Shown here: piece after piece, positions 1 through 64,000 of the stretch
How the letters are laid out: every line of letters starts with the position of its first letter
Numbering within the stretch: position 1 is the stretch's first letter
From: a virus
Lineage: Duplodnaviria > Caudoviricetes
Virus record (IMG/VR): IMGVR_UViG_3300028591_000141
Coordinates: 1 to 64,000 of that record
Reading direction: 5' to 3' (one strand)
DNA length: 64,000 nt
Notes under the pieces: generated by a model
Told to the model about the DNA's origin: nothing
The model's input: only the letters and a program-made list of their open reading frames with translations
The model's database searches: none
Translations under genes and position numbers: made by a program

Positions 1-1098
1 CAGCACACCGGAAAGTCTTTCGGCAACACTGCTGAATATGCTTGCGTCTTTTGTCTGTTCTGAAATACCGCTGTCCTGGCTGCTAATTCCCCTTGCTTCC
101 TTAGCGACCTGAATAGCAGTTTTCATATTTCCGTAATTGAACTCTGCTTCTATTTTTCTGTTCGCTTCGTTTGCAAGTGCGGCTTCTTCTTTTTTTGCTT
201 CAAGAATAGCTTCAAACCTTTTCGCATATTCATCCGCTGCGTTTGTTGCATCTTTTGTCTTTGATGTTACCTGTCCAGTTTCTTCTATAATATCCTTGAT
301 GTCTTTCTTAATGCCTGTGTACGGGATAATGGCGTTTTTGCCTCCGGACATGGGGGTTGTGTTTCGTGCCATACCCTCCATCAGGTCATTTGTCTTTCCG
401 AGGTAGTCATTCAGGTTTCCAACTTCCGAACTCATGCCGGTCAGGTACTGGACCGGTTCGCCCAGTCTGGCATTCATCGTATCAACAGCGTCTGATACCG
501 TGCCTTCGACCTCAATGGCGCCTTCCTTCCATGCTGTCCATCCTTTTTCCACATCTGTGGAAACGCCCGTCTGGTCTCCGGCCGGCAGCGACATGGATGA
601 AATAATCCGGGAGTATGCTTCAAACATCTCCCTAAACTGCTCAATTCCTCCGCTCCACGCCTTGTTCTGCATCAGTGCCTGCGTATCGCGCAAAGAGGAA
701 TTCATCCCGTCGATGCCGCCTTTTGCTTCGAAAGTGCGGCTCTTAATGTCTTCGAAACCGGTATTGATTCCGGACATGTCCTGCATTGTTTCCCGCACAG
801 CGGACCGAATGCTTTCAATGCTTGTCCCGCCGCCGATGCGGATGTTCAGGTCACCCATGCCTTTCAGTTTGCTGAGTTCATCGGCAAGCTGTCCGAGCTT
901 TACAAGCGTGGAACCGCTCAGCTCGTTGTTGATGACGTCAGTCAGTTTTTTCAGGCTGGTGGCAACAGTGCCGAGTTTCAGTCCACCTGATACGGCATGT
1001 TTAATACGAACAAGCGCGTCATCGAGTCGTTCAAGGCCTGTTGCCGCACTTTCGGAATTATCCTTAATTGTTAATTGAAGTACTCCTACATCCGGCAT
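1..1098 (-). CDS. Tape measure protein, N-terminal part (runs off window)
   Basis: ATG at 1098 (MPDVGVLQLTIKDNSESAATGLERL...), directly downstream of tail chaperones; helical A/K/E-rich sequence. Confidence 0.8.
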   Translation of the reverse strand, partial: MPDVGVLQLTIKDNSESAATGLERLDDALVRIKHAVSGGLKLGTVATSLKKLTDVINNELSGSTLVKLGQLADELSKLKGMGDLNIRIGGGTSIESIRSAVRETMQDMSGINTGFEDIKSRTFEAKGGIDGMNSSLRDTQALMQNKAWSGGIEQFREMFEAYSRIISSMSLPAGDQTGVSTDVEKGWTAWKEGAIEVEGTVSDAVDTMNARLGEPVQYLTGMSSEVGNLNDYLGKTNDLMEGMARNTTPMSGGKNAIIPYTGIKKDIKDIIEETGQVTSKTKDATNAADEYAKRFEAILEAKKEEAALANEANRKIEAEFNYGNMKTAIQVAKEARGISSQDSGISEQTKDASIFSSVAERLSGVL

Positions 1099-1132
1099 AG
1101 TCTTTTCCTCCTCGATGACGCGCCCCGTATTT

Positions 1133-1615
1133 TTACTGCCCAGATCCCGCCTTTGCCTGCTGTTCCAGCCTGCGCTCGATGTTTTTGTTCATCTTCGCCG
1201 CCATTGCCTGGAACATTGCCATGGCCAGTTGGGACTGGTCTTCTTCGTGTTTCTTCCGAACCTCTTGCTCTTTCTCCGCTTCGTACTTCTCAAAGAACGG
1301 TTTGTCCGGATAATCCGGAAGTTCCGTTCCCTGTTTCACGTTCAGCCCGCCAACCAGAAGCGGTACGCATTGCAGCACTCTGATAATGTACTGGCCCATG
1401 TACCAGTTGTTCCGGTCAGCCATCCGCTGTTCGTTTTCCATCCGCATCCGGTATGCTTCGCGGTATGCCTTCTTCAGCCCGTATTCGCCGTCCCAGTATT
1501 GTTCCGGCGTCATGCCCATCAACAGATAGTGCGGAAAGAGCTGGTCAAATATATCTCCATACGGGGTAGAGCTCGCCTGCTTTGGCTTTTCGCCTTCCGT
1601 CAGACGGTCTCCCAC
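1133..1615 (-). CDS. Tail assembly chaperone, -1 frame (gpGT-like C-terminal part)
   Basis: Overlaps upstream chaperone in -1 frame; 'YLLMGMTPEQYWDG' motif; GGAAAAC slippery candidate at 1627-1633. Confidence 0.7.
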   Translation of the reverse strand: MGDRLTEGEKPKQASSTPYGDIFDQLFPHYLLMGMTPEQYWDGEYGLKKAYREAYRMRMENEQRMADRNNWYMGQYIIRVLQCVPLLVGGLNVKQGTELPDYPDKPFFEKYEAEKEQEVRKKHEEDQSQLAMAMFQAMAAKMNKNIERRLEQQAKAGSGQ

Positions 1616-2001
1616 GTAGGGTTCTCGTTTTCCTCTTCGCCTTCAGGTTCTGCCATCAGTTCCTCCAGCGGCTTCATGTACAGCTTGGTCAGAATGCCAA
1701 GCAGTTCGTCCTTCTTGGTCTGCTGTTTCCAGATTTCCTTGGCTTTGTCCGGGGACATGCCCTTGTGGTGCATCTGGAACGCGCCCAGGAACAGGTCTTC
1801 GATCATGGTATGAGGGAACTCGGTGTCCAGTTTGAATCCCCGGCGTTCCATGTTCTTGACAACGCGGGCGTTATACTCCAGCGTGTAGCTGTTGCCCTCT
1901 TTGTCCTTGATGATTACCTTGGAAAAATCTTTTTCAGTCGCAGCCATGGGCTTGCCTTCCTTTCTCGCCTGACTCGCAGGCACGCTTTTTTTGTTTGCCA
2001 T
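1600..2001 (-). CDS. Tail assembly chaperone (gpG-like)
   Basis: Position between tail tube and tape measure genes; 'YTLEYNARVVKNMERRGF'. Confidence 0.75.
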   Translation of the reverse strand: MANKKSVPASQARKEGKPMAATEKDFSKVIIKDKEGNSYTLEYNARVVKNMERRGFKLDTEFPHTMIEDLFLGAFQMHHKGMSPDKAKEIWKQQTKKDELLGILTKLYMKPLEELMAEPEGEEENENPTWETV

Positions 2002-2073
2002 GTGGGTTTCCTCCGTTGTTTTATAAGCAGGGGTTCGGGAGAGGGACCATTCCCTCTCCCTTCCCCGTACTCA

Positions 2074-2520
2074 TCAGGTGGAGCTGAACACAACGACCGT
2101 GCTGGGCGTTGCGTTGATGGTCATACCGACGGCCTCGTTCACGCCGCCGCCGCTGACGCCGGCAGAGAGTTCGCCGGTCCAGGTGAACTTACCCATGTGA
2201 CCGTCAGGAACCTCGTTGCCTGCGGTACCGCTGGCGCCAAACCAAACGGCGTACTCATACTGATGGCCTTCCAGCGCGACAATTGCCGCGTAGTTCTCCG
2301 GGGTGTAGTTTGCGCCGAACTGGAACTCGGACGTGTCGCCGATACCCTGGATGTAGACCCTCATGTAGTCAGACAGGCTCGTGATGTCGATCCGGTCCTT
2401 TGGGGGAATCAGGTCCGGGAAGGAAGTGATGTCGATGACCCTTGCAAAGGTTCCGCTCGTGGTGGAACGGTACATCAGGTAAGTCTGATACGTGGAAATA
2501 CCTTTCACTGCGCTGGGCAT
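2074..2520 (-). CDS. Major tail (tube) protein
   Basis: 'IDITSLSD...YIQGIGD' tube motif; synteny; downstream hairpin at ~2030-2066. Confidence 0.85.
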   Translation of the reverse strand: MPSAVKGISTYQTYLMYRSTTSGTFARVIDITSFPDLIPPKDRIDITSLSDYMRVYIQGIGDTSEFQFGANYTPENYAAIVALEGHQYEYAVWFGASGTAGNEVPDGHMGKFTWTGELSAGVSGGGVNEAVGMTINATPSTVVVFSST

Positions 2521-2552
2521 AATCTTGGTCTCCTTTCATATGGTTTTGAATG

Positions 2553-2602
2553 AAAAAACGCATGATGCGTGGGTAGAACCCAAACTCGCAATCATGCGTC
2601 TT
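2553..2602 (-). terminator. Intrinsic terminator/attenuator upstream of tail tube gene
   Basis: GACGCATGATTGCG...CGCATCATGCG followed by TTTTTT on minus strand. Confidence 0.7.
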
Positions 2603-2625
2603 TGCAGGTATTCAGTTCTTCGCCG

Positions 2626-3024
2626 TCAGGCTCTTCGGTAGATGTTCCCTTCCGGATCGATCTCCGCTTCATACCTGGCGGTATACCGGAACACTTTCGT
2701 GTTGTCGAAGTTGTTGATGTAATCTCCGCTGATCCGTGTGAAGTTCATCGCAATCATGGCGCCGTCCGCAGCGGCGTAAACCTCTTTGCACTTCGCCTTT
2801 GTCGTTGCGTACACGTCCAACTGGTACATAATCCTGGCCCTGTTTTCAACGGGCGTAGAACTTTGCGCCGCTTTCACGGTCGTATTACTCATCTCGACCA
2901 GGCTTGCCGCGGGAAACGCTGCAGGTGGATCCACAATGGCTGTGCTCACAAACTTTTTGTTTGCGCACAGGGAAGCGGCGGCATTGTATACCTGATTGAA
3001 GATTTTCACTTCAAAGTCAATCAT
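2626..3024 (-). CDS. Tail terminator / tail completion protein
   Basis: 'FPAASLVE...YQLDVYA...FRYTARY' pattern; synteny. Confidence 0.7.
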   Translation of the reverse strand: MIDFEVKIFNQVYNAAASLCANKKFVSTAIVDPPAAFPAASLVEMSNTTVKAAQSSTPVENRARIMYQLDVYATTKAKCKEVYAAADGAMIAMNFTRISGDYINNFDNTKVFRYTARYEAEIDPEGNIYRRA

Positions 3025-3593
3025 GCGCGCTCACCCCTTATATACTCAGCAATAATCCTTCCGCCTGACGCTTCCGCTTCCTCTTCAAGGTCACGAAGCG
3101 TATTGTACATGAAAGGCCTCGATGCCATTCCTTGTGTCCACGCAAGCTTTGTTCCGTCTTCTGCTTCTGTTGTTCCCCACGGTGCCGGGTACCACCATCC
3201 GTGCATACCATGTTTGTGAACATCGTATTTATATCCGGCTTTGTCAGCTTCAGGATGAGGGTGGTTTGCTCCGATGAATCCCGTACCATATTCTACGAAC
3301 ATGGCATAGCTTCCATATTCAGTAATCAACCCTTCTCCGGCCGTGATTTCGGCATAGTCGCCGATTTTCCTGTACAGAATAGAATTCTGTAAGTCTCCGG
3401 ACATATATGGCGGCCCGGGCATAAAAATCAGTTCAGCCTTCGCTACCTCAACGCCCTTTTCCGCAAGCCATGTGATCAGGCACTGCATTGCAGGCTGGAG
3501 CTTCTCCTTAAACCGGTTGACTTCTTGAATGGCTTTCCCAATAGATCGCTCGTCCAACGTCATCTCAATATTCTTAAGGATAAACTGGCCCAT
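3021..3593 (-). CDS. HK97 gp10-like neck/tail component
   Basis: 'SGDLQNSI...YAMFVEYGTG...GMASRPFM' motif. Confidence 0.8.
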   Translation of the reverse strand: MGQFILKNIEMTLDERSIGKAIQEVNRFKEKLQPAMQCLITWLAEKGVEVAKAELIFMPGPPYMSGDLQNSILYRKIGDYAEITAGEGLITEYGSYAMFVEYGTGFIGANHPHPEADKAGYKYDVHKHGMHGWWYPAPWGTTEAEDGTKLAWTQGMASRPFMYNTLRDLEEEAEASGGRIIAEYIRGERA

Positions 3594-3952
3594 CAGTCTC
3601 CACCTGCCGCATGATCTTTAGTCTGCTTTCGCAGTGCAATGCTCACTGCATTCAGGCTTGGGAGCACGGCACGGACTTCATACAGTTCACCTTTCCAGCG
3701 GATAAGTCCGTTTTCATGAATCCCAGGGTCCGGGTTATCCATCACCAGCACATGCGTATAGCGGATATCCTGTCCGTAAAAGGTTTGGTTTACCGTACCG
3801 CTTGGTGCGGAGATGTTCCCCTTCTTCTGCTCGGCGTTCCCGTATGAAGGCTGATACTGACCAGTATGCTCGTTATCTTCGGTCATTGCTTCGGTCATGC
3901 CTTCGTACGGCAGATACTCAAAGTCCGTCATGTTCCTTCTAAGGCACTTCAT
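3593..3952 (-). CDS. Head-closure (stopper) protein
   Basis: Size and synteny after connector gene. Confidence 0.6.
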   Translation of the reverse strand: MKCLRRNMTDFEYLPYEGMTEAMTEDNEHTGQYQPSYGNAEQKKGNISAPSGTVNQTFYGQDIRYTHVLVMDNPDPGIHENGLIRWKGELYEVRAVLPSLNAVSIALRKQTKDHAAGGD

Positions 3953-3964
3953 GGTTTCACCGCC

Positions 3965-4291
3965 TTACTGGATCACCTTGCAGTACGGAACGATTTCAGC
4001 AAGCATACCGTCCGGAATATCTGCCGAGCCGTAATTGCGGTGAATTCCGTTTTCGATGTGCTGGATCTGGCCTTCCGCGCCGATCTTGTTGATCATGTAA
4101 TTGGCAATTTTTAACTGAATAGCTACATACCTGTCCGGAACTTCCAGACCGTCGTAGTCATCCTTAAACGGATACATGCGGTTAAGTATCTTTTGTCCTG
4201 CAAGTTCAAGATAGACTTCAAGGATGCCGCGATCCGTTTCATCCTCACCCATCATGCGGCGAAGCATATCGACCTTTTTGTCAATGGTCAT
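3965..4291 (-). CDS. Head-tail connector (gp15/gp6-like)
   Basis: 'NKIGAEGQIQHIENGIHRNY' motif. Confidence 0.8.
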   Translation of the reverse strand: MTIDKKVDMLRRMMGEDETDRGILEVYLELAGQKILNRMYPFKDDYDGLEVPDRYVAIQLKIANYMINKIGAEGQIQHIENGIHRNYGSADIPDGMLAEIVPYCKVIQ

Positions 4292-4308
4292 CCTTTCCGT
4301 CCCCCTTC

Positions 4309-4539
4309 TTACTTGCTTGCCCTGCGCCGGGAGCTGCTTCTTGTGGGTACCGCTTTTGTTTCTGCCTTTGCTTCTCCCTTTTCAGGTTCATTCTCAGGCT
4401 TTTCATCAGCGGTTTTTTTCGCCGTCTCAAGCACGTCAACGGCTTCTCCAAGATCTGATTCGGTATCAAATACCTCGCCATGTTTGTGCCATCCGTTGCC
4501 GTCCTTCACATTCCACTTGGCTTTAACCAACATGGGCAT
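4309..4539 (-). CDS. Small head-associated hypothetical protein
   Basis: Follows capsid gene; acidic linker and basic C-terminus. Confidence 0.55.
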   Translation of the reverse strand: MPMLVKAKWNVKDGNGWHKHGEVFDTESDLGEAVDVLETAKKTADEKPENEPEKGEAKAETKAVPTRSSSRRRASK

Positions 4540-4598
4540 GTTCCCCTTTCAAAGGTCTTATTCCCGGCGGCAGTCAAACCGCCGCCGGGTAATCGGTC

Positions 4599-5672
4599 TT
4601 ACTTCACCTTAATCAGTGCGACCTGGTTCATCCGCTCATAGCTTGGCAGGACGATTTCGGATGCGAAGGTGTTCAGGTTGACCGGATGAGTATCCATAAT
4701 CTGGGTGATTGCAATGCCCTTGTTGACGATGGCCACGTCCGCCGCGTTGCTTCCCATCAGGTCAGCTTCCTCGGGCGTGGTGCCGCGCCAGGTCTTACCC
4801 AGCGTGCCGTTGGGCAGAACCGCAACGTAGTTGTCCGGCACGAATTTGTGCTCGACTCCGCTCTCATCAGCGTACAGCTTGTCGTAGACAACGATTCCGG
4901 CGAGGTTGAGGGAATCCTTCAGCACTGTGACGATCTGCGGGTCAGTCAGATATCCGACAGCCTGTCCGTTGAGGGTCAGGAACAGATCCTTGATCGCCTT
5001 GATGCTGCGGAACAGCTTGAACGTGGCGTTGTTCATGACGAGAATCTCGCCCTTTGCGCCCTGTTTTGTGATCGCGTCCTGCGCAGCGCGGATGTCAGTC
5101 AGAGGATCCGCTGCGTCGGGCTTGTCCCACGTATAATCGCTGGTAACCGGGAAGTAGTTCGCATTCTTCCAGGAACCATCCGGGTCATAGTTGTAGGTGT
5201 AGGAAACGCCGTTCGCCTCGATGGTGATGCCAACGTTGCCGTTTTCAGCGAACAGCAGCTGCATGATTTCGCGCTCCGCCACAACCAGGGCGCCCTCCAG
5301 CAGGTTGTTCGCGTCATCGAACACGCGGTTCAGCGCGTCGTTCATGTACGGATCGTTCTTTTCACGAATCCGCAGGATGCTCTGGCGGTCTTCTTCCTTG
5401 ATCTTGAAGCCTTCACGGAAGAAGGGCATCTGGGTCTCAAGCATTTTCATGCCGGGCCGGCTGCGGAAGGTTGCCTTCGCGTCGAAGGCGCTGGGCATCA
5501 GGGAAACAGGCAGGCCCTTGTTGCCCTTGATGAACTTCAGATCCAGGCCGGCCTTCTGGTCGGACGGGAAAAGGGTCTCGCCAAGATAGGGAATCTTGTT
5601 GCTCTGGGCTTCAGTCCAGTTGGCAGCGATAACCTTGGGGGTTACCTCCTTACGAAACTCAATCAGGTTCAT
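4599..5672 (-). CDS. Major capsid protein (lambda gpE-like family)
   Basis: 'YLGETLFP...KGNKGLPVSLMPSAFD...MPFFRE' motif; 357 aa; downstream hairpin 4563-4589. Confidence 0.9.
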   Translation of the reverse strand: MNLIEFRKEVTPKVIAANWTEAQSNKIPYLGETLFPSDQKAGLDLKFIKGNKGLPVSLMPSAFDAKATFRSRPGMKMLETQMPFFREGFKIKEEDRQSILRIREKNDPYMNDALNRVFDDANNLLEGALVVAEREIMQLLFAENGNVGITIEANGVSYTYNYDPDGSWKNANYFPVTSDYTWDKPDAADPLTDIRAAQDAITKQGAKGEILVMNNATFKLFRSIKAIKDLFLTLNGQAVGYLTDPQIVTVLKDSLNLAGIVVYDKLYADESGVEHKFVPDNYVAVLPNGTLGKTWRGTTPEEADLMGSNAADVAIVNKGIAITQIMDTHPVNLNTFASEIVLPSYERMNQVALIKVK

Positions 5673-5709
5673 AGGATTTTTCTCCTTTCATAGCTTTTGG
5701 TTTGTTGCG

Positions 5710-6354
5710 TCATACCGGCCACTGCACATGCCGGAGCAGGTGACCGCAGCCGACTCTCACGTCCCCGTAGATCGGTATGCCGGACGTCCGGCACAGGGCG
5801 CAGAAGTAGAGGTCTTCACTGAGCATCCCCCTGTTCGCGTCCCCATAGTTCACCCAGTCATACCAGGGGTATGAGAGCTTCCGGAATACTTCCGTCCGGA
5901 TAAGCGCGCATCCCATTCCGCCGCCGTGGATTTCAATCTTCCGTTCGCCGGCTTCCTGCATTTCGCGCATCTCTTCCGCCGTGTATTCCGATTCCAGCGG
6001 ATAGTGATAATACTCCTTGCCGTCCTTGTCCTTCAGCCTGCACAGGCACGTGCGCCCGTGATACAGGTTGTCGGATCCCCTGTGGGCGTAATACCCAAGG
6101 CAGACCTGTCTCGCGTCTTCAAGGAGCAACTTCAGTGCGTCCTTCGGCAGCGTGATGTCATTGTCCACCATCAGCACATAGTCCGTCTCAAGATCAATCG
6201 CTTTCTGGGCAATGTGGTTTCTCGCCGTCGCAACGTCATAGCCGCGGACCGACTCAAACAGCACCTCATGCCCGCACTTGTCCAGATCCCATATTGACTT
6301 ATATGTGTCCGGGTAAATCGTTTCAAAGGTAGGTACGGCAATGAGAATTCTCAT
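5710..6354 (-). CDS. GT-A fold (GT2-like) glycosyltransferase inside head operon
   Basis: 'ILIAVPT...ARN...DYVLMVDND...GMGCALI...SEDLYFC'. Confidence 0.8.
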   Translation of the reverse strand: MRILIAVPTFETIYPDTYKSIWDLDKCGHEVLFESVRGYDVATARNHIAQKAIDLETDYVLMVDNDITLPKDALKLLLEDARQVCLGYYAHRGSDNLYHGRTCLCRLKDKDGKEYYHYPLESEYTAEEMREMQEAGERKIEIHGGGMGCALIRTEVFRKLSYPWYDWVNYGDANRGMLSEDLYFCALCRTSGIPIYGDVRVGCGHLLRHVQWPV

Positions 6355-6368
6355 CTTCTATCCCCCGA

Positions 6369-6731
6369 TCAGGTTGCTCCGGTCGCGCCGGTAACACCCT
6401 GCACGCCGATGTTGGTCCGGAATACGATTCCGGGCAGCGCACTGTACAGCGCGGACACATAGGTCACTCCGCTGTGGGTCTGTGCCTTGGCAGCGTCGAT
6501 GATGCCCTGCACAACAGCCGCGCCGTTGGGATTCTCAGCAGTGTCCACGTCATACAGCAGAATGCCGATGGCGCCGGAACCAGTGGTGCTCTCTCCGCTG
6601 GCGTTCAGAGGCGTGCCCGCCTTCACGACCGTACCGCTTCCGGGGGTCGCAACCTTCACAGGAATGGCCTGGAAGTCCTTGCTGGCGAGGATCTCAACGC
6701 CGCCGCCAATCGTGGTCTCAGCATACTTCAT
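6369..6731 (-). CDS. Head decoration protein
   Basis: 'VVKAGTPL...AIGILLYDVD' motif; position between scaffold and capsid; Thr/Gly tail GVTGATGAT. Confidence 0.75.
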   Translation of the reverse strand: MKYAETTIGGGVEILASKDFQAIPVKVATPGSGTVVKAGTPLNASGESTTGSGAIGILLYDVDTAENPNGAAVVQGIIDAAKAQTHSGVTYVSALYSALPGIVFRTNIGVQGVTGATGAT

Positions 6732-6804
6732 GTCTTTTCTCTCCTTTCAAAAGAGTAAATATGTGTCCATCGGTTCAAGCCTTCAGGCTGAACCATCCAG
6801 CTTT

Positions 6805-7494
6805 TTACCGCATGTACCCCTTCAAACCGTCAACAACGGATTTCTCGCTTTCCGCGCGCCTTTTGCCCAGGTTCTTTGCGCGTTCAATTGCCGCTGCCTC
6901 TGCAGCGTCATCGCCGCCGTTCCCGCCGGATCCGGGTCCTGGAATCTTGCCAAACTCGATCCGCAGTGCCTTTTCTTTTGCAGTCCATGCCTGCTGGATC
7001 AGCAACAGCGCATTTTCGATGTTTTCACATCCGATCAGGCTTTCCGCAATCTTTCCGGCAGTATCCTCGTCCACGTTGAGTTTCCCCATCACAGACTTGG
7101 TGTTCTTGGCTTTCGCGACTTCCTTCCGGAGATCTTCCAGTTCCTTGGCCGCTTTTTCATCGGCTTCCTTCTTGTTGGCTGCGTCGATCTCTTCCTGGGT
7201 CATCTTTGCCTTCAGCTGCTTCTGCGCTTCGCCGAGCTGCCGCTTGTTGTCGGCCGCTTCGTGTGTGGCTTTGTCCAGCGCCGCTTTCATGCGGTCCATT
7301 TCAGCCTTCATCTGTTCCATCTGGGCGGCGGCGTTATCCCCGCCTTTATTCGGATCATCGCCACCGGCGCCGCCTTTGTTCGGATCGTCGCCGGCAGGAT
7401 CGTTTCCGCCTCCGGAAGGATTGTTTCCGTCTCCAGCAGGTTCAGCAAAAAACTGAAGTTTCATGGGTAAAATTCCGTTGCGCCATGTTTCCAT
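6805..7494 (-). CDS. Capsid scaffolding protein
   Basis: N-terminal 'KLQFFAE' Prp-type motif, G/D-rich linker, coiled coil; RBS AAAGGAGA. Confidence 0.85.
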   Translation of the reverse strand: METWRNGILPMKLQFFAEPAGDGNNPSGGGNDPAGDDPNKGGAGGDDPNKGGDNAAAQMEQMKAEMDRMKAALDKATHEAADNKRQLGEAQKQLKAKMTQEEIDAANKKEADEKAAKELEDLRKEVAKAKNTKSVMGKLNVDEDTAGKIAESLIGCENIENALLLIQQAWTAKEKALRIEFGKIPGPGSGGNGGDDAAEAAAIERAKNLGKRRAESEKSVVDGLKGYMR

Positions 7495-7520
7495 ATTTTG
7501 TTTCTCCTTTGCGTTTTATC

Positions 7521-7591
7521 GACTTCTCTGTCACTTCGTTTTGCGATTTACGTCTTCTCTGACGTTTTGCGATTTACGTCTTCTCTGACGT
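7521..7591 (-). repeat. 26-bp tandem repeat giving three AGAGAA-loop hairpins in scaffold leader
   Basis: TTTTGCGATTTACGTCTTCTCTGACG twice (7539-7590) plus a degenerate copy; stem ACGTC-AGAGAA-GACGT. Confidence 0.8.
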
Positions 7592-7657
7592 TTATTTCAA
7601 ACGGCATTCACCGTTTAAAACCTGATTCCGCGCTTTGGACGCATCAGCATCCATTTT

Positions 7658-8308
7658 TTAATCTTCCACGGATCGAAAGACCGGTCTCCAGAAGCATCTG
7701 CAATTCCAGTGCTTTGGCGGAATCTCATCGGTCCGGAAAATCTGCCCGTCATAGGCATGGCACTCTGTGCAAACTCTTTCGTCTCGCTGCGTGATCCACT
7801 CGATCATCTCTACCCCGGCATCCTCATATGCCTGCACCAGCGCGTAGTCCGTCATGTTAATTGCGTACTGTCCGAGTTGCCGGCTCCAATACCTCAGGGC
7901 TTTGTTAATTTCATAGTCCCTGTCCTGAGCCGCCTCCAGCGTTTCCGAAAGCCTGTAGGCCTTTCGCTCCGTCTCCGTGTCAAATCTGTACAGCGTTACA
8001 AAATCAGTTTCAGTAAGAACACGGTCGATCCAGTTATCGTCAATGGCCTTCCGTGCCTGTTTCTCTCCTTCCTCCCTGTCAAGCCCGCACAGGATCCATC
8101 CGTACATATATGCTTCGTACGCGACCTTTTTGTAACGTTTACGGGCGCGTTCAGCGCTCTTCCTGTAAACCGCCACAACAGTCCGGATGATGTTGACCTC
8201 GTCCCACTTTGCCATTTTCAGCCGACCAAACGCTTCCAGGTTCTCCCGGTTCATCGCTTTAATGGCTTTGTCGCACTCGGCGTAACAATTGACTGTCGTT
8301 TCCTCCAT
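7658..8308 (-). CDS. Minor head protein (SPP1 gp7 / Mu gpF-like)
   Basis: 'WITQRDERVCTECHAYDG...PPKHWNCRC'. Confidence 0.85.
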   Translation of the reverse strand: MEETTVNCYAECDKAIKAMNRENLEAFGRLKMAKWDEVNIIRTVVAVYRKSAERARKRYKKVAYEAYMYGWILCGLDREEGEKQARKAIDDNWIDRVLTETDFVTLYRFDTETERKAYRLSETLEAAQDRDYEINKALRYWSRQLGQYAINMTDYALVQAYEDAGVEMIEWITQRDERVCTECHAYDGQIFRTDEIPPKHWNCRCFWRPVFRSVED

Positions 8309-8311
8309 TTG

Positions 8312-10039
8312 TTACCCTCCGTACCTTGGAGTACTCCGCCTTCCCCGGTTCGCGCAGCTCAGGCTGTCATACACCTGGTTGGCTTCCTTCTTGATGAACT
8401 TCCGTCCGCACACCGGGCACTGCGCCCACTGGCCTTTCTTGCTCTCACGGGATGAACCGCCGGCGCCTTCATCGCCTTCTGCCTGCGCCTTAATTCCTTC
8501 AGCGCTCGTCGGGTCCGTTGTGTCGTCTTCCTTCAGCGGGATCCCGTCCTCGCCGACCCCGTTCATCCGGTCCAGCTCTTTCGCAAGCATCTCCTGGTAA
8601 TCGTCGTACATGATGGCGTCGCTTTCCGGATCACGGCTCAGATGGCTGAACTTAAACGCCTGTACAGCAGGCATTCCGGCACTGCGAAGCGTTGCAAAAC
8701 TCTGAGTCTTTACAAGCAGGTCCTCGTAACTCTGCCTCCAGAACCGCGGCTCAAGGTCGGAAATTTTCAGCCCTGTCAGTACGTTCTGCTGGTTACAGAT
8801 CTTCAGCACAACCTTCAGGAACTCTGTCTCTGCCTTCTTCCACATGTTCTGTGTCTGAAGCGCCCGGCCTTCTGCATGCCACCATCCGTTACGCATAATG
8901 ACAGCGCCGTTATTGCTGCTGTCTCCGTTGCTCGCGTCACCCTGCGAAGGCATGCCGACAATCTCCAGCACAGTCCTCTTCATATCGTTTACAAGGGTCT
9001 GTGTCTGGCTCTGGTCCAGTTGCTCGTTCAGGTAATACAGTTTCTTTCCGCCGTTTGTGCCGTTCTGCGTCGGAGGAAGCTGAATTGCGCCAAGATCTTT
9101 CAGCTTCAACAGGTCCTCACGGGTAATGTCCACGCCGTCGAAGACCATCAGCGCCTGAATAAACTGCTCAATACCGTCCAGCCGGTTGCTCTGCGTCAGG
9201 TTAATCGCGTCCAGAAGCGGAAGAACCACTTCAAACGCGCCCATATAGTCCGGGTTGCACGGATACTCAATCAGACTGACCATGCCAAAGTTGTGCGTGA
9301 CAGTCTTGCTTTTGTTAATCTGAAGTTTCCCGGCGATTTCCTCAATCGTGTACGTCACGTTTTTCGTATAAACCGTGTATTCCGGGTCGCTGTGCGGCAG
9401 CGTCTTGTACACATAAGTTACGCCGGCAACAACCGTCTTTTTCGCGTCGTTATGGCGGATTACAAACGTGTTTTCAACGTCCGGAACAGCAATCTCAAAC
9501 GGCGCCTCATCCAGGAATTCATCGTTATTCCCGATATCATGCCATACAAGCCTGTATGCAACGCCGCATGTAAACATCTTGTGAGCCAGCTCAAGGTCAA
9601 GCGTCTGCTTTCCCTCTGAAATCATCATGTCGTTGACCCTGGAAACCTTCTCTGGAATGTCACGTCTGCTGTCGTCCACACCCTTGTTCCCACGCCTGCT
9701 GACGTACTGGATCGGCTCTCCGGCAAACTCTGATTCCTTAAACGTGATAATCTCGTTCGCCAGGTTCTCAACAACCTTGTTGTTGATCTCATCGTTGTAC
9801 TTCTTTGTCCGCTCCAATACAGGCTGTATTCCACGTTCGTACTTCTGGAGATAAATAATCTCTGCGCGATTCTTGTTGTGGACGGTCAACGCTTTCTGCA
9901 ACACGTCAACCACATTGTCCATGGTAATTTCGCTCTCGCTCGTGAATATCTGCCTGCGTCCGTGCAGCCCAGTGGAGTAATCCGGATCAATCCGGCCGTC
10001 TGTCACCGTCGTGTCATAAGCCTCAAGACTTTTACGCAT
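8312..10039 (-). CDS. Portal protein, SPP1 gp6-like, with C-terminal extension
   Basis: 'NNKVVENLANEI...GEPIQY', 'FEVVLPLLDAINLTQSNRLD'; start taken at MRKSLE after GGAGGGAGG. Confidence 0.9.
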   Translation of the reverse strand: MRKSLEAYDTTVTDGRIDPDYSTGLHGRRQIFTSESEITMDNVVDVLQKALTVHNKNRAEIIYLQKYERGIQPVLERTKKYNDEINNKVVENLANEIITFKESEFAGEPIQYVSRRGNKGVDDSRRDIPEKVSRVNDMMISEGKQTLDLELAHKMFTCGVAYRLVWHDIGNNDEFLDEAPFEIAVPDVENTFVIRHNDAKKTVVAGVTYVYKTLPHSDPEYTVYTKNVTYTIEEIAGKLQINKSKTVTHNFGMVSLIEYPCNPDYMGAFEVVLPLLDAINLTQSNRLDGIEQFIQALMVFDGVDITREDLLKLKDLGAIQLPPTQNGTNGGKKLYYLNEQLDQSQTQTLVNDMKRTVLEIVGMPSQGDASNGDSSNNGAVIMRNGWWHAEGRALQTQNMWKKAETEFLKVVLKICNQQNVLTGLKISDLEPRFWRQSYEDLLVKTQSFATLRSAGMPAVQAFKFSHLSRDPESDAIMYDDYQEMLAKELDRMNGVGEDGIPLKEDDTTDPTSAEGIKAQAEGDEGAGGSSRESKKGQWAQCPVCGRKFIKKEANQVYDSLSCANRGRRSTPRYGG

Positions 10040-10069
10040 CCGGATCCTCCCTCCCTCACTTATGTACAG

Positions 10070-10113
10070 AAAAAGACGCTGAACCAACGAGTTTCCTCGC
10101 CATTCAGCGTCTT
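10070..10113 (-). terminator. Terminator/attenuator between late promoter and portal gene
   Basis: AAGACGCTGAA...TTCAGCGTC followed by TTTTT. Confidence 0.75.
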
Positions 10114-10185
10114 CCTGCTACCCTGCCACGTCACTAACCGACCTGATTGGTCAATTAATAAAGCAGAATAGTATCTTGCAGTTTG

Positions 10186-10214
10186 ATTATATCCAATATA
10201 TTGTGCCCTGTCAA
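10186..10214 (-). promoter_or_regulatory. Consensus SigA promoter upstream of portal
   Basis: TTGACA-17 bp-TATAAT on minus strand. Confidence 0.8.
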
Positions 10215-10262
10215 TACTTTTACGAATGTTTTCCCTATTATGTGTAGTATTCGTTCGGAAAA

Positions 10263-11897
10263 TTAAAATAACCGCTCAAATACGCGAACCTGCCCCTGTC
10301 CGAACGTCTGCACATAGTCCGCCAGCATCGCCAGACTATCCGGTCCGTCATCGTGCTTTGCCTTCCCGTTCATTGTCCAGCTGCATACATTGTTCAGGAA
10401 CGTCCTGTATTCCTTGTCTTTGACCACGCTCTGGTCCTTAAATAGGAAATGTTCCTTCACAAACGGGCTTGCCATAATGATCTTCGTCTCTTTTTGCTGC
10501 GTCGTGTACTTTGTAGTCAGTTTCGTCCGCCCGCCGCGCCGCTTTACTTCTTCCTGCACGCTCTGCGCAACCCTGCCGCCTGCACTGTTCGACTCAAACC
10601 GCCCCATATGCACGTTGTGCTGAAGCAGTTTCGTCACGATCTCCGCTTCCACGTTCTCCGGGTTCGCGTTATTGAACACCACGTCCTCAATGTAGTAATC
10701 CTGGCCGTACTGATACGCAATCGGCATGGAGCAGTAGTCGATGCCCCGGTCCTTCGTATCGCACACGCACAGGATCGCGTCCGGTTCCCGGTCCGGAAGC
10801 TCAAAGTACCTCCGCAGCTCATCCGGATGATACAGCAGGCCTTCCCGCTCAATCGGCTGGTTCATGTACAGCGCCCTCCAGTTCGCGTCATCCATAATCC
10901 CACGCTGCTCAATGTAGAACGCCGTGCTGAATCCCACCCCATACAGGTAGTCAAAGTTGCTCTCGTCATTTTCATTCAGCGCCGGAATCGCAATAAACTC
11001 CGCCCTGTCGCTTCCTTCGTACTGCCGCTCCAGTCTGCCCAGAATATCATTGACGCTCCACCGGGTGGCTATGTGCAGTTCCTTGCAGTGATCCCCGATC
11101 TTCCGCTGCCGCAGGTCCGTCGTATACATATCCCACAGTTTGTCAAGCTGTTCCTTGCTCAAAGCGACCTCCAGTCCCTTGATCAGGTCGTCGCAGTACA
11201 ACAGCTGCCCCGCCCGGTACAGACCGGCGTTACCGGATCCGATTGACGTAAACTCCAGCGTCTCAAACCTCTTCGGTTTCCCCAGGTCAATCCGCAGGCT
11301 CTTCGCGTTTGTGTTTGATACGACCGTTTCCGGAAACACGTCATGCCACAGATATTCCCCGTGACCGTCAAAGATCCGCAGGCACTCGTCATATACACCG
11401 CGCACAAACTCATTATTGTGGCTTCCGGTGAGGTTCGGCTCTTCCGGCCACCTTCCGGCTACCCACGTCAGCAAAAATATTGCCAGCGTACTCTTGCCAA
11501 CGCCAGGGGGAAGGCTGATGCCCAATATGTCCAGAAGGTTGTCCATCAGCTTCTGTATGCTGTTTACAACCCGAAGCAGCTGTCTCCTCCTTGGAAGGTA
11601 GAACCGTTTTCTCGGCGCGCGGTTTCGCTCAATGTACTGACAGTACGCGTCAAACATCACCCGCGAATCAATCAGCAGGCTCTTGTAATACGTGTCTTCC
11701 AGGCTCTCCGCAATCCTCACCGTCGCACAGCCGCGCATGGATTTTGCGATAACCTTTCGCATCTGTGCATTGATGTCATGCCAGCCGGTCTCCCCTGCCT
11801 GCGTATGATCGTAAATTATCGAAAGAGCATCCCTGAACACAACCGGGTCGTCCGGATGCGCGTCAATGTATCGCTGAATCTTCTCAATCTCCGTCAT
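10263..11897 (-). CDS. terL: Terminase large subunit
   Basis: Walker A 'SLPPGVGKS', 'LYCDDLIK', nuclease 'KHDDGPDSL'. Confidence 0.92.
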   Translation of the reverse strand: MTEIEKIQRYIDAHPDDPVVFRDALSIIYDHTQAGETGWHDINAQMRKVIAKSMRGCATVRIAESLEDTYYKSLLIDSRVMFDAYCQYIERNRAPRKRFYLPRRRQLLRVVNSIQKLMDNLLDILGISLPPGVGKSTLAIFLLTWVAGRWPEEPNLTGSHNNEFVRGVYDECLRIFDGHGEYLWHDVFPETVVSNTNAKSLRIDLGKPKRFETLEFTSIGSGNAGLYRAGQLLYCDDLIKGLEVALSKEQLDKLWDMYTTDLRQRKIGDHCKELHIATRWSVNDILGRLERQYEGSDRAEFIAIPALNENDESNFDYLYGVGFSTAFYIEQRGIMDDANWRALYMNQPIEREGLLYHPDELRRYFELPDREPDAILCVCDTKDRGIDYCSMPIAYQYGQDYYIEDVVFNNANPENVEAEIVTKLLQHNVHMGRFESNSAGGRVAQSVQEEVKRRGGRTKLTTKYTTQQKETKIIMASPFVKEHFLFKDQSVVKDKEYRTFLNNVCSWTMNGKAKHDDGPDSLAMLADYVQTFGQGQVRVFERLF

Positions 11898-12261
11898 CGT
11901 TCTCCTCCAGCATTTTCAGCATAACCCGCTCCGCTTCGGACGTGACCTTCGCAAGCCTCGGAAGCTGCCTCGCAACCCAGTCAACCATCGTCTCGTCATG
12001 CCCCATTTCAGGATGCCCCCAGTCGTCTCCAAGCCCGCACTCAAACAGCATCGCGTGTACAATCTCATGCCGCAGCACATGCGCCATAAACTCTTCCGGC
12101 CTTTTCAGGTTCCCTATCTTCCGCCCGTCATAAATGACAATGGAACGCTCCGTCCAGTCCGTAAACCCGCTGCACTCCGCAAGCCTCTTCTCGTCAGTCT
12201 CCTCCTGGATCCTTACTTCCCATTCCGCACCCATGATCTCAATGCTGAAATGCTTCATCAT
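11884..12261 (-). CDS. Phage HExxH metallopeptidase-like protein
   Basis: 'VLRHEIVHAMLFECG'. Confidence 0.6.
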   Translation of the reverse strand: MMKHFSIEIMGAEWEVRIQEETDEKRLAECSGFTDWTERSIVIYDGRKIGNLKRPEEFMAHVLRHEIVHAMLFECGLGDDWGHPEMGHDETMVDWVARQLPRLAKVTSEAERVMLKMLEENDDGD

Positions 12262-12273
12262 ATTCCTCCAAAT

Positions 12274-12320
12274 AAAAACGGGAACAAGCCTCTCGGCTCA
12301 TTCCCGCAATTCTGCGTCTT
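12274..12320 (-). terminator. Terminator/attenuator upstream of terL unit
   Basis: GCGGGAATGAGCC-GAGA-GGCTTGTTCCCGT followed by TTTT; preceded by AAGACGC motif. Confidence 0.7.
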
Positions 12321-12344
12321 ATCGTTTCTTATCCGTGTTTGTCC

Positions 12345-12842
12345 TTACGTCCCAAGCTTCGTCCGGTTTATCCGTCCGCACTTCGGGCAGCTGTACTCTA
12401 TTGCCGCGCCCATCTCCGTCTGCACCCTCCTCCCACGGGCATATACAAACCGCCCGCAGTAGTGGCACACCCTCGACGGTGCCTTGCTGATGGTAGCCTC
12501 ACCGCTCTCCAGCTCTTCCTTGAACCGCTCGCGCTTGCGACGGGCGTCCCGCAGGTCCCGGCTCTTCAGTTCCCGCTCCATCGAATACCGCCCCGGCCTC
12601 GGATTCATTCGCTCAAAGTTCCGCTTCCGTGCGTTCCGTTTCCACTCCGGTGAGTCCGGCCCGCCGTCCGCCCAGTAGTTCAGCCGGTTAATGTGCGCCA
12701 TGGAATCGTGCCGTTCACCGGCGCCCATCAGCAACAAAACAACACAGATCACCGCCGCCAGTCCGGCCGCGCCCCATTGCCCGTTGTCCGCGCACGCAGA
12801 TATCACGACAACAGCTATGATAATAATCATCACGGCAATCAT
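12345..12842 (-). CDS. Membrane protein with C-terminal zinc ribbon
   Basis: Two hydrophobic N-terminal segments; CHYC...CPKC. Confidence 0.6.
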   Translation of the reverse strand: MIAVMIIIIAVVVISACADNGQWGAAGLAAVICVVLLLMGAGERHDSMAHINRLNYWADGGPDSPEWKRNARKRNFERMNPRPGRYSMERELKSRDLRDARRKRERFKEELESGEATISKAPSRVCHYCGRFVYARGRRVQTEMGAAIEYSCPKCGRINRTKLGT

Positions 12843-12894
12843 ATATCATCTGTCACCGCCTTTTTTATTTTTCCGGGATTTTTGAAAACACCTT

Positions 12895-13158
12895 TTATTC
12901 CTTCACCGCGTTCTTCTTCGACCGGGGTGCCTTCCCAACAACAAACTTCATCGGTTCCCCTACACCCTCGTCCCGCATAATCACGCTGTACCCTGGCGCG
13001 TTCTTCGAGATGTTCCACTGCACTACGTTCCCTTCCAGCACTTCACACTGCGTATCGATCTCCTTCAGCGCGTCCTGCAACACACCAAGCACAACATCAA
13101 CCTTCAGACCGTCCTTGATCTCAATGAATACGTTCGGATTCTTCGCCATGATGCCCAC
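12895..13158 (-). CDS. Hypothetical protein
   Basis: ORF coupled to upstream HTH gene; RBS AAGGAG. Confidence 0.55.
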   Translation of the reverse strand: MGIMAKNPNVFIEIKDGLKVDVVLGVLQDALKEIDTQCEVLEGNVVQWNISKNAPGYSVIMRDEGVGEPMKFVVGKAPRSKKNAVKE

Positions 13159-13161
13159 TCC

Positions 13162-13428
13162 TTACTTCTCCTCAGTGTCTTCTTCGTCCCTGCTGTTTTC
13201 TACTTCATACCATCCGCTCCGAAGCGCTACATCCTTCGGAACCAGCATGATCTTGTACCCGAACACGCCGAGCATCTGATTCAACACGTTCGTGCTGAAG
13301 TTTCTCCTATTCAGTCTGCTCGCTAACGCGTTCGGCTGCAGTCCGAGCTTCTCTGCCAGCGCGTTAAACCGCACTCCGTTCTTACCCATCAGTTCCCTGA
13401 TAATCTCGTTCGTCTTCATCTCGTTCAT
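13162..13428 (-). CDS. Cro/XRE-like HTH repressor
   Basis: 'FNALAEKLGLQPNALASRL' HTH; own promoter at 13454-13482; start re-assigned from ORF track. Confidence 0.75.
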   Translation of the reverse strand: MNEMKTNEIIRELMGKNGVRFNALAEKLGLQPNALASRLNRRNFSTNVLNQMLGVFGYKIMLVPKDVALRSGWYEVENSRDEEDTEEK

Positions 13429-13453
13429 CTTCCTCTCGTGTCCTTTCATGATG

Positions 13454-13771
13454 ATGATATCACTTTTATGTGACCTTGTCAACACTTTTTTGTGACTATT
13501 TTGGCTTTTTTTATTTTTGGGATGCTGAGGAGGGTAAGGATGCCGGGGCGCCTGGGGCCGTATATCCCCGCGGGGCGGATCCGGTCCGCCGCGCCTGGCC
13601 AGGTTCCCGGCGGCATATAGCCAGGCGCCGGAACCATGCCGACGCGGAAACGGACGACCGTTTTTTTGTTTATATAATGGAAGAAAAAAATAATTCATAA
13701 AAAAGTGAGTAAAAAGTATTGACAATCATATTTTTGTGAGTTAATATTATCATGCAATCACAAATAAGTGA
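13454..13771. promoter_or_regulatory. Divergent SigA promoters with five palindromic operators TCAY-W6-GTGA
   Basis: Minus TTGACA-17-TATCAT (13482-13454); plus TTGACA-17-TAATAT (13719-13747); operators at 13460, 13482 (ACAC variant), 13695, 13726, 13758. Confidence 0.8.
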
Positions 13772-13800
13772 TTGACAATAAAAAATCGGAGGGCATGAAA

Positions 13801-14775
13801 ATGGAACTTATAACAAAAGACACACTGTCAACAATCAAGGCACTTGACGATGGATCCGCCGTATTGAAACTGTATAACAATGCCGCTTGCGTATTTGAAA
13901 AGACGTATAAATCTTTTCGCGGTGCAAAACAGGCGGAAAAATTCTATATTTCCCACGGTGCACCGGGAAACAATAAAATTGTTTGCAAGTGGTGTGGTTG
14001 GACGGGAACACGCGGCGAACTTGATTTTGACGAACACGACGCGCCGTCGTTTTGCCCGGTTTGCGGAAAAAACGAATTCAAAAAAAGCGACAAAAAAGGA
14101 TATGATATCAAAAAATTATTTGACGTCGTAGATAATGCAATTAATACGGACAGGGCCGTATTCCATGAGCCGCGCGACAATAGCAAGTTAAAAGGTATTC
14201 CATCGTTTAACCTTGCGCCGGGCCGGACCTGCAGCGCGGCGGCATGCGCGCATTGCTTAAAGGAAGGATGTTATGCAGTAAAAAACGCATGCTGTCACGG
14301 ATACGATATAGAAAACAATTATTGCCTTAAGGCCTGGACAGAAAACACGGCGCTTGCGATTAATCATCCGCGTGAACTGGAAAAGGCGCTTGACGCCTGG
14401 CTAACTAAAAACAGGCCCGCGCTTTTCCGTATTCATTCAAGTGGGGATATGTTTTCGGTAGAATACGCCCGCATGTGGCGCCGCATTGCAATGCGGCACG
14501 CGGAAACGCGTTTTCTGGCCTTTACGAAACAATTTGACGTTGTGCGGCACGTGCATTTTTACAAGCTCGCGAATTTTGAGCTTGTTTTGAGCGGCTGGAC
14601 GGGCGTACGCGTCCCGGACGACTTGCGGAAACATTATCGCGTTGCGTGGTGCAATGATGGACAGGAAAAGCGTATTCCGGCGGACGCGATACACTGTCCC
14701 GGCGATTGTAACAAGTGCCGCGCATGTTGGTACTTGTCCAGGCTGCAAAAAGACAGCTATTTTGACAAGCACTGA
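13801..14775 (+). CDS. GP88-like Cys-rich protein with N-terminal zinc ribbon
   Basis: 'SFNLAPGRTC...C..C...GCYA', 'FRIHSSGDMFSVEY', 'FTK', 'CPGDCNKCRACW'; CKWC/CPVC ribbon. Confidence 0.7.
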   Translation: MELITKDTLSTIKALDDGSAVLKLYNNAACVFEKTYKSFRGAKQAEKFYISHGAPGNNKIVCKWCGWTGTRGELDFDEHDAPSFCPVCGKNEFKKSDKKGYDIKKLFDVVDNAINTDRAVFHEPRDNSKLKGIPSFNLAPGRTCSAAACAHCLKEGCYAVKNACCHGYDIENNYCLKAWTENTALAINHPRELEKALDAWLTKNRPALFRIHSSGDMFSVEYARMWRRIAMRHAETRFLAFTKQFDVVRHVHFYKLANFELVLSGWTGVRVPDDLRKHYRVAWCNDGQEKRIPADAIHCPGDCNKCRACWYLSRLQKDSYFDKH

Positions 14776-14856
14776 GCCCGGACCCGGCCGGGCCCGCGTC
14801 CGGCCGGGTATATATACCACGTAAAAAAACGACTAAAAAAAGCGGAGGGAAAAACA

Positions 14857-15147
14857 ATGGATATTAATACAATTATTGCAAACTACCTGCAGGAAAAGGC
14901 CGCGGAGGCCGCCGCAAAAAAACGCGCGGAGGCAATGAAGGCACTTATACTTGACCATGCTAAAAACGCGGATAATTTTACGACAGACGTTTACACCGTT
15001 GTTATAAAAACGTCGTCAAGTGTACGCCTGGACACGGCGGCGCTTTACAGAGACTTTCCGGATATAAAAGACACGTACGGAAAAACAACGACGTCAAAAA
15101 CAGTTAACGCCGTTATAACGGCGGACGCGGAAAAGAAAAGCGCTTGA
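14857..15147 (+). CDS. Small coiled-coil protein of MGE type
   Basis: RBS GGAGG; 'RLDTAALYRDFPDI..TY.KTTTS' resembles C-terminal tail of YqaJ-like exonucleases. Confidence 0.65.
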   Translation: MDINTIIANYLQEKAAEAAAKKRAEAMKALILDHAKNADNFTTDVYTVVIKTSSSVRLDTAALYRDFPDIKDTYGKTTTSKTVNAVITADAEKKSA

Positions 15148-15202
15148 TTGTAACGGGCCCGGGCGGAGCGGATCCGCCCGGAGCCGCGGCGCTATATATG
15201 AA

Positions 15203-15646
15203 ATGGAGGTTTTGAAAATGTATTATACCGTTTACGACGTGCACGAAAACAGGAACACGAAAAGCTTTTTCGGGTATGAAATAGTTGTTGACGGCGAGCA
15301 CGGCCGCGATACTTTCCCGGGCAAGTGGGACCCGGCGGAGGCTAAACGCCATTATATGCAGGGCCTGCCGTGGTCCGAACCACTGAAAAACGCGCACACG
15401 TATATTATCTGTCTTTCCGGCAACTTTTACGCGCTCGCGGCGGACGCGTTTATGACTACAGTGTACGCAATTGGTCCGGACCGGCGCGGCCTGAATGACG
15501 CGGAATATTTCACGGGCTCCGTAAAGGAAAGAAACGCCGCCATCCGCTCGGTATGCGTTCCGCACGACTACAAAACCGCGCGCCGCATTGCAGAAGAGAA
15601 CGGCATTTATTCCGGACAGCTTTACGCATACGAAACGGAGGTGTAA
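15203..15646 (+). CDS. Hypothetical protein (island)
   Basis: RBS GGAGG (likely start at MYYTV); operon context. Confidence 0.65.
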   Translation: MEVLKMYYTVYDVHENRNTKSFFGYEIVVDGEHGRDTFPGKWDPAEAKRHYMQGLPWSEPLKNAHTYIICLSGNFYALAADAFMTTVYAIGPDRRGLNDAEYFTGSVKERNAAIRSVCVPHDYKTARRIAEENGIYSGQLYAYETEV

Positions 15647-15650
15647 ACAT

Positions 15651-15914
15651 ATGAAAATGTTATTGACGGCGGACCGGATCCGCACCGTTGTTGCGGACGC
15701 CCGGACCGAAAAAGATATAGAGCTGTCGCTCCGCTCGCACAAAATAAAGTTTTCCTACGATACAAGCGCCGGGTTTATGGCCTTCAGAATTCCGGCCCGC
15801 TCCGGTACGGTCCTGGTATATCGGACCTGTAACCGCTCCACCCCTTTTGCGGTCAGGTGCTCCGCTCCGGCCGTCTATCCGTACACACTGCCCCGTCTCG
15901 CCTGTGGTGATTGA
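15651..15914 (+). CDS. Hypothetical protein (island)
   Basis: RBS GGAGGTG before ATG 15651. Confidence 0.6.
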   Translation: MKMLLTADRIRTVVADARTEKDIELSLRSHKIKFSYDTSAGFMAFRIPARSGTVLVYRTCNRSTPFAVRCSAPAVYPYTLPRLACGD

Positions 15915-15931
15915 CAAGGGAGGTTCAGACC

Positions 15932-16183
15932 ATGGGAAGAAAGTACACTGGCCTTTTTGAGGATGAAGTGGCGGAGCTGCTCCGCTCCGCCGCTCCGGGT
16001 GCCGTGATTGTTTCCGGTCCGTTTTCCTGGAGCATGGCGCACACGCTCGCGGAGGACGGCATATATACAAGCGGTGCCGGTTATGTGACCGAATATATAA
16101 ACGGGATCCGCTCCGGTATCCGCTCCGCCGCTTCTCTTGTTTTCCGCCTTGCGCATACTGATTTTGAAATTATGGAGGTATAA
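15932..16183 (+). CDS. Hypothetical protein (island)
   Basis: RBS GGAGGT before ATG 15932. Confidence 0.6.
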   Translation: MGRKYTGLFEDEVAELLRSAAPGAVIVSGPFSWSMAHTLAEDGIYTSGAGYVTEYINGIRSGIRSAASLVFRLAHTDFEIMEV

Positions 16184-16187
16184 AGCA

Positions 16188-16934
16188 ATGTATAATTCCG
16201 CTCCGTATACCACGCCCGGCGGCCGCGTTTACCGCCTGTATACGCACCTTGCCGACCGTCCGCACCTGCTCATTGCAGGCGCCACCGGTTCCGGTAAAAG
16301 CGTGACTATAAACGGCATTATATACGCGCTACTGGCCACCCGTGCCCCGTCCGAATGCGGTTTTATCCTGCTGGACCCGAAAAAGGTGGAGCTTGTCCAG
16401 TACGCACGCCTGCCGCACGTCGTCCGCTATGCGTCGGAACCGTCCGACATGATCGACGCGCTAGAATATGCCGTCCTGGAAACGGAGCGCCGCTTTTCAG
16501 AAATGCAGCGCGCCGGCGTCCGGGAATATTCCGGCCCGGACCTGTACGTGATCGTCGACGAGCTCGCCGACCTCATGGTAACACAAAAGAACGTCGCCCT
16601 GCCTCCGCTCCAGCGCCTGGCACAGATCGGCCGCGCCGCTCATGTGCACGTGATCGCCTGCACGCAAAACGTTATGGCCGTAACAATCCCGACCGTCCTG
16701 AAATGCAATTTTCCGGCCGTTCTAGGCCTGCGTACGGCCACGGCGGCACAATCCCGCTACCTGATCGCTGCACCGGGCTGTGAGACCCTTCCAGACCCGA
16801 AAAAGACCGGTAAAGGCTGCGGGTACCTCCGCGACGGTGCTGACCTGGACCGTTATGAACTCTACATGTACCCTGAAGAAGAAATCACCCGCATGATTAA
16901 TTACTGGACCGCCGGCGCCCGCCGTGCCAGCTGA
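16188..16934 (+). CDS. Stand-alone FtsK/SpoIIIE-family ATPase domain
   Basis: 'HLLIAGATGSGKS', 'LLDPK', 'YVIVDELADL', 'QIGRAAHVHVIACTQ'; no TM or gamma domain. Confidence 0.88.
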   Translation: MYNSAPYTTPGGRVYRLYTHLADRPHLLIAGATGSGKSVTINGIIYALLATRAPSECGFILLDPKKVELVQYARLPHVVRYASEPSDMIDALEYAVLETERRFSEMQRAGVREYSGPDLYVIVDELADLMVTQKNVALPPLQRLAQIGRAAHVHVIACTQNVMAVTIPTVLKCNFPAVLGLRTATAAQSRYLIAAPGCETLPDPKKTGKGCGYLRDGADLDRYELYMYPEEEITRMINYWTAGARRAS

Positions 16935-16948
16935 TGGGAGGAATTAAC

Positions 16949-17149
16949 ATGACGCCTGAAATGCTGTATGAAGAAACGATTTCGTTCCTGGCTACCTGCC
17001 TGCTGGGCGAAGGTGACCCGGAACCGATGACCGCTGAGGATGCCGCCTATACTATGTCCAACTGGACCGCGGAAGGCATCGAATATCCGGAAGGTATGAC
17101 GCCGGATCTGATGTCCGCCGTATGGAATTGCATGATCGCTACCATGTGA
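16949..17149 (+). CDS. Small acidic hypothetical protein
   Basis: RBS GGAGGA; D/E-rich with no K or R; followed by hairpin plus T-tract at ~17163-17197. Confidence 0.6.
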   Translation: MTPEMLYEETISFLATCLLGEGDPEPMTAEDAAYTMSNWTAEGIEYPEGMTPDLMSAVWNCMIATM

Positions 17150-17362
17150 TACACCCGCTCCGCCACCGCTCCGGGATCCGTTCCCGGGGTGGTTTTTCTT
17201 TGTTCAAATACGCTCGTTTTTGGCTCTCGTCTGTTGTCCTGTTTTCCTACTTAAATCTTCCCTGTTTTGATCTGTTATTTTTGTCTTTACTTATGTCTAT
17301 TTCTACTTGCCACAATCCCCCGTTTATGGTATCATATTTCCATGAAGGGAGGTTTACGCCTT

Positions 17363-17923
17363 ATGAAAATCGGATATGCCCGCGTTTCCACTCAAGACCA
17401 GAACCTGGACCGCCAGCTGGACAACCTCCGCGCCGCCGGTTGCGAACGGATCTTCAATGAGAAGATGACCGGAACGAAATCAGACCGGCCGGAGCTCAAG
17501 ACCATGCTGCTTACGCTCCGCCCCGGTGACATCCTCGTCATCGATTCCTTCTCTCGTCTCAGCCGCTCCACAAAGGACCTGCTTGATCTCGTCGACCGGT
17601 TGACCGGGATGGGCGTCCACCTTGTCAGCCTGAAGGAAAACCTGGACACAACCACGGCCACGGGGAAACTGATGCTGACGATGCTTTCCGCTCTGTCTCA
17701 GTTTGAGCGTGACCTGATCGCTGAGCGCACGGTTGACGGTCTGAAGGCCGCCCGGGCCCGCGGTCGCTGCGGAGGCCGTCCCCGTGCCGGAACGGATAAG
17801 GACCGTCAGCAGGCGCTGGCCATGTACGACGCCAATGTGATGAGTAACGCGGAGATCGCCGCTCATTTCAACGTATCGCAATCGACGCTCAGCCGCTGGA
17901 TCCGCAGCAGGAAGCAGGGATAA
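17363..17923 (+). CDS. Small serine recombinase (resolvase/invertase)
   Basis: 'KIGYARVSTQDQNLDRQ...DRPEL...SRLSRS', C-terminal HTH; AT-rich upstream region 17200-17340 (possible res site). Confidence 0.93.
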   Translation: MKIGYARVSTQDQNLDRQLDNLRAAGCERIFNEKMTGTKSDRPELKTMLLTLRPGDILVIDSFSRLSRSTKDLLDLVDRLTGMGVHLVSLKENLDTTTATGKLMLTMLSALSQFERDLIAERTVDGLKAARARGRCGGRPRAGTDKDRQQALAMYDANVMSNAEIAAHFNVSQSTLSRWIRSRKQG

Positions 17924-17944
17924 TCCCCCTGCTTCTTTTTTTAT
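17911..17944 (+). terminator. Intrinsic terminator after resolvase
   Basis: GAAGCAGGG...CCCTGCTTC followed by TTTTTTT. Confidence 0.7.
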
Positions 17945-18025
17945 ACCCTGAAGCAACCTGTCACGTCGTAAGGTATATATATTATTATTTATTCGTATAA
18001 GTAGTATATATACCCATGCCCAGGC

Positions 18026-18580
18026 TCACTCGTCCTCGTCCGGGATCGCTTCCTCCAAACGCTTGCGTGCCTGTTCCGCATCCAGTCCCTGCATCGGATT
18101 GTTCGGTGTGACCACCACGTCCGTCTGGTCCTTGTAAGCATGGTTGTTTTTGAGCAAAAATATTGCCGCGACCGGATTGATTTTTCCGTCAGCCATAGTC
18201 TGAGTCAATAGCTGGTTCATTATGCTATAGGCTTTTTTTATAGCGTAACGAGACCGCTCTGGTATATTTCCACATTCCACATTGTTTGACCACCGCCACA
18301 ACTGCATTCTATTCGTATTAAAAGCAAGAGCCAACGACTCAACGGTAGGCTTCATATCGTGTTTAATCATATATTTAAGGGTCTTATTAATTCGTTCTTC
18401 AACAGCATCAGGATCGTTAATATCAACTGGCCCAAAGCTTGACAAACTCACAGCGTCCGTAATCATACGAGCCATATCTCCAGGTTCGTACTGTGGTAAG
18501 TATTCTTCGCTTCGTTTTGGCCGTTTGTGTTTCTGTTTTGACACGATATCAACAACTTTATTTTCCGTGTCCTTATCCAT
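18026..18580 (-). CDS. terS: Terminase small subunit (P22 gp3-like)
   Basis: 'PTVESLALAF..NRMQLWRW' HTH; 'AAIFLLKNNHAYKD'. Confidence 0.8.
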   Translation of the reverse strand: MDKDTENKVVDIVSKQKHKRPKRSEEYLPQYEPGDMARMITDAVSLSSFGPVDINDPDAVEERINKTLKYMIKHDMKPTVESLALAFNTNRMQLWRWSNNVECGNIPERSRYAIKKAYSIMNQLLTQTMADGKINPVAAIFLLKNNHAYKDQTDVVVTPNNPMQGLDAEQARKRLEEAIPDEDE

Positions 18581-19304
18581 TCCGGTTAGCCTCCTTCCAT
18601 GCCATATACTTTTTATATTCCTGCTCTGTGTACAGGTGTGTTGCGGGACAATGTGAGTCTACCCACAGTTCGAACCCGTGTACGGCAGCCCGAACGCAGA
18701 AGTGACGATCCTCTCCGTAGAGTGCTCGCTGAATGTTCGGGATGTGTGTGTAGTCAACGCCGGATTCGAGCACTTTGCGTTTAACGAGTGTGCATGCGCC
18801 GGTCATTCCGCACTGGTAGAGTCCCGGGTTATGCCATTCATTGAGCATACCGGATCCCTGGTCGAACATCCATGCGTTGCACCATGTGTGGATATCTTTT
18901 GATGTAGACCAGAATATTTCCGACACGATGTCCTTGTCTGCGTCGAGCAGGAAGCGGAGCGTGTCCTGGTGCAGCACGAGGTCAGTGTCCACGGAGAACC
19001 AGTAGTCATACCCGTGATCGAGTGCGTGCTGGATGGTCATGTTCCGGAGCGCTTCCATTGCGCGCATGTTTGAGTCGGACCAGATATGGTCGTTATGGGT
19101 TTTACTGTATGCTTCGCCCGTATTGTGAACGATATATTTGTCAGATTCGCGCAGGCATGGGATCAATTCAGGACAGTCATTGATGACGTAAAACGTGTCG
19201 AGTGTGAATCCATCCGGGACGATCAGTCTGTCAATTGAGTCACGGTATTCATTGAATATTTTTGGTTCCTGCCGTGCGGGAGCGGTAATAAGTATTTTTT
19301 TCAT
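18573..19304 (-). CDS. GT-A fold glycosyltransferase
   Basis: 'LRN...DYWFSVDTD...GACTLV...GEDRHFC'. Confidence 0.8.
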   Translation of the reverse strand: MKKILITAPARQEPKIFNEYRDSIDRLIVPDGFTLDTFYVINDCPELIPCLRESDKYIVHNTGEAYSKTHNDHIWSDSNMRAMEALRNMTIQHALDHGYDYWFSVDTDLVLHQDTLRFLLDADKDIVSEIFWSTSKDIHTWCNAWMFDQGSGMLNEWHNPGLYQCGMTGACTLVKRKVLESGVDYTHIPNIQRALYGEDRHFCVRAAVHGFELWVDSHCPATHLYTEQEYKKYMAWKEANRNG

Positions 19305-19921
19305 TAGATCTCACCTCGCTTGTGAAGGTCCGAGAGTGAACCTGGTCGCATGAAGTTATAGTAATACATTGGGAGTGCTGTCCAACTTCCTATAGGTTTA
19401 CGTTCAAGCAGTTTAGTTAGGAAGCGCACGTCTGAAGAATACTGACCGTCATCGAACCTGGTGTCTCCGATAAATTCCCTGCGCCAGGCATGTCCCGCGA
19501 CCATTTTAATATACGAGCCGGCGGGCTGAAATTTGTAACCGACAGTGCGCCATATGATTCCGAAAATAAGCGCGTCCGACTTACCGTCTTTCAGGCAGTC
19601 GAACATCAGCTGGAGCACGAACTCATGCAGCCACCAGTCATCATCGTCAAGGAACAGTATGTACCGTCCGCGTGCCGCATCGAGTCCTACGTTCCTTGCG
19701 ATTCCGTCTCGGTGAGCGCATGCCTCATACATCCGGATTCTGTCGTCACCATGTGCAATGCATTTAACAATGTCCTGCGTTTTGTCCGTGCAGCTGTCGC
19801 ATACAACAATGATTTCAAAGTCAGTGAAGGACTGGTACAGGCAGGAATCGATTGCTTTTCCGATCCGATCAGCGCCATTGTATGTAGGGATAATGATCGA
19901 GAAGAACGGAGCGTCACTCAT
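19304..19921 (-). CDS. GT2 family glycosyltransferase
   Basis: 'FSIIIPTYN...ARNVGLDAARGRYILFLDDDD'. Confidence 0.9.
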   Translation of the reverse strand: MSDAPFFSIIIPTYNGADRIGKAIDSCLYQSFTDFEIIVVCDSCTDKTQDIVKCIAHGDDRIRMYEACAHRDGIARNVGLDAARGRYILFLDDDDWWLHEFVLQLMFDCLKDGKSDALIFGIIWRTVGYKFQPAGSYIKMVAGHAWRREFIGDTRFDDGQYSSDVRFLTKLLERKPIGSWTALPMYYYNFMRPGSLSDLHKRGEI

Positions 19922-20258
19922 CTTTGTCACCGTCCTTCTTTTCCAGGAAACCGCATTCTTCCATGACTGTGCGGTTGGCACGGCGTATGACCATCCATAT
20001 AACCTTCGTTGGGATGTTATGCTTCAGTGAGTAGTCCTCGACAGCGTACTGATCGTCACCCCAGCGCGTAGTGAAGTACATTTGCAGGATGTCCTGATCA
20101 GACTTCACGAACGACTTCAGGAAAATGTGGTGGCACACGGCATAGATACGCCTGTCAGGCTGGGAGAGTTTATCCCAGTTGAACCCGTCGCGCTGCAGGG
20201 CGAAGTATGTACGCCACATGTGGTTTGCCACGCCGCGCCACCATTCAATGCTCTTCAT
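19914..20258 (-). CDS. Putative late transcription regulator
   Basis: Position before packaging genes; C-terminal HTH-like segment. Confidence 0.4.
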   Translation of the reverse strand: MKSIEWWRGVANHMWRTYFALQRDGFNWDKLSQPDRRIYAVCHHIFLKSFVKSDQDILQMYFTTRWGDDQYAVEDYSLKHNIPTKVIWMVIRRANRTVMEECGFLEKKDGDKDE

Positions 20259-20436
20259 TCACATCACCTCCGTTGTGAGATTTAAGGATATTTACTGCCT
20301 CGTCAAGTTCGCGGATACGTGCGGCCGCCTCACGCACTGTGCGGATACGGTCCTTTGAAAGCATACCGCCCGCTTCCGCCATGATGTCAAGGCGACGCAG
20401 GAGTTCAGGCGTCTTCATTGGCACGATGTTGTTCAT
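20245..20436 (-). CDS. Hypothetical protein
   Basis: Translationally coupled ORF; 'VREAAARIREL'. Confidence 0.55.
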   Translation of the reverse strand: MNNIVPMKTPELLRRLDIMAEAGGMLSKDRIRTVREAAARIRELDEAVNILKSHNGGDVNEEH

Positions 20437-21059
20437 TTTGCATCACTCTCCGGCAACAATGCTTCTGTGTATATAAACTGCCCGATGTGTCCGCATGATA
20501 CAGAACTGTCGCAGTAGATTTGATAACCGAGTTGGTTTACCCTGTAGCAGAAGGATATATCCTCGCTTGCCCACGGGTACGGGGTGAACGCCGGCCCGAA
20601 CTCGTCCCATACATGCTTCAGCAGTTTTGTGGACGTCAGCACGCATCCGAATCCGCATCCTGCGACCTGGAAGAAACTGTCGCGCGGATAGTTTATGTAC
20701 GCGCTGATGTTGGCAACGAGTTTCCCGTCCGCTCCACGTTCCGGTTCCTCCAGTTTGTCATACAGCACAGGCTCCACGGGTTCGTGACGCTTCACGTACA
20801 GTCCGGTTACCATGTCCATGCCGTACGATTCCAGCTTCGTGAGCGTGTTCGGCGGGAAGAGCATGTCCGAGTCGAGCCACAGCACGTCGTCGAAACCATT
20901 CTCGATTGCGTACAGGCTGATCAGGTTGCGGCTGTCGTACACCAGTGAGTTAGGTTTAAAGTATACTGTAGGGTTGTCACCCTTGTGCATGTACAGCAGC
21001 GACTGCACGAACCCGACGGGCAGCATGTCCATGCATGGGATTGCGATGAGTGTTTTCAT
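20433..21059 (-). CDS. GT-A fold glycosyltransferase (paralog of 5710-6354)
   Basis: 'TLIAIPC...SRN...VLWLDSD...GFGCVL...SEDISFC...CGH'. Confidence 0.8.
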   Translation of the reverse strand: MKTLIAIPCMDMLPVGFVQSLLYMHKGDNPTVYFKPNSLVYDSRNLISLYAIENGFDDVLWLDSDMLFPPNTLTKLESYGMDMVTGLYVKRHEPVEPVLYDKLEEPERGADGKLVANISAYINYPRDSFFQVAGCGFGCVLTSTKLLKHVWDEFGPAFTPYPWASEDISFCYRVNQLGYQIYCDSSVSCGHIGQFIYTEALLPESDAK

Positions 21060-21274
21060 AATTTCAACCACCCGTTTTCATTGTTTATTTTTATTATTTC
21101 GTCTACCTCTTCTTTATGATTTTCTAACCACTCTGTCACTGCTTCATGAACAAATTGTGATATAGATGCTTTTTTATCATTCATAAACATTCTCTTTACA
21201 AGTGCCATTACAGCAAGTTTATAATGAAGTTCATGTTCCATTGAAATTGTGAACGTGCTTCGTTTAGCGCTCAT
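21056..21274 (-). CDS. Ribbon-helix-helix-like small regulator
   Basis: 'RSTFTISMEHELHYKL...SISQFVHEAVTEWL'. Confidence 0.5.
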   Translation of the reverse strand: MSAKRSTFTISMEHELHYKLAVMALVKRMFMNDKKASISQFVHEAVTEWLENHKEEVDEIIKINNENGWLKL

Positions 21275-21298
21275 CTTCTTCGTCTCCGTTCTTTTTTT

Positions 21299-21592
21299 AT
21301 ACGGTGTCATACGGTGTGTTTTGAAATCCGTATAACTCTGCAAGCGTTGATTTATAATGGTTTTGAGTATGCTTTATACGGATTATACGGATTATACGGT
21401 GTTATTTTTATCTCATACGCGCGAGAGCGCGGGAAAACTTATATTTTTTCTTTTTTTCTTTGCAAAAAGCGGTATCTGTTCGAGAAAATCCGTATAATCC
21501 GTATAGGGTGTCCGGAGAGCAAGGAAATATAAGGATTTATCGACATACGGTGTGCCTCTCGACACCGTATAGACACCGTATATGCACCGTAT
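21299..21592. repeat. Iteron array ATACGG/CCGTAT (probable phage A origin)
   Basis: About 12 copies in direct and inverted groups around an AT-rich core, directly downstream of the DUF927 gene. Confidence 0.7.
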
Positions 21593-21596
21593 AAAA

Positions 21597-23498
21597 TCAG
21601 AACGGCATGGATTCTGACTCAACAGCAACATATCCTTTGTACTCCTCCTGTTCCGACTTCTCTTCCTCCGGCAGTTTGATCCAGTAGTGCGGCACCTGCT
21701 TGCCGTTGATCACAATGGACCTGGTTGGCCTGTTGTTCTTGCTTCCCGTGCCGTAGAAGGTATCCTTCAGCATGTTCTTCCGTCTTGCCCAGTCAATAAA
21801 TGCGCCGGCTGAGAACCCCTTGTTCTTCAGCAGGTCGTCAAACACACTCTTGTTAATGCATACATAACTGACGCCGTGGTCTTCCTTATACTGCCCCCAG
21901 CACTCGCCCAGGGCAGAGTCAGACGTATCAAACTTACGCGGGTTTGCGGCGCAGAATGCCACCAGCCACTGGTAGCACCGCAGGTTTACGTCTGTTTCTG
22001 TCCTGCTCACAAGGAAGCCCTTGATGTCCTCAACGGTCAGCGCGTGCTTGTCCTTGAAGATCGCCTTCGTGGCAAGCATGTCTGCCGCAAGCAGCACGGA
22101 CGCGGACAGCACCTGCTTGTCGTGTATGTCTTCCTGCATCAGTTCTGAATAGTACTTCCTCTGGAGCGCCCTTACAGCCTCCATAACGCCGTCTTTCCGG
22201 AGCATCTGTATGAACTTCGGACCGGCATGCCCGTAGTTCTCTTTCAGCGTGTTTGCGACAGTTCGCGCATCGTCGAAGAGCGGCAGCCCTCCGTAGTTTA
22301 CCTCGATGGTACGCGCCACTGCGCCGCCTCCGGAGTTGCTCTGCGTGATAGGCATCTCTCCTGTGGTAATGATGCATGAACTCCAGTGTTTCTGAACCTG
22401 GAGCCCGCCTTCCTTTGCGCCGCGTCCCTTGCTTGTTCCTTCGCACAGCATGTAGATCAGGTCGTCAAAGGTTTTCCGGTCTGACACGACCTGAAGTTCG
22501 TCAAACAGGATCGGCAGGTTGCAGCAGAACGACGCATATAACTCCATGCTGACCTTTGTCCCGGAGAACGTCTTGATGTACCTGCCCACGTCAGGATTGC
22601 CCCATACAGACGCGGCCAGCATCAGCCCGACCGTCTTGCCGCATCCGGCCTCTCCCCACAGATGGACAAAGAAAGGAAGCCCGCCCATCACCTGCACGAG
22701 CGGCGCTGCAAAAGCGGCAGCCAGCGCGATCCGTGCCGGCACGCTCTCCGCTTTCCTCACCTCTTTGGCAAGGCTCATCCATGTTTCCTCACTGCCTGTG
22801 GGTTTAAACTCTGTGTACATCCGCAGCAGCTCCGGGCTGTCCCCGTCATAGCTTACGTCCTTAACGTACGGCATGAACTGCCCGTCCTGGAGCCATCCCA
22901 TGTGGCTGACACTGTTCTGCCTGGGCAGCGCGTCATAGTTCAGGCTCTCAAGTTTGCTCATAAATTTAACAACCTCCTTGGCGTTCTCGCTATTCACGTC
23001 CACACCCTGCTTTGACAGTCCGATGATCTTCTGAGCGGAAGCAAGATGCTCACGGGAAACCGTCAGAAATTTCCACGGATCCTGTCCGCGCTGGTATGCG
23101 ATCTCAAGCTTTTCCTCGAACGTTTCAATATTGGTTACACGCTTCACCGGCATCAGCGGATGCGATATAACCTCAACCTCGGCGCCCATCTCATTCAGGC
23201 GTGACACGCCGTACTCATCCGCGACGTACTGTCCGCAGTCCAACTGGGTCGGCTGTTTCGGGAACATCGTCTGGTTGCTGCCAAGGATGGTTGCCTTCGG
23301 ACTTTTGCTTTCGACGTAGGCGTTCCACGTCTTCATGAATCCGGTGACCTTCAGTTCCTTTGCCTTTGCCTGCATCTTCTGCAGCAGGATCTGAAGGATG
23401 AACTTGTTGTCCTTCTGCTCGTACAGCCATTCATATGGCCGTTCGGAAAGAAAGTCTTCAAGCGTCCAGTTAGGGATCAATTGCGTTGCTTCTGACAC
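21597..23498 (-). CDS. DUF927-type replication helicase
   Basis: 'HMGW', 'FFVHLWGEAGCGKT', 'LFDELQ', 'IITTGE', 'ENYGHAG'. Confidence 0.85.
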   Translation of the reverse strand: MSEATQLIPNWTLEDFLSERPYEWLYEQKDNKFILQILLQKMQAKAKELKVTGFMKTWNAYVESKSPKATILGSNQTMFPKQPTQLDCGQYVADEYGVSRLNEMGAEVEVISHPLMPVKRVTNIETFEEKLEIAYQRGQDPWKFLTVSREHLASAQKIIGLSKQGVDVNSENAKEVVKFMSKLESLNYDALPRQNSVSHMGWLQDGQFMPYVKDVSYDGDSPELLRMYTEFKPTGSEETWMSLAKEVRKAESVPARIALAAAFAAPLVQVMGGLPFFVHLWGEAGCGKTVGLMLAASVWGNPDVGRYIKTFSGTKVSMELYASFCCNLPILFDELQVVSDRKTFDDLIYMLCEGTSKGRGAKEGGLQVQKHWSSCIITTGEMPITQSNSGGGAVARTIEVNYGGLPLFDDARTVANTLKENYGHAGPKFIQMLRKDGVMEAVRALQRKYYSELMQEDIHDKQVLSASVLLAADMLATKAIFKDKHALTVEDIKGFLVSRTETDVNLRCYQWLVAFCAANPRKFDTSDSALGECWGQYKEDHGVSYVCINKSVFDDLLKNKGFSAGAFIDWARRKNMLKDTFYGTGSKNNRPTRSIVINGKQVPHYWIKLPEEEKSEQEEYKGYVAVESESMPF

Positions 23499-23806
23499 AT
23501 TCTCTCACCTCCTTCCAATAATTCTTCTATTCCGATCTGTCCCGGCACGTTCTCCGGAACATACTCTCTTTGACCGCGTATCTGCTCAAATACCGGCTTC
23601 TCGTCAGGCAGTGGCAGATTCTTCAGCCCGCACGCGACCCACCTTAAACGCCAATCTGTGGCTTCTGAGTGGGTAAGACCGTACGCCTCGCATTTGTGCA
23701 GGATCCTGTCGTGGTATCTTCCGGAGATCAGGTGCGGGCAGTCCTTGCACGTCCCGTACGCCGTACCGAACCTGGCGTGCATGGCGTCAATCTTCTTGGC
23801 GGTCAT
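23477..23806 (-). CDS. Cys-rich hypothetical protein
   Basis: 'TCKDCPH...KCEAYG...DWR...ACG'. Confidence 0.6.
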   Translation of the reverse strand: MTAKKIDAMHARFGTAYGTCKDCPHLISGRYHDRILHKCEAYGLTHSEATDWRLRWVACGLKNLPLPDEKPVFEQIRGQREYVPENVPGQIGIEELLEGGERMCQKQRN

Positions 23807-24026
23807 GTATTTTCTCCTTCAGCGCAAGCCTTGCTCTTTTCAGCACGCCCTTGTATCCCCATCTCCATGCCCGGCTGTCAGGCTGAATATCAAGCTCCAT
23901 GATTTCCAGCATGATGATGTCCTGTTCAATCCGGGACATCTCCGGATGCAGGAAGAGCTGATCAATCAGTTTTCCTCTGCGGATGGTCGCTTTTTTCTGG
24001 TATTCTTTCCTCTGTTCCAAGTTCAT
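23787..24026 (-). CDS. Hypothetical protein
   Basis: RBS GAGG; overlapping operon arrangement. Confidence 0.5.
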   Translation of the reverse strand: MNLEQRKEYQKKATIRRGKLIDQLFLHPEMSRIEQDIIMLEIMELDIQPDSRAWRWGYKGVLKRARLALKEKIHDRQED

Positions 24027-24090
24027 ACTTTGTCCTCACTTGGCGGTTCCGGCATCGGCATCCAGTGCGTTACGTACTCCATCCTTTTCA

Positions 24091-24501
24091 TTAATCATTT
24101 GACAGTTTGACATCAAACCATCCGCTGACAATGTTCTCCGGATACAATTTGATTTCATATTTGTACTTGTTTACTTCTTTTGTTTCGATCTGCTCAACAA
24201 TGTATGTTGTATCCTTTGACAGGTGGGCATAATTCAGAATGTATTCCCCTGGAGACTTTTCTATCGTAATGTTCAGGTCTCCGTCACTGTCTGTCTTAAT
24301 GGACAGAAGTCCTGTGATCTGCATCATTGTCTTGTCTGTCCGGGTGTTCAGCACTGTGATTCTCCGGCGCACGTTGAAGTCATCTGCCTCACGCTGGAGA
24401 TTGTGCCGGACGTTGTCTGCCTGCCTGCATGAAGACAGGACAAATACCATCACAATCGTAATTAAAACCAGCATTAAAGTCTTCCATTTCTTCATGTTCA
24501 A
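24091..24501 (-). CDS. Phage lipoprotein
   Basis: Signal peptide with lipobox LSSC; 'EADDFNVRRRITVLNTRTD'. Confidence 0.75.
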   Translation of the reverse strand: MNMKKWKTLMLVLITIVMVFVLSSCRQADNVRHNLQREADDFNVRRRITVLNTRTDKTMMQITGLLSIKTDSDGDLNITIEKSPGEYILNYAHLSKDTTYIVEQIETKEVNKYKYEIKLYPENIVSGWFDVKLSND

Positions 24502-24961
24502 ACAGCTCCTTTCAGTGCGTTCACAATATCATTACCTCTGTAAATTACAATCATGCTCGGAAACGGTGCGTTCCATTTCGCGTTTCCGTATTTCAACCTG
24601 CCTCTGACAAACCTGATTTCCGCCTTCCCGTATACATACTCATGAAACCATTTCGTGTCTGTACGCGCTGGAATCAGCATGACCGCAGTACCCCCACTAT
24701 GGAATGTTCAAGGCACTTGCGGCACCATGCGTCCATGCCTTTCCCGTACGGAGGATTGCACCACACTGTCTCGCCGGTCCAGTCATGTAAAAGTCCGTCC
24801 TGTTCCTTCGTGAAGTACCGGCTACATTTCGCGTTCTCTGCCGTTGCGCACACATCCAGGGTGAACCTGAATTCATCGTTCAACCTGTCAAACAAATCCT
24901 TCGGCGTTTCCCATTCATCCGTAGAAGAGGAAAACATGCCGTCGTTCAGGTACTTACTCAA
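24498..24961 (-). CDS. Phage N6-adenine DNA methyltransferase, split by -1 frameshift at G5 (24691-24695)
   Basis: 'DEWETP...FTLDVCA...VWCNPPY' in ORF ending 24674, continued by 'GTAVMLIPARTDTKWFH...APFPS' in -1 frame. Confidence 0.8.
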
Positions 24962-26263
24962 ATCTGATAAAGTCCTTTCCGTATATCTGATTACAATCCT
25001 CAAACACTTTCCGCATTCCGAGCCCTTCCTTGCTCGGCACCCAGATCTTCTTCGGGTTCCAGTTTGTCCAGTCTCCGTCCATTTTCGAAGCTGCCGGATC
25101 GTAGTTCTTGTTATCCACCCACTGCCCGCCGTTCATGCAGTACTCGTACTGCCGCGGATGCGTCTTTGCCAGTCGCTGAAACCGTGTCTCTCCCTTTTCC
25201 AGGTGCGCGCCGAATCCGCAGAAAACGCATCCAGTCCGTTGGCATCCGGTGCACTTCAGTTTGCATTCAATACCCGGGAGCGGCTCGTAGTAGAATCCGT
25301 TTTCATCCACCGCCATGACGTCTCCGTATACGCTGCATATATCAATGTGGTACATCCGGATGTATCGGAGCACGTCCTGCTCAGTCCACAGGCTCAGCGG
25401 CTGGCTGACTTTCTTTCCCTCAAATGAGTTGCATCCATGCCGGACCCATGCCTGTGCTCTGATACGGCTCTCTTCCGCCATAGTACCGATGTATGGATAC
25501 CGTTTCGTTTTCCGCTGGTATTTACCCATCGGGCTTTTCTTCATCACGCTGCAACACTGGTGGCTGATCATGAACTGTGTTTCCTGGCACAGCGGAAGCC
25601 ATTTCAGTTTGTTGAACTGGCTCTTTGCCGAGGAGCTGACGCCTGAACCTGTTGATTCTTCTGAGCTCTCTGGTGCTGTACCACCCCCCCCATGAATTTT
25701 CCGGGACAGGCGTTTGCCCGTTGAGGTTTGCCCGCCGCCATCCGGTTCTGCCTCGCAGCGATTCTTTCCGTATCGTCCCGTTTCCCATGGAGTTCCGTCC
25801 GGCTTCGTTCGTAGTGGAGTGTAACTGCTCTGTCCGGACATCTCTTTCCGCTTGAAAGAAGGTCGCTGTACCCCCCCCCATATTGATTTTCAAGGCTTTG
25901 CGGGACGATACGTCTTGCGAAATGGATCGCTTCCGCGACTTCCTTGCTGATGATCGGATAGCCATATGTGCTGATCACCTCGCTGAAACTCATCTTCGGC
26001 CGGACGAATTCGGCACCCATGCTCCTGGCAAACGCCTGAATCTCCGGATACTCTAGCCCTGTGTTTGCGAACACCAACGGAACGTCCGGATACATACCGT
26101 GCACCAGGTCTGTCAGTACTGTGCTGTCCTTTCCTCCTGAAAAAGAAATGCACACGTTCCCGTCAAAGTGTTCGTACCATTCCCGGATCCGTTGCTCCGC
26201 CATCGTGATCTTTGCCTGCAGCGGGAGGCTCTGAAGCTGGCGAAGCAGTATCCTGTCTCTCAC
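24954..26263 (-). CDS. PAPS-reductase-family (PP-loop) protein, split by -1 frameshift between G9 and G8 tracts
   Basis: 'SFSGGKDS...FANTGLEYPE' in 25604-26263; 'CCSVMKK...IGTMAEES...W...DV...RTGCVFCGFG' in 24954-25841. Confidence 0.85.
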
Positions 26264-26532
26264 ATCATCATCACCTTTCCGATCACCGGATTGAACAGCA
26301 TTGCGATCCCGCCGGTTTCCATTGCTACTTTCCTGGCGTCTTCAGCGTTTCGGGTCCACCATGCGTCCCACGGGCTGGTACTCCATACAAGCCCGCCGTG
26401 CAGCGCGCTTTTGCCTTGCAGGAACTCACTGTTTTTCCTGATTATGATCCTGGTATACTGTCGAATATCAACACTCATAACTGTTGCTGCACTCGTTTCT
26501 GTAGTATATATACAGACAAAAAAATTAATCAC
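26260..26532 (-). CDS. Hypothetical protein (start uncertain)
   Basis: 'LVWSTSPWDAWWTR...AMLFNPV'; coupled to PAPS-reductase gene. Confidence 0.5.
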   Translation of the reverse strand: MINFFVCIYTTETSAATVMSVDIRQYTRIIIRKNSEFLQGKSALHGGLVWSTSPWDAWWTRNAEDARKVAMETGGIAMLFNPVIGKVMMM

Positions 26533-26776
26533 AGGATCTGCCGACGTTCAGATACGCGGCCTCATTGTCGAACCAAAGCCCGAACGTTCCGGCCCCGCAC
26601 ATCCACTGTGTTCCGAGACCGCCGTTCCTGTTGTCAAGCATGTCGAGCAGTGCTTCCTTAGCCTCATAATGCTCCATGCTCTTCAGTTCAGACAATTCAG
26701 CATCGGTAAATCCTGTGATTTTCATTGTGTCCAATGAGTTTGTACATTGTGTTCTCTCAATCGTCAACCTGGCCAT
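26525..26776 (-). CDS. Hypothetical protein
   Basis: RBS GGAGGT. Confidence 0.55.
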   Translation of the reverse strand: MARLTIERTQCTNSLDTMKITGFTDAELSELKSMEHYEAKEALLDMLDNRNGGLGTQWMCGAGTFGLWFDNEAAYLNVGRSCD

Positions 26777-26999
26777 TTTCGAACCTCCTCTTATATTCGT
26801 TTCCGAGATAGTTCATAATCGCTGTCAGCAGTTCAAGCACCAGCGGTGTTTCGCCGAACGCGACGGACGCAGCTGAACACTCCGTCGCAGTCTTAAGCCA
26901 CCACTCGTCTTCCTGTTGCGGAGGAAAGTGTTCGTTGAGAAAGTCATAAGCGCATCGGAAAGCCTTCTGATGCAGTTTTGCATATTCTTCCGGTGTCAT
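26757..26999 (-). CDS. Small helical phage protein (probable homolog of 31712-31966)
   Basis: Shared 'AF...F....W....PL..L' pattern. Confidence 0.55.
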   Translation of the reverse strand: MTPEEYAKLHQKAFRCAYDFLNEHFPPQQEDEWWLKTATECSAASVAFGETPLVLELLTAIMNYLGNEYKRRFENGQVDD

Positions 27000-27099
27000 C
27001 CTGTGTCACCTTCTTGTAATCTTGCCATAAGGCACCTCCTTTATTCGTCTGTGTTTTTATGTTACTACTATTTGTAGTATTTGTAAACTTAAAAAAATG

Positions 27100-27315
27100 T
27101 TACATTCCGGCCTGCATCATCTGCTGCTTGATAAATAGCACCGCGTTTTTACATCCATAGCACACTTTTGCCGGTCTGTTTCCGCTTAATACAGACATTG
27201 CTTCCCTGTCGTTCAGGCCGACAAATTCTCCGCAGATGATGCACGAAACAGACATGCCGGCACGGGTCTTTGCTGGATCCGCTATGATAGTTTCTTCAAT
27301 AATATTTTCGTTCAT
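27100..27315 (-). CDS. Small zinc-finger protein
   Basis: CIIC...CYGC; RBS AAGGAGG. Confidence 0.55.
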   Translation of the reverse strand: MNENIIEETIIADPAKTRAGMSVSCIICGEFVGLNDREAMSVLSGNRPAKVCYGCKNAVLFIKQQMMQAGM

Positions 27316-27325
27316 GCTTTCCTCC

Positions 27326-27520
27326 TTATTCTGCCGGTTCACAGTGTTCACCACGTACAAGCATTCGTTTTGTTTCAAGCTTGCGGGTCTCGTCAAGGCA
27401 CCTTGCGCAGATATAGTCAACCCATATCTGACCATCGTGGATTCCGGTACAGAAGTACAGCACCTGTTCATGGCGCTCACACCATGGGCACTTTCCGAAC
27501 TTTGTATCACTCGTCTTCAT
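27326..27520 (-). CDS. Small zinc-finger protein
   Basis: CPWC...CARC; RBS GGAGG. Confidence 0.55.
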   Translation of the reverse strand: MKTSDTKFGKCPWCERHEQVLYFCTGIHDGQIWVDYICARCLDETRKLETKRMLVRGEHCEPAE

Positions 27521-27755
27521 GTCTTTCCTCCGACAACCGCTCTAAGTATCTGTTGTTCTTGTCCAGCTTGCTTTGGTGAAACGAGTTCCGGACCAGCAAT
27601 TCTTCTAGGGCAACTGTATCACTCATAAGGCATTCGATACAACTGTAAAATCCTTCATGATTCAAATGATACGGGCATTCATTACAGTCCTCTGATGAAT
27701 GTGTAAGCGAAGTACATTTATCAGCCCACTCTATAACCTTCTTCCTGTCAGGCAT
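27507..27755 (-). CDS. Modular small protein (DREKVI family)
   Basis: 'MPDRKKVIE...CNECPY'. Confidence 0.6.
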   Translation of the reverse strand: MPDRKKVIEWADKCTSLTHSSEDCNECPYHLNHEGFYSCIECLMSDTVALEELLVRNSFHQSKLDKNNRYLERLSEERHEDE

Positions 27756-28098
27756 CGTCCGTTCTACTTTCCCCGTCTGCACAGAACCAATCCGGCGTAA
27801 CAACAATCCCGTTTCGTCCGCAGACATTTTCCTGTTCGGATGGTATCCTATTGTCTGCAAAATACCAGTGTTTGCAATCCTTGCAGCGGACAACCGGAAC
27901 AGCATCAATGGTTGGGGAAATGTCTTCATCGAGGAAATAATCAATCGTGTCCCCAATATCACAGGCACGGCACGGAGCTTCGCCTATTTCGTAGCAAAAG
28001 CGGATTTTCCCGTTCTTCATTCCCTTTCGTCTGTCACATTCTTTGCATCTAAACTCTCGCAAATATTTGATCGTTGCATCAGCATCAATCAACCTCAT
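27748..28098 (-). CDS. Modular small protein (MRLIDAD...VRCKDC...DWFCADG)
   Basis: Near-identical copy at 61291-61638. Confidence 0.7.
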   Translation of the reverse strand: MRLIDADATIKYLREFRCKECDRRKGMKNGKIRFCYEIGEAPCRACDIGDTIDYFLDEDISPTIDAVPVVRCKDCKHWYFADNRIPSEQENVCGRNGIVVTPDWFCADGESRTDDA

Positions 28099-28210
28099 TT
28101 CACTTCACCAACCTTTACTTTGTCCAGACTTGATGCCCTTGCACGTTCCTTTTGCAATATCAAGCGCAAGCCTTAATTGCCGTATTTCAGCTTCTTGCTC
28201 TTTCAGCATG
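27768..28210. repeat. 443-bp direct repeat, copy 1
   Basis: Matches 61308-61750 with two mismatches (27778, 27806); offset 33,540 bp. Confidence 0.95.
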
Positions 28211-28344
28211 GCAATGGCATCATCCGACCATTGTGCTATATCTTCTAAATGCTTCGGAGTGAAAAACTGCAAATCACGTTTACGGGCGAATGATGCCCAT
28301 GTATGAATTATCTGCAAATGAGTAATTACTGTTTCCCTGTCCAT
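28105..28344 (-). CDS. Modular small protein (MDRETVI...LKEQE...)
   Basis: C-terminal part identical to 61645-61872; N-terminal part different. Confidence 0.65.
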   Translation of the reverse strand: MDRETVITHLQIIHTWASFARKRDLQFFTPKHLEDIAQWSDDAIAMLKEQEAEIRQLRLALDIAKGTCKGIKSGQSKGW

Positions 28345-28377
28345 TTCATCACTTCCGTTTCTAACTTATAGTTGCCT

Positions 28378-28563
28378 TTAAATCACTAATCCCCAAACAT
28401 TTTTGACTCTTTCAAAATCTTCCAGTTTGTATTCTTGGTCGAGCCATAAAATGACCGCATCTCTTGTGCTTGTCCATTGCCTGCCCCACTTGTGTAGCAA
28501 CCAGTCGATCACTGTATAGCATTGGTCTGGTTCAAGTGTTGAAAGAAATTGTTGATTCGTCAT
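28378..28563 (-). CDS. Hypothetical protein
   Basis: RBS GGCGGTG; 'MTNQQFLSTL...WLDQEY'. Confidence 0.55.
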   Translation of the reverse strand: MTNQQFLSTLEPDQCYTVIDWLLHKWGRQWTSTRDAVILWLDQEYKLEDFERVKNVWGLVI

Positions 28564-28585
28564 TCAATCACCGCCTTTAAGTTAC

Positions 28586-28930
28586 TTAAATGTTTTCAGT
28601 TGCGCCAAGTTCAAGCGTCATACAATCAGAAAATTCATCATCAAGTATTCTTGTGTATTCCTCAACCAAAGCATCACAAGCTTTATGAAACGCTTCCCCA
28701 TGTTCCTTTATTGGGCCAACAATCACATGAGCCAACTCATGAATCAGCGTTTCTACAGCATCCGTCACGCTTTGTCTTGTAAGCACTTCAATCTCGATTG
28801 CTCCGTCATCGGCAAACCTGGTAACACCGGAAACTTCTTCTCCGTCAATCGGCTCAATATCATTTACCCATTGAATCTGAACTTTTTTATTGGGGCAAAT
28901 ATTCTGAAAAGCCTTGTAGAAATCTGTACC
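28586..28930 (-). CDS. SprT-like HExxH protein, start codon unclear (possibly 5'-damaged)
   Basis: 'TLIHELAHV...HGEAF'; frame open ~48 codons upstream of GTG 28786 with no ATG. Confidence 0.45.
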   Translation of the reverse strand, partial: GTDFYKAFQNICPNKKVQIQWVNDIEPIDGEEVSGVTRFADDGAIEIEVLTRQSVTDAVETLIHELAHVIVGPIKEHGEAFHKACDALVEEYTRILDDEFSDCMTLELGATENI

Positions 28931-29048
28931 TCATTCTTTAACTCATCATATGTGCCCGTCTTTCCGGGCCGCCACAGGTCTTTCCCCGTCGCCAGTCGTT
29001 TGCACCGTTCCTGATTCACGCGATCATCAGCTCGCGCTGGCTGAAATA

Positions 29049-29166
29049 TGCGCGGGGCCGGAATCGAACCGGCCGGCAGCTGCACGTTGTCCGGTCAGCC
29101 TGGGAAACAGAAGCGAACCTACCTCCTTATTGTCAGGCCTCCGGAACTGCCCCGGCTGGCCGCGCA
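29049..29166 (-). ncRNA. tRNA-like structured RNA (acceptor stem, T-arm, long internal helix)
   Basis: TGCGCGG/CCGCGCA closing stem; GGCCGG-TTCGATT-CCGGCC T-arm; nested helices GGCAGTT/AGCTGCC, TCCGG/CCGGA, GCCTG/CAGGC. Confidence 0.6.
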
Positions 29167-29223
29167 CGGTGCCCGGATGCTGATCTCTGTCATGCCTTCT
29201 GGCGCTTAATCCGGGCGAGGTGT

Positions 29224-29436
29224 TTATCTGTCTACCAGATCGACGCGTTGGTTGGCCGGAAGCCAGATTTTTTGATTGCTATCATACAACGATTCGCAGT
29301 CATAGCCGGCGGTCCGCTTTCCATCCTGGACAAGATATGTTTTGTCTCCGCCCTTCTTCCGCCAGATCTCACCGGAGTCCGGCAACGTGAAAAAGTCAGC
29401 CATTCCCAGGTTACAAACAAGTCGTGATTTTGCCAT
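29224..29436 (-). CDS. Hypothetical protein
   Basis: RBS AAGGAGG before MAKSRL. Confidence 0.55.
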   Translation of the reverse strand: MAKSRLVCNLGMADFFTLPDSGEIWRKKGGDKTYLVQDGKRTAGYDCESLYDSNQKIWLPANQRVDLVDR

Positions 29437-29446
29437 GTTGCCCTCC

Positions 29447-29668
29447 TTAACAAAAATCAAATTGCCATTCTTCTCTGATCTTTTCGCCGCAGAACGGGCA
29501 ATACTTTGGAGCAAGCGAAACACTGTACCCGTCTGATTTGTCCCGGATGTCAATAATCATCCCTTCAAACGAATCGTCTTCACATACGCACGGGAGCGCT
29601 GAGATACAATAATCGTCATTGTCCTCAAGTATGCTTCCAACCCTTTGTTTACAAAAGCATCCGTCCAT
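29447..29668 (-). CDS. Small zinc-binding protein
   Basis: GCFC...KYCPFCGEK; RBS AAAGGAG. Confidence 0.6.
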   Translation of the reverse strand: MDGCFCKQRVGSILEDNDDYCISALPCVCEDDSFEGMIIDIRDKSDGYSVSLAPKYCPFCGEKIREEWQFDFC

Positions 29669-29685
29669 TTTTATCTCCTTTCTGT

Positions 29686-29853
29686 GGAAACCAAGGAAAC
29701 CAAGAAACCGAGTTTTCTATATAATCTATTTAAAAATTATTTTTTTATATATTTTTGGTATCCATTGGTTTCCAAAGTGACTTAAAGCATTGAGTCATAA
29801 AGGATTGAGCCGGAAACCGACTCGGAAACCGATGGAAACCAACGGAAACCGAC
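29686..29853. repeat. GGAAACC iteron array (probable phage B origin)
   Basis: Two groups of (G)GAAACC direct repeats and inverted copies around an AT-rich core, downstream of VirE gene. Confidence 0.7.
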
Positions 29854-31152
29854 TCACTTCCAGAGGGCTGCAAAGTTGTCTTTTCTGAATGATTTCTGCT
29901 TCCCCCATTTGGTCGTGAGCGGAGCCGGACAGCTGACCCATCCAGGGATATTTGTTATGATCTGGGTGATCTCGATGCTGTCCTTCCGTGTCGGTTTACT
30001 CTCTTCCGGTTCGTTCAGTGCATTGTGCCATAACTCGATCACGCTCACGGTGGCGCCGCTATGTTTTTTCTGATCTTCCAAATACTGCTCAATCGCGCCA
30101 ATCCGCCAGTCGTCTTCCATGGCTGCCTCCTGGGCTGCCCTGATCTGGTCGAGCACTTCCTTCCGGGCGAACGCCTGCAGCTTTCCTTCCTTGTACAGGT
30201 GGACAGCCTCCGCCCAGGCCTGCCGGATGTACTCTTTGATTGCGGATTCGTTTTCGTACATCTTATAAGCGAAGCTCTGGACCTTCACCGGATAGAAGCG
30301 CCTGTTGCCGGTCTTGTCTGTCAAGAATTGAGGGTTGTTCGTGGTGCCCACAAACATACACCGGCGCGGAATCGTCTGAACGTGTTTCCCGTATGGCGGC
30401 CGGTAGCTGTCTTCCTGGCTGGTGATGTAGGCCTTCACGGCCTCCGCCTCTTTCACCCGTGTCATGGCCATCAGTTCGGCGACCTCGCCGATCCATACTC
30501 CGCGTATCGCTTCGATGCCTTCCTTGCCGTTGATAGTCTTGATCTCCCGGAAGAATTCGTCCTCCATGTTCAGCCAGCGCACGATGGTGCTCTTGCCGGC
30601 AGCCTGGCCGCCGATCAGCACGATCATGTCATCGAACTTGCAGCCGGGTTCATAGGCCCGATGGATCCCGCCAGCGAAGATCAGCCGGCTGCACTCGCGG
30701 ATATAATCGGAATCGTCAGCTTTCATCACGTCATGCAGGAATTGCTCTACCCGGGGCTTCCCGTCCCATTTCAGTTTCTCCAGAATCTGTATCAGCGGAT
30801 TAACTCTGTGGTCCTTGAAATAGATAAGCAGTGCGTCACTCAGCTTTGCCTGGCTATACATTCCATAATTGCCTTCAAAGTATGCCCGTGCCTCGCTTTC
30901 CTGGGCGTCGGTCCATTCCCGCCAGTGCTTCCGGTTATGATCATAGAATTCCGGCTTTCCGGTCATCTCGTTCAGGCGGAGGTTGTTTCCATAGTGGTTA
31001 GTAAGCAATCGGTAGAAATTGTCGATGGTGGCCTTGACCTGGACGCCGGCCGGATTACCAGCCAACAGGCTGACCTTGCTTTTGCCTTCAGGTCCGTCTG
31101 TTTCCTCGAAGTCCGGAGTGTTCATTCCGTTCTCCGGGCCTTTCTCCGCCAT
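29854..31152 (-). CDS. VirE/VapE-family helicase
   Basis: 'PGCKFDDMIVLIGGQAAGKST', 'YRPPYG', 'FVGTTN...FLTDKTGNRRF'. Confidence 0.9.
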   Translation of the reverse strand: MAEKGPENGMNTPDFEETDGPEGKSKVSLLAGNPAGVQVKATIDNFYRLLTNHYGNNLRLNEMTGKPEFYDHNRKHWREWTDAQESEARAYFEGNYGMYSQAKLSDALLIYFKDHRVNPLIQILEKLKWDGKPRVEQFLHDVMKADDSDYIRECSRLIFAGGIHRAYEPGCKFDDMIVLIGGQAAGKSTIVRWLNMEDEFFREIKTINGKEGIEAIRGVWIGEVAELMAMTRVKEAEAVKAYITSQEDSYRPPYGKHVQTIPRRCMFVGTTNNPQFLTDKTGNRRFYPVKVQSFAYKMYENESAIKEYIRQAWAEAVHLYKEGKLQAFARKEVLDQIRAAQEAAMEDDWRIGAIEQYLEDQKKHSGATVSVIELWHNALNEPEESKPTRKDSIEITQIITNIPGWVSCPAPLTTKWGKQKSFRKDNFAALWK

Positions 31153-31703
31153 GCCGCCACCTCCTCTTTGAATTCGTTAATCTTGTCGATCTGATAATCG
31201 ACATACTGTGATTCTTCCTTCCATGTCAGCAGAAATGTGTAATCATCCGCCGTCAGCTGCTCAGCATGGCCGTATTGGAGCTCTTCAAGCTGTTTCATTT
31301 TCTTATAGCTTTTGTCCTGGCCAAACTGAGCGACTTTGATCAGTGCATCGCAGTATGCGTAAACAGCTTCGACGAAATTGTCGAGCGTCTTCTGAACACG
31401 CTGCTGCCGTTTTGCATCCTCTGGATATTCAAAAGGATTCAACAGACCAAGGTGAAGCGCTCCGTCAATCGCTCTGACGGCCGTCGGGAAATTGCAGTTT
31501 TCATGTTCCATTACAAAGTCGATCACGGATCCTCCGCGCTCACACCCGTAACAATGCCAGCCGCCTGTATCCTTGTAGATCTTCAGTGAAGGTGCCTTCT
31601 CGCCATGGAACGGACAGCAGATAAATCCGTGCTTTGGCTTGTATCCGTACAGGCTCAGGATTTGTTCCATCGTCACGGTGTCGCGGATCGCCTGGGCGGC
31701 CAT
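31122..31703 (-). CDS. CHC2 zinc-finger (primase N-terminal) protein
   Basis: 'CCPFHGEKAPSL...WHCYGC..GGSVIDF'. Confidence 0.88.
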   Translation of the reverse strand: MAAQAIRDTVTMEQILSLYGYKPKHGFICCPFHGEKAPSLKIYKDTGGWHCYGCERGGSVIDFVMEHENCNFPTAVRAIDGALHLGLLNPFEYPEDAKRQQRVQKTLDNFVEAVYAYCDALIKVAQFGQDKSYKKMKQLEELQYGHAEQLTADDYTFLLTWKEESQYVDYQIDKINEFKEEVAAWRRKARRTE

Positions 31704-31711
31704 CTTAATGT

Positions 31712-31966
31712 TCAGATGTCATCCCTCCCGAAATAGCCGGCAGGGACTGGAACCTTTCCGCCCTGATAGAGATCGTTGAAGGTTTCCAGCGCAGCTTCCA
31801 TCAGATGCCAGCCAAGCGGGTTGTGATCAATGTCCAGATCGCGGCCCAGCTGCCCGACGTCCTCAGCGAACTGATCCCATTGGGCCTGTGTTTCAATCAT
31901 GATGTCACGCCATTTCGCGTAGAAACCAAAAACAAGCTTAAAGGCCAGATTTTCCTTATCGTTCAC
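31712..31966 (-). CDS. Small helical phage protein
   Basis: Coupled ORF; resembles 26757-26999. Confidence 0.55.
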   Translation of the reverse strand: MNDKENLAFKLVFGFYAKWRDIMIETQAQWDQFAEDVGQLGRDLDIDHNPLGWHLMEAALETFNDLYQGGKVPVPAGYFGRDDI

Positions 31967-32424
31967 TTTCTCACCCCCGTCAGGTATTCAATCAGCTGTT
32001 TCCCGGTGCTGTGCCAGTCGCAGAACCGGAATATCACGCCGTATTCCTTCTGCATGGTGATCAGTACCTTCCGCAGCGTCTCCGGGTTGAATTTGTGCAT
32101 AGGAAGCCCGTCCCAGCCTATGGGAGAGCGCCACCAGTCCAGGCGCCCTCCCGGCAGTTTCTCTTCCGTCAGTATGATCAGTTTGATTCCGCAGCGCTGG
32201 GCGCGTTCACACTCAGCGCGGAATCTGTCGTGTTCCTGGAAGCAGCACATCGCGAGCTCCGGCACGCCGTATTTCGTATCGACGCTGATATCGCCCTTGC
32301 CGGCGATCTGATAGTCGCCCACGTTCAGCGCCTGGCGGATGATCTCGATATCGTGCCGCTGGCAGTACTTCCGGATGTTCTCATGCTTATAGGCCTGCTG
32401 GCGGGTGTCTTCATACAGGACCAT
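31963..32424 (-). CDS. ERCC4-like nuclease
   Basis: 'EDTRQQ...LNVGDY...VDTK...RFRAECERA'. Confidence 0.8.
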   Translation of the reverse strand: MVLYEDTRQQAYKHENIRKYCQRHDIEIIRQALNVGDYQIAGKGDISVDTKYGVPELAMCCFQEHDRFRAECERAQRCGIKLIILTEEKLPGGRLDWWRSPIGWDGLPMHKFNPETLRKVLITMQKEYGVIFRFCDWHSTGKQLIEYLTGVRK

Positions 32425-33023
32425 CAGAACGGCAATTCATCGGTCTCAACAGGCGTGAACCCAGCGGGAGCAGCTGCAGCCGGCGCGGAGGCCGGTGCGT
32501 CACCCATGCGATCCTCCAAATCCCTCATCGGCGGGACGATGCCTTTACGAACGTCGTCAGCCACGCAGAACTGGCCGATCCTGGTGAACCCGCTGCCGTT
32601 GTAGGTTCCGTACTGCATATTGATGCCGACGGTCTTTCCCTTGAACTGGCCGATGTGGTCCGTATCGCCGTCCCACTTGAAGCCTGGGTTGCTGGTCTCG
32701 ATGGCCCACACCGTGTTGTTCAGCTTTTTCAGGTCCCATTCCGGATGCTGGCGCTTCGCATTGTCGGGATTCGGAATCTGAATCTTAAAGTCGCCCTTGT
32801 ACTTCACGTCATAATTCCCGCCGGCATCCTTGTCGTGGTTGTACCGTTTCGTGAAATAGCCGGTGTGCTCGCCTTCAACAATGTCCACGCGGAAAACGAT
32901 CTGCTGATCCGGTGCTTCGCCGTCCACCTTTACGTTGCTGATGCCGGCGACATACGCGCCCTTCGGGAGCATCGGGAAAGCCTTCGCGGGTGCCTCACTT
33001 TTGAATCCAGGAATCTTTGCCAT
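32424..33023 (-). CDS. Phage single-stranded DNA-binding protein
   Basis: 'LPKGAYVA...DIVEGE'; acidic tail 'DELPF'. Confidence 0.75.
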   Translation of the reverse strand: MAKIPGFKSEAPAKAFPMLPKGAYVAGISNVKVDGEAPDQQIVFRVDIVEGEHTGYFTKRYNHDKDAGGNYDVKYKGDFKIQIPNPDNAKRQHPEWDLKKLNNTVWAIETSNPGFKWDGDTDHIGQFKGKTVGINMQYGTYNGSGFTRIGQFCVADDVRKGIVPPMRDLEDRMGDAPASAPAAAAPAGFTPVETDELPF

Positions 33024-33025
33024 AA

Positions 33026-33697
33026 TTAGATAGCCTCCATTTCGTAATATTCTCTGATTGTTTTATCTACAAATGCCAGGTCGTTCGGGATCTTCGCCTC
33101 GAACATATCTTCCGGGCTCTTTGCCGTGTCTGTGCCGTCGCTCTGTGTGCTGAACCAGTGTTCCTGCCCATCAGTCCGGGCATGGAGCACGATATCGAAG
33201 CACCCTTCAAGCGTCAGCTTTTCGTCCAGCATCTTGCCGATCGTCTTTGCCTTCTGCTTGCCGGTGTTACCGTCCGTCTCCGGATGATGGAGGAAGTACA
33301 CGATCACATCGTCCGGCAGTTCATCGTTGACCAGGTGGACAAGGTTCCGGAAGTTCGCGCCAATGTCCACGTACTTGTCGTAGCCCTTCTCTGTCGCCCG
33401 GTCGAAATACTCGTTGGCCATGATGTACTGGCTGTCATCGATCACCAGGATCTTCTTCAGATCTTCCTTTTTTTTGCTCCGCAGCAGCCCCTGAATGACT
33501 GCGCTCTGCCGGTACACGGTGACCTTGCCTTCCTCTTCTTTCCGCATATTGCGGACCTTGTATGTCGGGAATGGCTTCCTGAAGGGAAGCCTGTTCTTCT
33601 CACACAGGAAGATCCCGACCTTCTCCGGATCCAGATTCTTAATGGCGTATGTCTTGCCGGAGCCCGACTCGCCGACGATCAATACAGGGATGCCCAT
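33026..33697 (-). CDS. AAA_24 / Sak4-like ATPase recombinase
   Basis: 'LIVGESGSGKT', 'LVIDDSQY', 'KTIGKMLD'. Confidence 0.85.
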   Translation of the reverse strand: MGIPVLIVGESGSGKTYAIKNLDPEKVGIFLCEKNRLPFRKPFPTYKVRNMRKEEEGKVTVYRQSAVIQGLLRSKKKEDLKKILVIDDSQYIMANEYFDRATEKGYDKYVDIGANFRNLVHLVNDELPDDVIVYFLHHPETDGNTGKQKAKTIGKMLDEKLTLEGCFDIVLHARTDGQEHWFSTQSDGTDTAKSPEDMFEAKIPNDLAFVDKTIREYYEMEAI

Positions 33698-34194
33698 TAT
33701 TTGATCACCACGCTTTCCGCCTCTTCCAGGACGGCGTATTCGATCTCTTTGCCGTCCTTCAGTGCCTTCTTGATCTCGTCTTTCCGCAGTTCCGGCTCTT
33801 TGTACCGGATAAACTCCCGCGGATCTTCCGTATTCCGCTCAAGCCATGCGATCAGGTCCTTCTCATCGCCGACAATGGCCACCCGTTGGTTGTGGGTCTG
33901 GTACACATTACACCGGGGCGTTTTCAGCTTTTCGCCGTCCAGGGCGAACAGCAGCCAGTTTTTCAGCCCTTCGATCTTGTTGTCCAGTGCCTTCTTCCGG
34001 GCTGTCAGCTTGTCGGCCTCTTCCTTCACGGCAGCAGCTTCGGCCTTCAGGTCCTTGACCCACAGGGCCACGCCTTCCAGTTTCGCTTCGCGTTCCATCT
34101 GCAGGGCGTCCAGCTTCTCGGTGTCCAGGATCTCACCGGTTTCCTGGTCAACAGCTGCCAATATCTCAGCATTGATTTCATACAAAGGTCTCAT
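33697..34194 (-). CDS. Siphovirus Gp157 family protein
   Basis: 'LYEIN...DQETGEI...IKKALKDG'. Confidence 0.85.
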   Translation of the reverse strand: MRPLYEINAEILAAVDQETGEILDTEKLDALQMEREAKLEGVALWVKDLKAEAAAVKEEADKLTARKKALDNKIEGLKNWLLFALDGEKLKTPRCNVYQTHNQRVAIVGDEKDLIAWLERNTEDPREFIRYKEPELRKDEIKKALKDGKEIEYAVLEEAESVVIK

Positions 34195-34197
34195 TTT

Positions 34198-34698
34198 TCA
34201 TGCTCCTTTCGTTGTCGTTTTGTTCCTGTTTTGCTCTGCTATAGTGGCCCATCTGCAATTATCCGGGCAGTAATCACCATCAACATTGATTCTGTCAATC
34301 GTGAGATCGTTCGCGAATCCATGGCTAAGGGCCCACGCTCTAAAACTCATGAAGTCTGAAAGCCATTCATCGCAAATCTTGATTCCTCTCGCGCCATAGT
34401 GTTTGTAATCCTTACACTTCTGGCTGTAGCACCTGGATTTCATGCTGTTCCATGTGTGGTATAGTTTGTCGTATCTTTTGTGAGAAGCGTACCCATGCTT
34501 CTTAGTAACGTATACGCCTGACTTTCTTGCGCACCCGCAACTCTTTACGCCTCTTCCGATGTTGCTTGCTGAAGCAATGGTCGTATTTCCACAATCGCAC
34601 CGGCAAAGAAAGAATTTGTGCAAATCCTTTGACCCTACTGGCCTTTGAACTTCTTTGATAACTGTCAGCATATCGATTTTCTTGCCAACGCTTATCAT
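34198..34698 (-). CDS. HNH-type homing-endonuclease-like protein
   Basis: 'CRCDCG...SCGC...YGARGIKIC.EW...TIDRINVDGDYCPDNCRW'. Confidence 0.8.
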   Translation of the reverse strand: MISVGKKIDMLTVIKEVQRPVGSKDLHKFFLCRCDCGNTTIASASNIGRGVKSCGCARKSGVYVTKKHGYASHKRYDKLYHTWNSMKSRCYSQKCKDYKHYGARGIKICDEWLSDFMSFRAWALSHGFANDLTIDRINVDGDYCPDNCRWATIAEQNRNKTTTKGA

Positions 34699-34967
34699 GC
34701 TTCTTCCTTCCTTTCGTATCCGGTCTTCATGTTCTTGATGTTTTCCATGGCTTTCTGAAACCCCGGCTGCGGTACCTCCGGCACGTACCGGATCACGCTG
34801 CCGTCGCTCATCGGCACCATCAGATACGGCACCGGATCGACGCCTGGATGGTCCCAATGGGCCTTGATGTTCGGGATGTCGGGAAGGATGCACTCAATCA
34901 TGCAGATCCGCCTCCCATTCCCCGCCATGCCGGTAACGGCAATCATCACAGGCGCCACGATGAGCAT
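34695..34967 (-). CDS. Hypothetical protein (start uncertain)
   Basis: Coupled ORF in early operon. Confidence 0.45.
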   Translation of the reverse strand: MLIVAPVMIAVTGMAGNGRRICMIECILPDIPNIKAHWDHPGVDPVPYLMVPMSDGSVIRYVPEVPQPGFQKAMENIKNMKTGYERKEEA

Positions 34968-35212
34968 ACTTGTAAGCTCTGCATCTATTACACAGTTCGT
35001 TCCGGCAATTCCTGAGCTCGCTCTGAAGGCGCCGGATCTTGTTTTTCATCTCCTGCTCGTTCACAGTTTCACCTCCAACTATTGGCGCGACTTCTCACCG
35101 ACGCCATTTCTGCCTCATATTTTCTTGCGAATTTCCTCAGCTGGTTAATCACCGCTTCAGGATCAGACAACATCATCAGCTTTTGACCATCGTACATAGT
35201 TAGGGAGCTTCA

Positions 35213-35764
35213 TCATTCTGGGCTCACCTCAAGATATTCGGCCTTGATGTAGCCCTGAGACGTGCAGGCCCAGCCGTCGGCAATATAGTAGACATAAACC
35301 TTGCTCAGGTTCGTCAGCCAGGGCGCCCCGCTGACCTGCGGTCCGTTCATCCACCGCCGGCACGCGACTCTTTTCGGAGCGCAGCAAACATAAGTTTTAT
35401 TGATGACTTCCGGCTCTTCCGTTACTACATAGCCGCAGTACACCCAGCCCTCGCCGTATTCTCCGATGTCATAGCAACGGATCCAACCGTCAGCTGATGT
35501 CCAATCAGTCATGAACCAGTCGCCGGCGTCAAGGTAGCCGACTTCCATGCCGTTCTTGCTGGGCGTCCTGCGGACGTGGACATAGTTGATTGTGTGGTCG
35601 TGGTTCTCCGGTTTGCACATCACCCAGCAGCGAACAAGGGCGTCTTCGCCTTTGCAGACGCTGACGGTGATCGCGACGACGACCGTGATGAGGACGGCGA
35701 TCAGCGCGATAAACGCCACTATCTTTTCGCGGTCAAATATGCTATACTTATTTCGATGATTCAT
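35213..35764 (-). CDS. Membrane-anchored protein with two SH3b-like repeats
   Basis: N-terminal TM helix; 'VHVRRTPS...GWVYCGYV' and 'VACRRW...GYIKAEYL'. Confidence 0.6.
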   Translation of the reverse strand: MNHRNKYSIFDREKIVAFIALIAVLITVVVAITVSVCKGEDALVRCWVMCKPENHDHTINYVHVRRTPSKNGMEVGYLDAGDWFMTDWTSADGWIRCYDIGEYGEGWVYCGYVVTEEPEVINKTYVCCAPKRVACRRWMNGPQVSGAPWLTNLSKVYVYYIADGWACTSQGYIKAEYLEVSPE

Positions 35765-35982
35765 TTCATCACCCCATCATTACCGTCAGCAGCTGGTCCC
35801 TGCTGGCGGCTCTTTTTTATCCAGTCTTGATACTCTGCTTCCAGATCCGGGTCGGTGAAGGTGCCGTCAGGATTCGTTATCTTTTTAATCATCCTTGCGA
35901 AGGCACTGGCCGCCGGCCTGAGGTTCGGCTCCTGTCCTGTGTACTCTGCTCTGATCTCAAAGTCAGACATCCGGATCATCAT
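35761..35982 (-). CDS. Hypothetical protein
   Basis: Coupled ORF in early operon. Confidence 0.45.
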   Translation of the reverse strand: MMIRMSDFEIRAEYTGQEPNLRPAASAFARMIKKITNPDGTFTDPDLEAEYQDWIKKSRQQGPAADGNDGVMK

Positions 35983-36202
35983 CCTTGGACAAGACCACGA
36001 TCAGCTGACGGGCCATCTCAGCGATACCGGCGTTATGGTTCGCGATCAGGCAGTTTTCATAGGACACTTCGGCCATTGTTTTCACGGTCTTGTCCGACTT
36101 GATACCGCCGATAATCGGATCTCCCATCAGATCCAGGGCTGTGTGCTCGATGAGTGGAATCAGATCTACCAACTGGAAAGTATGGTATGGACTCCTTGCC
36201 AT
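35963..36202 (-). CDS. Hypothetical protein
   Basis: RBS AAAGGAGGTG before MARSPY. Confidence 0.55.
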   Translation of the reverse strand: MARSPYHTFQLVDLIPLIEHTALDLMGDPIIGGIKSDKTVKTMAEVSYENCLIANHNAGIAEMARQLIVVLSKDDDPDV

Positions 36203-36219
36203 TGTTGTTTCACCTCCTT

Positions 36220-36575
36220 TCCGCTTAAAGCGGACGCTTACCGCAAAAAATAAAGCTGGCCGGGTACTGATACAGATCGCAGATTTCCATGAACTTGTCA
36301 TATCCTGGCACAGTATTTCCTTTTTCCCAGTTTCGGAGCGTTTCAGTTGTGACGTGAAGTTTCGCGGCAGCAACGTCCTGAAGGAATCCTGCATTGACAC
36401 GGGCAGCGGCAAGGGAAATCTTCGGCGGGTAGTTCATGCCCTCCATATTGTGGTTTACCTCCTTTCAAATTGTCTTGAACCACTACCCATTATATCCGCT
36501 TTAAGCGGATTGTCAAGCATTAAGCGGAAATATTTTTTGGTTATGCTTGTTTTTTCCGCTTTTATCGAATATACT
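36220..36575. promoter_or_regulatory. Lysis/lysogeny switch: operators TCCGCTTWAAGCGGA and divergent promoters
   Basis: Palindromes at 36220-36234 and 36495-36509, partial at ~36514-36528 and 36555-36569; minus TTGACA-16-TATAAT (36516-36489); plus TTGTTT-17-TATACT (36547-36575). Confidence 0.8.
36225..36446 (-). CDS. Cro-like HTH regulator
   Basis: 'LAAARVNAGFLQDVAAAKLHVTTETLRNWEKG'. Confidence 0.85.
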   Translation of the reverse strand: MEGMNYPPKISLAAARVNAGFLQDVAAAKLHVTTETLRNWEKGNTVPGYDKFMEICDLYQYPASFIFCGKRPL

Positions 36576-36598
36576 AATGTTCCAAGGAGGAATCAAAT

Positions 36599-36973
36599 AT
36601 GCCAGACAATGCCCGTGAAATCTTCGTAAGAAACCTTCGCTATCTGATGAATGTCAGAGGAATCAGCCAGGCAGATATCTGCCGGGAGCTCGGTGTGTCT
36701 TCAACAACAGTATCAGACTGGTGTGCCGGAAAGAAGTATCCGCGTGTGGACGCTATGCAACGCCTGGCCGATCTGCTGGGTGTACTGTTCTCAACATTGA
36801 CAACAGAAGGCGGTCTGCAGGACTTTGAAGATCAGCAGCGTATCGAAGATCTGCATGAGAATCCGACGCTCCGTTTACTGTTCGACAAGCAGCGCCGACT
36901 CGACGATGCAGATCTGAACGCTGTCCTGGCCGTCGTAAACGCTATTTCAAAGGAGCGTGATCCTGATGGATAA
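36599..36973 (+). CDS. CI-like XRE repressor
   Basis: 'SQADICRELGVSSTTVSDWCAGKKYPR'. Confidence 0.9.
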   Translation: MPDNAREIFVRNLRYLMNVRGISQADICRELGVSSTTVSDWCAGKKYPRVDAMQRLADLLGVLFSTLTTEGGLQDFEDQQRIEDLHENPTLRLLFDKQRRLDDADLNAVLAVVNAISKERDPDG

Positions 36974-37166
36974 TATACCGATTATTTTGAAAGACTTACC
37001 CGTGCACGTGCGCGGGTTTGTTTGCCTCGGCTCTGACTTCGAGCCCATCATTGTTATCAATGCACGTATGTCAAGAGAGCAGCAGCTGCGGACATACAAG
37101 CATGAGGTAAAGCATCTTCAGCGCGGTGAGATGTACAACGTTAACTATCACGAATACTGTATTTGA
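36966..37166 (+). CDS. Short ImmA/IrrE-like HExxH protein
   Basis: 'IIVINARMSREQQLRTYKHEVKH' directly after repressor. Confidence 0.65.
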   Translation: MDNIPIILKDLPVHVRGFVCLGSDFEPIIVINARMSREQQLRTYKHEVKHLQRGEMYNVNYHEYCI

Positions 37167-37179
37167 AGGAGGTACCATC

Positions 37180-37650
37180 ATGAAAAAACTACTCACTGTT
37201 ATCCTGATCCTGGCACTGGCCGTGCCGGCAGCTGCCTTTGCAGATCTGCCCGACATCTCAAACCTGTCCTATGATGAACTTGTCCAACTTAAAGACAGCA
37301 TCAACCTCGCCATGTGGAACAGTCAGGAATGGCAGGAAGTCACAGTCCCGCAAGGGGTTTGGATTGTTGGGAAAGATATCCCTGCCGGAACATGGACCGT
37401 TAAATGTGCGATTGACAATATTGCAGCTATTGTAATCGGTGACACCCTCAGCGAAACGGGCACAGACTTGAAACATTCACAATATTATCACTCGGAACTC
37501 TTAGTGTCTCCTGATTATAAACGTTTTGAGAAAGATAAGGATATTACAGAGTATACTTTCACTGTAAAAGACGGAGATTATATTCAGATAAAAAACGCAT
37601 CCGTTATCTTTACACCTAATACCGGAAAGCCTTCCCTGGGATTCAAATAA
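37180..37650 (+). CDS. Secreted protein of lysogeny module (possible superinfection exclusion)
   Basis: Signal peptide ending AFA; 'GVWIVGKDIPAGTW' motif. Confidence 0.65.
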   Translation: MKKLLTVILILALAVPAAAFADLPDISNLSYDELVQLKDSINLAMWNSQEWQEVTVPQGVWIVGKDIPAGTWTVKCAIDNIAAIVIGDTLSETGTDLKHSQYYHSELLVSPDYKRFEKDKDITEYTFTVKDGDYIQIKNASVIFTPNTGKPSLGFK

Positions 37651-37660
37651 GGAGGCCATC

Positions 37661-39244
37661 ATGTCCACCGCTAAGAAGAAGCTGACAACCTGTGAACCGA
37701 AGACGGCCGTGGCCTATGCCCGCTATTCGTCCGCCCAGCAGCGTGACGTATCCATTGAGCAGCAGCTGCGGGATATCAGGGCATACGCTGAGCGAGAAGG
37801 CTATAAGATCATATATGAATATGCCGATCACGCGAAGTCCGGATTCAAGAATGTCGAACGCCGGACCCAGTTCCAGGCCATGATACAGGCAGCTGCCTCC
37901 GGAGCTTTTGACACAGTCATCGCCTGGAAGGTTGATCGCTTTGGCCGGAATCGCAGGGAGTCAGCAACCTATAAAGGCCAGCTCGCAGACAACGGCGTTA
38001 AGGTCGTATATGCTATGGAACCGATCCCTGACGGGGCCGCCGGTGTTCTTACTGAAGGGATGCTGGAATCCCTGGCAGAATGGTACAGCCGGAACATATC
38101 GGAGAATACAAAACGCGGTCAGCTGGATAACGCCGTCAAAGGATTGTATAACGGCCACGTCGCGTATGGATACCGCCGGAGCGCTGATAACCGCTTCGAG
38201 ATCTATGAGCCGGAGGCTGCAGTCGTTCGCCGGATCTTCGATCTGTACGCTCAAGGACACTCTTTTGCGGATATTGTCAGAGAATTAAATGATGATGGCA
38301 TCCTGACCAAATACGGGAATCCGTACCAGAAAGCATCCGTCTTGTATATCCTTACTAATGACAACTATATCGGAACTTATCATTTTGCAGACGTCAGGAT
38401 CCCGAACAGCCTGCCACCGATCATTGATATGGACTTATGGGAACGTGCCCAGGAGCAGCGTCGGAAGACATACAAAAAGCACGGTTGGGCGCCGGAAGAT
38501 TACTTTCTCTCTGGCCGCTGCACCTGCGGCCTCTGTGGTTCTCCGATCTATGGAGCGTATGGATCCGGACGCGGAGGGAAAAGGTATCAGTATTATCACT
38601 GCAAAGGAATTAAAACAAAACCAAGAATCTGTACATCGCACTATATGCACAAGGAAGACATCGAAAAGCCGATCTTTGACTTCCTGTTTAACAAGATCCT
38701 AAAAGGATCGCTTCTGGACGATTATATCGGCATGGTCTCCGATGTGCTGAAGGCCCGTCAGGCGACGTCGCCGAAGCGGCAGCTGGAAGCTGAACTCAGC
38801 GACACCACACGCCGGATCGACAACATCACCCGCGCCATCAGCGAGGGCATCTGGTCAAAGCAGACCGCCGCCATGCTCGAAGATCTGAATAAACGGGCGG
38901 AAGAACTGGAAAAGAAGATCGCTTACCACAAAATGACCGACGAAAAGATCATCGCGGACAGCCGAATCAGGTTTATCATGGAAAAGGTAGCAGATGGAAA
39001 ACGTGACGATCCGGAATACCTGAAAACAGTGATCAATGTCCTGGTCAATCATGTCAGAATCTTTGATCACTGGCTGGAAGTCGCCATCAACGCAACGGGA
39101 GCCATTGAACAGATACCGCCGGAAATCCTTCCGCCGCTTGACGTTCTGCCTGACGGGAACCGGTTCGAGTTTTGTAAAGTCAACGCCCCTTCACTTTACG
39201 TTCTCGAACCATATCCAGTGATCGTCTTCAAGATTGCAATTTGA
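37661..39244 (+). CDS. int: Large serine integrase
   Basis: 'AYARYSS...SIEQQ...DRFGRN', recombinase domain, zinc ribbon 'CGLCG...YYHC'. Confidence 0.95.
   Translation: MSTAKKKLTTCEPKTAVAYARYSSAQQRDVSIEQQLRDIRAYAEREGYKIIYEYADHAKSGFKNVERRTQFQAMIQAAASGAFDTVIAWKVDRFGRNRRESATYKGQLADNGVKVVYAMEPIPDGAAGVLTEGMLESLAEWYSRNISENTKRGQLDNAVKGLYNGHVAYGYRRSADNRFEIYEPEAAVVRRIFDLYAQGHSFADIVRELNDDGILTKYGNPYQKASVLYILTNDNYIGTYHFADVRIPNSLPPIIDMDLWERAQEQRRKTYKKHGWAPEDYFLSGRCTCGLCGSPIYGAYGSGRGGKRYQYYHCKGIKTKPRICTSHYMHKEDIEKPIFDFLFNKILKGSLLDDYIGMVSDVLKARQATSPKRQLEAELSDTTRRIDNITRAISEGIWSKQTAAMLEDLNKRAEELEKKIAYHKMTDEKIIADSRIRFIMEKVADGKRDDPEYLKTVINVLVNHVRIFDHWLEVAINATGAIEQIPPEILPPLDVLPDGNRFEFCKVNAPSLYVLEPYPVIVFKIAI
39162..39210. 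other. Probable attP (imperfect 49-bp inverted repeat) inside 3' end of integrase
   Basis: GGTTCGAG-N4-GTAAAGT-N12-ACTTTAC-N3-CTCGAACC. Confidence 0.6.
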
Positions 39245-39297
39245 GTGCAAAATCACTGCAAAATCACGACAAAGACATGGAAGTCTGTACAAAGTAC

Positions 39298-39332
39298 AAA
39301 AAAAGCGCCCCGGGAGAATTCCCAGGGCGTTA
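39298..39332 (-). terminator. Terminator between convergent integrase and holin
   Basis: A-run then GCGCCC-C-GGGA...TCCC-A-GGGCGT. Confidence 0.6.
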
Positions 39333-39346
39333 CTTATAGTCAACAG

Positions 39347-39586
39347 TTATTCTTCTTCATCGGGCGGTACTTCTTCTTCCGGAATCTCTACAATTCCGGC
39401 ATTCGCTGCATCGATCAGGCCTTCACCGATGATATAGGCGACAACAGCCGCCCCGGCCATGATCAGCGCTGTCACCTGAACAGCTGTTTCCTGTTTGCCT
39501 CCAAAGGCAAGGATCAGCATAGTAACGAATTCAGCGATAGCCGCCCAGAATTTCCTGCTTGTCAGTTTCCTTTTCCAATCGATCAT
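39347..39586 (-). CDS. Holin
   Basis: 'MIDWKRKLTSRKFW'; two TM helices; 'AYIIGEG'. Confidence 0.85.
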   Translation of the reverse strand: MIDWKRKLTSRKFWAAIAEFVTMLILAFGGKQETAVQVTALIMAGAAVVAYIIGEGLIDAANAGIVEIPEEEVPPDEEE

Positions 39587-40011
39587 TCGTTTGTACCTCC
39601 ATTTATAATATTTTCATGCTCAGCGGTGTATGCCGCTGCCTTTGTGGTCCGTTCGGTCATATACTCTGTCAGAGCTGTTATCTGGTCCTTTAATTTGTCG
39701 TGATCGTTTCCTGAATAAAAGTGCATCATCAGCGCCATCTGAGTATTTAACATATGCCCCATGTCGTCAGATTGCAGCTCGAACCTTTTATCGCCCAAGC
39801 TGAGCCGCGCCTCCACTTTCTTCATCCTCCCTTCCAACGCAGCACACCTGTCAGCAATCGCTTGTACTTTGTCACGGACGGATATTTTACGGTAGGCTTC
39901 CCAGCCTTTGACCAGGGCAACCAGGACGCCGGCGACGGCCACGACCAACGCGACCACATACAGGATCGAATCGAACGTGATCCCTGCCTCCGGCAGTTTT
40001 ACTTCAGGCAT
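39583..40011 (-). CDS. Lysis-module membrane protein (TM plus coiled coil)
   Basis: Start MPEVKL; one TM helix; position between endolysin and holin. Confidence 0.6.
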   Translation of the reverse strand: MPEVKLPEAGITFDSILYVVALVVAVAGVLVALVKGWEAYRKISVRDKVQAIADRCAALEGRMKKVEARLSLGDKRFELQSDDMGHMLNTQMALMMHFYSGNDHDKLKDQITALTEYMTERTTKAAAYTAEHENIINGGTNE

Positions 40012-40889
40012 CAGACAACACTCCCTTTCTTTATTACCGCGCCATGGTAGTTTCCGGCGATTGCCTGGGCCTGTGTCAGGTCCAGACCGGATATGATCAC
40101 ACTGTAAACCGTGACAGGATCCGGCTGTGGTTTCAGACCGTCCACAGCAGCCTGCAGCTCCGCCCATGTACGCGGACCGCAGATCCCGTCAATGCCGAGC
40201 TTGTGGTCCTGCTGGAACTCCTTGACGGCTTTCTCGGTGGCCGTGCCGAAGTCTCCGTCAACGCCGCAGATTCCGAGATTGTACCCGAGCTTGTCGAGCA
40301 TGGTCTGCAGCTGCTTGACGTAGGTGTTCCGGTTGCCTCTCCGGATCGTCGGCAGCTTTGCCGGCTGCGGTTCGGGCGCGGGTGCCGGCACGGGCTCCAC
40401 ACCGTCAAAAGAGACGTCTTTCAGCTCGCCCCAGTGCGTCCAGCGAGCCTCCGTCACCTTGGAGGTGATCACGCCCTTCTGGGTGCCATAGGCTTCGATT
40501 ACGGTGCCGTTCCCGATAAACAAGCCGACATGGCCGTACTTTTTGTCCTTCTCCTTCCAGGTGAATACCGCCGTGCCGGGCTTCAGTTCCTGCCCGTCAG
40601 AGCGCTGGCCTTTGGACAACGTACCATTTGCCACGCACCATTTTCTGTACATAGTGTCAGATCCGTGGTACATGGTAGACCCGAGCTGCTTGAACGCCCA
40701 GGTGAACATACCGGAGCAATCGGCGACATTGTGGCCCACCCACTTCTGGCCGTATTTCACGGTTTGCTCCCGCGTGGCACGGTCCTGCTGGGCCTGCGTC
40801 CACTTCCCGCCGACAGCGCCCCATATATAGCCCCATTTATTTGATAAAGCGAATTGGAACTTACTGATCAGGTCGTTTGCCGTGATCAT
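40011..40889 (-). CDS. Endolysin (NlpC/P60-like peptidase plus peptidoglycan-binding domain)
   Basis: 'GYIWGA...ADCSG...HVGL'; 'VKQLQ...VDGDFG..T..AV..FQ...DGICG..TW'. Confidence 0.9.
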   Translation of the reverse strand: MITANDLISKFQFALSNKWGYIWGAVGGKWTQAQQDRATREQTVKYGQKWVGHNVADCSGMFTWAFKQLGSTMYHGSDTMYRKWCVANGTLSKGQRSDGQELKPGTAVFTWKEKDKKYGHVGLFIGNGTVIEAYGTQKGVITSKVTEARWTHWGELKDVSFDGVEPVPAPAPEPQPAKLPTIRRGNRNTYVKQLQTMLDKLGYNLGICGVDGDFGTATEKAVKEFQQDHKLGIDGICGPRTWAELQAAVDGLKPQPDPVTVYSVIISGLDLTQAQAIAGNYHGAVIKKGSVV

Positions 40890-40995
40890 CGTGCTTTCCT
40901 CCCTTCCACCTTCTCGGATCTGCGCCCATGACGATTATCCAGTCGACCACCACGAGAACGACCGCGATCGCGGCCACATAGACCCACCAGTGCAT
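40861..40995 (-). CDS. 44-aa single-TM peptide upstream of endolysin (not in ORF track)
   Basis: RBS GGAGGTG; MHWWVYVAAIAVVLVVVDWIIVMGADPRRWKGG... Confidence 0.55.
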   Translation of the reverse strand: MHWWVYVAAIAVVLVVVDWIIVMGADPRRWKGGKHDDHGKRPDQ

Positions 40996-41187
40996 ACGGC
41001 ACCTCCAAAAATATGTTTGTTCCCCTTGTCTCGCAAAGGGAACTATGAGAAAATAAGCATAGAAAAAGAGCGCTGCGGGTTAGGCCCCCGCGAACGCTCT
41101 CACAGGTGGAGAATGTGGTGCGAGCACACCCTCCAAGATGAGTTTATCACATCCCTCCACCATTACGCAAGGAAGGATGTGTTTTTT

Positions 41188-42186
41188 GTGTCCGATAATT
41201 CTGAACTGTTCCGAAACGAACTGATCGCGAAGCTCGAATCAATGCTCCCGCCGGAGCAGCTGAGGGCCGTCCTGGCTGCCTTTGACACGACCTCGGCGTC
41301 CTATCAGATCAGCCGGCAGCAGCTGGACCTGATCGCGACTGATGGCTTCCCGGAGCCCGTCAAATGGTATCTGGCATCGAAGGCCGTCGCCAACCGGAGC
41401 CCCGGCACCGTCAAGCAGTACCGTTATAAACTGCTACACTTCTTTGACACTGTCAAAAAGCCGTTCCAGGACATCCGGCCCAACGACATCCGCGTCTACC
41501 TCTTCCAGTTCAAGAAGGAGCGGAACGCGTCCGACTGTTACCTGGAGAGTGTCCGGATCACGCTCAACGGCTTTTTTGGGTGGTTGGTAGCCAACGAATA
41601 CCTCATGCGGAACCCGTGCGCGAACGTGGAGAAGATCCATTTCAACGCGAAGCGCCGGGAACCGCTCAGCATGGAACAGCTGGAGACGCTGCGGTGGAAC
41701 GTCCAGGGCGTCCGGGAAAAGGCGCTGATTGACTTCCTGTTCTCCACCGGCTGCCGCGTCTCTGAGTGCGCTGACGTCCGCCTGTCGGACATCGGCTGGA
41801 AGGACCGTTCCGTTCTGATCCGCCACGGCAAGGGCGATAAGGAACGCATTGTTTATTTCAACGCAGAGGCGCTTGTCTCCATGCGGAAATACATCGACAC
41901 CCGCCAGGACGACACAGACGCGCTGTTTGTCAGCGTCAAGGCGCCACACGCCGCGATCGGCGCCCATGCGCTGGAGAATATCATCAGCAAGGTCGCCGGC
42001 AGGACAGATCTGCACGTTTTCCCGCACAAGCTCCGGCATACCTTCGCCACGGCCGGGATGAACAGCGGGATGCCGCTGCACGTCCTCCAGCAGCTGATGG
42101 GCCATGCCAAACCGGAGACCACCATGATCTACGCGAAGCAGATGCAGGAAGGCCTCCGGGCCGAACATCAGCGGGTGTACGCTTAA
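41188..42186 (+). CDS. XerD-like tyrosine recombinase next to tail-tip gene
   Basis: 'STGCRVSE', 'GKGDKER', 'PHKLRHTFAT', 'LMGH...TTMIY'; GTG start 41188 assumed. Confidence 0.92.
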   Translation: MSDNSELFRNELIAKLESMLPPEQLRAVLAAFDTTSASYQISRQQLDLIATDGFPEPVKWYLASKAVANRSPGTVKQYRYKLLHFFDTVKKPFQDIRPNDIRVYLFQFKKERNASDCYLESVRITLNGFFGWLVANEYLMRNPCANVEKIHFNAKRREPLSMEQLETLRWNVQGVREKALIDFLFSTGCRVSECADVRLSDIGWKDRSVLIRHGKGDKERIVYFNAEALVSMRKYIDTRQDDTDALFVSVKAPHAAIGAHALENIISKVAGRTDLHVFPHKLRHTFATAGMNSGMPLHVLQQLMGHAKPETTMIYAKQMQEGLRAEHQRVYA

Positions 42187-42259
42187 TAAGTTTCCGGCAG
42201 GAGGTGCTTCCCCCTGCCGGTTATTATTTTGACTGTCGGTGCTGCGTTAAATCAGTCAT

Positions 42260-42709
42260 TTATAACTTTGTATATAATGCCCTAACTTTAATTGTCCTGT
42301 TTGCTCCAACCTGTGCAAATGATTTATTCATGCCAAGCAACTGAACATACTGTACCGTTCCGTCTACAATACTCAAATTCGGATAAATACCATCTGTTGT
42401 TGTCAAATAATAAAGATCATCATTCTGAACAAACGTTGCCCCAATCAGAATATACCCTGCTATTGTTGCCGATGCTGAAACCGTTCTGCCAGAACTTGAA
42501 GTTAATTCAATATTATAATCATAATAATGAACTTTTTTGACATTACTATTTAACGAATCAATCTGATCCTGGACAGATGTGTTCCCGACAGCGCCGAGTT
42601 TCGTGTCGAGAAGGTTGGAATTATAGTTGATATCGTCCACGCTGGCCGGGTCTGTTCCCTGGGGGATCCTCAGTCCGATGTTCGGGGTCGGGGTTCCTGT
42701 TGCTGCCAT
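42260..42709 (-). CDS. Tail-tip / receptor-binding-like protein with AT-rich variable C-terminus
   Basis: 'TPNIGLRIP...DINYNSNLLD' N-terminus; GC content drops abruptly after 'SLNSN'. Confidence 0.65.
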   Translation of the reverse strand: MAATGTPTPNIGLRIPQGTDPASVDDINYNSNLLDTKLGAVGNTSVQDQIDSLNSNVKKVHYYDYNIELTSSSGRTVSASATIAGYILIGATFVQNDDLYYLTTTDGIYPNLSIVDGTVQYVQLLGMNKSFAQVGANRTIKVRALYTKL

Positions 42710-42711
42710 AA

Positions 42712-43089
42712 TTAATTACCACCTTTCTGATTAGTTGTGAATTGGACAAAACAATCAAGGGCGTCAACGTCATCCATGGACAGCGTCAGCCCGGGAATAG
42801 AGATCGGAATCTGAACCGGTTTGACCTTCAGATCCACATCAATGTCACTGAGTTCTTTCAACCTCTGCCGGAACGCAGCAGCTGCTTCCTGACTCTCGAA
42901 CGTGATGGATCCATCAGCATTGACTTTTGCGCTGTCGGTCATCTTTTTTTCTTCATCGAGTTGGAAGTCCCACTGAGGCTGCAGCGCCTGCTTGATCTTG
43001 AACAGATCAAAGGCCAGCTTGATCGGAAGATCTTGCTGGCCAAGTTTTGTTAATGCTTTGTATGCTTTTATTACCTTGAATTGTTTCAT
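42712..43089 (-). CDS. Hypothetical tail-module protein
   Basis: RBS AAGGAGG; 'LPIKLAFDL'. Confidence 0.6.
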   Translation of the reverse strand: MKQFKVIKAYKALTKLGQQDLPIKLAFDLFKIKQALQPQWDFQLDEEKKMTDSAKVNADGSITFESQEAAAAFRQRLKELSDIDVDLKVKPVQIPISIPGLTLSMDDVDALDCFVQFTTNQKGGN

Positions 43090-43098
43090 GCGTCCTCC

Positions 43099-43395
43099 TT
43101 ATTCACCGAGTACATCTATCGGGACGGTCAGCGCGATACGAAGATTCCCGCTTTCCGCAAGCACAATAGCCTCGATCAGGTCGGTATATCCGCGGTATTC
43201 CTTACTCACTTCACCGCCAATCAAGCCCTGGATAAAGTTGGTTTCGTCAGTGTTGGAAAAGACCGGAATAATCTCCATCATGCTCTTTCCGACAAATTCG
43301 ATATAAAGAACTGATGTCACACCGATCACCGTCGCGCCCATGAACCGGATAGGAAACTCTTTCCCGGTTGCTGTTCTGACAGACAATTCGTCCAC
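43099..43395 (-). CDS. Hypothetical tail-module protein
   Basis: RBS AAAGGAGG. Confidence 0.55.
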   Translation of the reverse strand: MDELSVRTATGKEFPIRFMGATVIGVTSVLYIEFVGKSMMEIIPVFSNTDETNFIQGLIGGEVSKEYRGYTDLIEAIVLAESGNLRIALTVPIDVLGE

Positions 43396-43409
43396 GGTAT
43401 CCCTCCTTT

Positions 43410-46400
43410 TTAAGAATGTCCAAGATAGTCAGCGATCGACTTCGTTGTCGTTTGTTTGTTTGTGAAGTCGACAGCCGTCACGACGTTGAATCCGTTTTTC
43501 CAGTTTGCGCTCTGATAACCATAGAAGCCGTTGCCGACATAGAGATTGGTGCCGTACAGGTAATTAGCCTTCAAGTAGCTTGCTGTCACAGATCCGGCGG
43601 TCAGGCTGTCAATGGTCGCCTTCGCAGAGTCACCGTTGTCAAGCGATGTCTTAACACCGGAGCTACCCTTTCCATACGTCACCGAACCGTTAGCAATCTT
43701 TGCCGTCCCGATCGAGCCGTCAGTCAGGTTCGTGGCGTTCATTGTCACGCCGCTGCTGAAGGTGATCGAGTCGACCGTGATGTTGCCTTTGATTGTCGCC
43801 GCCGTGGCCGTCAACCGACCGGAATAGTCGACAAAGAACGGATATGTCCACGCGCCATAGCTGGACCCGTTCCAATACCTGGAACCGATCGCGAACGCCA
43901 TTGTTCCGGCGGTGATGGAGTTCGGCGAGCTCATCCAGGCACCATACTGCGTTGTTGCGCTGCCAGGGTACACCGTACTCAGTCGCTGGATGTTGTTGCT
44001 GGTTATCTCCCATCCGGCTATCTCGCCCTTGGTAGAAACCATGGCGCCATCATATCGGACGAAAAACGGATACTGTTCCGGATTGCTACCCTGCTTTGTT
44101 CTTATCGCAAAGGCGGCATCGGTTGTGCTGACTGAACTCGGCGCCTGAATCATAACCTTGTATTCAGTACCGCCGGATGTGCTTGTTTTCGACAGCATAT
44201 TGCTGCCGATATCCCATCCGCCGATCTTGCCGGATGTAGCAGTGATCTTTCCGTCAGTGGCAACGGTAAAATATGTCGATGTCAGTGAGAATGTGCCGCC
44301 GGACGCGATTTGTATCGCTGTCGGAGTGATATAAATGCCGCTTCCGGAAGACCCGAGGCTGTTAAACTTCAGGGAACTGAGCTCGATCTTATTGTCGCTG
44401 ATCGTGACATACGATTTCGCGATATAGTTCGATCTGATCGCGCTCTCAGCGTTTGAGGCCCTCGTTACTTCCGCTGTTATGCTATTTGCGGTTTGTGTAA
44501 TTCTTGTGCCAAGGGCCCCCTCGGCATTTGTTGCCCTTGTGACCTCAGCCGTAATACTGTTCGCGTTCTGCGTGATCCGGCTGGAAAGCTGAGTTTCACC
44601 GTTCCTGCGCTGTGAAACTTCGCTTGCGATCTGATTTGCCTGGATTGTCAGCTGAGCGGTGTTTTCGACCAGCTGATCGTTCATTGTTGCCTGAGCCTGG
44701 GCCATCAGCGTGATCTCTTTGTCATTCTCGATGATCGCTGTGGTATGTCTGACCTCAGCGCCGTGATCAGAAACAAGGACCCAGTTGTAGCCGTCCCATG
44801 CGTACTCTTTCGGGCCCTCCATGCTGTTCCAGTCGTAGGTGGCGGCCAGCGTGTTCCAGGACATGGTCGCGGCCTTGTTCCACGTTACGACACTATATCC
44901 AGGCTCGGCCTTGATCCAGTGATCGCCCATATTGACGATGACACTTGAATCGTTCCGCGGATCCGTCAGTCGGATATACGTCACGCCCTTCGTGGCGACG
45001 GAGGCCACAGCCATGTCGATCTCCTGCTCGGCGACTGTCAGCCGTGTTTCAAAACTGGTGAAGGATTCGCCGTCGTAGATCTTCTGCCAGCTGCCGCCGT
45101 TCCATGTGTACATATTCGGCTCTGTAGCACCGCCCAGCTGCTGCCATGTGTGCTGCGCCGCCCATGACCAGGTGTGCTCGGCAACTTCATCCCACGCATA
45201 GCGCCGTTCAGACTCAACCCAGACATCGCCGGTATTGAATGTGTCCAGCCCATAATCAGCCGGGTCCGGAGGTGTCAGTGAGATATAAGTCTTGCTGAAT
45301 CCTGTCGCCTGGACATTCAGGCCCTGGAAGTCCATGGCCGTCTGCCAGGTCAGTCCGCCGTCCCTGGTGAAGCCGATACCGTACCTGGTGCCGTCATACT
45401 GGCCGATGCGGATCTGCTGGCCACTGTCCTGCGGGTTGATGATGTAGATGTTTCCGGCGTCCCAGTAGAAATTTGTCGTGCCCAGGATCCGGATCAGGTT
45501 TGCCTGCAGCACGCCGGAGGTGATGTAGTCAGCTACAAACTGCCCGTCAATGCTCCAGGCAGTGCCATATGTGCCGTGGTATCCGTCCTGACTGAAAGCG
45601 ATGCCGCCGTTGTTCATGCGGATGATATTGACGGCGTCTTCGATGTCCGGCGCGTCCATGATCAGGATCTCGTCCGGCTCGCCGTCGTTGTCGGTATCGT
45701 TCATGACGACATAACCGCCCAGCTGGCCGGTGACGCGCTCCGACACCGTCCGCGCCGTATCCGCCAGGGTGGATGTCGCGGTGTACGCCTGGTCAGCCGT
45801 CTTTTTGATGCCTGTGATCGTGCCGGCGATCGACACCCGGATGGATCCGAGCTCGATCTTGCTATACTGCTCCGTCAGGACATTCCATCGGGTCCGCACG
45901 CACTTTGCGGAGGCATTGACACCCAGCGCGTCAAAGTAGACGTGCACGGTGTCGCACAGATCCACGCGTTCTTTGATTTCCTCAAGCTGCACATAGCTCA
46001 GCTGAAGATTGACCACCGGAACGCCGATGTCATTGCTGTCAATGTACGCCTGAGCGGCCGTCCGCAGCTGGCTCTCGGTCGGTTCTTCCTCGAACCGGTC
46101 TGTCAGATCCACCGGGCAGATTTTTGTGAAGCTGAACGTGCCGGGCGCGTTGATGGTCTTTTCCGGCAGCGTGACAACGTATTTGGTTTCCGGATTGCAC
46201 CAGTACGGATAGATCCCGGTGTATACGTTGGCGTTGTTCTCTTCCTGCTTGATGCTTGTGAGGTTCTTCCCGTAGCGAATCGTAACGCCGCGGTCTGTGC
46301 CCCTGTTTGCATTAAAGATGCAGGAATAGCCGTTGTAAGCCCATTCACCGTGCCAGTGATCGAGCAGAGAGCCGGAGGTCCCGCCCATCAGCGCCCGGAT

Positions 46401-46841
46401 CGATGTCGGCTTAATGACCGTCAGCGTGCCGGTGGCCTCGCTCATATCAGACGCGAACGTGAACGGGCACGGGGACGGCGTGCAGTTGGCCGTCAGAGCG
46501 ATCAGCGCGGACTGCACACCGACCGCCGAGAAGGCGCCGTCGACATAGCCGCTCAGGTCATAACACAGGTGCTGGGCGTTGACGGTCACAATGCCGTTCA
46601 GCGGTTTCGATATGTTGTAGATCCGGAAGGGCTGCGGGTTGTCGTTAAAGTTCGGCTTGGCAAGGATGATCATCCGAAGCGCCAGATCTGAATAATGCTG
46701 GCCGCTGATCGGATACGTCATTTCAAGTTCATACTGTCCGTTGCGTTCTTCCTGCACTTCACAGGTGATCGCATCAGACAGTGCTCCAAGGCCGAACGAT
46801 CCCCAGCTGGTGGAGTCAGCCGGGTGCAATACAGGGATCAT
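43410..46841 (-). CDS. Tail-associated hub/spike (Tal-like) protein
   Basis: 'EERNGQYELEMTYP...QPFRIY', 'IRYGKNL'; tandem Trp-rich repeats; 'ITQ.ANSITAEVTRA' repeats. Confidence 0.85.
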   Translation of the reverse strand: MIPVLHPADSTSWGSFGLGALSDAITCEVQEERNGQYELEMTYPISGQHYSDLALRMIILAKPNFNDNPQPFRIYNISKPLNGIVTVNAQHLCYDLSGYVDGAFSAVGVQSALIALTANCTPSPCPFTFASDMSEATGTLTVIKPTSIRALMGGTSGSLLDHWHGEWAYNGYSCIFNANRGTDRGVTIRYGKNLTSIKQEENNANVYTGIYPYWCNPETKYVVTLPEKTINAPGTFSFTKICPVDLTDRFEEEPTESQLRTAAQAYIDSNDIGVPVVNLQLSYVQLEEIKERVDLCDTVHVYFDALGVNASAKCVRTRWNVLTEQYSKIELGSIRVSIAGTITGIKKTADQAYTATSTLADTARTVSERVTGQLGGYVVMNDTDNDGEPDEILIMDAPDIEDAVNIIRMNNGGIAFSQDGYHGTYGTAWSIDGQFVADYITSGVLQANLIRILGTTNFYWDAGNIYIINPQDSGQQIRIGQYDGTRYGIGFTRDGGLTWQTAMDFQGLNVQATGFSKTYISLTPPDPADYGLDTFNTGDVWVESERRYAWDEVAEHTWSWAAQHTWQQLGGATEPNMYTWNGGSWQKIYDGESFTSFETRLTVAEQEIDMAVASVATKGVTYIRLTDPRNDSSVIVNMGDHWIKAEPGYSVVTWNKAATMSWNTLAATYDWNSMEGPKEYAWDGYNWVLVSDHGAEVRHTTAIIENDKEITLMAQAQATMNDQLVENTAQLTIQANQIASEVSQRRNGETQLSSRITQNANSITAEVTRATNAEGALGTRITQTANSITAEVTRASNAESAIRSNYIAKSYVTISDNKIELSSLKFNSLGSSGSGIYITPTAIQIASGGTFSLTSTYFTVATDGKITATSGKIGGWDIGSNMLSKTSTSGGTEYKVMIQAPSSVSTTDAAFAIRTKQGSNPEQYPFFVRYDGAMVSTKGEIAGWEITSNNIQRLSTVYPGSATTQYGAWMSSPNSITAGTMAFAIGSRYWNGSSYGAWTYPFFVDYSGRLTATAATIKGNITVDSITFSSGVTMNATNLTDGSIGTAKIANGSVTYGKGSSGVKTSLDNGDSAKATIDSLTAGSVTASYLKANYLYGTNLYVGNGFYGYQSANWKNGFNVVTAVDFTNKQTTTKSIADYLGHS

Positions 46842-46853
46842 CGCTCCACCTCC

Positions 46854-47573
46854 TTAGATTTCCCACCACCTGGGCGTGATTGCAACAGTGCTGACCGCTC
46901 CGCTGAACCCGATCGAATTGGATCCGGGCGCCAGCGTGGCGAATTCGCTTGTGCTGCTTGAAACAATCGCGTTTTTGTTGTTCCCGCTGCCGTCGTAACA
47001 GTTCATTGTTTCGCAGTCGATATAAACCGGAACGGTCGTGTCGCTGATGGTGAACACCGTGCCGTTGACCGTTACCGTGCCCTCAACGCCTCCGCCGGTA
47101 ACAAGCAGCAACGGTCTGGAAGCGAACGCGGTCGGGTTTGTGATCGTGCCAGGGATGATAAACGTCTCCGATGTTTCTCCGCTTTTCAGAAACCGCTGCG
47201 GTTTGCAGTTGAAAGTGATCTTTGCCCGCCCGACGCGGGTCATGATGTTGTCGATGTCAACTGGTCCGACAAAGTGCGCCAGCCGGAAGTGATCCGGGTC
47301 GAAATCATCCTCCAGGCGCCGGTATCCTGTCGGTCCGTAGAGCCATGCCGCTACACTTGAAAAAGCGCCGGGGACGGCGTGCTCTGATCCGTCACCGGCG
47401 AATATTTCATAATCCTGATCGACATTGTCCCATGCGTCCTGCGGGCGGATGATATCCCCGCTCCGGCCTGGCACCGAGTAGACGTCAACCTTTCTTTTCG
47501 GTTTTACGTAGAAGGGAGCGGCCTCGACATAGATCCCGAGGCTGTCCGATGTGACATTGTTCCATGTGATCAT
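46854..47573 (-). CDS. Distal tail protein (Dit)
   Basis: 'SVPGRSGD...FNCKPQRF...LAPGSNSI...TPRWWEI'. Confidence 0.85.
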   Translation of the reverse strand: MITWNNVTSDSLGIYVEAAPFYVKPKRKVDVYSVPGRSGDIIRPQDAWDNVDQDYEIFAGDGSEHAVPGAFSSVAAWLYGPTGYRRLEDDFDPDHFRLAHFVGPVDIDNIMTRVGRAKITFNCKPQRFLKSGETSETFIIPGTITNPTAFASRPLLLVTGGGVEGTVTVNGTVFTISDTTVPVYIDCETMNCYDGSGNNKNAIVSSSTSEFATLAPGSNSIGFSGAVSTVAITPRWWEI

Positions 47574-50338
47574 GCGAATACCGCCTCCCGTCTGTCAATA
47601 CTGTGCTGGATCCGTTCCATCACGATGTCGGCCAGCGTCCGGACATCCTGGCCCTCAGCGCCGTATACGTTGATCGTCACGTCATGCGGGCCGGCTTCCT
47701 GGCGTACAATGTCGCGGAGGTCATCCAGGGCGCCGACGAACTCAGGCCGCTTTTCAGCGATACCGATCACGGTGGGCTGTGTGAAGACACCGCCCTTGTC
47801 GTACCAGCTGACGTTCAGCGACGGCGCGCTCATGTAGCCATCAGAGCCATCCATGTCCCACACACCGGACCAGTAGAAATGCGGCGTGCTGATGTGCGGA
47901 ATTGTCCAGCGAACATTCGCAAACAAATTTTCAATGCTGCTTAGTGCATAGCTGATGCTTGTGACAAACGGGTTCAGATTCAGGAGATTGATGTTATCAA
48001 TGGCATCCTTCATGTAATACTTGAAGTTGTAATTCTTGCCACTGAAAGTCTTTTCCATGTCTGACAAAGTAGTCTCAATGGAAGTCTTGAAGGATGAGAA
48101 ATCCGCCTTCCCATTCTCGACGAATGTATTCAGTTCCGAACCTGTTTCAAACGCCTGGTCACCGATACCGTCGATTGCTGTCGTGATGCGGTCAATATTC
48201 TGCGGAATGTTCTGCTCGCGCTTGGTTTCATCATTAAGTTCCTTAATGGAACCCGCCAGGCTGCTGATGTTCTTCGAGGCAGTATTAAGGCCCTTTGCCC
48301 CGGAAGATACTGTCTCAAGCGCCGGGCCGAGCGTTTCAAGTTTCTCGGCGATCTTCTTATTGGCCATGTCGTTGGCCTTGTTCGTGATGTCGCCGATGCC
48401 CTTCGCGATACCGCCCAGGGTCGCGACCAGGTCAAATACGCTTGTCTGATTGGCCAGCCGGATCGCAGCGTCCGCAACCGTGCTGAAGCCTTGGCCTGCC
48501 TTGACCGCCGCTTCGCCGATGCTGTCAAACACACCGGCCAGCTTCTCGAGGATGTTCGCGATACTGTCATTAATGCTGACGACACCGTCAGAGATTGAAG
48601 TGATGATGCCGCTGATGGCGTCTCCGATCGCCGTGATCGGATCTGCCAGCGACTCATTGAACCCGCTGAACGCGTCAACGATCAGCCCAAGATTCGTTCC
48701 GATGCTGTCAACAATACTGACAACCGTTTCGCCGATCTGTTTAATGAGACCGCTGATGCTGTCAATAATCGGGCTGATCTGTGAAACGATACCGTTAAAG
48801 GAATCAATAATTTCCGGCAGCTTCTCAGCCACGGTCTTGACCATGTCCTGGATCGCCGGGATAAACGGCTCGAATCCGGAAATGATGGTCTTGATCGCCT
48901 CAGCGATCCCGGGCGCGTGTTCGTCAAGTGCCGCGATGATTTCCCCGCCAAAGTCTACGAACGCCTTCAGGATGTTCGGCAGGCCGCTCTCTTCGTTGCC
49001 GATGGCGTTGACCAGCTGGCCGATGATTTCCCCGCCCTTTTCAAACACCTGGGGCAGGATCTCGCCGAGCTTGCCGACGATTTTCTGCAGGGCATCGCCG
49101 ATGGTCGTGAACAGGGAGGATCCATCTTCCGTCTGGCCGGAAATGCCTTCGACCAGTTTGGTGATCATTTCCCCGCCCTTTGTGATGATGGTCGGGAACA
49201 GGTCCGCGATCCCTTCCGTCAGGGCTCCGACTGCCTTAATGGCGCCCTCCGCCAGTTCCGGGGCGTGCTCAATAATGCTGCCGACCAGGCTGACAATGAT
49301 ATCCGCGCCGGCAGTGATCAGCGTCGGAAGCGCCTCAACAATCGCACCGCCCAGAGTGGTCAGGATATCAGTCGCAAGCGGGACAATCGTCGGCAGGTTC
49401 TCCGAGATCGCACCCAGGATGGCCTTCAGTATCTCACCGCCGGTTTCGATCAGCGTCGGCAGCACTTCCTTGATCTTTTCGGATATGCTGGCAATGCCTT
49501 CCTTAATCAGGGCGATACCTTTCGAGGAATCACCGGCAAAAATTTGCGTTAAGCCGTCCATGACCGTTGTGATCCCGGGCAGGAAGTCAGCGATCATCCG
49601 GTTCTTCAGCCCGTCAAACGACTGTGTCATGTTCTGCAGGCTGTCCTGGAACGCAGCTGACGCCTTCACATCTTCCTCGGACATGACAATTCCGAGATCA
49701 TGGGCCTGCTGACGCATGGCCTCAATATCGGCAGCTGACGTGTTCAGCAGAGCGCCCATTTCGGTCGCACCCTTGCCGAAAAGTTCCTGGGCGATCCGGG
49801 CGCGTTCCGTTTCATCTTCGACGCTTGTCAGCGCCATGACGGTCTTGTTCCAGAGCTCTTCCCGGCTCATGCTCTGCGCGTCTTCCGCAGATATGCCCAG
49901 CTTCTGGAACGCGTCAGATCCATTCGCCGCTGCCGTGGACAGCTTGACCATGGAAGTTTTCAGAGACTCCATGCTGGTCCCGCTGTGCTGCGCTATGAAA
50001 TCCCATTCCTGATAGGCATCCGTAGACAGCCCGATCTTCTGGGACATCTTGTCGATATTGTCGCCATAGGCGGCTGTGGCGGACGCTGCATCGTAAATGC
50101 CCTTGACCAGGGCACCCGTGCCGGCAACCGCCGCGGTGACCGCTGTGGCCATGACTTTTGCGCCCTTTTTGACGGCGCTGCCGAAGCCCCCGGTGAATTT
50201 ACTACCGGACTGCTTGCCGGCCTTCTCGCCGGCTTCTTCGCCCGCGGAGGTGAGCTGATTCGTCATCTCGCGCTGCGAGCCCTCCATAGACGGAACGATT
50301 GTAACTATCGCCCGTGCTACTTCAATGCCTTCAGCCAT
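47570..50338 (-). CDS. Tape measure protein
   Basis: 922 aa helical repeats; 'SWYDKGGVFTQPT...AE..PE'. Confidence 0.9.
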   Translation of the reverse strand: MAEGIEVARAIVTIVPSMEGSQREMTNQLTSAGEEAGEKAGKQSGSKFTGGFGSAVKKGAKVMATAVTAAVAGTGALVKGIYDAASATAAYGDNIDKMSQKIGLSTDAYQEWDFIAQHSGTSMESLKTSMVKLSTAAANGSDAFQKLGISAEDAQSMSREELWNKTVMALTSVEDETERARIAQELFGKGATEMGALLNTSAADIEAMRQQAHDLGIVMSEEDVKASAAFQDSLQNMTQSFDGLKNRMIADFLPGITTVMDGLTQIFAGDSSKGIALIKEGIASISEKIKEVLPTLIETGGEILKAILGAISENLPTIVPLATDILTTLGGAIVEALPTLITAGADIIVSLVGSIIEHAPELAEGAIKAVGALTEGIADLFPTIITKGGEMITKLVEGISGQTEDGSSLFTTIGDALQKIVGKLGEILPQVFEKGGEIIGQLVNAIGNEESGLPNILKAFVDFGGEIIAALDEHAPGIAEAIKTIISGFEPFIPAIQDMVKTVAEKLPEIIDSFNGIVSQISPIIDSISGLIKQIGETVVSIVDSIGTNLGLIVDAFSGFNESLADPITAIGDAISGIITSISDGVVSINDSIANILEKLAGVFDSIGEAAVKAGQGFSTVADAAIRLANQTSVFDLVATLGGIAKGIGDITNKANDMANKKIAEKLETLGPALETVSSGAKGLNTASKNISSLAGSIKELNDETKREQNIPQNIDRITTAIDGIGDQAFETGSELNTFVENGKADFSSFKTSIETTLSDMEKTFSGKNYNFKYYMKDAIDNINLLNLNPFVTSISYALSSIENLFANVRWTIPHISTPHFYWSGVWDMDGSDGYMSAPSLNVSWYDKGGVFTQPTVIGIAEKRPEFVGALDDLRDIVRQEAGPHDVTINVYGAEGQDVRTLADIVMERIQHSIDRREAVFA

Positions 50339-50753
50339 GTCTCTCCCTCCGTTTCTCTATCCATTTCCGCATCTCATCCGGCGGCATTGCGGATGCCTTT
50401 CCGCCGAACGTTTTCGACTTCCGTTTCGTGTCGCCGGGACGCGGGTACGGCGTCGGCTTCTTCGGCCGTCCGCCGTGCGCCTTTATAAGGATTGCCTGCA
50501 GACTCGCCAGATAGTCGATGACGTCCGCAAGCATTAAGTTCGTTTTGTAGGTTGTCGCCCATGCGGAGATCTCCGGATCTATTTCCCGCACGGTCGCCGA
50601 AGCTGGATCCATATACCTCAAAAAAGAGCCGAGCGCACTCCACGAAAGAGTGCGCCCGACTGATTCAAGGCCGCGGCCTGTTGTCATTAACAAGTCACGT
50701 TCAACCGCCTCGCGGTGTTCGCTTACGAATCCGCTGAGGCCGAGGATTCCCCC
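50331..50753 (-). CDS. Tail assembly chaperone -1 frame (gpGT-like)
   Basis: Slippery G GGG GAA at 50753-50747; -1 frame open into ORF 50331-50693. Confidence 0.75.
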   Translation of the reverse strand, partial: GGILGLSGFVSEHREAVERDLLMTTGRGLESVGRTLSWSALGSFLRYMDPASATVREIDPEISAWATTYKTNLMLADVIDYLASLQAILIKAHGGRPKKPTPYPRPGDTKRKSKTFGGKASAMPPDEMRKWIEKRRERHG

Positions 50754-51031
50754 AGCTTCGCTTTCCCTTCGCTCAGGGCGTAGGAGTTGAAAATGGAGAA
50801 GAACTCCATATCACCGATGTCGGCTTCCTTCAGGTCCGGCGCGTACTTCAGGACGAAATCCTTGATCAGTTTACCGCGCTTTTCCAGATCATCAGCCTGG
50901 TCGATCTTCCGCATCATTTCCGCCTCAGCAAAAGACAGCTGAGACAGAGCCGGCAGGGTATAGACCTTATCGGTGCTGCCTTCCAGCGCAAACGTAAAGC
51001 CGCGCTGCTTTCTGACGATATAGTCAGCCAT
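50723..51031 (-). CDS. Tail assembly chaperone (gpG-like)
   Basis: Position after tail tube; ends 'KLGESSASADS'. Confidence 0.75.
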   Translation of the reverse strand: MADYIVRKQRGFTFALEGSTDKVYTLPALSQLSFAEAEMMRKIDQADDLEKRGKLIKDFVLKYAPDLKEADIGDMEFFSIFNSYALSEGKAKLGESSASADS

Positions 51032-51053
51032 TGGGAAATCCTCCTTTAATTAA

Positions 51054-51608
51054 TCAGCCGCTGGTCTTCTGGCCGTCATCCTTGACGAACTTCCAGTCTC
51101 CCTCGATGGTGGGGTTCCAGGTGATCGCCCCTGTAGGATTGAAGGCCACGTCGCCGACTTCCGTCACGGTGCAGTCAGCGCTGCAGAGCATGAATTCGTC
51201 GTCGCCATCCTTGCCCAGGAAGACGAAAGCATAATGGTTGCTGGTCGGTCCCTGGCTCATGTCCACGTTAAGCAGCTTGCCATGGGTGGTGGTCGCGGCG
51301 GTTTCCGTCACGCGATCGCCGAAAATTGCGGTCAAGCTGGCCTTTGTGGTGGAGATCAGGGAGACATTCACGGTGCCCTTCTCGGTCATGACCTGGCGCC
51401 GGGCCGTGCGGCTCCAGTCGCGGATCACGTCCACGCTGCCGAAGGGAGTCAGGGTCGGGCCATCCTCAGAGATGTAGCCGCCCTCAACAAAGGCAGCGTC
51501 CAGCGTGTCACCGGGGAAAGTGGGCATCACCAGCTCATCATCGACCGGCGCGTAATAGAACATGCCGGACACATTGCCGAGACCGATATTGACGTCATTG
51601 GTCGCCAT
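51054..51608 (-). CDS. Major tail (tube) protein
   Basis: 'GYISEDGPTL...IRDW...VTEVGDV'. Confidence 0.85.
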   Translation of the reverse strand: MATNDVNIGLGNVSGMFYYAPVDDELVMPTFPGDTLDAAFVEGGYISEDGPTLTPFGSVDVIRDWSRTARRQVMTEKGTVNVSLISTTKASLTAIFGDRVTETAATTTHGKLLNVDMSQGPTSNHYAFVFLGKDGDDEFMLCSADCTVTEVGDVAFNPTGAITWNPTIEGDWKFVKDDGQKTSG

Positions 51609-51625
51609 AGTGTTTTACCTCCGTA

Positions 51626-52009
51626 TCAAATAGTTGTGTTTTCCAGATGCGCCGTCACGCTTAAACGCGCCGAGCACATCGCGATATCCGGCCGCACAGG
51701 GTCAACGCCCCAGCTGCCGGACGATGTAACCTGAATATGCCTGACCGGCGTCGTGCTCTCCCTGGCGATCTTCCGCAGGATGCCGACCGCCTTGTTAAGC
51801 AGGTCGACCGCCTGGGGCTCACGCAGGGCGCGGCTGTCCAGGACAATTTCAGTGCTGTCGATGGTGTCACGGTCAGAACCTCCGACCTTGGTCACCAGGA
51901 TGCAGGGCATTGTAAAGTCAGCCGGCAGCGGACGGCAGTACGCAGTCATATACGTGTCCAGGATCTTCTGGACTTCATACTCGATATCAACCGATGTCTG
52001 AATCTGCAT
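51626..52009 (-). CDS. Tail terminator
   Basis: 'LVTKVGG'; synteny. Confidence 0.65.
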   Translation of the reverse strand: MQIQTSVDIEYEVQKILDTYMTAYCRPLPADFTMPCILVTKVGGSDRDTIDSTEIVLDSRALREPQAVDLLNKAVGILRKIARESTTPVRHIQVTSSGSWGVDPVRPDIAMCSARLSVTAHLENTTI

Positions 52010-52293
52010 TACATCACCGCCCCGCTTAGTGCTTTGTCCTCTGACTCAGCTATCATGCTCGCCCTGTCGGTCGTTCCCACGAATCCGACATAACGATTGC
52101 TTCGATATGCGTGAGTCAGCTTTACGTTAGACTGGAATCCTTCTCCGCCGCGCGCGTTCGCCGCGTTCGCCCTTGAACAGATTGTCTCTGTTTCGGACAG
52201 AATCACGTCATGAACGCCGGCACCGGTCAGGATCTGCTCAAACCCTGCTGAAATGAATTCGATTTCAACCCGCTTCGCCATCAGCCGTCCCAC
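52009..52293 (-). CDS. Neck/tail completion protein
   Basis: Synteny and size. Confidence 0.55.
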   Translation of the reverse strand: MGRLMAKRVEIEFISAGFEQILTGAGVHDVILSETETICSRANAANARGGEGFQSNVKLTHAYRSNRYVGFVGTTDRASMIAESEDKALSGAVM

Positions 52294-52622
52294 CTCTCGA
52301 GGTTGAGAACAATGCTCGACACAAGCCCGGTCGGAGAATCCCAGACCCGGGGCTCGCCGTTGATGGTATAGGTGTTTCCGTTGTACCTGATCCGGTCGCC
52401 GGCGAGAACATCCGACCCGGGCGGCATATAACAGGTGTATCCGTCAGTGATGCCCTGGATCCTGCCGTCCTGAGACAGAGAAGTCCCGGCGGGCTGCATG
52501 GAGCAGCCGCTTATATCCAGTTCGTCCGGATTGTCCCAATCAGGGTAAACCGTGCCACGTTCGACGATCGTGCCGGCTCGGATCCGCGTCACTGTGTCGT
52601 TCACCCAGGAAGGAAGCGCCAT
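52281..52622 (-). CDS. Head-closure protein
   Basis: 'PDW...GCSMQP...DVLAGDRI...YTINGEP'. Confidence 0.7.
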   Translation of the reverse strand: MALPSWVNDTVTRIRAGTIVERGTVYPDWDNPDELDISGCSMQPAGTSLSQDGRIQGITDGYTCYMPPGSDVLAGDRIRYNGNTYTINGEPRVWDSPTGLVSSIVLNLERWDG

Positions 52623-53248
52623 CAGAACACCCCCCTCACCTTGTAGGGTTCGAGGGTCTCAAGGTCAGTAGACTGCAGCGCACCAGCTCCGCCTCCATTC
52701 GCCCAGCTTGCACTGTAAGAGATGGAAACACCGCCCGCGCTTTCGCTTGCCACGCCGTTCGGCGACACAAGCGCCCTGGTGGCCCGTCCGGAGATGATTT
52801 CCTTAATGGATCCCATCATCGTGTCCGGGACGCCTGCCGTATAAGCGACAGTGATCTCCGTTTTCCGGGAAACCGGCGCGACATCGAACAGATGGACGAT
52901 TCCGTTCTGCTCAAACGTGAAATCCGTCCAGGCTTCGCCGTCAATCGTTACGGTCGAAACGCCTGTGATAAACGCCGCCGGCAGCTGCACCAGGAAGTCG
53001 TTATTAACCCGCTTGATCCTTCCGTTCCCGTAGAGCAGGCGCTCAGAGAACTCGCAGGCCTGCGGAGGAGATACATGCCAGCCGCAATGATTACGTACGC
53101 CCATGGAGGCCGCTGAGATGCTGGCGGGAATCCGAACGTCACCGGCGAACTTATTCGCGGTCATCGTGTTGAAATCCGCCTGGGACAGCATATCCGCCAG
53201 GGCATCCGCATCCGTGATGGTGTACCCCCAGTTCGTTACAAGGCTCAT
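52622..53248 (-). CDS. Head-tail connector
   Basis: 'VRNHCGWH...YTAG...SESAGGVSISY...LEPYK'. Confidence 0.75.
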   Translation of the reverse strand: MSLVTNWGYTITDADALADMLSQADFNTMTANKFAGDVRIPASISAASMGVRNHCGWHVSPPQACEFSERLLYGNGRIKRVNNDFLVQLPAAFITGVSTVTIDGEAWTDFTFEQNGIVHLFDVAPVSRKTEITVAYTAGVPDTMMGSIKEIISGRATRALVSPNGVASESAGGVSISYSASWANGGGAGALQSTDLETLEPYKVRGVF

Positions 53249-53430
53249 TTTGTCGCCGCCTTCCTGGATTTGTTCGCAGGCTTAACAGCCTTTACAGCAG
53301 GATTTTCGACCTTCGCCTTGGGCGGTTCCACCGCCTTCGCCGCGGGCCGCTTAAACTCGACAGCGCCTGCCGGCTGCTGGCCTTCTTCGTACTCGAGCTT
53401 CATGCCGTTGTACAGGTAAGTCTTCAGCAT
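53245..53430 (-). CDS. Small basic head-associated protein
   Basis: Follows capsid gene; 'PANKSRK' tail. Confidence 0.55.
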   Translation of the reverse strand: MLKTYLYNGMKLEYEEGQQPAGAVEFKRPAAKAVEPPKAKVENPAVKAVKPANKSRKAATK

Positions 53431-53496
53431 CTGGTTTCACCGCCCTTTCATGGTAAGATGGGGAGCCGCCCAGACTGGACGGCCCCCGGTTATTCA

Positions 53497-54675
53497 TCAG
53501 GCAGAAACGGCAGCGGACAGGACGCAGATACCGGCCGGGTACTTCGGCACGAACGCCATGCGCTCTTCAGCGATGACGGTCACGCGGTTGTACAGAGCGT
53601 CGTCTTCGTTCTGCTCGTAGACCTTAACGGTCGTGCCGCCCTTGCGAGCGATCTGGATGGACTGCTTGCCGGCGCCGACAATGACCTTGCCCTGGGTGAC
53701 ATTCGCGTTCTCGTAGATCGGGAGGCCCCAGATGCGGGCGGGCTGAGAATACTCGCCGTTGCCATAGGCATTCTGGAAGTAGCCGCCGCCGAGATACTGC
53801 TGATTGTTATCCTTGGCAGTCAGCAGCGCGTACAGATCCGCGGGGTTCATCAGGACGAAGTCAGCCGCGAAGGGCGTATTCTGCTTGATCAGCCTGGCAG
53901 CGTACAGGATACCTTCGGCCAGGTTCGCAGCGTCGCCGGTGTTGCCGCCGTCAGTGTAGTCGGCTGTCTGCTTGCCGGACAGGCTCAGCAGGGAGGACAC
54001 GATGCTCGCATTTTCCACGGCGTCCAGTTCGTAGAGAAGGTCATTCTCAACGACGGAGGTCAGGAAGGGAGCATCCTGCAGGATCTCATCGGATTCCTTC
54101 ACAAAGCCGGCGATCTTGCCCAGAGCCACAGTGTGAGGGGTGAAACCGGTGGACAGCTGCGGCTTCTTGGCGTTTTCACTCACAGCCGCGGGAGCGCCGG
54201 CGTCGGGCTTAACCCACGCGTCACGCGTGAAGTAGGTCAGGGCGTTGCCGGAAATGTTCAGGGCGCCGAACAGGTCAGCGATTTTCGGCCGGCGGGCCAT
54301 CTTGACGGGGTTCTTGTCGATATCAGCCAGCTGCACGCCGGTGATGGTGTCGGTATAGACGCGATCCTTGAAATTGATCTCAGCGGACGCGCTCCAGCCT
54401 TTGCTGTTCTTGTCAATGGCCTTGGCCTGCTCGATCAGGCTCTGCATGGGATCATTCATGTGTTTTTCCTCACTTTCTTCGGATTTGGATCCGATCCTTC
54501 CGAGAAGCTCGTTCGCTTTCTCGGCTTTTTCGATAGCGCCGGTCAGCTCATCGATGGCCGTCGCAAGTTCTTCGCCGGACTTGATGTCTTCCTCATTCCC
54601 GGCTTCGATACCGTCCTTCAGGGCGGCCAGGGCGGCTTTTTTCTCCGCCAGCTGCTCTTTAAGGCTCATAGTCAT
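53497..54675 (-). CDS. Major capsid protein, HK97 family
   Basis: Coiled-coil delta domain; 'VSENAKKP', 'SDEILQD', 'MNPAD', 'IWGLPI', 'AEER'. Confidence 0.93.
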   Translation of the reverse strand: MTMSLKEQLAEKKAALAALKDGIEAGNEEDIKSGEELATAIDELTGAIEKAEKANELLGRIGSKSEESEEKHMNDPMQSLIEQAKAIDKNSKGWSASAEINFKDRVYTDTITGVQLADIDKNPVKMARRPKIADLFGALNISGNALTYFTRDAWVKPDAGAPAAVSENAKKPQLSTGFTPHTVALGKIAGFVKESDEILQDAPFLTSVVENDLLYELDAVENASIVSSLLSLSGKQTADYTDGGNTGDAANLAEGILYAARLIKQNTPFAADFVLMNPADLYALLTAKDNNQQYLGGGYFQNAYGNGEYSQPARIWGLPIYENANVTQGKVIVGAGKQSIQIARKGGTTVKVYEQNEDDALYNRVTVIAEERMAFVPKYPAGICVLSAAVSA

Positions 54676-55364
54676 ACCTCCATAGTCTTGATCCGTTCCA
54701 GGAGCGCATCCTTCCGGGAATTGAGCACCTCGGGCTCCTCCGGGACTGCCGCCTCGTTGGCCTTTGACGCTTCCTCTTCCGTTTCGGACTCTTCCGGTTC
54801 GGGTTCTGTATCGTCAAGCTGACCAAGAACATCCCTGATCAGCGTGATCGCCTGCTCCAGCTTCTCAGCGTCAGCCTTGCTGTTCCGCCTGCCGGACTTG
54901 ATCTCAGTGACTTCCGCGCGGGGATTCGCCGGAATCGGCACGATGGAAACCTCGAACAGTTCCAGTTCGCGCAGCTCGTTCGCCTTTGTTCCGTCCTCCA
55001 GCTCCACCTGGGCGGCCTTTTTGACCTCATAGGCGAAGCTGAACTGGTAAACACACCCGGACAGGACCAGCGCCCGCTTTTCCTGGGCGAGAGGCGTATC
55101 AAAAAAGCTCGCTGTCATCAGCGGGCCTTTTTCGGTATCCTCAATGTTGTCCACTGTCCCGATGATCTGATCGAGATCGTGGTTCCAGCAGAGCGGGAAC
55201 GGGTGACCGGATTCCTTCCGAGCCTTCAGCGTTTCAGTAAACGCCCCTGGCGCGATCACATCGCCGTAACTGTCCGGGATCCTGTCGTATGTGCTGAAAT
55301 ATCCGGAGATCGTGCCGGCGTCCCCTGCTTTGACTTCTCCGTAACTCTTGAAAAGTCTGTCCAT
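54672..55364 (-). CDS. HK97-family prohead protease
   Basis: 'DSYGDVIAPGAF...CWNHD...FSFAY...FEVSIVPIPANP'. Confidence 0.92.
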   Translation of the reverse strand: MDRLFKSYGEVKAGDAGTISGYFSTYDRIPDSYGDVIAPGAFTETLKARKESGHPFPLCWNHDLDQIIGTVDNIEDTEKGPLMTASFFDTPLAQEKRALVLSGCVYQFSFAYEVKKAAQVELEDGTKANELRELELFEVSIVPIPANPRAEVTEIKSGRRNSKADAEKLEQAITLIRDVLGQLDDTEPEPEESETEEEASKANEAAVPEEPEVLNSRKDALLERIKTMEV

Positions 55365-55365
55365 G

Positions 55366-57327
55366 TTATCCCTCCTGTATTACAATTTCGGTCGAACAGT
55401 TGCAGTTGCAGGTCCCATCAGGCCCGAGGATGTCATCCCCCGGCCAGTCAGCGCCGTTTGAGAATCTGTCATCAATTCCGACCATCTCGCCGTCCATCAT
55501 CGCGTGCTCCGGGCGCGGATTGTCGCCGGTTACCCAAACCTTAGAAATTGTTTTCCTGAAGCCCTGGCGCTCAGACTGATGGCAAGCCTCCTGCGTGGCC
55601 CAGCTGGCCACCGCCGTCGCGACGGAGCGCCCGAGCATACTGGACTCCGTTTCTTCGCGTTTCTTCATGGCATCCGCCGGAGACTCACTGTCCTCATCAT
55701 CCGGATCGTAATTGTCCTGGACTTCCTGCAGCTTCTTTTTCGTCTTGTTGTTTGTCGCCTTTGCCCGTCCTTCAGCCATCGCCCGGATGAAAGCCACCGT
55801 GGCGTCCATATAGTAGTTGACGCCCAGGATGCCGGCAGTCTCTTCACCGTGCGCTCTGTTCACCACGTTCATGACCGGCTCAAGGTCATCCGCCAGTTCT
55901 TTGTTCCAGCGTTTTTCGTCGAACCAGTCCGGGTTGCCGGCGCCCAGTTTCGGCAGGATGCTGTTCCCCTGGCGCTTGAAAAACTTTTTCAGCACGTCAG
56001 CGATCAGTTCGTCTTCTTCCTTTGTGGAGCGTCCTTTGACACGGATCTCATAAGATTTGCACTCAGGGCACCCGCAAGCGGCAGAACGAATCGGCACCGG
56101 TTCTTCCGGGGTGGATTCCGTTGCCATTTCGTTTCCCGTGCTAAGGTTCAGCGGAACGATGATGTCGTCACCGCCATCGATCGGAGGCAGATTGTTGTCC
56201 GCTCTGGCCTCGTTCCGCGTCATCCACGGCCCCCCAACGGCTGCCTGCAGGATCGCGGCGCGTTCCTCGAAGGATCCCTTCAGTTTTTCCGTCAGGTCAA
56301 ACTCGACATACAGATCAGGATCCGCGCCGATCATCGGCAGCAAGAAAGAGTTAATCCGCTGCTGGATCATCTGCAGATCCGGCCCGAGGCACTCCGCATA
56401 CAGCGCGCGGCTGTTATCCTTGGCGCTCGCGTAGGTCTGTGTGTCCGTATGCCACACAAGGGAAGGATTGATCCTGTATGCAGCTGCCACGGCCTCCCTG
56501 GACAGCTTGATCGATTCAGCCCACTGCTGCTCTTTGAACGACGTTGAGAACGGTTTGATCTCCATGCCGTCCTCGAGCAGCGGAATTGATCCGGCTTTGC
56601 TTCCACCGGCGCCCCAGGCTTCACGGAACGCGGTTATCCAGCGCTTTTTCGTTTCCTCATCCCACGGCTGCACATCTTTCGGCCTGATAATCTGTGCATT
56701 CAGCCGCCCGGATGATTTCCACAGTTCCTTCCGGAACCGCCCAGCCTGGATCTGTTCTTCCAGCGTCTGCCGGAGTGCGGAAACCGGACTGACATACCCG
56801 CCCGGATTGCCAGGAGAATACGTGTTAAACCGCACGAACTCACTCGACGGGATCTCGATCTGGTTCCCGGACTGCGTCCGCACGGTGATGCTCTCGGGGC
56901 CGTATGCGTTTACCTTGTTCGTCTGTGTGACCCATTCCGTCGGAACGATCCGCAGCTGATACCCTGAGTCGCTTTCAGCGTCCGGAAGGACCCACACATA
57001 CACGCAACCAAACACGAAGTACTCCGTCGCGATCGCCCGGATGAATTCATACTCCGTCTGATCGCTGTTCGGGCGCCATAGTAAAAGCGCGGCCGTGCTT
57101 GTCCGGTCGCGCTCCCTGTCAGTTTCACCTTTTCGCCTGTAGACCTTCAGCGGCAGCTGAGCGATACTGTTCGCCAGGAAATTGACAACCGCTGACAGGT
57201 TGTCCTGGCTGTTGTAAAGCTGCCGCGCCGTATAATTCAAGACATTCGACGGCGCGTCAGGCCCCAGATATACCTGGTAGACATTCGGCTTAAACAATGT
57301 CCGCCAGCGTTCCACAATTCCAGGCAT
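55366..57327 (-). CDS. HK97-family portal fused to gpF/gp7-like minor head domain
   Basis: 'IAQLPLKVY...WMTRNEARA..NLPPIDGGD' followed by 'KVWVT...RPEH...FSNG..WPGD...NCNC'. Confidence 0.88.
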   Translation of the reverse strand: MPGIVERWRTLFKPNVYQVYLGPDAPSNVLNYTARQLYNSQDNLSAVVNFLANSIAQLPLKVYRRKGETDRERDRTSTAALLLWRPNSDQTEYEFIRAIATEYFVFGCVYVWVLPDAESDSGYQLRIVPTEWVTQTNKVNAYGPESITVRTQSGNQIEIPSSEFVRFNTYSPGNPGGYVSPVSALRQTLEEQIQAGRFRKELWKSSGRLNAQIIRPKDVQPWDEETKKRWITAFREAWGAGGSKAGSIPLLEDGMEIKPFSTSFKEQQWAESIKLSREAVAAAYRINPSLVWHTDTQTYASAKDNSRALYAECLGPDLQMIQQRINSFLLPMIGADPDLYVEFDLTEKLKGSFEERAAILQAAVGGPWMTRNEARADNNLPPIDGGDDIIVPLNLSTGNEMATESTPEEPVPIRSAACGCPECKSYEIRVKGRSTKEEDELIADVLKKFFKRQGNSILPKLGAGNPDWFDEKRWNKELADDLEPVMNVVNRAHGEETAGILGVNYYMDATVAFIRAMAEGRAKATNNKTKKKLQEVQDNYDPDDEDSESPADAMKKREETESSMLGRSVATAVASWATQEACHQSERQGFRKTISKVWVTGDNPRPEHAMMDGEMVGIDDRFSNGADWPGDDILGPDGTCNCNCSTEIVIQEG

Positions 57328-58409
57328 TATCTCGCCTCCACTTCCTCGACCAGCTCGGCCAGCCTGTAACCCGTCGGGTTATCTCCAAGCAGCTGCTGCA
57401 GCCGTTCATAGTTTACAATCCACTCTTCGCCCTCCGGAATAATCCGGTGCAGTTTCGCATCATAAATATGATGCTTGGCATAATTTTCAGTCGCGCGGAC
57501 ACGGTATCGCTTTCTCATGTGTTCCGCGTAATCTGATTTATCATCTGTCAGCAGTTTCGCCCACTTCGTCGGCCTTGGCGTCATTCGGAAGTTGAACGTG
57601 CCGGCCTTCTCGTAGATCTCGCGGACAGGGACGTTTTTCATGTCCAGCGGCAGCACAAAACCAACAGGATCCTGATCCCGCATTGACGGTATATCTGTCA
57701 CGATAACCGGCACTCCCAGACAAAGCGCTTCATAAACCGTGTATGCATACCCCTCATAGTCTGACAGCTGGACAAGGTAATCAGCATCCGCGATGAAGTC
57801 TGTGATATCATAGCGCGGTTCACGTTTAATAACGTTCGGGTTTTTGAACGGTATCGGCTGATTACTGAACACATCCCACCGGAACGGGATTCCCTCATCA
57901 TCCAGCATTCGAGCGAGCTTTTCCATCCGGCCCGCGCCCTTTTCCGGCGCTAACCGCGTTGCGCTGATCAGGCGGAGGACTCTCCTGGGTTCCTCAACAA
58001 TGATCGGATTATACAAAACATCCGTATGATGCCCGGTCAGTTTCTCAAACTTCGCCGCCGCCGACGGGCTGACAGCATAGTAATGTGTGCCTTCAGGCAT
58101 ATGCGGATCATCCAGCTTTGCCAGGTCATAATCCTGGTGGACAATGTAGTAATATTCATCCGCGTGAAAATACTCCGGGACCCCTGGGCACCAATTCATG
58201 AAAGCCCGCCTGCACTTGACTTCCTGATGATCCCATTTCACACACCGGACAAATTGTTTCAACCTCTCCAGCTGATGCTCGTCCGCTTCCCGGTACACAA
58301 TGACGAAATCCCTGGCAGAAAACATCCTGGCCAACGTATAAGCAAACGTTTCCACGCCGCCGATCCTGGTCAGGTGCCAGCAGAACATCGCATTACTGCA
58401 CTCGATCAT
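57327..58409 (-). CDS. GT-B fold (GT4-like) glycosyltransferase between terL and portal
   Basis: 'IGGVET', 'RL.PEKG', 'ADYLVQLSDYEGYAYTVYEALCLGVPVIVTD'. Confidence 0.85.
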   Translation of the reverse strand: MIECSNAMFCWHLTRIGGVETFAYTLARMFSARDFVIVYREADEHQLERLKQFVRCVKWDHQEVKCRRAFMNWCPGVPEYFHADEYYYIVHQDYDLAKLDDPHMPEGTHYYAVSPSAAAKFEKLTGHHTDVLYNPIIVEEPRRVLRLISATRLAPEKGAGRMEKLARMLDDEGIPFRWDVFSNQPIPFKNPNVIKREPRYDITDFIADADYLVQLSDYEGYAYTVYEALCLGVPVIVTDIPSMRDQDPVGFVLPLDMKNVPVREIYEKAGTFNFRMTPRPTKWAKLLTDDKSDYAEHMRKRYRVRATENYAKHHIYDAKLHRIIPEGEEWIVNYERLQQLLGDNPTGYRLAELVEEVEAR

Positions 58410-59917
58410 ACAAAAATAACCTCCGCGCCTCTTGCATAAACGCTTTCGTATAGTTTCTTCTGCGGGGCTTCAGCCTGTTTTGTCAGTCCTGAGAACGCCA
58501 TGATGCAGGCGAACAGAGGAGCGATATCGTCCGGGCTTTTCAGCCGGTCCGGCAGCTGGACGCCTCCGCCCATCTGCTTCAGCTGCATCGTGTGCCCGGG
58601 CGTATCCATCACCGGCTGCGGCAGGTGATAGATCCGTTTCCCGTCACGATCCGGAAGGCAGGCACAAACACCGTCATAAAAGCGGCCCCATCCGTTCGAC
58701 AGGTCCGTCCCTTCAATAGCGATCCGCTCCACGCCCGTGATCGTGCAGATCTGTTCGGCCAGTCCGCCGACCGGTGCGCCGCGGGACTGGAAAGCCAGCT
58801 TCATTTTCCCCTTCAGCGCACGCTGCCGGAACCAGTCAATCGCCCACTCCGTGCCGATCCTCCGGGCTACAAGCTCGACGTGCCAGTTGCCATCCTCGCG
58901 GAGGCCGCAAGCGCCGATCGACGTCCAGCGCCGGTCCTGTGACAGGTCGATTCCGTAGAAAACCGGCTCTTCCGGCGGGATGAATGACTCCGGATCCATG
59001 CCGGCATCCCACGCGCCATCTGGAAACGGCGGCGGAAGGATTGTTTCGACCATCTGACACATACATTCGGACCGGAATTTCGCTTCCGGAAAGGTCGCAC
59101 GGTTGGCAAGCAGCGCCCGCTCCGTCAGCAGGCCATACCCCATGGCGGGATTCGCCTGGGCCAGCGCGTTCAGGTCGTCCGTCGCAGCGCCTTCCGGCGC
59201 GGACCACTCAAACAGGCCGAGCGTGTTCGTGTCGACGTCGCCGCCGAGGTTCGCCTGCTGGCCGAGCGCCTGGGACCGCAGCTGCCGGAGGACGATGCTG
59301 TCCGGATCGCCAGCATTGCTGAAGCAGACCACAAGGCCATTCGGCTTCGCATTCGTGGACGCCGCCGCTGCGGACCATGTTTCCCAGTCACGGTGCTCGC
59401 GGATCTCGTCCAGCATGACAAAGTCGTTACTGTCACCGCGGCCGGCCCGGCGGGTGGGTGCGCCGACTTTATAGCGCCGGTTCTCCGTCAGCTCCAGGCT
59501 CTTCTTTCCGTTCGTCCGGCTGATCCGCGTGATGTCAGCAGACAACCCCGGGCACTCCTCCTGGTCGCGGATCACGGCCTCCCAGACTTCCTCAGCCTTT
59601 TCGAGGGAGAGGGACGTCCCGAAGATGTTCTCGACCATCATGACGTTAAGGAAGAAAGACGCCAGCACTTCAGAAAGCACTGTCTTACCGTTCTGCCGGG
59701 AGATCAGGAACATGATCGTCCGGAAGCGGAACTTCCAGTCAGCGCCCAGGGTGCCGGTGATCTCCAGCGCGTGGATCAGCGCCCACTCCTGCCACGGGTA
59801 CAAGGTCTTTTTCAGAACCGTCTTCGCGTACTCAATGCAGGCAAACCCGAGCGACGTTTCTTCCGTCAGCTCGCGGAGGGGCTTTGTGTATAATCGCGGC
59901 TCTGTCTTCCCATTCAT
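58406..59917 (-). CDS. terL: Terminase large subunit
   Basis: 'LYPWQ', 'ISRQNGKT', 'VMLDEIRE', 'SNAG', 'ANPAMG'. Confidence 0.92.
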   Translation of the reverse strand: MNGKTEPRLYTKPLRELTEETSLGFACIEYAKTVLKKTLYPWQEWALIHALEITGTLGADWKFRFRTIMFLISRQNGKTVLSEVLASFFLNVMMVENIFGTSLSLEKAEEVWEAVIRDQEECPGLSADITRISRTNGKKSLELTENRRYKVGAPTRRAGRGDSNDFVMLDEIREHRDWETWSAAAASTNAKPNGLVVCFSNAGDPDSIVLRQLRSQALGQQANLGGDVDTNTLGLFEWSAPEGAATDDLNALAQANPAMGYGLLTERALLANRATFPEAKFRSECMCQMVETILPPPFPDGAWDAGMDPESFIPPEEPVFYGIDLSQDRRWTSIGACGLREDGNWHVELVARRIGTEWAIDWFRQRALKGKMKLAFQSRGAPVGGLAEQICTITGVERIAIEGTDLSNGWGRFYDGVCACLPDRDGKRIYHLPQPVMDTPGHTMQLKQMGGGVQLPDRLKSPDDIAPLFACIMAFSGLTKQAEAPQKKLYESVYARGAEVIFV

Positions 59918-60192
59918 CTTGCTACCTTGAACCTCGCCCTCAGATCGCTGAGGTTCGTGACCTCTGTGTCCTCGGCGCCCGTCATGCTCTTCAGGGCAGC
60001 CAGCGTCTTCGTGTAGCAGGTCATCAGCTTCTCATAAGCCGGGAAGAACGGGTTCTCTCTGATTCCGCTCTGGCCTCCGCCGTGATCGTACTCGACTGTC
60101 ATCGGCTCGTCAGCCAGGCGCTCGCCCTCTGTCAGGATCTTGGCAGCCATAAGCTCCAGTTGATCCCGCAACAGCTTTTTCTCCTTTTCCAT
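59914..60192 (-). CDS. terS: Terminase small subunit (P27-like)
   Basis: 'YDHGGGQSGIRENP...YEKL...Y'. Confidence 0.8.
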   Translation of the reverse strand: MEKEKKLLRDQLELMAAKILTEGERLADEPMTVEYDHGGGQSGIRENPFFPAYEKLMTCYTKTLAALKSMTGAEDTEVTNLSDLRARFKVAR

Positions 60193-60282
60193 GGTTTACA
60201 CTCCTTTTGAGGGCCCGGAGGGGGAAAAGACTGCCGTCGGTTGGTCTCTTCCGTCAACAAAAGCGCCAAGATTTCTTGGCCC

Positions 60283-60570
60283 CTACCATATCCGACTACG
60301 CATTCCTATGGCGTTTTCGCCATTCGTCCCGTCCCCGCGAGCCCGGTTGCACTTCATGTGCGATGCTAAAATGTTGTTCAGATCCAGTTCCAGTTCAGGC
60401 GCTTTTGCTACCGGTACCAGGTGATCAGGCTCCCAGGAATCCGGAGCTGAAGATGGATCCAGGTGATAATTGATTTCCTGCCCGCAGATATGACAAACAG
60501 CCCGGGCCTTCCGATCACGGTCCCAAGCAAGCCGCCGAACCTGTGGCCACCTTCCTGATCTGCTACTCAA
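60283..60570 (-). CDS. HNH endonuclease (packaging-associated)
   Basis: 'CHICG...DHLVP...NILASHMKCN'; TTG start assumed. Confidence 0.85.
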   Translation of the reverse strand: MSSRSGRWPQVRRLAWDRDRKARAVCHICGQEINYHLDPSSAPDSWEPDHLVPVAKAPELELDLNNILASHMKCNRARGDGTNGENAIGMRSRIW

Positions 60571-60684
60571 TAGCGCCGCCCTCCCGCGCACGTTGTGGCG
60601 CTGTGCGCCCCTCTGCCGGAAGGAGCGAAACCGGCAGCACATCCAAGGAAACATGAATAAACATGAAGAAACATGAAGATACGA

Positions 60685-60759
60685 AAAAGCAGCCGGTTGT
60701 CTTCGGCTGCTTTTCCACGCTACTATTATACTGATAAGTTTACTGAAATTCACTGAAAT
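60685..60759 (-). promoter_or_regulatory. Late promoter with activator repeats, followed by terminator
   Basis: ATTTCAGT twice (60742-60759) upstream of TATAAT (60725-60730); hairpin AAAAGCAGCCG...CGGCTGCTTTT at 60685-60714. Confidence 0.6.
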
Positions 60760-60763
60760 AAAG

Positions 60764-61177
60764 TTATTTACGCACCTTTTCCGGATACTTCCTCGCCAGC
60801 TGATCCTCCGCCCTGCTCAGGTAGTAATAGACAGATCTGTCCGTCCGGCAGATTGCCTCTGCGATGTCTTCCGGGCTGTAGCACTCAATATAGCGGAGCC
60901 GCATCACCGCCCGGTCGTCCGGGTTGTCCAGGTTGTCGATCAGCGGATCCAGCTCTCGCTGCATTTGTTCCAGTTCTCCCAACGTTTCCCGGTACGCCGC
61001 TTTGACTTCATCGATCTTGATAGCGCCTTCTGCGACCTGATCATGCCCGGTTCCACCGTGCGGCATCCCTGTCAGCACCGACGTGATCTTCGTCGCCCTG
61101 GCCATTTCCTTTTCGACCTTCCACCGCGCCTTGATCGTGTAGCGCATCAGCTGGCGCATCCGGTAAAGGTTTACCAT
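60764..61177 (-). CDS. Late transcriptional activator (ArpU/RinA-like)
   Basis: 'LTGMPHG...RAVMRLRYI...EDIAEAI' sigma-r4-like HTH. Confidence 0.8.
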   Translation of the reverse strand: MVNLYRMRQLMRYTIKARWKVEKEMARATKITSVLTGMPHGGTGHDQVAEGAIKIDEVKAAYRETLGELEQMQRELDPLIDNLDNPDDRAVMRLRYIECYSPEDIAEAICRTDRSVYYYLSRAEDQLARKYPEKVRK

Positions 61178-61290
61178 GTAATCACCTCCGATTCATCCAA
61201 TAGCGTATAGCATACTCAAGCAAAATGTCAGGAAAGCGGCTATTCCAACCGCGATCCAGAAAAAATCGTCCTCCTCAGGCCATAGGCGTT

Positions 61291-61638
61291 TCATTCCTTC
61301 ACCTTCTTTTCCCCGTCAGCACAGAACCAATCCGGCGTAACAACAGTCCCGTTTCGTCCGCAGACATTTTCCTGTTCGGATGGTATCCTATTGTCTGCAA
61401 AATACCAGTGTTTGCAATCCTTGCAGCGGACAACCGGAACAGCATCAATGGTTGGGGAAATGTCTTCATCGAGGAAATAATCAATCGTGTCCCCAATATC
61501 ACAGGCACGGCACGGAGCTTCGCCTATTTCGTAGCAAAAGCGGATTTTCCCGTTCTTCATTCCCTTTCGTCTGTCACATTCTTTGCATCTAAACTCTCGC
61601 AAATATTTGATCGTTGCATCAGCATCAATCAACCTCAT
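61291..61638 (-). CDS. Modular small protein (MRLIDAD...DWFCADG), copy 2
   Basis: Near identical to 27748-28098. Confidence 0.7.
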   Translation of the reverse strand: MRLIDADATIKYLREFRCKECDRRKGMKNGKIRFCYEIGEAPCRACDIGDTIDYFLDEDISPTIDAVPVVRCKDCKHWYFADNRIPSEQENVCGRNGTVVTPDWFCADGEKKVKE

Positions 61639-61750
61639 TTCACTTCACCAACCTTTACTTTGTCCAGACTTGATGCCCTTGCACGTTCCTTTTGCAATAT
61701 CAAGCGCAAGCCTTAATTGCCGTATTTCAGCTTCTTGCTCTTTCAGCATG
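61308..61750. repeat. 443-bp direct repeat, copy 2
   Basis: Matches 27768-28210. Confidence 0.95.
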
Positions 61751-61872
61751 TCAAGGGCATCAGCATGAAGCAGAAAAATACACTTTGAAGAGTTGATGTC
61801 ATATTGGCATCCATCGCATGAACCACCTTCTTTACAATTCTCCAACCCTTTGATAACCTTCTCCCTGTCCAT
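61645..61872 (-). CDS. Modular small protein (MDREKVIKGL...LKEQE)
   Basis: Shared motifs with neighbours. Confidence 0.65.
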   Translation of the reverse strand: MDREKVIKGLENCKEGGSCDGCQYDINSSKCIFLLHADALDMLKEQEAEIRQLRLALDIAKGTCKGIKSGQSKGW

Positions 61873-61890
61873 TCACTTCACCGCCACTTC

Positions 61891-62046
61891 TCAATTCCAA
61901 TCGTCACAACTGTCATTGTCTTCCACAATATCCCCGTTTCGTAAAACACAACAAAGGTATGTATCGTGATATTGGTCTTCATCGACAAACGCATTTGCAC
62001 AGGTAAGGCAACAATGTTCTACATCGTTATGATTTGTTATCTTCAT
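61891..62046 (-). CDS. 51-aa Cys-rich protein (not in ORF track)
   Basis: MKITNHNDVEHCCLTC...SCDDWN. Confidence 0.45.
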   Translation of the reverse strand: MKITNHNDVEHCCLTCANAFVDEDQYHDTYLCCVLRNGDIVEDNDSCDDWN

Positions 62047-62093
62047 ACCCAAAAATACTCTCCTATTTTTTCGTTATTCGCTCCTTTATCGAA

Positions 62094-62237
62094 CTATCTT
62101 GTATTCTCAACAAGCGTTTTTTTTCCGCATTTACGGCACACCATAATTCCCCTTGAAAAACTGCCATAAAGTAGCGGACTTGCAGGAACATAATCATGCA
62201 AACATATAAATCGTCTGAAAATCGTTCGTAAATCCAT
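62094..62237 (-). CDS. 47-aa zinc-binding protein (not in ORF track)
   Basis: RBS AAGGAG; 'FICLHDY...CRKCGK'. Confidence 0.45.
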   Translation of the reverse strand: MDLRTIFRRFICLHDYVPASPLLYGSFSRGIMVCRKCGKKTLVENTR

Positions 62238-62261
62238 GTCACAATCCACTCCTTTTCTGAA

Positions 62262-62552
62262 TCAATCCCACTTCACAGGTCTGCCACAATCATCACAAAA
62301 CTTTTGCTTGTAATACAATTCTGTTTTGCACTCACACAGATAATTATCGAAACTCGCTCGTTCGCTGTGGTTCATGCGTTTCGGTTTTACAGGTTCCTGC
62401 TCTTTCAGCATGGCAAGGGCATCACGACACATTTTTCTCAAGCAATCAAACCCAAATTTATCTTCTATATACGGGCATTCTCCGCATATAAAAAAATCTT
62501 CGTCCTTTTCGCAACACTCCAACCCTTTGATAACCTTCTCCCTGTCAATCAT
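62262..62552 (-). CDS. Modular small protein (DREKVIKGL...LKEQE...FCxxCG)
   Basis: Shared motifs. Confidence 0.65.
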   Translation of the reverse strand: MIDREKVIKGLECCEKDEDFFICGECPYIEDKFGFDCLRKMCRDALAMLKEQEPVKPKRMNHSERASFDNYLCECKTELYYKQKFCDDCGRPVKWD

Positions 62553-62781
62553 CGTCCGTTCTCCTTTTCCCGTCTGCGCAGAACCAATCAGCATTTGGTT
62601 TGAATTTCAAGCAATGTTTTTCTCTCATGCTTTCGCAATAACCATCGTCCATGAAACCATAATGGTCAATCAAATACTTGCATTCCTTGCACCGGACTAA
62701 TTCTTTTGTTTCAAACGTTTTCGGACTACCATCCCATGCACGTTCTCCCGGTTCGTCAATGTTGACGATCATCGTTTTCAT
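62545..62781 (-). CDS. Modular small protein (...VRCKECK...DWFCADG)
   Basis: Shared motifs; start MKTMIV after GGTGAAGT. Confidence 0.65.
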   Translation of the reverse strand: MKTMIVNIDEPGERAWDGSPKTFETKELVRCKECKYLIDHYGFMDDGYCESMREKHCLKFKPNADWFCADGKRRTDDD

Positions 62782-62788
62782 TTTAACT

Positions 62789-63112
62789 TCACCGACCTTC
62801 CCATAGAACAGGCTTTCCGCATTGCCTACAAAACTTTGCATATTCTTTTGCTTTGTCTATTCCATCATAAATGTGATACATATATGCTCCACACGAACCG
62901 CAACACCAAACAAAAATACCTTTTTCATCTTGCTTGAATGATGGCTCAACCGCTTCTTGCTCTTTCAGCAGAGCAAAGATTTCTTCTGCTTTTGTTAGGC
63001 TTATAATCACTTCACTGAAAGATTCAGAGATTACTCTATTCCGCATACACGTTTCAAGATATTCAGCAAGGTTTTCAGCAACCTTTCTCTTCTCTGGAGC
63101 ATAATCATACAT
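62789..63112 (-). CDS. Modular small protein (...LKEQE...FCRQCG)
   Basis: Shared motifs. Confidence 0.65.
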   Translation of the reverse strand: MYDYAPEKRKVAENLAEYLETCMRNRVISESFSEVIISLTKAEEIFALLKEQEAVEPSFKQDEKGIFVWCCGSCGAYMYHIYDGIDKAKEYAKFCRQCGKPVLWEGR

Positions 63113-63127
63113 CCTACTTCACCTACC

Positions 63128-63361
63128 TTACGTATTGCATGGACAATCGTTCGTCCTAAAAGAACACTGCCCATTACATAAAGTGTTATACAACTTGCAA
63201 TACGGAACCGTTGCGCCCATATTCTGTTCCCATTCGACCATGGGACAATTCTTTTGAAGCTCTATTACTTTATTGCGAAACGCTAATGTTTCTGGATTAA
63301 ATGCATTGACTATTGCAGAATTTTGTCCATACAATACAGATAAAATGTCGTTGTTATTCAT
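63128..63361 (-). CDS. Cys-rich hypothetical protein
   Basis: GGTGAAGT leader. Confidence 0.55.
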   Translation of the reverse strand: MNNNDILSVLYGQNSAIVNAFNPETLAFRNKVIELQKNCPMVEWEQNMGATVPYCKLYNTLCNGQCSFRTNDCPCNT

Positions 63362-63376
63362 CCCACTTCACCGCCT

Positions 63377-63769
63377 TTAAGTTTCTTCACATGGTTCAAG
63401 TTTTGCACCGCAATGCGGACAATACTGATAGAAAATTCCTGCATCGTTGTACCTTGTTGGTTCTCCGCATACAGAACACCACCAGAATAAATCCGCATAT
63501 ACTCCCGGTCTTGAATAATGCCGTTCCCATTTCCCCTGTTTCGCTTCCTGCTCTTTCAGCAGTTTCTCAATCTGTTCATTCTTTTTGCGAATTAACTCAA
63601 CAGCATTCGTCAGTTCTGTTCCAAGATCGTCCTGCTCTTTCAGCAGGGCAAGGGCATCGTTAATCGTCTGCAGGAAATTCCGTGCCTGTTCAAATCCTAC
63701 ACGCCCCGCAATGAAACCGCCAATGTCATTCAGACCTTTGATAACCTTCTCCCTGTCTGGCATGTTCAA
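63377..63769 (-). CDS. Modular small protein (DREKVIKGL...LKEQ twice...YCPHCGAK)
   Basis: Shared motifs. Confidence 0.65.
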   Translation of the reverse strand: MNMPDREKVIKGLNDIGGFIAGRVGFEQARNFLQTINDALALLKEQDDLGTELTNAVELIRKKNEQIEKLLKEQEAKQGKWERHYSRPGVYADLFWWCSVCGEPTRYNDAGIFYQYCPHCGAKLEPCEET

Positions 63770-63981
63770 TCATTCCTTTCCACCGCAAGATGCGACTCAA
63801 AGTAGTTCAGCACCCGTCGCATCAGTTCCCCGCTTGGCTGGACATCTCCGTACACATACCGCCTGATCGTGCGCTCACACATACCAAGTTCTTCCGCAAG
63901 CATTTTCTGCGAGATACCGTATTCTTTCATGACTGACCGCAGCCACTCACCGAATTCGTTTGCTCCATATTTACAATGCAT
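63766..63981 (-). CDS. XRE-family HTH protein
   Basis: 'ISQKMLAEELGMCERTIRRY..G...PS'. Confidence 0.8.
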   Translation of the reverse strand: MHCKYGANEFGEWLRSVMKEYGISQKMLAEELGMCERTIRRYVYGDVQPSGELMRRVLNYFESHLAVERND

Positions 63982-64000
63982 CTTTTACCTCCGTACTACC

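Follow-up and report, generated by a model that had tools for sequence, protein, structure and literature searches.

In the genome of a sheep-gut phage, three intrinsic terminators of the late region share a short minus-strand motif, AAGACGC-N6-GCGRG, and because this element stands on three late terminators, is kept in about 20 relatives and co-occurs with a sigma-like protein, it is probably the handle of an undescribed late-gene switch. The form proposed here for that switch, a phage-specific and site-specific antitermination regulon acting on late terminators, has in our judgement an even chance of being correct.

The window analysed is the whole stretch of 64,000 nucleotides. An exact search of the window with the pattern AAGACGCNNNNNNGCGRG returns three matches, all on the minus strand, against 0.05 expected, and none of 100 shuffled windows contains three; they are the same copies that a preliminary description of this DNA had placed at these coordinates. 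The entire 98.8-kb record holds just these three, and allowing two mismatches adds nothing above chance in the window. Each copy forms the 5' edge of a terminator, which bears out the earlier observation that the motif overlaps the 5' arms of otherwise dissimilar intrinsic terminators. The copies and their terminators are as follows.

12320-12303, minus strand: motif copy A, AAGACGC-AGAATT-GCGGG, 3' of a small membrane-protein gene and 5' of a 125-aa gene and terL; kept in 20 distinct relatives.
10113-10096, minus strand: motif copy B, AAGACGC-TGAATG-GCGAG, the entire 5' arm of the pre-portal terminator.
2602-2585, minus strand: motif copy C, AAGACGC-ATGATT-GCGAG, the 5' arm of the pre-tail-tube terminator.
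12268-12307, minus strand: terminator A, stem GCGGGAA...TTCCCG topped by an apical hairpin and followed by a U-tract; GCGGG of the motif is its basal 5' arm.
10066-10113, minus strand: terminator B, AAGACGCTGAA / TTCAGCGTCTT with an inner stem GCGAG/CTCGT, then a U-tract.
2553-2602, minus strand: terminator C, ACGCATGAT / ATCATGCGT together with GCG/CGC and an inner hairpin, followed by a U-tract.

All three sites combine a strong hairpin with a U-tract (-26 to -31 kcal/mol, z -4.8 to -6.5), at a similar distance from the motif (39-44 nt), and they are the only sense-strand intrinsic terminators predicted in the late region (positions 1-13000). Compensatory changes affect 4 of the 13 pairs of terminator A. 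G-U pairs, which occur throughout the terminators, show that it is the sense RNA that is under constraint. Terminator C is bridged by two metatranscriptome contigs, in low-depth data that cannot show regulation. The core of the motif can also fold by itself, as a mini-hairpin CGCN-loop-N'GCG with a 4-bp stem, a loop of 3-5 nt, and AGA and RG as fixed flanks. The suggestion that this hairpin competes with the terminator holds at the pre-portal and pre-tail-tube sites, where the two structures are mutually exclusive in the minimum-energy fold and where AGA of the motif pairs with the U-tract, but not at the pre-terL site, where both coexist and the overlap with the basal stem amounts to about 2 nt.

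Absence of the motif from related phages, named beforehand as an observation that would count against the regulon, is not what the comparison returns: about 20 related phages of Clostridiales carry the core AGACGC-N5-7-GCGRG at the three corresponding positions, in 53 distinct instances with a spacer of 5 to 7 nt and an upstream flank that is randomised and carries almost no information. The core is retained in genomes that have another terL (38% identity) or another tail module, and eleven positions remain identical between the three terminators, which are otherwise dissimilar, even over deep divergence. One relative (G008) carries a fourth copy, and the terminator that bears it occurs together with a promoter and a holin-like gene. 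At the pre-terL site, AGACGC lies outside the terminator stem and is not needed for it, yet is invariant in 20 of 20 instances and therefore has a function of its own. The pre-tail-tube class is nearly invariant along its entire length, and in the nearest outgroup (G005) the homologous terminators retain CGC-N6-GCG with other 5' flanks. An Rfam search with the motif sites matched no family.

The fourth pair of the mini-hairpin stem is complementary in 49 of the 53 instances (AT 32, TA 9, CG 3, TG wobble 5) and changes identity within one genome while staying complementary; this maintained complementarity, T:G included, fits base pairing better than the reading of bases. The pre-portal class taken alone does not reach significance (p 0.19), and the CGC/GCG part of the stem never varies, leaving most of the hairpin without covariation.

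The genes, promoter and leader of the late region are located as follows.

11884-12261, minus strand: 125-aa gene (phrog_1233), the first one released by terminator A, 5' of terL.
10263-11897: terL, after the 125-aa gene.
10186-10214, minus strand: sigma-A-type consensus promoter TTGACA-17-TATAAT (12 of 12 positions), between terL and portal, kept in all relatives.
10066-10179, minus strand: about 115 nt of structured RNA (leader or short transcript), spanning promoter to terminator B.
8312-10039, minus strand: portal gene, first released by terminator B.
2074-2520, minus strand: major tail (tube) gene, first released by terminator C.

Terminator B comes no more than about 110 nt after the perfect promoter in every relative. 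A consensus promoter placed so shortly before a strong terminator, as at the portal and holin-like genes, makes little sense without conditional release, and a strong promoter before a holin gene needs a conditional gate. Neither a promoter nor a free 5' end was found near sites A and C. The leader contains a long-range helix, P1, in which 10171-10162 pairs with 10127-10118 just 5' of the motif (10 pairs, 5 of them compensatory; 0 of 500 shuffles match the observed values), and it has no match in Rfam. It also carries a boxA-like tract, YGCUUUCUUUG, at this one of the three sites, and a -10-like GATACT that sits within an RNA helix. The stretch between the -10 and the leader helix holds no conserved element, no QBE was identified, and the shared motif has no -10 element 3' of it.

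The gene guessed at in the preliminary description as the source of the factor surpasses every other ORF in phylogenetic profile; it and its neighbour are located as follows.

19914-20258, minus strand: P0001, candidate trans factor, 114 aa, five helices, predicted sigma-region-4/Q21-like fold, uncharacterised phage family, upstream of a terS-like gene.
20245-20436, minus strand: P0003, 63-aa Arg-rich helical ORF that overlaps the P0001 start, often present alongside it but dispensable.

P0001 is the sole real ORF present in 7 of 7 motif-bearing genomes and undetected by tblastn in 6 of 6 genomes without the motif, a profile that in large part separates a single clade from its outgroups. The homolog searches, by tblastn and with an A1 profile, miss divergent members, such as the one that G005 encodes at the same genome position (18% identical). 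The conservation of P0001 exceeds that of terL. P0003 is present in 6 of the 7 genomes (absent from G011), and 5 of 24 loci list no similar ORF immediately before P0001. The gene order runs from primase/helicase (21597-23498) through P0001 to the terS-like gene (18026-18580), P0001 directly adjoining terS in one of the compared genomes (G012); this is where late regulators of Gram-positive phages sit, 7.6-10 kb away from the regulated sites. The structural model of P0001 (pLDDT 90.5) has as its top VIA-align match the Q21 antiterminator (6jnx_P; Z 6.7, rmsd 3.4, 94 residues, values often seen among helical proteins), with sigma region 4 next, for which the Foldseek rows are weak. Sequence matches within the family are also weak, 3 of 42 representatives matching Sigma70_r4 (best E 4.6e-4) and 5 of 42 sigma70-ECF (best E 2e-4). 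Against the Pfam/NCBIfam models ArpU, RinA, Sigma70_r4 (LtrA), DUF1492 and LtrC, P0001 gives no hit and no member of its family reaches the thresholds; among named clusters, ArpU/DUF1492 is the nearest to it in language-model features.

In the proposed regulon, the 17-nt element AGA-CGCN-loop-N'GCG-RG would be the cis-acting recognition site common to the intrinsic terminators standing before the late units (terL, portal/head and tail) and, in one relative, before the holin-like gene. When the factor is absent, RNA polymerase would stop at each terminator, and the pre-portal promoter would yield only the structured RNA of about 115 nt. During the late phase, a phage protein would bind the element, most likely as the mini-hairpin in the nascent RNA and before the 3' arm of the terminator is synthesised, thereby keeping the 5' arm (B and C) or the basal stem (A) off its partner; terminator formation would be blocked and all late units would open together. 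The best candidate for such a protein is the 114-aa product of 19914-20258. That a protein of sigma-region-4 fold reads a nascent-RNA mini-hairpin at each late terminator and prevents termination there, as a new class of RNA-directed, site-specific antiterminator, has no more than a modest probability. The helix-turn-helix fold predicted for P0001 is typical of regulators that bind DNA or RNA polymerase (Q21, GafZ, the Ltr late activators) and not of known RNA-binding antiterminators.

Could the same regulon read its motif as duplex DNA? P0001 would then bind AGACGC-N6-GCGRG just behind an RNA polymerase paused on the U-tract 25-45 bp downstream, contact the flap and the RNA-exit region, and block completion of the hairpin either locally or as a travelling subunit; that the motif overlaps the 5' arm would follow from geometry. 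The matches of P0001 to Q21 and sigma region 4, together with the weak Sigma70_r4 and ECF matches, speak for this arrangement, as do the sigma-R4-related fold of Q21 itself, which binds a DNA element behind the paused polymerase, and the precedent of GafZ, a sigma-like helix-turn-helix antiterminator with a DNA site; the short palindrome CGC-N6-GCG has its halves about one helical turn apart, and the similar spacing of motif and U-tract would also be expected. Recognition as DNA is, however, unlikely in view of the variable spacer, of a fourth pair that changes identity yet remains complementary, T:G included, and of the asymmetric flanks (AGA versus RG). Sites A and C moreover offer no nearby promoter or free 5' end for threading of the Q type, the P0001 gene does not lie beside the regulated promoter as Q genes do, and at what we take, from an alignment by eye, to be the -35-contact positions of sigma-70 region 4.2 the protein carries K/V/W/M.

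Is a dedicated factor needed at all? The motif may be a piece of terminator or transcript architecture that tunes constitutive partial termination, or a processing or stability mark that sets the ratios of packaging, head and tail proteins, with copies kept by common descent and by selection on termination efficiency, and with P0001 an ordinary late activator of the Ltr type acting elsewhere. At B and C the motif simply is the 5' arm, its AGA pairing with the U-tract; the pre-tail-tube class is almost wholly invariant, RNA contigs span its terminator, and P0001 occupies the classical Ltr position upstream of terS with ArpU/DUF1492 as its nearest cluster. We nonetheless hold such an explanation to be rather improbable, since it leaves unaccounted for the invariant AGACGC outside the stem at site A, the eleven identical positions set in uninformative flanks across deep divergence, and the consensus promoter set about 110 nt before a strong terminator at the portal and holin-like genes. 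Far less probable still is that the active element is the leader RNA, as a cis-acting RNA of the put or EAR kind or as a trans-acting small RNA, with the motif elsewhere linked to it through RNA-RNA or RNA-polymerase contacts and not through a protein. The compensatory pairs of helix P1, the conserved promoter and terminator, and a 3' arm, GCGUCUU, complementary to AAGACGC would fit, but the complementary segment is locked in its own terminator stem, the RNA has no Rfam relative, sites A and C have no leader, and site A lies upstream of the promoter, where a leader acting in cis cannot serve it.

Compared with known systems, the proposed protein-dependent regulon resembles in geometry the RAT elements of BglG, SacY and LicT and the ANTAR systems (EutV, AmiR), in which a small RNA hairpin shares sequence with the terminator's 5' arm and one element recurs on different terminators of a regulon; as proposed here too, protein binding would favour the small hairpin, and antitermination would be passive and site by site. 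The label RAT-like given in the preliminary description stands as an analogy of this geometry only: a hairpin on the 5' arm exclusive with the terminator is found at B and C, with the overlap of about 2 nt at A. Membership of the RAT/CAT family was rejected, no RAT-type RNA and no CAT/PRD protein being found among those scanned (neither Pfam nor PHROG gave a hit for P0001, for its family or for the remaining ORFs of the scan), and so was membership of the ANTAR class, whose domain gave no hit among the candidate proteins. The phage element is a 12-nt hairpin of other sequence, whereas RAT spans about 29 nt, and it is single at each site, whereas ANTAR targets consist of a tandem pair of hexaloop hairpins whose second member overlaps the terminator; the candidate factor here is sigma-region-4-like, and a late-gene switch of a phage takes the place of sugar or nitrogen control. 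With lambda N and nut, the proposal shares a small hairpin of the nascent transcript as a handle for overcoming terminators, next to a boxA-like tract in the pre-portal leader and an Arg-rich 63-aa ORF adjoining the candidate gene. The boxA-like tract is found at one of three sites, however, and the Arg-rich ORF is missing from several motif-bearing phages, so that this membership was also rejected; moreover, nut is promoter-proximal and N acts processively over distant terminators, whereas the phage element abuts each one.

The Ltr superfamily (RinA, ArpU, LtrA/Sigma70_r4, LtrB/DUF1492, LtrC) resembles P0001 in size (about 100-140 aa), in a C-terminal part like sigma region 4, in gene position (between the replication genes and terS, as for P0001) and in its expected control of packaging, morphogenesis and lysis genes. 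Membership by sequence was rejected, as P0001 has no hit and its family stays below the thresholds, and the cis elements differ: Ltr proteins activate initiation by binding direct repeats, three of 7 nt each, that precede a single terS promoter, whereas the shared element here is a hairpin-forming motif on three terminators.

The Q systems, finally, come close in several respects. A small protein predicted to be sigma-R4-related is the candidate, as in Q21 (PDB 6JNX) and GafZ of Caulobacter; as in the lambdoid systems, a strong promoter is followed by a terminator within about 100 nt and before the late genes, its short terminated RNA resembling lambda 6S, and terminators gate late structural genes. 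P0001 has no sequence similarity to the Q families in Pfam, and assignment to the Q type was rejected on the grounds that neither a DNA Q-binding element nor a sigma-dependent pause element was identified at the late promoter and that the gene is not directly upstream of its sites. Q and GafZ load once, at a promoter-side DNA element, and then act processively on any terminator, whereas here two of the three terminators have no nearby promoter and every one has its own copy of the motif, which argues against processive action of the Q type. If the RNA-directed reading is correct, the clusters of the P0001 family, at least 65 at 50% identity, would carry matching protein-motif specificities of which G005 represents one variant, a consensus promoter would be kept silent by its own terminator, and late expression would follow a new logic, in which several units are gated, in place of the single processive modification of Q or N.

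The pattern AAGACGC-N6-GCGRG matches the window exactly three times, always on the minus strand, against 0.05 matches expected from shuffled sequences (0 of 100 shuffles reach three). No further copy is present in the whole 98.8-kb virus record, and a search of the motif with two mismatches gave no match above background. The copies lie in a late region of siphovirus type, itself on the minus strand:

12320-12303, minus strand: motif copy A, before terL, exact pattern match
11884-12261, minus strand: 125-aa gene
10263-11897, minus strand: terL
10113-10096, minus strand: motif copy B, before the portal gene, exact pattern match
8312-10039, minus strand: portal
4599-5672, minus strand: major head protein
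2626-3024, minus strand: tail terminator gene
2602-2585, minus strand: motif copy C, before the tail tube gene, exact pattern match
2074-2520, minus strand: major tail protein

In agreement with the preliminary description, every copy lies at the 5' side of a terminator: it begins a hairpin that ends in a U-tract (-26 to -31 kcal/mol, z -4.8 to -6.5). A fold-based scan of the sense strand over positions 1-13000 returned these three terminators only. The further claim that a mini-hairpin formed by the motif competes with the terminator stood for sites B and C, where the minimum-energy folds are mutually exclusive, but not for site A, where both coexist, the small CGC...GCG hairpin lying beside the terminator and overlapping its base alone. 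Two sheep-gut metatranscriptome contigs span terminator C, evidence of no more than joined RNA, or contaminating DNA, at that place; such contigs give no usable cover over 7744-12399, and no expression ranking can be drawn from them. The gene preceding terminator A (12345-12842, minus strand) codes for a small membrane protein in which a YWADGGPD motif is conserved and common to the relatives; a C-terminal CxxC...CxxC zinc-ribbon extension is found in the window's copy only.

Relatives were collected from IMG/VR through terL (49 loci), and further genomes were reached via P0001, a 114-aa candidate factor discussed below; the hosts are uncultured rumen Clostridiales. The proposed conservation of the motif was borne out in the closer relatives, which carry the core AGACGC-N5-7-GCGRG at the same three positions, giving 53 distinct terminator-linked instances (20 in class A, 20 in class B and 13 in class C, named after the corresponding sites). 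Among the alternatives permitted by the pattern, position 1 is A in 52/53 instances and position 3 is A in 50/53, with AGGCGC and TGACGC as one-base variants in class B, while the 14 nt 5' of the motif hold almost no information (0.04-0.58 bit per position). Motif-bearing terminators are kept in two genomes with a different terL (G006 and G008, 38% identity to that of the window) and in one with a different tail module (G012). G006 and G008 (loci L086 and L087) share with the window both the portal, at 64-76% identity, and all three motif-bearing terminators; the exchange of the packaging gene has left the regulatory sites untouched. Beyond this circle, a megablast search of GenBank phages with the late region returned zero matches, two loci with distant family members (L130 and L131, 40% and 31% identity) have no evident shared terminator motif within reach, and a relaxed pattern gave nothing above background in G021.

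The class A terminator comprises 13 pairs, four of them with compensatory changes and many of them G-U, and class B shows compensatory changes too (for example, AGGCGC paired with GUGCCU); judging from these substitutions, the terminators are real RNA structures. The decisive observation comes from class A, where the AGACGC half lies outside the terminator stem but is unchanged in 20/20 sites; the motif is therefore selected for something beyond termination itself. Two further sequence stretches were observed. ACTGAAT occurs 7-10 nt upstream of AGACGC in 7/13 class C sites (for example, window 2616-2610), with near variants in several more of that class, and recurs in a few class A sites, exactly in two of them; in many class B motifs, the junction and loop are made up of CTGAAT. 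In addition, AGACGCTACGYGGCGAG is found within a conserved early-region stretch with no U-tract after it (L085:1278-1294 and L091:1193-1209, that is G006:10777 and G007:12192), followed by hairpins with compensatory changes between both genomes, and this stretch gave no tRNA or Rfam match.

The motif spacer is mostly 6 nt long (48 instances), with 7 nt in four cases and 5 nt in one, and the bases at its two ends are complementary in 49/53 (A:T 32, T:A 9, C:G 3, T:G 5; the other four are T:T). Because of this complementarity, the element is best described as a 4-bp stem (CGCN/N'GCG) with a 3-5-nt loop, an AGA 5' flank and an RG 3' flank. Three features favour a sense-RNA hairpin over a rigid site in duplex DNA: the loop varies in length, differing pairs keep up the complementarity within a single genome, and a T:G wobble occurs. 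They do so only moderately, since the CGC/GCG pairs are invariant and the fourth pair is not significant within class B alone (p 0.19). Classes B and C have the classical four-segment layout, in which segments 1:4 and 2:3 form the terminator and 1:2 the mini-hairpin, so that the terminator would be lost if a protein stabilised 1:2. In class A, the basal stem CGGGAA/UUCCCG starts with the 3' GCG and RG of the hairpin, and a protein sitting over GCGRG would remove the pairs adjoining the U-tract, which are the critical ones in intrinsic terminators. The motif was also considered as the -35 element of a late promoter and rejected, as a conserved -10 at 17 bp is absent in all classes and the stretch is a covarying hairpin.

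The preliminary description had named the ORF at 19914-20258 (minus strand), here P0001, as a possible factor, and its distribution singles it out. When all window ORFs were profiled against seven complete or near-complete motif-bearing genomes and six terL relatives without the motif, it was the only real ORF found in 7/7 of the former, at 52-84% identity, and, by tblastn or the A1 profile search, detected in 0/6 of the latter; its conservation exceeds that of terL. The protein matches nothing in Pfam, PHROG or NCBIfam. Its tight family comprises 212 clusters at 90% identity and is part of a wider one with 65 representatives at 50% identity; 42 representatives scanned gave three weak Sigma70_r4 and five sigma70-ECF matches. 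Its AlphaFold model is confident (pLDDT 90.5), has five helices and, with Z values in a range common for helical proteins, is aligned by VIA-align first to the Q21 antiterminator (6jnx_P, Z 6.7, 94 residues, model residues 4-106) and next to many sigma region 4 domains (Z 5-6.6, residues ~30-106); Foldseek gave only weak sigma-4 rows. The Q21 fold has itself been described as sigma-R4-related (10.1101/651190). By language-model features the nearest named cluster is ArpU/DUF1492, and a homodimer prediction scored 0.40 against a mark of 0.42. The gene follows the primase/helicase and lies upstream of a terS-like gene (adjoining terS in G012), which is the position of the Ltr late regulators (PMC3753634). 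With a 63-aa Arg-rich ORF (P0003, 20245-20436, minus strand) it sits among three glycosyltransferase-like genes (18573-21071, minus strand), an order of glycosyltransferase, small ORF, P0001 and glycosyltransferase kept in most relatives.

The nearest outgroup, G005, carries at the same position an 18%-identical member of the P0001 family (L126:1028-1378; hhalign probability 98.6%), and its homologous pre-portal and pre-tube terminators keep CGC-N6-GCG with UUG or UAA replacing AGA (ATTGCGC, ATAACGC). This hints that protein and site co-vary, and G005 may represent a specificity variant. It also means that a genome scored as lacking P0001 is one in which tblastn or the A1 profile search detects no homologue. 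Other candidate factors were rejected. P0003, which overlaps the P0001 start, is not the essential factor, as several motif-bearing phages lack it: 6/7 genomes have it, G011 does not, and in 5/24 loci the listing shows no such ORF immediately upstream of P0001. The 12345-12842 product upstream of site A is a small membrane protein whose zinc ribbon is specific to the window. An FtsK-like ATPase (16137-16934) occurs together with the motif, but G005 has it too.

The pre-portal unit has the same order in every relative: a near-consensus promoter (12/12 in the window, at 10214-10186, between terL and the terminator), a leader, the motif-bearing terminator, a ribosome-binding site and the portal gene. 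Immediately 5' of the motif, the leader forms a long-range helix, P1, of 10 bp (10171-10162 with 10127-10118), with five compensatory pairs across 16 relatives (0/500 shuffles match the observed values); it displaces two less well-supported readings of the 5' leader, a local hairpin of 4 bp and a sigma-dependent pause element. Rfam returned nothing relevant, whether for the whole window at gathering thresholds or for the unit at E up to 10. Without read-through, the unit would yield a structured RNA of ~115 nt (10066-10179, minus strand), which recalls lambda pR'-tR' and could itself be an independent small RNA. In G008, a fourth motif copy (L092:1029-1045; G008:71528) lies on a class-B-type terminator, with a TATAAT promoter on one side and a holin-like gene (phrog_297) on the other; this site adjoins a tyrosine integrase, with a small sigma-4-like ORF downstream. 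Strong promoters in front of a holin or portal gene, each closed off by a strong terminator, speak for conditional release. An operator-like inverted repeat, ACGAAT...ATTCGT, is found just upstream of the pre-portal -35 (window 10220-10255, minus strand), several relatives have a perfect TTACGAATATTCGTAA palindrome upstream of the -35 (for example, L004 and L001), and many have a CACAA...TTGTG palindrome in the promoter spacer, which suggests a second, DNA-level control of this promoter.

Taken together, we put about even confidence in the motif being the shared handle of a phage-specific and site-specific antitermination regulon, most likely as a mini-hairpin in nascent RNA with P0001 as the likely factor, a reading that accounts for the separate motif copy on each terminator, the preservation of AGACGC at site A and the pairing of promoters with terminators. 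The same regulon could operate with P0001 recognizing the motif as duplex DNA behind a polymerase pausing on the U-tract, in the manner of Q or GafZ; this agrees better with the fold of P0001 than RNA recognition does, but worse with the variable spacer and the wobble pair, and seems to us rather unlikely. It is improbable that there is no factor at all, with the motif serving to tune constitutive termination or the stability of the RNA and P0001 being an ordinary activator of late genes; the main points against this are site A and the arrangement of promoter, terminator and holin-like gene. That the structured leader RNA is the active part is very hard to credit, for sites A and C have no leader.

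Late-gene control in Gram-positive phages is known chiefly from Ltr-type promoter activators, and antitermination switches are, to our knowledge, textbook cases for lambdoid phages alone. The locus offers a compact and testable alternative: the element measures 17 nt, the terminators number three or four, and the one candidate protein, of 114 aa, comes from a family that is uncharacterised and widespread among rumen and gut phages. If true, this would represent a new family of antiterminators, an orthogonal and portable pair of terminator and antiterminator for synthetic biology in Firmicutes, and a sequence signature to annotate late-gene boundaries in uncultured Clostridiales phages. A literature search returned no paper on terminator-linked motifs or antitermination for Ltr-type proteins. 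The hairpin overlapping terminators at several sites is a functional likeness to the RAT/CAT and ANTAR regulons, and the "RAT-like" label of the preliminary description is an analogy of geometry only; the likeness to the Q21, GafZ and Ltr regulators lies instead in the candidate protein, P0001. The locus has the defining features of none of these systems, and while protein-dependent antitermination is a known kind of control, we rate the element, the candidate protein family and the setting as new.

Follow-up and report, generated by a model that had tools for sequence, protein, structure and literature searches.

The interval between the small and large terminase genes (terS and terL) of a sheep-gut phage, which measures 6.1 kb within the 64,000 nucleotides of DNA that were analysed (the window), holds a gene island. 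Comparison with related contigs supports it as a unit gated by a repressor, resident in the phage and conserved through its lineage, as opposed to a recent insertion. The best explanation of the evidence as a whole is that the island is a resident early module which lies astride the probable packaging site, represses its own transcription and is protected at its end by Chi-like words; taken in all its parts, this account has about an even chance of being correct.

Layout of the terS-terL interval

The initial annotation, which had placed the terminase genes about 6 kb apart, described an opposite-strand operon between them (a GP88-like gene, five small ORFs and a stand-alone FtsK gene) followed by a resolvase gene. 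The ORFs and their Pfam matches confirm this arrangement, and the plus-strand order is GP88, o96, o147, o87b, o90, FtsK, o71 and the terminator at 17165-17193. The extent first assigned, 13162 to 17944, was too short on the leftward side, where the unit, which really runs from about 12278 to 17940, includes HTH, o87 and o165 as far as their terminator. The features are as follows.

10263-11897, minus: terL (large terminase), which opens the structural block; weak match to the PF22530 nuclease domain
11884-12261, minus: SprT-like metalloprotease-like ORF overlapping the terL start; PF10263 E=1e-4, phrog_1233 E=6e-20
12278-12307, minus: intrinsic terminator (13-pair stem, then T run) closing the leftward HTH-o87-o165 unit
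12345-12842, minus: o165; N-terminal hydrophobic segment and C-terminal CxxC...CxxC ribbon in the ORF translation
12895-13158, minus: o87, small ORF
13162-13428, minus: HTH DNA-binding protein, putative autorepressor; RBS and start assigned by sequence inspection, alternative start 13449
13454-13495, minus: HTH promoter (TTGACA-17-TATCAT, 11/12 matches, TG extension) with operators O1 (13460-13473) and O2 (13482-13495)
13505-13660, minus: conserved GC-rich DNA element, candidate packaging (cos/pac) site, oriented toward terL
13695-13771, plus: operon promoter (TTGACA 13719 -17- TAATAT 13747) with operators O3-O5
13801-14775, plus: GP88-family protein extended at the N-terminus by a zinc ribbon; PF17338 56 bits (cut-off 24)
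14857-15147, plus: o96, resembling the C-terminal tail of RecE-like exonucleases; phrog_434 positions 275-368, E=5e-8
15203-15646, plus: o147, ORF with RBS
15544-17859, minus: cluster of 17 copies of the Chi-like word (G)GAGCGG, all on this strand
15651-15914, plus: o87b, small ORF accompanying FtsK in relatives
15932-16183, plus: o90, ORF with RBS
16188-16934, plus: stand-alone FtsK/SpoIIIE motor domain, 248 aa; PF01580 118 bits, Walker A and B intact
16934-17149, plus: o71, small acidic protein by its translation; start overlaps the FtsK stop
17165-17193, plus: intrinsic terminator (12-pair stem, then T run), operon end
17307-17937, plus: cassette of a small serine recombinase gene (17363-17923) with promoter (17307-17335) and terminator (17909-17937); PF00239 155 bits, HTH_7
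18026-18580, minus: terS (small terminase); PF16677 GP3_package E=6e-6, below cut-off

TerL is 41-85% identical in 49 viral contigs, with the portal gene following in every case, and terS homologues lie upstream of the island in relatives. The SprT-like ORF is also found in L002, L006 and L046, homologues of o165 occupy the equivalent position in about nine relatives, and o87b is matched by tblastn in six (at most 73% identity); o96 and o71 each have a copy elsewhere, 71% identical in L022 and 50% identical in L011 respectively. The small serine recombinase (resolvase), which has a promoter and a terminator of its own, is 81-87% identical in L008, L013 and L014. No family matched o87 in family and profile searches, or o147 in family searches. 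The initial annotation had put the small ORFs forward as candidate anti-defence or host-takeover proteins, and this proposal found no backing, as family searches matched them to no known family of either kind.

The GP88-family protein is predicted to have the fold of a radical-SAM-like Fe-S enzyme: the top structural matches of its AF2 model (pLDDT 91) are radical SAM enzymes (Z 7.8-5.5). The family has invariant Cys clusters, and 106 homologues were collected. The FtsK motor, which lacks the membrane anchor, the alpha domain and the gamma domain, matches FtsK structures at E=6e-29, and its motifs are invariant in 12 homologues. The extreme avoidance of GAG/CTC that had been reported for the first gene of the operon is real, with 4 copies in the 975 bp of the GP88 gene, the lowest value of the whole record, compared to a mean of 22 (sd 5.9) in windows of that size and with a Markov observed/expected ratio of 0.36. 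The codons of the gene (GAA:GAG = 14:2) account for much of the depletion, out-of-frame GAG is likewise depleted, and GP88 genes are GAG-depleted at 12 of 14 loci. Instead of an escape from restriction, the pattern may reflect codon usage or selection against words that resemble Shine-Dalgarno sequences.

Divergent promoters and the element between them

The divergent HTH gene and its five operators, as first described, are present: the pattern TCAY-N6-GTGA occurs as four exact sites (13460, 13695, 13726, 13758) and one variant (13482) within 310 bp, and it has only three matches elsewhere in the window, none of the three with an A/T spacer. In each of the two divergent promoters the 17-nt spacer is filled by one operator; at the operon promoter this is O4 (13726), with O3 at 13695 and O5 at 13758, just past the start site. 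Homologues of the HTH protein lie at the equivalent place in nine relatives, and relatives carry palindromes of their own, differing from one to the next, at the equivalent operator places. We infer that the HTH protein, which has weak matches to DUF6471, HTH_24 and HTH_26 as well as matches to phage repressor PHROGs, acts as a repressor.

The GC-rich non-coding stretch that had been noted between the promoters at 13540-13660 is likewise confirmed, with 72.8% GC at 13525-13660 against 32% and 23% in the flanks. The element is made up of an A-tract (13505-13518), a C-rich box (13519-13540), the palindrome CCCCGCGGGG (13566-13575) and GCGCCTGG-type repeats. It occurs in constant orientation in more than 20 contigs (13 aligned relatives, some 10 additional metagenome contigs and L211, a distant phage of low GC), with a length of 110-150 nt and a palindrome of the form C4N2G4, and it is conserved better than the adjoining HTH protein, for which identity is about 30%. 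Several relatives have arrays of tandem repeats beside the element; a search of the element for RNA structure and covariation found none, and an Rfam search gave no match. Such conservation may mark a genome end or packaging site. Assembled contigs cross the proposed site, and contigs that end nearby do so at differing nucleotides, as expected for strain variation and not for a physical end.

Polar words and the position of a possible DNA end

The word (G)GAGCGG is under selection in the island genes, where it is observed 15 times compared to 2.9+-1.5 expected from synonymous shuffles, which makes it the top over-represented 6-mer (z=8.3). Copies fall in all three frames as well as between genes. 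Its copies lie on the terL-coding strand, facing the GC-rich element, though the island genes sit on the opposite strand. The minus:plus ratio of AGCGG in the 1.6-kb stretch marked in the initial annotation (18:1) is the strongest asymmetry of the record, and the first 1.7 kb of the operon contains no Chi-like words. Same-strand clusters recur in L006 (25:5), L013 (19:0), L016 (18:0) and L022 (24:1) and are absent from L003, L005 and L017. The minus bias of the word spans the whole genome (60:19 here and 37:6 in the relative G2), so the asymmetry is not wholly particular to the island. A single base separates the word from GAAGCGG, the Chi of S. aureus, and AGCGG, the Chi of B. subtilis, lies within it (PMC5959072, Table 3). 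Its function would be that of a Chi site. The earlier description of Chi-like motifs facing a DNA end on the left holds for the geometry, but the word is better described as (G)GAGCGG.

Three independent lines of evidence (the element, the one-strand cluster of Chi-like words and the position of GP88 genes in mycobacteriophages) would fit a DNA end near 13.5-13.7 kb. The original reading of the interval as a leading region is partly supported: the island is borne out as a resident, gated unit, its candidate anti-defence role is not. What counts against an end here is the distance of 4.4 kb between terS and the proposed site, since a pac or cos site usually falls within terS or a short way upstream of it. 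Among characterised phages the nearest TerL relatives, at about 25% identity, are presumably those of pac-type dairy phages, and headful packaging would give such a geometry in the first headful only. The Chi-free first 1.7 kb of the operon, the genome-wide bias of the word and the relatives that lack the cluster also weigh against this reading.

It is possible, though unlikely, that the interval is instead a regulatory or early region unlinked to DNA ends, in which an immunity-type switch would control an accessory operon, the element would be a late-regulator site or an origin (with iteron-like repeats and an A-tract), and the polar word would reflect genome-wide replication or recombination polarity. 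The origin-like repeat arrays and A-tract that adjoin the element favour this, as do the extension of the strand bias beyond the island and the need of terL for its own promoter, which arises because the island interrupts transcription arriving from terS. However, the element stands anywhere from 3 to 37 nt from the HTH -35 box, a poor geometry for an activator site; word density peaks several-fold directly beside the element in five phages; and the element accompanies terL-type structural modules across replication modules of widely differing kinds (DUF927, DnaB, VapE and D5-type).

The presence within 5 kb of a motor, a site-specific recombinase and polar words aimed at a palindrome, together with some serine recombinase in the intervals of many relatives, would also suit a phage analogue of FtsK/KOPS/dif, in which the motor reads polar GGAGCGG and brings the palindromic element to the recombinase to resolve or circularise concatemers. 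This is highly improbable: the motor lacks the KOPS-reading gamma domain, o71 is acidic with no winged helix, the word polarity does not switch at the element, and the recombinase is a variable cassette, missing from the intervals of several relatives. A contig from another sample also joins 17195 to 17951 across intervening content that may or may not be this cassette, with loose ends at 17938-17974.

Conservation, closest known systems and proposed mechanism

The layout is common to about 15 related phage contigs. The order terS, (Res) ... FtsK ... GP88-family gene <-> HTH ... terL is seen in about 12 IMG/VR relatives and three further lineages, one of which has a minimal form where an overlapping GP88-FtsK pair is all that separates terS from terL. 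Across the lineage the terS-terL gaps are 2.6-8.5 kb, and co-occurring strains have hypervariable content between conserved flanks. An integrative or transposon-like mobile element, with a resolvase and an FtsK transfer protein, inserted between terS and terL is hardly credible, in spite of the serine recombinase, the FtsK-type ATPase, the island's own regulator, its mosaic content from strain to strain and a GC3 and codon use unlike those of the late genes, since the position is constant among phages whose TerL proteins are 41-85% identical, the two-gene minimal form included, and the gap is a lineage trait. Nor do the data support an independent element with its own att site or target duplication, an outcome that the initial annotation had considered: flanking direct repeats or a target duplication around the island were not found, megablast of plasmid and phage records gave no near-identical match, and the record has no second copy.

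The closest parallel is in Cluster A mycobacteriophages, 90 of which have GP88 homologues 1.6-2.5 kb from the right cos end; gene 88 of D29 is the second gene of the right-end leftward operon, which is described as driven by the repressor-controlled early promoter Pleft (PMC5712189). In the L5/D29 Pleft operon (genes 89-88...), as proposed here, a GP88-family gene heads an operon read inward from beside the genome end, a phage repressor at the promoter operator controls the operon (PMC5712189), and once the genome is circular, cos separates the operon from the arm with the terminase and structural genes. L5 and D29 differ in having mapped cos ends, where the end here is a proposed one, a distant repressor gene, many stoperators, no FtsK motor and a terS-terL pair not split by the operon. 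The lambdoid phages LLS and MD8 show the same geometry, with Chi in active orientation clustered by their right cos end, away from the terminase genes (PMC12315714). There, and in the arrangement proposed here, many copies of a short polar word lie on the terminase-coding strand, densest just short of the genome end and oriented for recognition by a nuclease that enters there. Their Chi is the known host octamer with measured RecBCD dependence (PMC12315714), whereas the word here is a 6-7-mer resembling Firmicute Chi, carried by five of about 12 relatives.

Strong host-type promoters directed inward, variable content, atypical composition and codon use, and motif depletion in the DNA that enters first are shared with the first-injected regions of T7, T5, SPO1 and Autographiviridae (PMC12455610) and with the leading regions of conjugative plasmids (PMC11541004, PMC13478746). 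The island differs from these in its putative autorepressor, its place between terS and terL, an entry order that is deduced, and a gene content in which no known anti-defence gene was recognised. Other stand-alone phage FtsK-like proteins (phrog_1358; Cluster J mycobacteriophages, large Bacillus phages), annotated as FtsK-like DNA translocases, also have intact ATPase motifs, but the motor described here is paired with a GP88-family gene and has a fixed place between terS and terL.

According to the preferred reading, the region at about 12.3-17.9 kb would be a resident module, astride a likely packaging site, of a phage lineage infecting ruminant-gut Clostridia. The small HTH protein would bind the five 14-bp palindromes at two promoters, the one that drives its own gene and the strong divergent one that drives the operon, in which a GP88-family Fe-S (radical-SAM-like) protein and a stand-alone FtsK-type ATPase form the conserved core. 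DNA that arrives naked would be transcribed from both promoters until the HTH protein had built up enough to shut them, so that the early burst would be brief, and lysogens would keep the operon silent. The oriented element between the promoters would be the site of terminase recognition and cutting, pointing to terL, and if it is the cut site, the operon would lie at the last-packaged, first-ejected end and be transcribed inward. The dense (G)GAGCGG words would be Chi-like stops for an AddAB-type nuclease that attacks from that end, whether the DNA has been injected or has been left with a free end by the packaging cut. GP88 and FtsK may, at a guess, use ATP to handle or modify the DNA as it enters.

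Layout and residency of the terS-terL interval

The window belongs to a 98,779 bp IMG/VR virus record whose sequence is present in sheep-gut metagenomes. In phage A, terS (18026-18580) and terL (10263-11897), both on the minus strand, are separated by 6.1 kb, and the interval between them contains two divergent transcription units and a recombinase cassette.

Features of the terS-terL interval of phage A
13162-13428, minus strand: HTH gene, first of the leftward unit, followed by the small ORFs o87 and o165
12307-12278, minus strand: terminator at which the leftward unit ends
13801-14775, plus strand: GP88, first gene of the rightward operon, followed by the small ORFs o96, o147, o87b and o90
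16188-16934, plus strand: FtsK motor, followed by the small ORF o71
17165-17193, plus strand: terminator of the rightward operon
17363-17923: small serine recombinase, with its own promoter and its own terminator

Both divergent promoters are near-consensus (TTGACA-17-TATCAT with a TG extension, and TTGACA-17-TAATAT), and five 14-bp palindromes of the form TCAY-N6-GTGA, four exact and one variant, occur within 310 bp around them. Each promoter has one palindrome filling its 17-nt spacer and another a short way upstream of its -35 box, and the fifth overlies the start of the operon transcript; elsewhere in the 64 kb there are only three matches, none of the three with an A/T spacer. Family matches of the HTH protein fall under the curated cut-offs, and it is placed as a putative repressor with operators by the position of the palindromes in or beside both promoters. 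Such a placement would allow the HTH protein, by its predicted binding, to repress both its own gene and the operon. The one RNA run examined yielded six short low-depth contigs, which are too sparse to reveal transcription. In the relatives the layout is kept and the palindromes differ from phage to phage, as is the case in immunity regions. All of the elements described in the initial annotation are found in the sequence, and its observation is confirmed and has been extended.

The recombinase has both a catalytic domain (PF00239, 154.8 bits) and a C-terminal HTH (HTH_7, 27 bits). The ORF o71 (16934-17149) is small, strongly acidic and translationally coupled to the FtsK motor, with no family match and no FtsK_gamma match, and o147 gave nothing above chance in the Atlas search. 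PDB sequence searches with TerL and with TerS returned no match. Around the interval, a SprT-like, metalloprotease-like ORF with an HEIVH motif (11884-12261) overlaps the terL start codon and is also found at the loci of three relatives (contigs L002, L006 and L046), immediately upstream of terS are two to three genes for glycosyltransferases (18573-21071), and a PAPS-reductase-like gene lies at 24954-25841; in the related contig L003, two PAPS-reductase paralogues (5375-7650) stand between the HTH gene and terL. GC-rich hairpins followed by TATATA occur after GP88 and after o96 (14776-14815 and 15150-15200).

Comparison of the interval across related phages indicates that the module is resident in the lineage and is not an insertion. 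A TerL 41-85% identical to that of phage A is encoded in 49 viral contigs, and in the roughly 12 of these with sufficient sequence upstream the order is terS, recombinase (in some), FtsK, GP88-family gene, divergent HTH, terL; the alternative first genes, clusters c13 and c42, also belong to the GP88 family. GP88 homologues of other lineages occupy the same position, and one 46-kb contig has in the interval only GP88 and FtsK, overlapping each other on the opposite strand, together with a serine recombinase. Gaps of 2.6-8.5 kb between terS and terL recur throughout the wider lineage, the cultured Clostridium phage Maintenon among them. An integrative mobile element, occurring at unrelated loci with its own attachment sites or target duplications, is ruled against by the absence of flanking repeats and by the GP88-FtsK pair lying in the terS-terL interval every time it was found; in addition, no second copy of the island was found in the record, and no near-identical (megablast) match of the region in phage or plasmid records.

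The content of the interval is mosaic. Breaks in the contigs of other samples fall at 13681 and at 17938-17974, a sheep-gut contig from one of these samples connects 17195 with 17951 over the recombinase cassette, and one sample has no cover over the GP88 and FtsK portions. The loose contig ends at 17938-17974 come from three samples and indicate a mosaic joint that lies between the resolvase and terS. Prophage relatives are located in Flavonifractor, Blautia and Lactonifactor genomes, a cultured example being the prophage of Flavonifractor sp. An92, and another part of the record has a weak candidate for a tyrosine integrase of phage A, so that the lineage is probably temperate, with Clostridia as hosts.

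The record also holds a second, complete-looking phage, phage B, at window 27100-64000 and running on to record position ~65800, with its own terminase (58406-59917), portal and tape-measure genes. Because the 38.7 kb filled by phage B are missing from two complete relatives of phage A, and because the two ends of the 98.8-kb record adjoin each other in those relatives, the record looks like either a circularly permuted phage A (~60 kb) with phage B nested in it or an assembly chimera.

GP88, its FtsK partner and GAG avoidance

GP88 belongs to Pfam family PF17338 (56.1 bits against a curated cut-off of 24.4), which is carried by 106 of 106 GP88 homologues, and the Atlas clusters nearest to it are 97-99% GP88. 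Over 45 homologues the invariant or near-invariant residues include C144, C152, C157, H212, G215, D216, K243, C299, C303, C306 and C309. The cysteine motif C144-X4-C149-X2-C152, in which C144 is invariant and C152 at least 90% conserved, has the spacing CX4CX2C in place of the canonical radical SAM motif CX3CX2C after strand beta-1; non-canonical cluster spacings occur in a few radical SAM members. The AlphaFold model of GP88 has a pLDDT of 91, and radical SAM enzymes make up most of the top 30 structural matches, over GP88 residues 120-324. The exhaustive structural alignment scores for spore photoproduct lyase (Z 7.8), QueE (7.3) and viperin (6.8) are borderline, since values below 8 lie within the background of the tool. 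Foldseek with the model returned nothing at E<=1e-3, and GP88 has no Radical_SAM Pfam match. GP88 is accordingly described here as radical-SAM-like and is not called a member of the superfamily.

A tblastn search of GP88 against isolated phages matched 96 records, of which 90 are Cluster A mycobacteriophages. Among the matches listed the homologue is encoded by the minus strand, at a distance of 1.6-2.5 kb from the right end. Gene 88 of D29 comes second in the right-end leftward operon, the lysis, terminase and structural genes being at the left end. The right-end operon is driven by Pleft, an early lytic promoter under phage repressor control (PMC5712189). Once such a genome is circularised, its GP88/terminase topology is the same as that of phage A. 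Of five additional metagenomic contexts, four again have the GP88 gene immediately upstream of the terL block, and in the fifth it lies beside an integrase. The right cos end of D29 (record 48827-49127) has within 50 bp a G/C-run palindrome, GGGGGGTTCCCCCC, which resembles in style the C4N2G4 core of the phage A element; this is a resemblance only.

The partner of GP88 is a RecA-like FtsK motor domain (PF01580, 118 bits) with invariant Walker A and B motifs, which FtsK crystal structures match at E=6e-29. Its 248 residues constitute the motor alone, with neither the membrane anchor nor the KOPS-reading gamma domain, and the PADLOC matches to SspH and mad8 were set aside since they cover only the shared ATPase domain. 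The constant pairing and translational overlap of GP88 and the FtsK motor suggest a joint activity on DNA.

The extreme GAG/CTC avoidance reported for the first gene of the operon is borne out: the GP88 gene has four GAG or CTC words in 975 bp, the minimum of the record. GAG is depleted in GP88-family genes at 12 of 14 loci, in some of which the gene has a GC content equal to that of its own genome, with frequencies per kb of 3.4 in the gene against 18.2 in the genome for contig L011 and 3.1 against 20.7 for L211. The depletion is on the sense strand, where GAA is preferred over GAG by 20:1, 13:0 and 14:0; AAG is avoided only in part, and CAG is not avoided at all in several loci. The recurrence at 12 of 14 loci, together with out-of-frame GAG at about one-fifth of the terL level, makes GAG avoidance a conserved property of these genes. 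One reading of this property is restriction avoidance, and in T7-like phages restriction sensitivity is indeed decided by motif loss in the first-injected region (PMC12455610). Another is that an early gene under strong translation is adapted in its codon use or avoids internal words resembling Shine-Dalgarno sites; in plasmid leading regions the consistent signal is codon adaptation and not motif depletion (PMC13478746).

The conserved GC-rich element and the Chi-like words

Between the two promoters lies a non-coding element (13505-13660), of which positions 13525-13660 have a GC content of 72.8%, against 23-32% in the promoters on either side. It has the following parts.

Parts of the element, read toward terL
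1: repeats of the GCGCCTGG type
2: palindrome CCCCGCGGGG (13566-13575); in relatives C3-5 N2-5 G3-5, with a variable centre
3: variable bases, about 30
4: box (T)ACCCCCnTCmGCACCCC
5: A-tract AAAAATAAAAAAG
6: HTH promoter, at a distance that ranges from 3 to 37 nt

The element is present as a single copy in one orientation in 13 aligned relatives, and the HTH proteins beside it are only ~30% identical among themselves. It also occurs, likewise once and in that orientation, in about ten further metagenome contigs and one distant low-GC phage; the metagenome copies come from a degenerate pattern scan whose output was mostly unrelated DNA, with ~12 true elements kept after filtering. A distant BLAST search of phage records with the element gave no match.

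In appearance the element is like a cos or pac region, having a GC core of two-fold symmetry, an asymmetric flank and an A-tract, the whole directed at the structural genes. The symmetric core, the asymmetric flank and the orientation to the structural genes make the element a candidate packaging site of one of these types, and such features are not specific to packaging sites. According to the main rival, the switch is kept and the element would be a replication origin or the site of a regulator. Contigs from IMG/VR and from metagenomes end at various positions around the element, and the 24 sequencing runs covered, all as assembled Logan contigs, gave no reported starts or ends. The reading of the element as a non-coding RNA was dropped, and the element is treated as a DNA site, because Rfam gave no match at gathering score (chance-level matches only within 13400-13800), the GC-rich stretch taken as a single sequence folded no better than its shuffles (z -0.14 and -0.93), and RNAalifold on 13 copies gave four pairs with no covariation.

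The terminal repeats of relatives were rejected as true ends, being assembly overlaps, of 127 nt in one and of an 80-nt tandem-array piece in another. Tandem repeat arrays adjoin the element in several relatives. Within the terS-terL interval, long arrays are seen in contig L013 (8554-8870, beside the conserved element), with 9-12 nt units of the CCTCCTGCG type, and in record G004, with 40-nt units; the G004 array, at the record ends (L090 and L091), is what IMG/VR scored as direct terminal repeats. A near-palindrome of 18-21 nt around CGGATCCG has three copies in the window, in the spacer element (13576), the o96/o147 intergenic region (15169) and the start of o87b (15675), the spacer copy being inverted relative to the others; the islands of L013, L016 and L022 likewise show enrichment of CGGATCCG.

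The Chi-like motifs that the initial annotation saw facing a left-hand end are real, confined to one strand and over-represented. In the stretch it had singled out, AGCGG is present on the minus strand and its complement in the ratio 18:1, the strongest asymmetry of the record, and the selected word (G)GAGCGG has 17 copies at 15.5-17.9 kb and none on the opposite strand. Its coding-strand form CCGCTC occurs 15 times where synonymous-codon shuffles of the eight island genes give 2.9+-1.5, which makes it the top 6-mer (z=8.3), and the 5- and 7-mer forms head their lists as well. Coding bias does not explain the word, since it lies on the terL-coding strand, opposite to the island genes; copies are found in each of the three frames and also between genes. 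The islands of four relatives have same-strand clusters (25:5 in L006, 19:0 in L013, 18:0 in L016 and 24:1 in L022), with significant enrichment over shuffles in three of the four. The cluster is absent from other relatives, perhaps owing to a difference in host. Over the whole genome, too, the word favours the same strand (60:19 in phage A, 37:6 in the relative G2), and the first 1.7 kb of the operon has no copy.

The word contains the B. subtilis Chi site AGCGG and is one base away from that of S. aureus, GAAGCGG (PMC5959072). Its over-representation and single orientation relative to the proposed end are those of a Chi site, and its likeness to AGCGG and GAAGCGG makes it a candidate for recognition by the host AddAB, with attenuation of the nuclease. 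The word is oriented as would suit a nuclease travelling rightward from an entry point left of 15.5 kb, namely the conserved element. The arrangement matches that reported for the lambdoid phages LLS and MD8, whose Chi sites cluster on the terminase-coding strand near the right cos end, the free end left by terminase being where RecBCD enters (PMC12315714).

Possible implications for genome ends and first-entry genes

The interpretation in the initial annotation, in which a virion DNA end would lie in this spacer and the operon would enter first, is partly supported: the conserved self-regulated module stands, and three sequence signals, each independent of the others, point to a putative DNA end at the element. 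It had also proposed the small ORFs as candidate anti-defence or host-takeover proteins, and no match to families of either kind was found for the operon in Pfam, PHROGs, PADLOC or NCBIfam.

A more specific and rather improbable proposal is that GP88, as an Fe-S enzyme, and the gamma-less FtsK motor, encoded on the first-entering DNA and made in a self-limiting burst, form a machine that acts on the phage's own entering chromosome. The pair might pull in the rest of the genome, in the manner of the second-step transfer functions A1/A2 of T5, or might chemically modify or process the DNA while it is threaded, and the adjacent Chi-like array would meanwhile hold off AddAB. If this were true, the lineage would carry a dedicated, end-linked module for genome internalisation or protection.

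Early-injected regions, terminal Chi clusters and the Pleft operon are already known; what this region adds is a candidate packaging site and the new, coupled GP88-FtsK pair, which forms a defined, testable two-gene unit. If the element is the packaging site, then a cos-like element, a facing Chi-like array and an inward, repressor-gated operon, all three recognisable in the sequence by itself, would together mark a genome end. Genome ends and first-entry genes would then be predictable in gut phages that have not been cultured and whose termini are hardly ever mapped, the terminal Chi cluster of lambdoid phages and the early-injected region of T7-like phages would be extended to Firmicute siphophages, and the unstudied GP88 family would be tied to genome ends both in Cluster A mycobacteriophages and in these Clostridia phages.

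Follow-up and report, generated by a model that had tools for sequence, protein, structure and literature searches.

Experiments on lytic T5-like and T7-like phages have already shown that defence motifs can be avoided in just one part of a genome, with the avoidance mattering only in the DNA that is injected first; an example is the early region of T7-like Autographiviridae, where Murciavirus is set against the Mme2I Type I system, the motif of which has an AGAG half-site (PMC12455610). A different kind of specialised segment is the hot zone of CRISPR spacer acquisition, which the passages of PMC8860600 that draw on Modell 2017 and Levy 2015 describe as extending from a free DNA end to the first Chi site.

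We analysed the first 64 kb (here called the window) of a 98,779-bp virus record (a 98.8-kb contig) from a family of sheep-rumen phages, among whose members an early-gene island is conserved. In the promoter-proximal 1.5-2 kb of this island, the trinucleotide GAG and its complement (GAG/CTC) are scarce, a property that belongs to the DNA itself and is maintained. As in the first-step-transfer DNA of T5 and the early region of T7-like phages, the depletion is sub-genomic, the rest of the genome keeps the motif and the promoters are of host type, although the genome end is putative here. Unlike in those phages, the avoided word is only three letters long and is not part of any recognisable longer motif, a broad shift in composition accompanies the depletion, and the phage is a temperate-looking siphophage with an SPP1-type portal and integrase genes. 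As in a leading region, the depletion is confined to one segment and is specific to the word beyond what composition and codon usage account for, about half of the fold-change being compositional. Like an acquisition hot zone, the GAG/CTC-poor zone lies between a putative end and the first word of a Chi-like array, i.e. where spacer acquisition would concentrate. Like morons and mosaic cassettes, the island has its own promoter, an orientation opposite to that of its neighbours and a composition unlike its flanks; unlike them, it is conserved together with its position, it has diverged in step with terL and the portal gene, its composition has been kept up instead of converging on that of the flanks, and one word is depleted beyond composition. 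A recently imported cassette or moron was therefore rejected, given the synteny in L001, L003, L056 and L057 (related phage contigs), the terL-like divergence and the low GAG density that is kept.

The features of the locus, in window coordinates, are the following.

13162..13725, minus strand: divergent HTH regulator, longest ORF (weak HTH matches in Pfam and to phrog_8)
13436..15165, unstranded: GAG/CTC-poor zone (14 in 1730 bp, i.e. 8 per kb vs ~23 per kb)
13482-13454, minus strand: promoter-like site of the HTH gene (11/12 matches)
13483..13718, unstranded: G+C-rich structured spacer between the divergent promoters (DNA fold better than 200 of 200 shuffles, z = -3.4)
13681..16787, unstranded: GAAG/CTTC-poor zone (7 in 3.1 kb, i.e. 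~2.3 per kb vs 12.9 per kb)
13719..13747, plus strand: sigma-70-like island promoter, TTGACA-17-TAATAT (consensus scan, 10/12 matches)
13801..14775, plus strand: GP88-family gene (324 aa), the gene flagged for its 4 GAG/CTC (PF17338, 56.4 bits)
14857..15147, plus strand: 96-aa ORF within the GAG-poor zone, beside GP88 in L001 and L003 too
15797..17569, plus strand: one-strand array of 13 CCGYTCC words (GGARCGG on the minus strand), the sole cluster in the contig
16137..16934, plus strand: FtsK/SpoIIIE-like ATPase gene (PF01580, E = 4.8e-34)
17267..17923, plus strand: resolvase/invertase-type serine recombinase, last plus-strand gene of the island (PF00239, E = 2e-45)

The GP88 gene is the first gene of a plus-strand island set between minus-strand phage modules, with terL (10263-11897) and the SPP1-type portal gene (8312-10087) on one side and replication genes on the other. 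The island encodes GP88, three small ORFs, the FtsK/SpoIIIE-like ATPase, an acidic 71-aa ORF and the recombinase. In related phages the conserved gene order is terL, the regulator, then GP88, two small ORFs and FtsK. The FtsK-like ATPase is 61-63% identical in L001 and L003, the 96-aa ORF, which weakly matches the C-terminal part of phrog_434, is 49-52% identical there by tblastn, and the recombinase is 86% identical in L001 and missing from L003. The island has diverged about as much as terL and the portal gene, with synteny kept in L001, L003, L056 and L057. The HTH regulator is probably translated from a start near 13430, which lies downstream of its promoter-like site on the minus strand. 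GP88 has a GGAGGG ribosome-binding site 7 nt before its ATG (13801). The structured spacer contains a terminator-like hairpin (13646-13665), and an Rfam search of 13-18 kb returned no match. A 26-codon ORF with a strong GAGGAGGG ribosome-binding site also lies within the spacer (13540-13620, plus strand). Further into the island, the 71-aa ORF (16934-17149, plus strand) has a pI of 4.1 with 12 acidic and 0 basic residues, a charge pattern reminiscent of small DNA-mimic proteins; it has no family match.

The first-pass annotation, made from the letters of this stretch, had counted only four GAG/CTC trinucleotides in 13801-14760, all of them in GAGC/GCTC context, and our recount agrees (14167, 14566, 14578 and 14589), against a contig mean of 22.8 per 960 bp. 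The protein sequence combined with the codon usage of the contig predicts 20.8-21.6 (p < 0.0005), whereas synonymous shuffling within the gene predicts 11.0 +/- 2.2, with 0 of 2000 shuffles reaching 4, and a first-order Markov model likewise predicts 11.0. The depletion is thus not accounted for by amino-acid composition and codon bias shared with other genes, under which ~21 would be expected. Among the 102 called genes of the contig the GP88 gene has the lowest observed/expected ratio (0.19), and it contains two of the three longest GAG/CTC-free gaps in the contig, 399 and 378 bp long and next to each other. In a Markov-1 z-score scan of the contig the gene falls outside the top 25 because its expected count is small; it is extreme by ratio.

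The depletion extends beyond the gene. The GAG/CTC-poor zone begins ~360 bp before the start codon and spans the control region, the GP88 gene and the next small ORF. The bias had been said to relax after ~15.7 kb, but GAG/CTC already relaxes at about 15.17-15.5 kb, and part of the rise past 15.7 kb consists of CTC within CCGCTCC words, the array of which runs from 15797. The zone is also present in L056, L057, L003, L005, L013 and L014, with a pooled zone/flank ratio of 0.34 for zones drawn by eye, and the six closer metagenome relatives (L054-L059) carry 3-10 GAG/CTC per kb. Its bounds are sharp: in L056 (80% DNA identity) successive 500-bp bins contain 15, then 2, 3, 4 and 1, then 14, 13, 14 and 15 GAG/CTC, i.e. 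10 in the 2 kb of the zone vs about 28 per kb outside.

The same avoidance is seen gene by gene in more distant orthologues, where GAG/CTC was observed 3 times vs 17.4 expected in L003, 9 vs 25.9 in L005, 4 vs 12.6 in L014 and 14 vs 24.9 in L001, ranking first to third among 32 words in each of them. In a pool of five orthologues no other of the 32 trinucleotides had an observed/Markov-1 ratio as low as that of GAG/CTC (0.43 vs 0.74 in the flanks). The depletion is independent of strand and frame: over nine orthologues and the three codon frames, GAG stands at 0.22, 0.28 and 0.42 of expectation and CTC at 0.60, 0.39 and 0.19. Between orthologues that are 66-92% identical the alignment columns holding GAG differ, so the positions turn over and the low density is maintained rather than inherited; inheritance from a GAG-free ancestor was rejected on this ground. 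The GAGC-only context of the four survivors does not hold in the relatives, and we rejected GAGC as a tolerated context, the pattern being a small-sample effect. The bases flanking 71 surviving GAGs from 13 orthologues resemble those of 1452 GAGs elsewhere, and no motif longer than the GAG trinucleotide was seen around these 71. Other GP88 clades (L072-L077 and L081) have 28-42 GAG/CTC per kb and GAG-preferring codon use. The avoidance is therefore a feature of one GP88 clade and is not family-wide, and the idea that the protein dictates the depletion was rejected, both for the GAG-rich clades and for the ~21 GAG/CTC expected from the protein with contig codons.

The other words named in the first-pass annotation behave differently from one another. 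The single GAAG/CTTC in 13801-14760 (at 14263) is correct, the mean being 12.5 per 960 bp, and for the GP88 gene one compares with 9.5-10 expected (p about 0.0005). GAAG/CTTC stays scarce to ~16.8 kb, beyond the end of the GAG/CTC zone, and within its poor zone GA/TC and AG/CT steps are scarce and CG and AA steps frequent. Its depletion is common to the nearest relatives (in L056 there are 6 over a sharply bounded 4-kb island vs 16 per kb outside) and is absent from the L003 orthologue. The count of one GATC was also correct (mean 6.9 per 960 bp), but since 1.4-3.0 would be expected the shortfall is not significant, and GATC avoidance was rejected. CCGG, GGCC and CGCG are not avoided, as had been noted, with 7, 5 and 16 occurrences vs means of 8.9, 4.0 and 5.0 per 960 bp. 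Over 13801-15000, CGCG is commoner than in the rest of the record by a factor of 3-4 and AAAA/TTTT by a factor of about 4, A-runs alternate with CG/GC clusters, and nearly all depleted trinucleotides have a C beside a pyrimidine. The strongest trinucleotide under-representation in the Markov-1 scan of the record falls further along, at 15100-16300, where CGA/TCG occurs 14 times vs 41 and CCC/GGG 16-18 times vs 42-45.

The scarcity of GAG/CTC has two layers: island composition roughly halves the expectation, and a word-specific avoidance lowers the count a further two- to threefold. At 14-17 kb the relative abundances of dinucleotides are 0.68-0.89 for GA/TC, 0.55-0.69 for AG/CT, 1.35-1.64 for CG and 1.4-1.6 for AA/TT, vs about 1.1, 0.88, 1.08 and 1.1 elsewhere. 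Words that contain GA or AG steps (AGA, CAG, GAT, TCAG, GATG) are low across the island with counts near lower-order expectation, and most of its 4-mer depletion is accounted for by lower-order composition. All contig genes also show a mild codon-junction bias against GAG/CTC (ratios of 0.7-1.0), after which the residue specific to GP88 is modest, i.e. 4 vs about 9. In log terms the fivefold depletion divides into ~40% dinucleotide composition, ~20% general junction bias and ~40% that is specific to GAG/CTC here.

One rival explanation is that the island has a codon and dinucleotide regime of its own (GAA over GAG, NCG codons, few GA and AG steps) with no link to defence, arising from its origin or from an expression-related constraint, so that GAG/CTC would merely be the most visible of the shifted words. 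The dinucleotide abundances at 14-17 kb, the many other low words that sit close to Markov expectations and the fall in expectation from 21 to 11 through codon choice alone are all in keeping with this, as is the very heterogeneous codon usage among contig genes; other 1-kb windows are equally depleted of other trinucleotides, though these track G+C content. Against it, GAG/CTC remains at 0.36-0.43 of its own Markov or shuffle expectation, the minimum among reference genes being 0.71, both orientations and all frames are affected, and the GAG/CTC zone stops inside the operon while GAAG remains low. In orthologues whose synonymous sites are saturated, GAG/CTC sits at new positions but is still sparse, whereas a composition that is not maintained should drift towards that of the flanks, and the co-divergence of the island with terL and the portal gene speaks against recent import. 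We consider a regime of this kind possible but rather unlikely as the whole explanation.

A regional mutational process, e.g. C-to-T change at cytosines beside a pyrimidine, would convert CT, TC and CC to TT and leave A/T runs and CG/GC clusters behind. The strongly depleted trinucleotides (CTC, TCT, CTG, ATC, ACC, TCA and CCT) do all have a C beside a pyrimidine (or G beside a purine), the enriched ones (GCG, ACG, GCA and AAA) are a purine-flanked C or an A/T run, and AAAA/TTTT is enriched fourfold. However, the depletion is strand-symmetric, and the skews of the island are those of ordinary coding DNA with no sign of single-strand exposure. AGA/TCT is at its Markov expectation and GAG/CTC is not, L003 lacks the GA/TC shift yet has the GAG/CTC depletion, and no known mechanism would confine such a process to 2-4 kb. 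We consider a mutational origin quite improbable.

Selection could instead act on the mRNA, against words resembling ribosome-binding sites (GGAG, GAGG) and their complements (CTCC, CCTC) or against the targets of RNA-cutting enzymes, in a transcript that needs immediate translation. The consensus promoter and GGAGGG site of the GP88 gene would suit such a transcript, GGAG/CTCC and GAGG/CCTC both number 0 inside the gene, and GGAG is slightly under-represented among surviving GAGs of the orthologues (15 vs 23). However, the depletion does not vary with the flanking bases (TGAG, CGAG, GAGC and GAGT are all affected alike), it extends into the non-transcribed control region, CTC is as depleted as GAG in all frames, and AGGA, which belongs to the same ribosome-binding consensus, occurs in the GP88 gene. 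We regard selection on the transcript as very improbable. A chance fluctuation picked post hoc has in its favour that word and window were chosen after inspection, from 32 words and about 100 windows, but 0 of 2000 shuffles reach the observed count, and replication in independent orthologues from other samples refutes it for practical purposes.

The reading that we favour, with a probability of roughly 0.4, is that purifying selection acts on the double-stranded DNA and removes a very short element that a host defence reads. The rarity of GAG/CTC would be due to selection and not to mutation bias, and island DNA would enter the cell first and meet that defence while the phage is still unprotected. 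The first-pass annotation had similarly proposed selection against asymmetric recognition sites of the adenine-methylation type (Type I, IIG, III or BREX-like) in DNA that must be expressed before it is protected. In its support, the effect acts at DNA level, is promoter-proximal and is kept in diverged orthologues, and restriction avoidance is a plausible reading. Other results do not support it: no longer motif emerged, GATC is not significant, the GAAG depletion is absent in L003, about half of the effect is compositional, and no anti-restriction function was found. Among the island proteins there was no match to an anti-restriction or defence family (PADLOC included) except for the generic FtsK ATPase fold, and none of the DNA methyltransferase families PF01555, PF00145 and PF02086 was found in the record. 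The data neither show nor exclude a Type I, IIG, III or BREX adenine-methylation specificity for the avoided word. To our knowledge no defence system reads bare GAG, and we know of no Type I, IIG, III or BREX system of which a bare 3-bp word is the whole site; it would be at most a half-site or core. A full restriction site would be a poorer fit to an element of 3 bp than a Type I half-site, a Type III/IIG core or a CRISPR PAM.

For such selection to act on the island, the zone would have to be exposed ahead of the remaining genome. It plausibly marks the genome end that enters the capsid last and the cell first, because it lies beside the packaging genes and upstream of the one-strand, putatively Chi-like array, of which only the one-strand clustering and the position are confirmed here. 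The array faces lower coordinates and begins where the GAG/CTC-poor zone ends, and the zone followed by the array is found in the same order in the window, L003, L001, L056 and L057. The contig ends of 66 metagenome loci are inconsistent, with no pile-up at one position upstream of the GP88 gene. As the rest of the phage has a normal GAG density, any benefit would depend on stepwise or delayed exposure, which would have to occur in a siphophage with an integrase. A host search over 401 Clostridia genomes and 64 genomes of one family found only one genome (G257) with a related terL, in a prophage that has 38% G+C and lacks the island.

Selection against a short defence element could also take a more specific form, which we think improbable, in which the 1.5-2 kb stretch between the injected end and the first Chi-like word is a runway kept nearly free of the 3-bp element. 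A host nuclease that processes DNA ends would chew this stretch, feeding CRISPR adaptation or another end-dependent defence, and if the element were a PAM or the target of a 3-bp reader, few usable fragments or cleavable sites would arise. PAMs are 2-4 bp long and free of orientation at genome scale. For type I-E systems GAG is known as a minor PAM at most, and we know of no description of a PAM-depleted runway.

If selection against a short defence element is the cause, the logic of the T5-like and T7-like cases would extend to a family of temperate-type rumen siphophages, with a unit of 3 bp and a zone tied to a Chi-like array. Leading-region 'stealth' DNA would then be widespread, and some host factor would read words far shorter than classical restriction sites. 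A word-poor zone followed by a one-strand array would provide a computational handle on the injected end and on anti-defence genes in uncultured phages, and the GP88 protein would be a candidate for the function expressed first. Should composition be the sole cause, the locus serves as a warning that about half of a striking k-mer 'avoidance' can stem from dinucleotide composition.

The GP88 assignment is secure by profile (PF17338, gathering cut-off 24.4 bits, E = 5e-15). We found 106 homologues, all on phage-like contigs, of which 105 match PF17338; a literature search on PF17338 found no paper, and a scan of genome contigs with the GP88 protein alone gave no match. In an AlphaFold model of the product (pLDDT 88), residues 117-324 are closest in fold to radical-SAM enzymes, with all Z scores below 8 (spore photoproduct lyase 7.9, QueE 7.1, viperin 6.8). 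A Foldseek search of the model against the PDB returned nothing at E <= 0.001 and there is no Pfam Radical_SAM match in the protein, so the radical-SAM-like fold is a lead with middling scores. The canonical radical-SAM spacing is CX3CX2C, placed after the first strand, whereas GP88 has an invariant CX3CX2C at its extreme C-terminus instead (C299, C303 and C306; residues 299-309, window 14695-14727). A second invariant set of cysteines (C144, C152 and C157, i.e. CX7CX4C) lies at the start of the predicted barrel. This copy also differs from the PF17338 family in having an extra N-terminal domain and a CxxC...CxxC insertion. The insertion, zinc-ribbon-like and ~40 residues long (residues ~57-97, window 13969-14091), is modelled with low confidence and is missing from 22 of 22 aligned homologues, while the near-identical L054 seems to have the same one.

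The record holds two phage genomes, given its two portal genes (8312-10087 and 55366-57327) and two large-terminase genes. The island is found in the first phage only, as are the word-poor zone and the CCGYTCC array, and the second phage is without a comparable zone. Beyond the window, a block of low G+C content (0.37-0.42) at 85000-92000 of the contig has almost no GATC and contains long gaps free of GAG/CTC and of GAAG/CTTC, up to 859 bp, and a gene at 90199-92961 has 39 GAG/CTC vs 77 expected. Finally, the minus-strand ORF cut off at position 1 of the window (1-1098) stays open in frame into the last 300 bases of the record, so the 'linear' record is probably circularly permuted, and a tape-measure-like gene would span the junction (1-1098 on the minus strand and 94928-98779 at the contig end).
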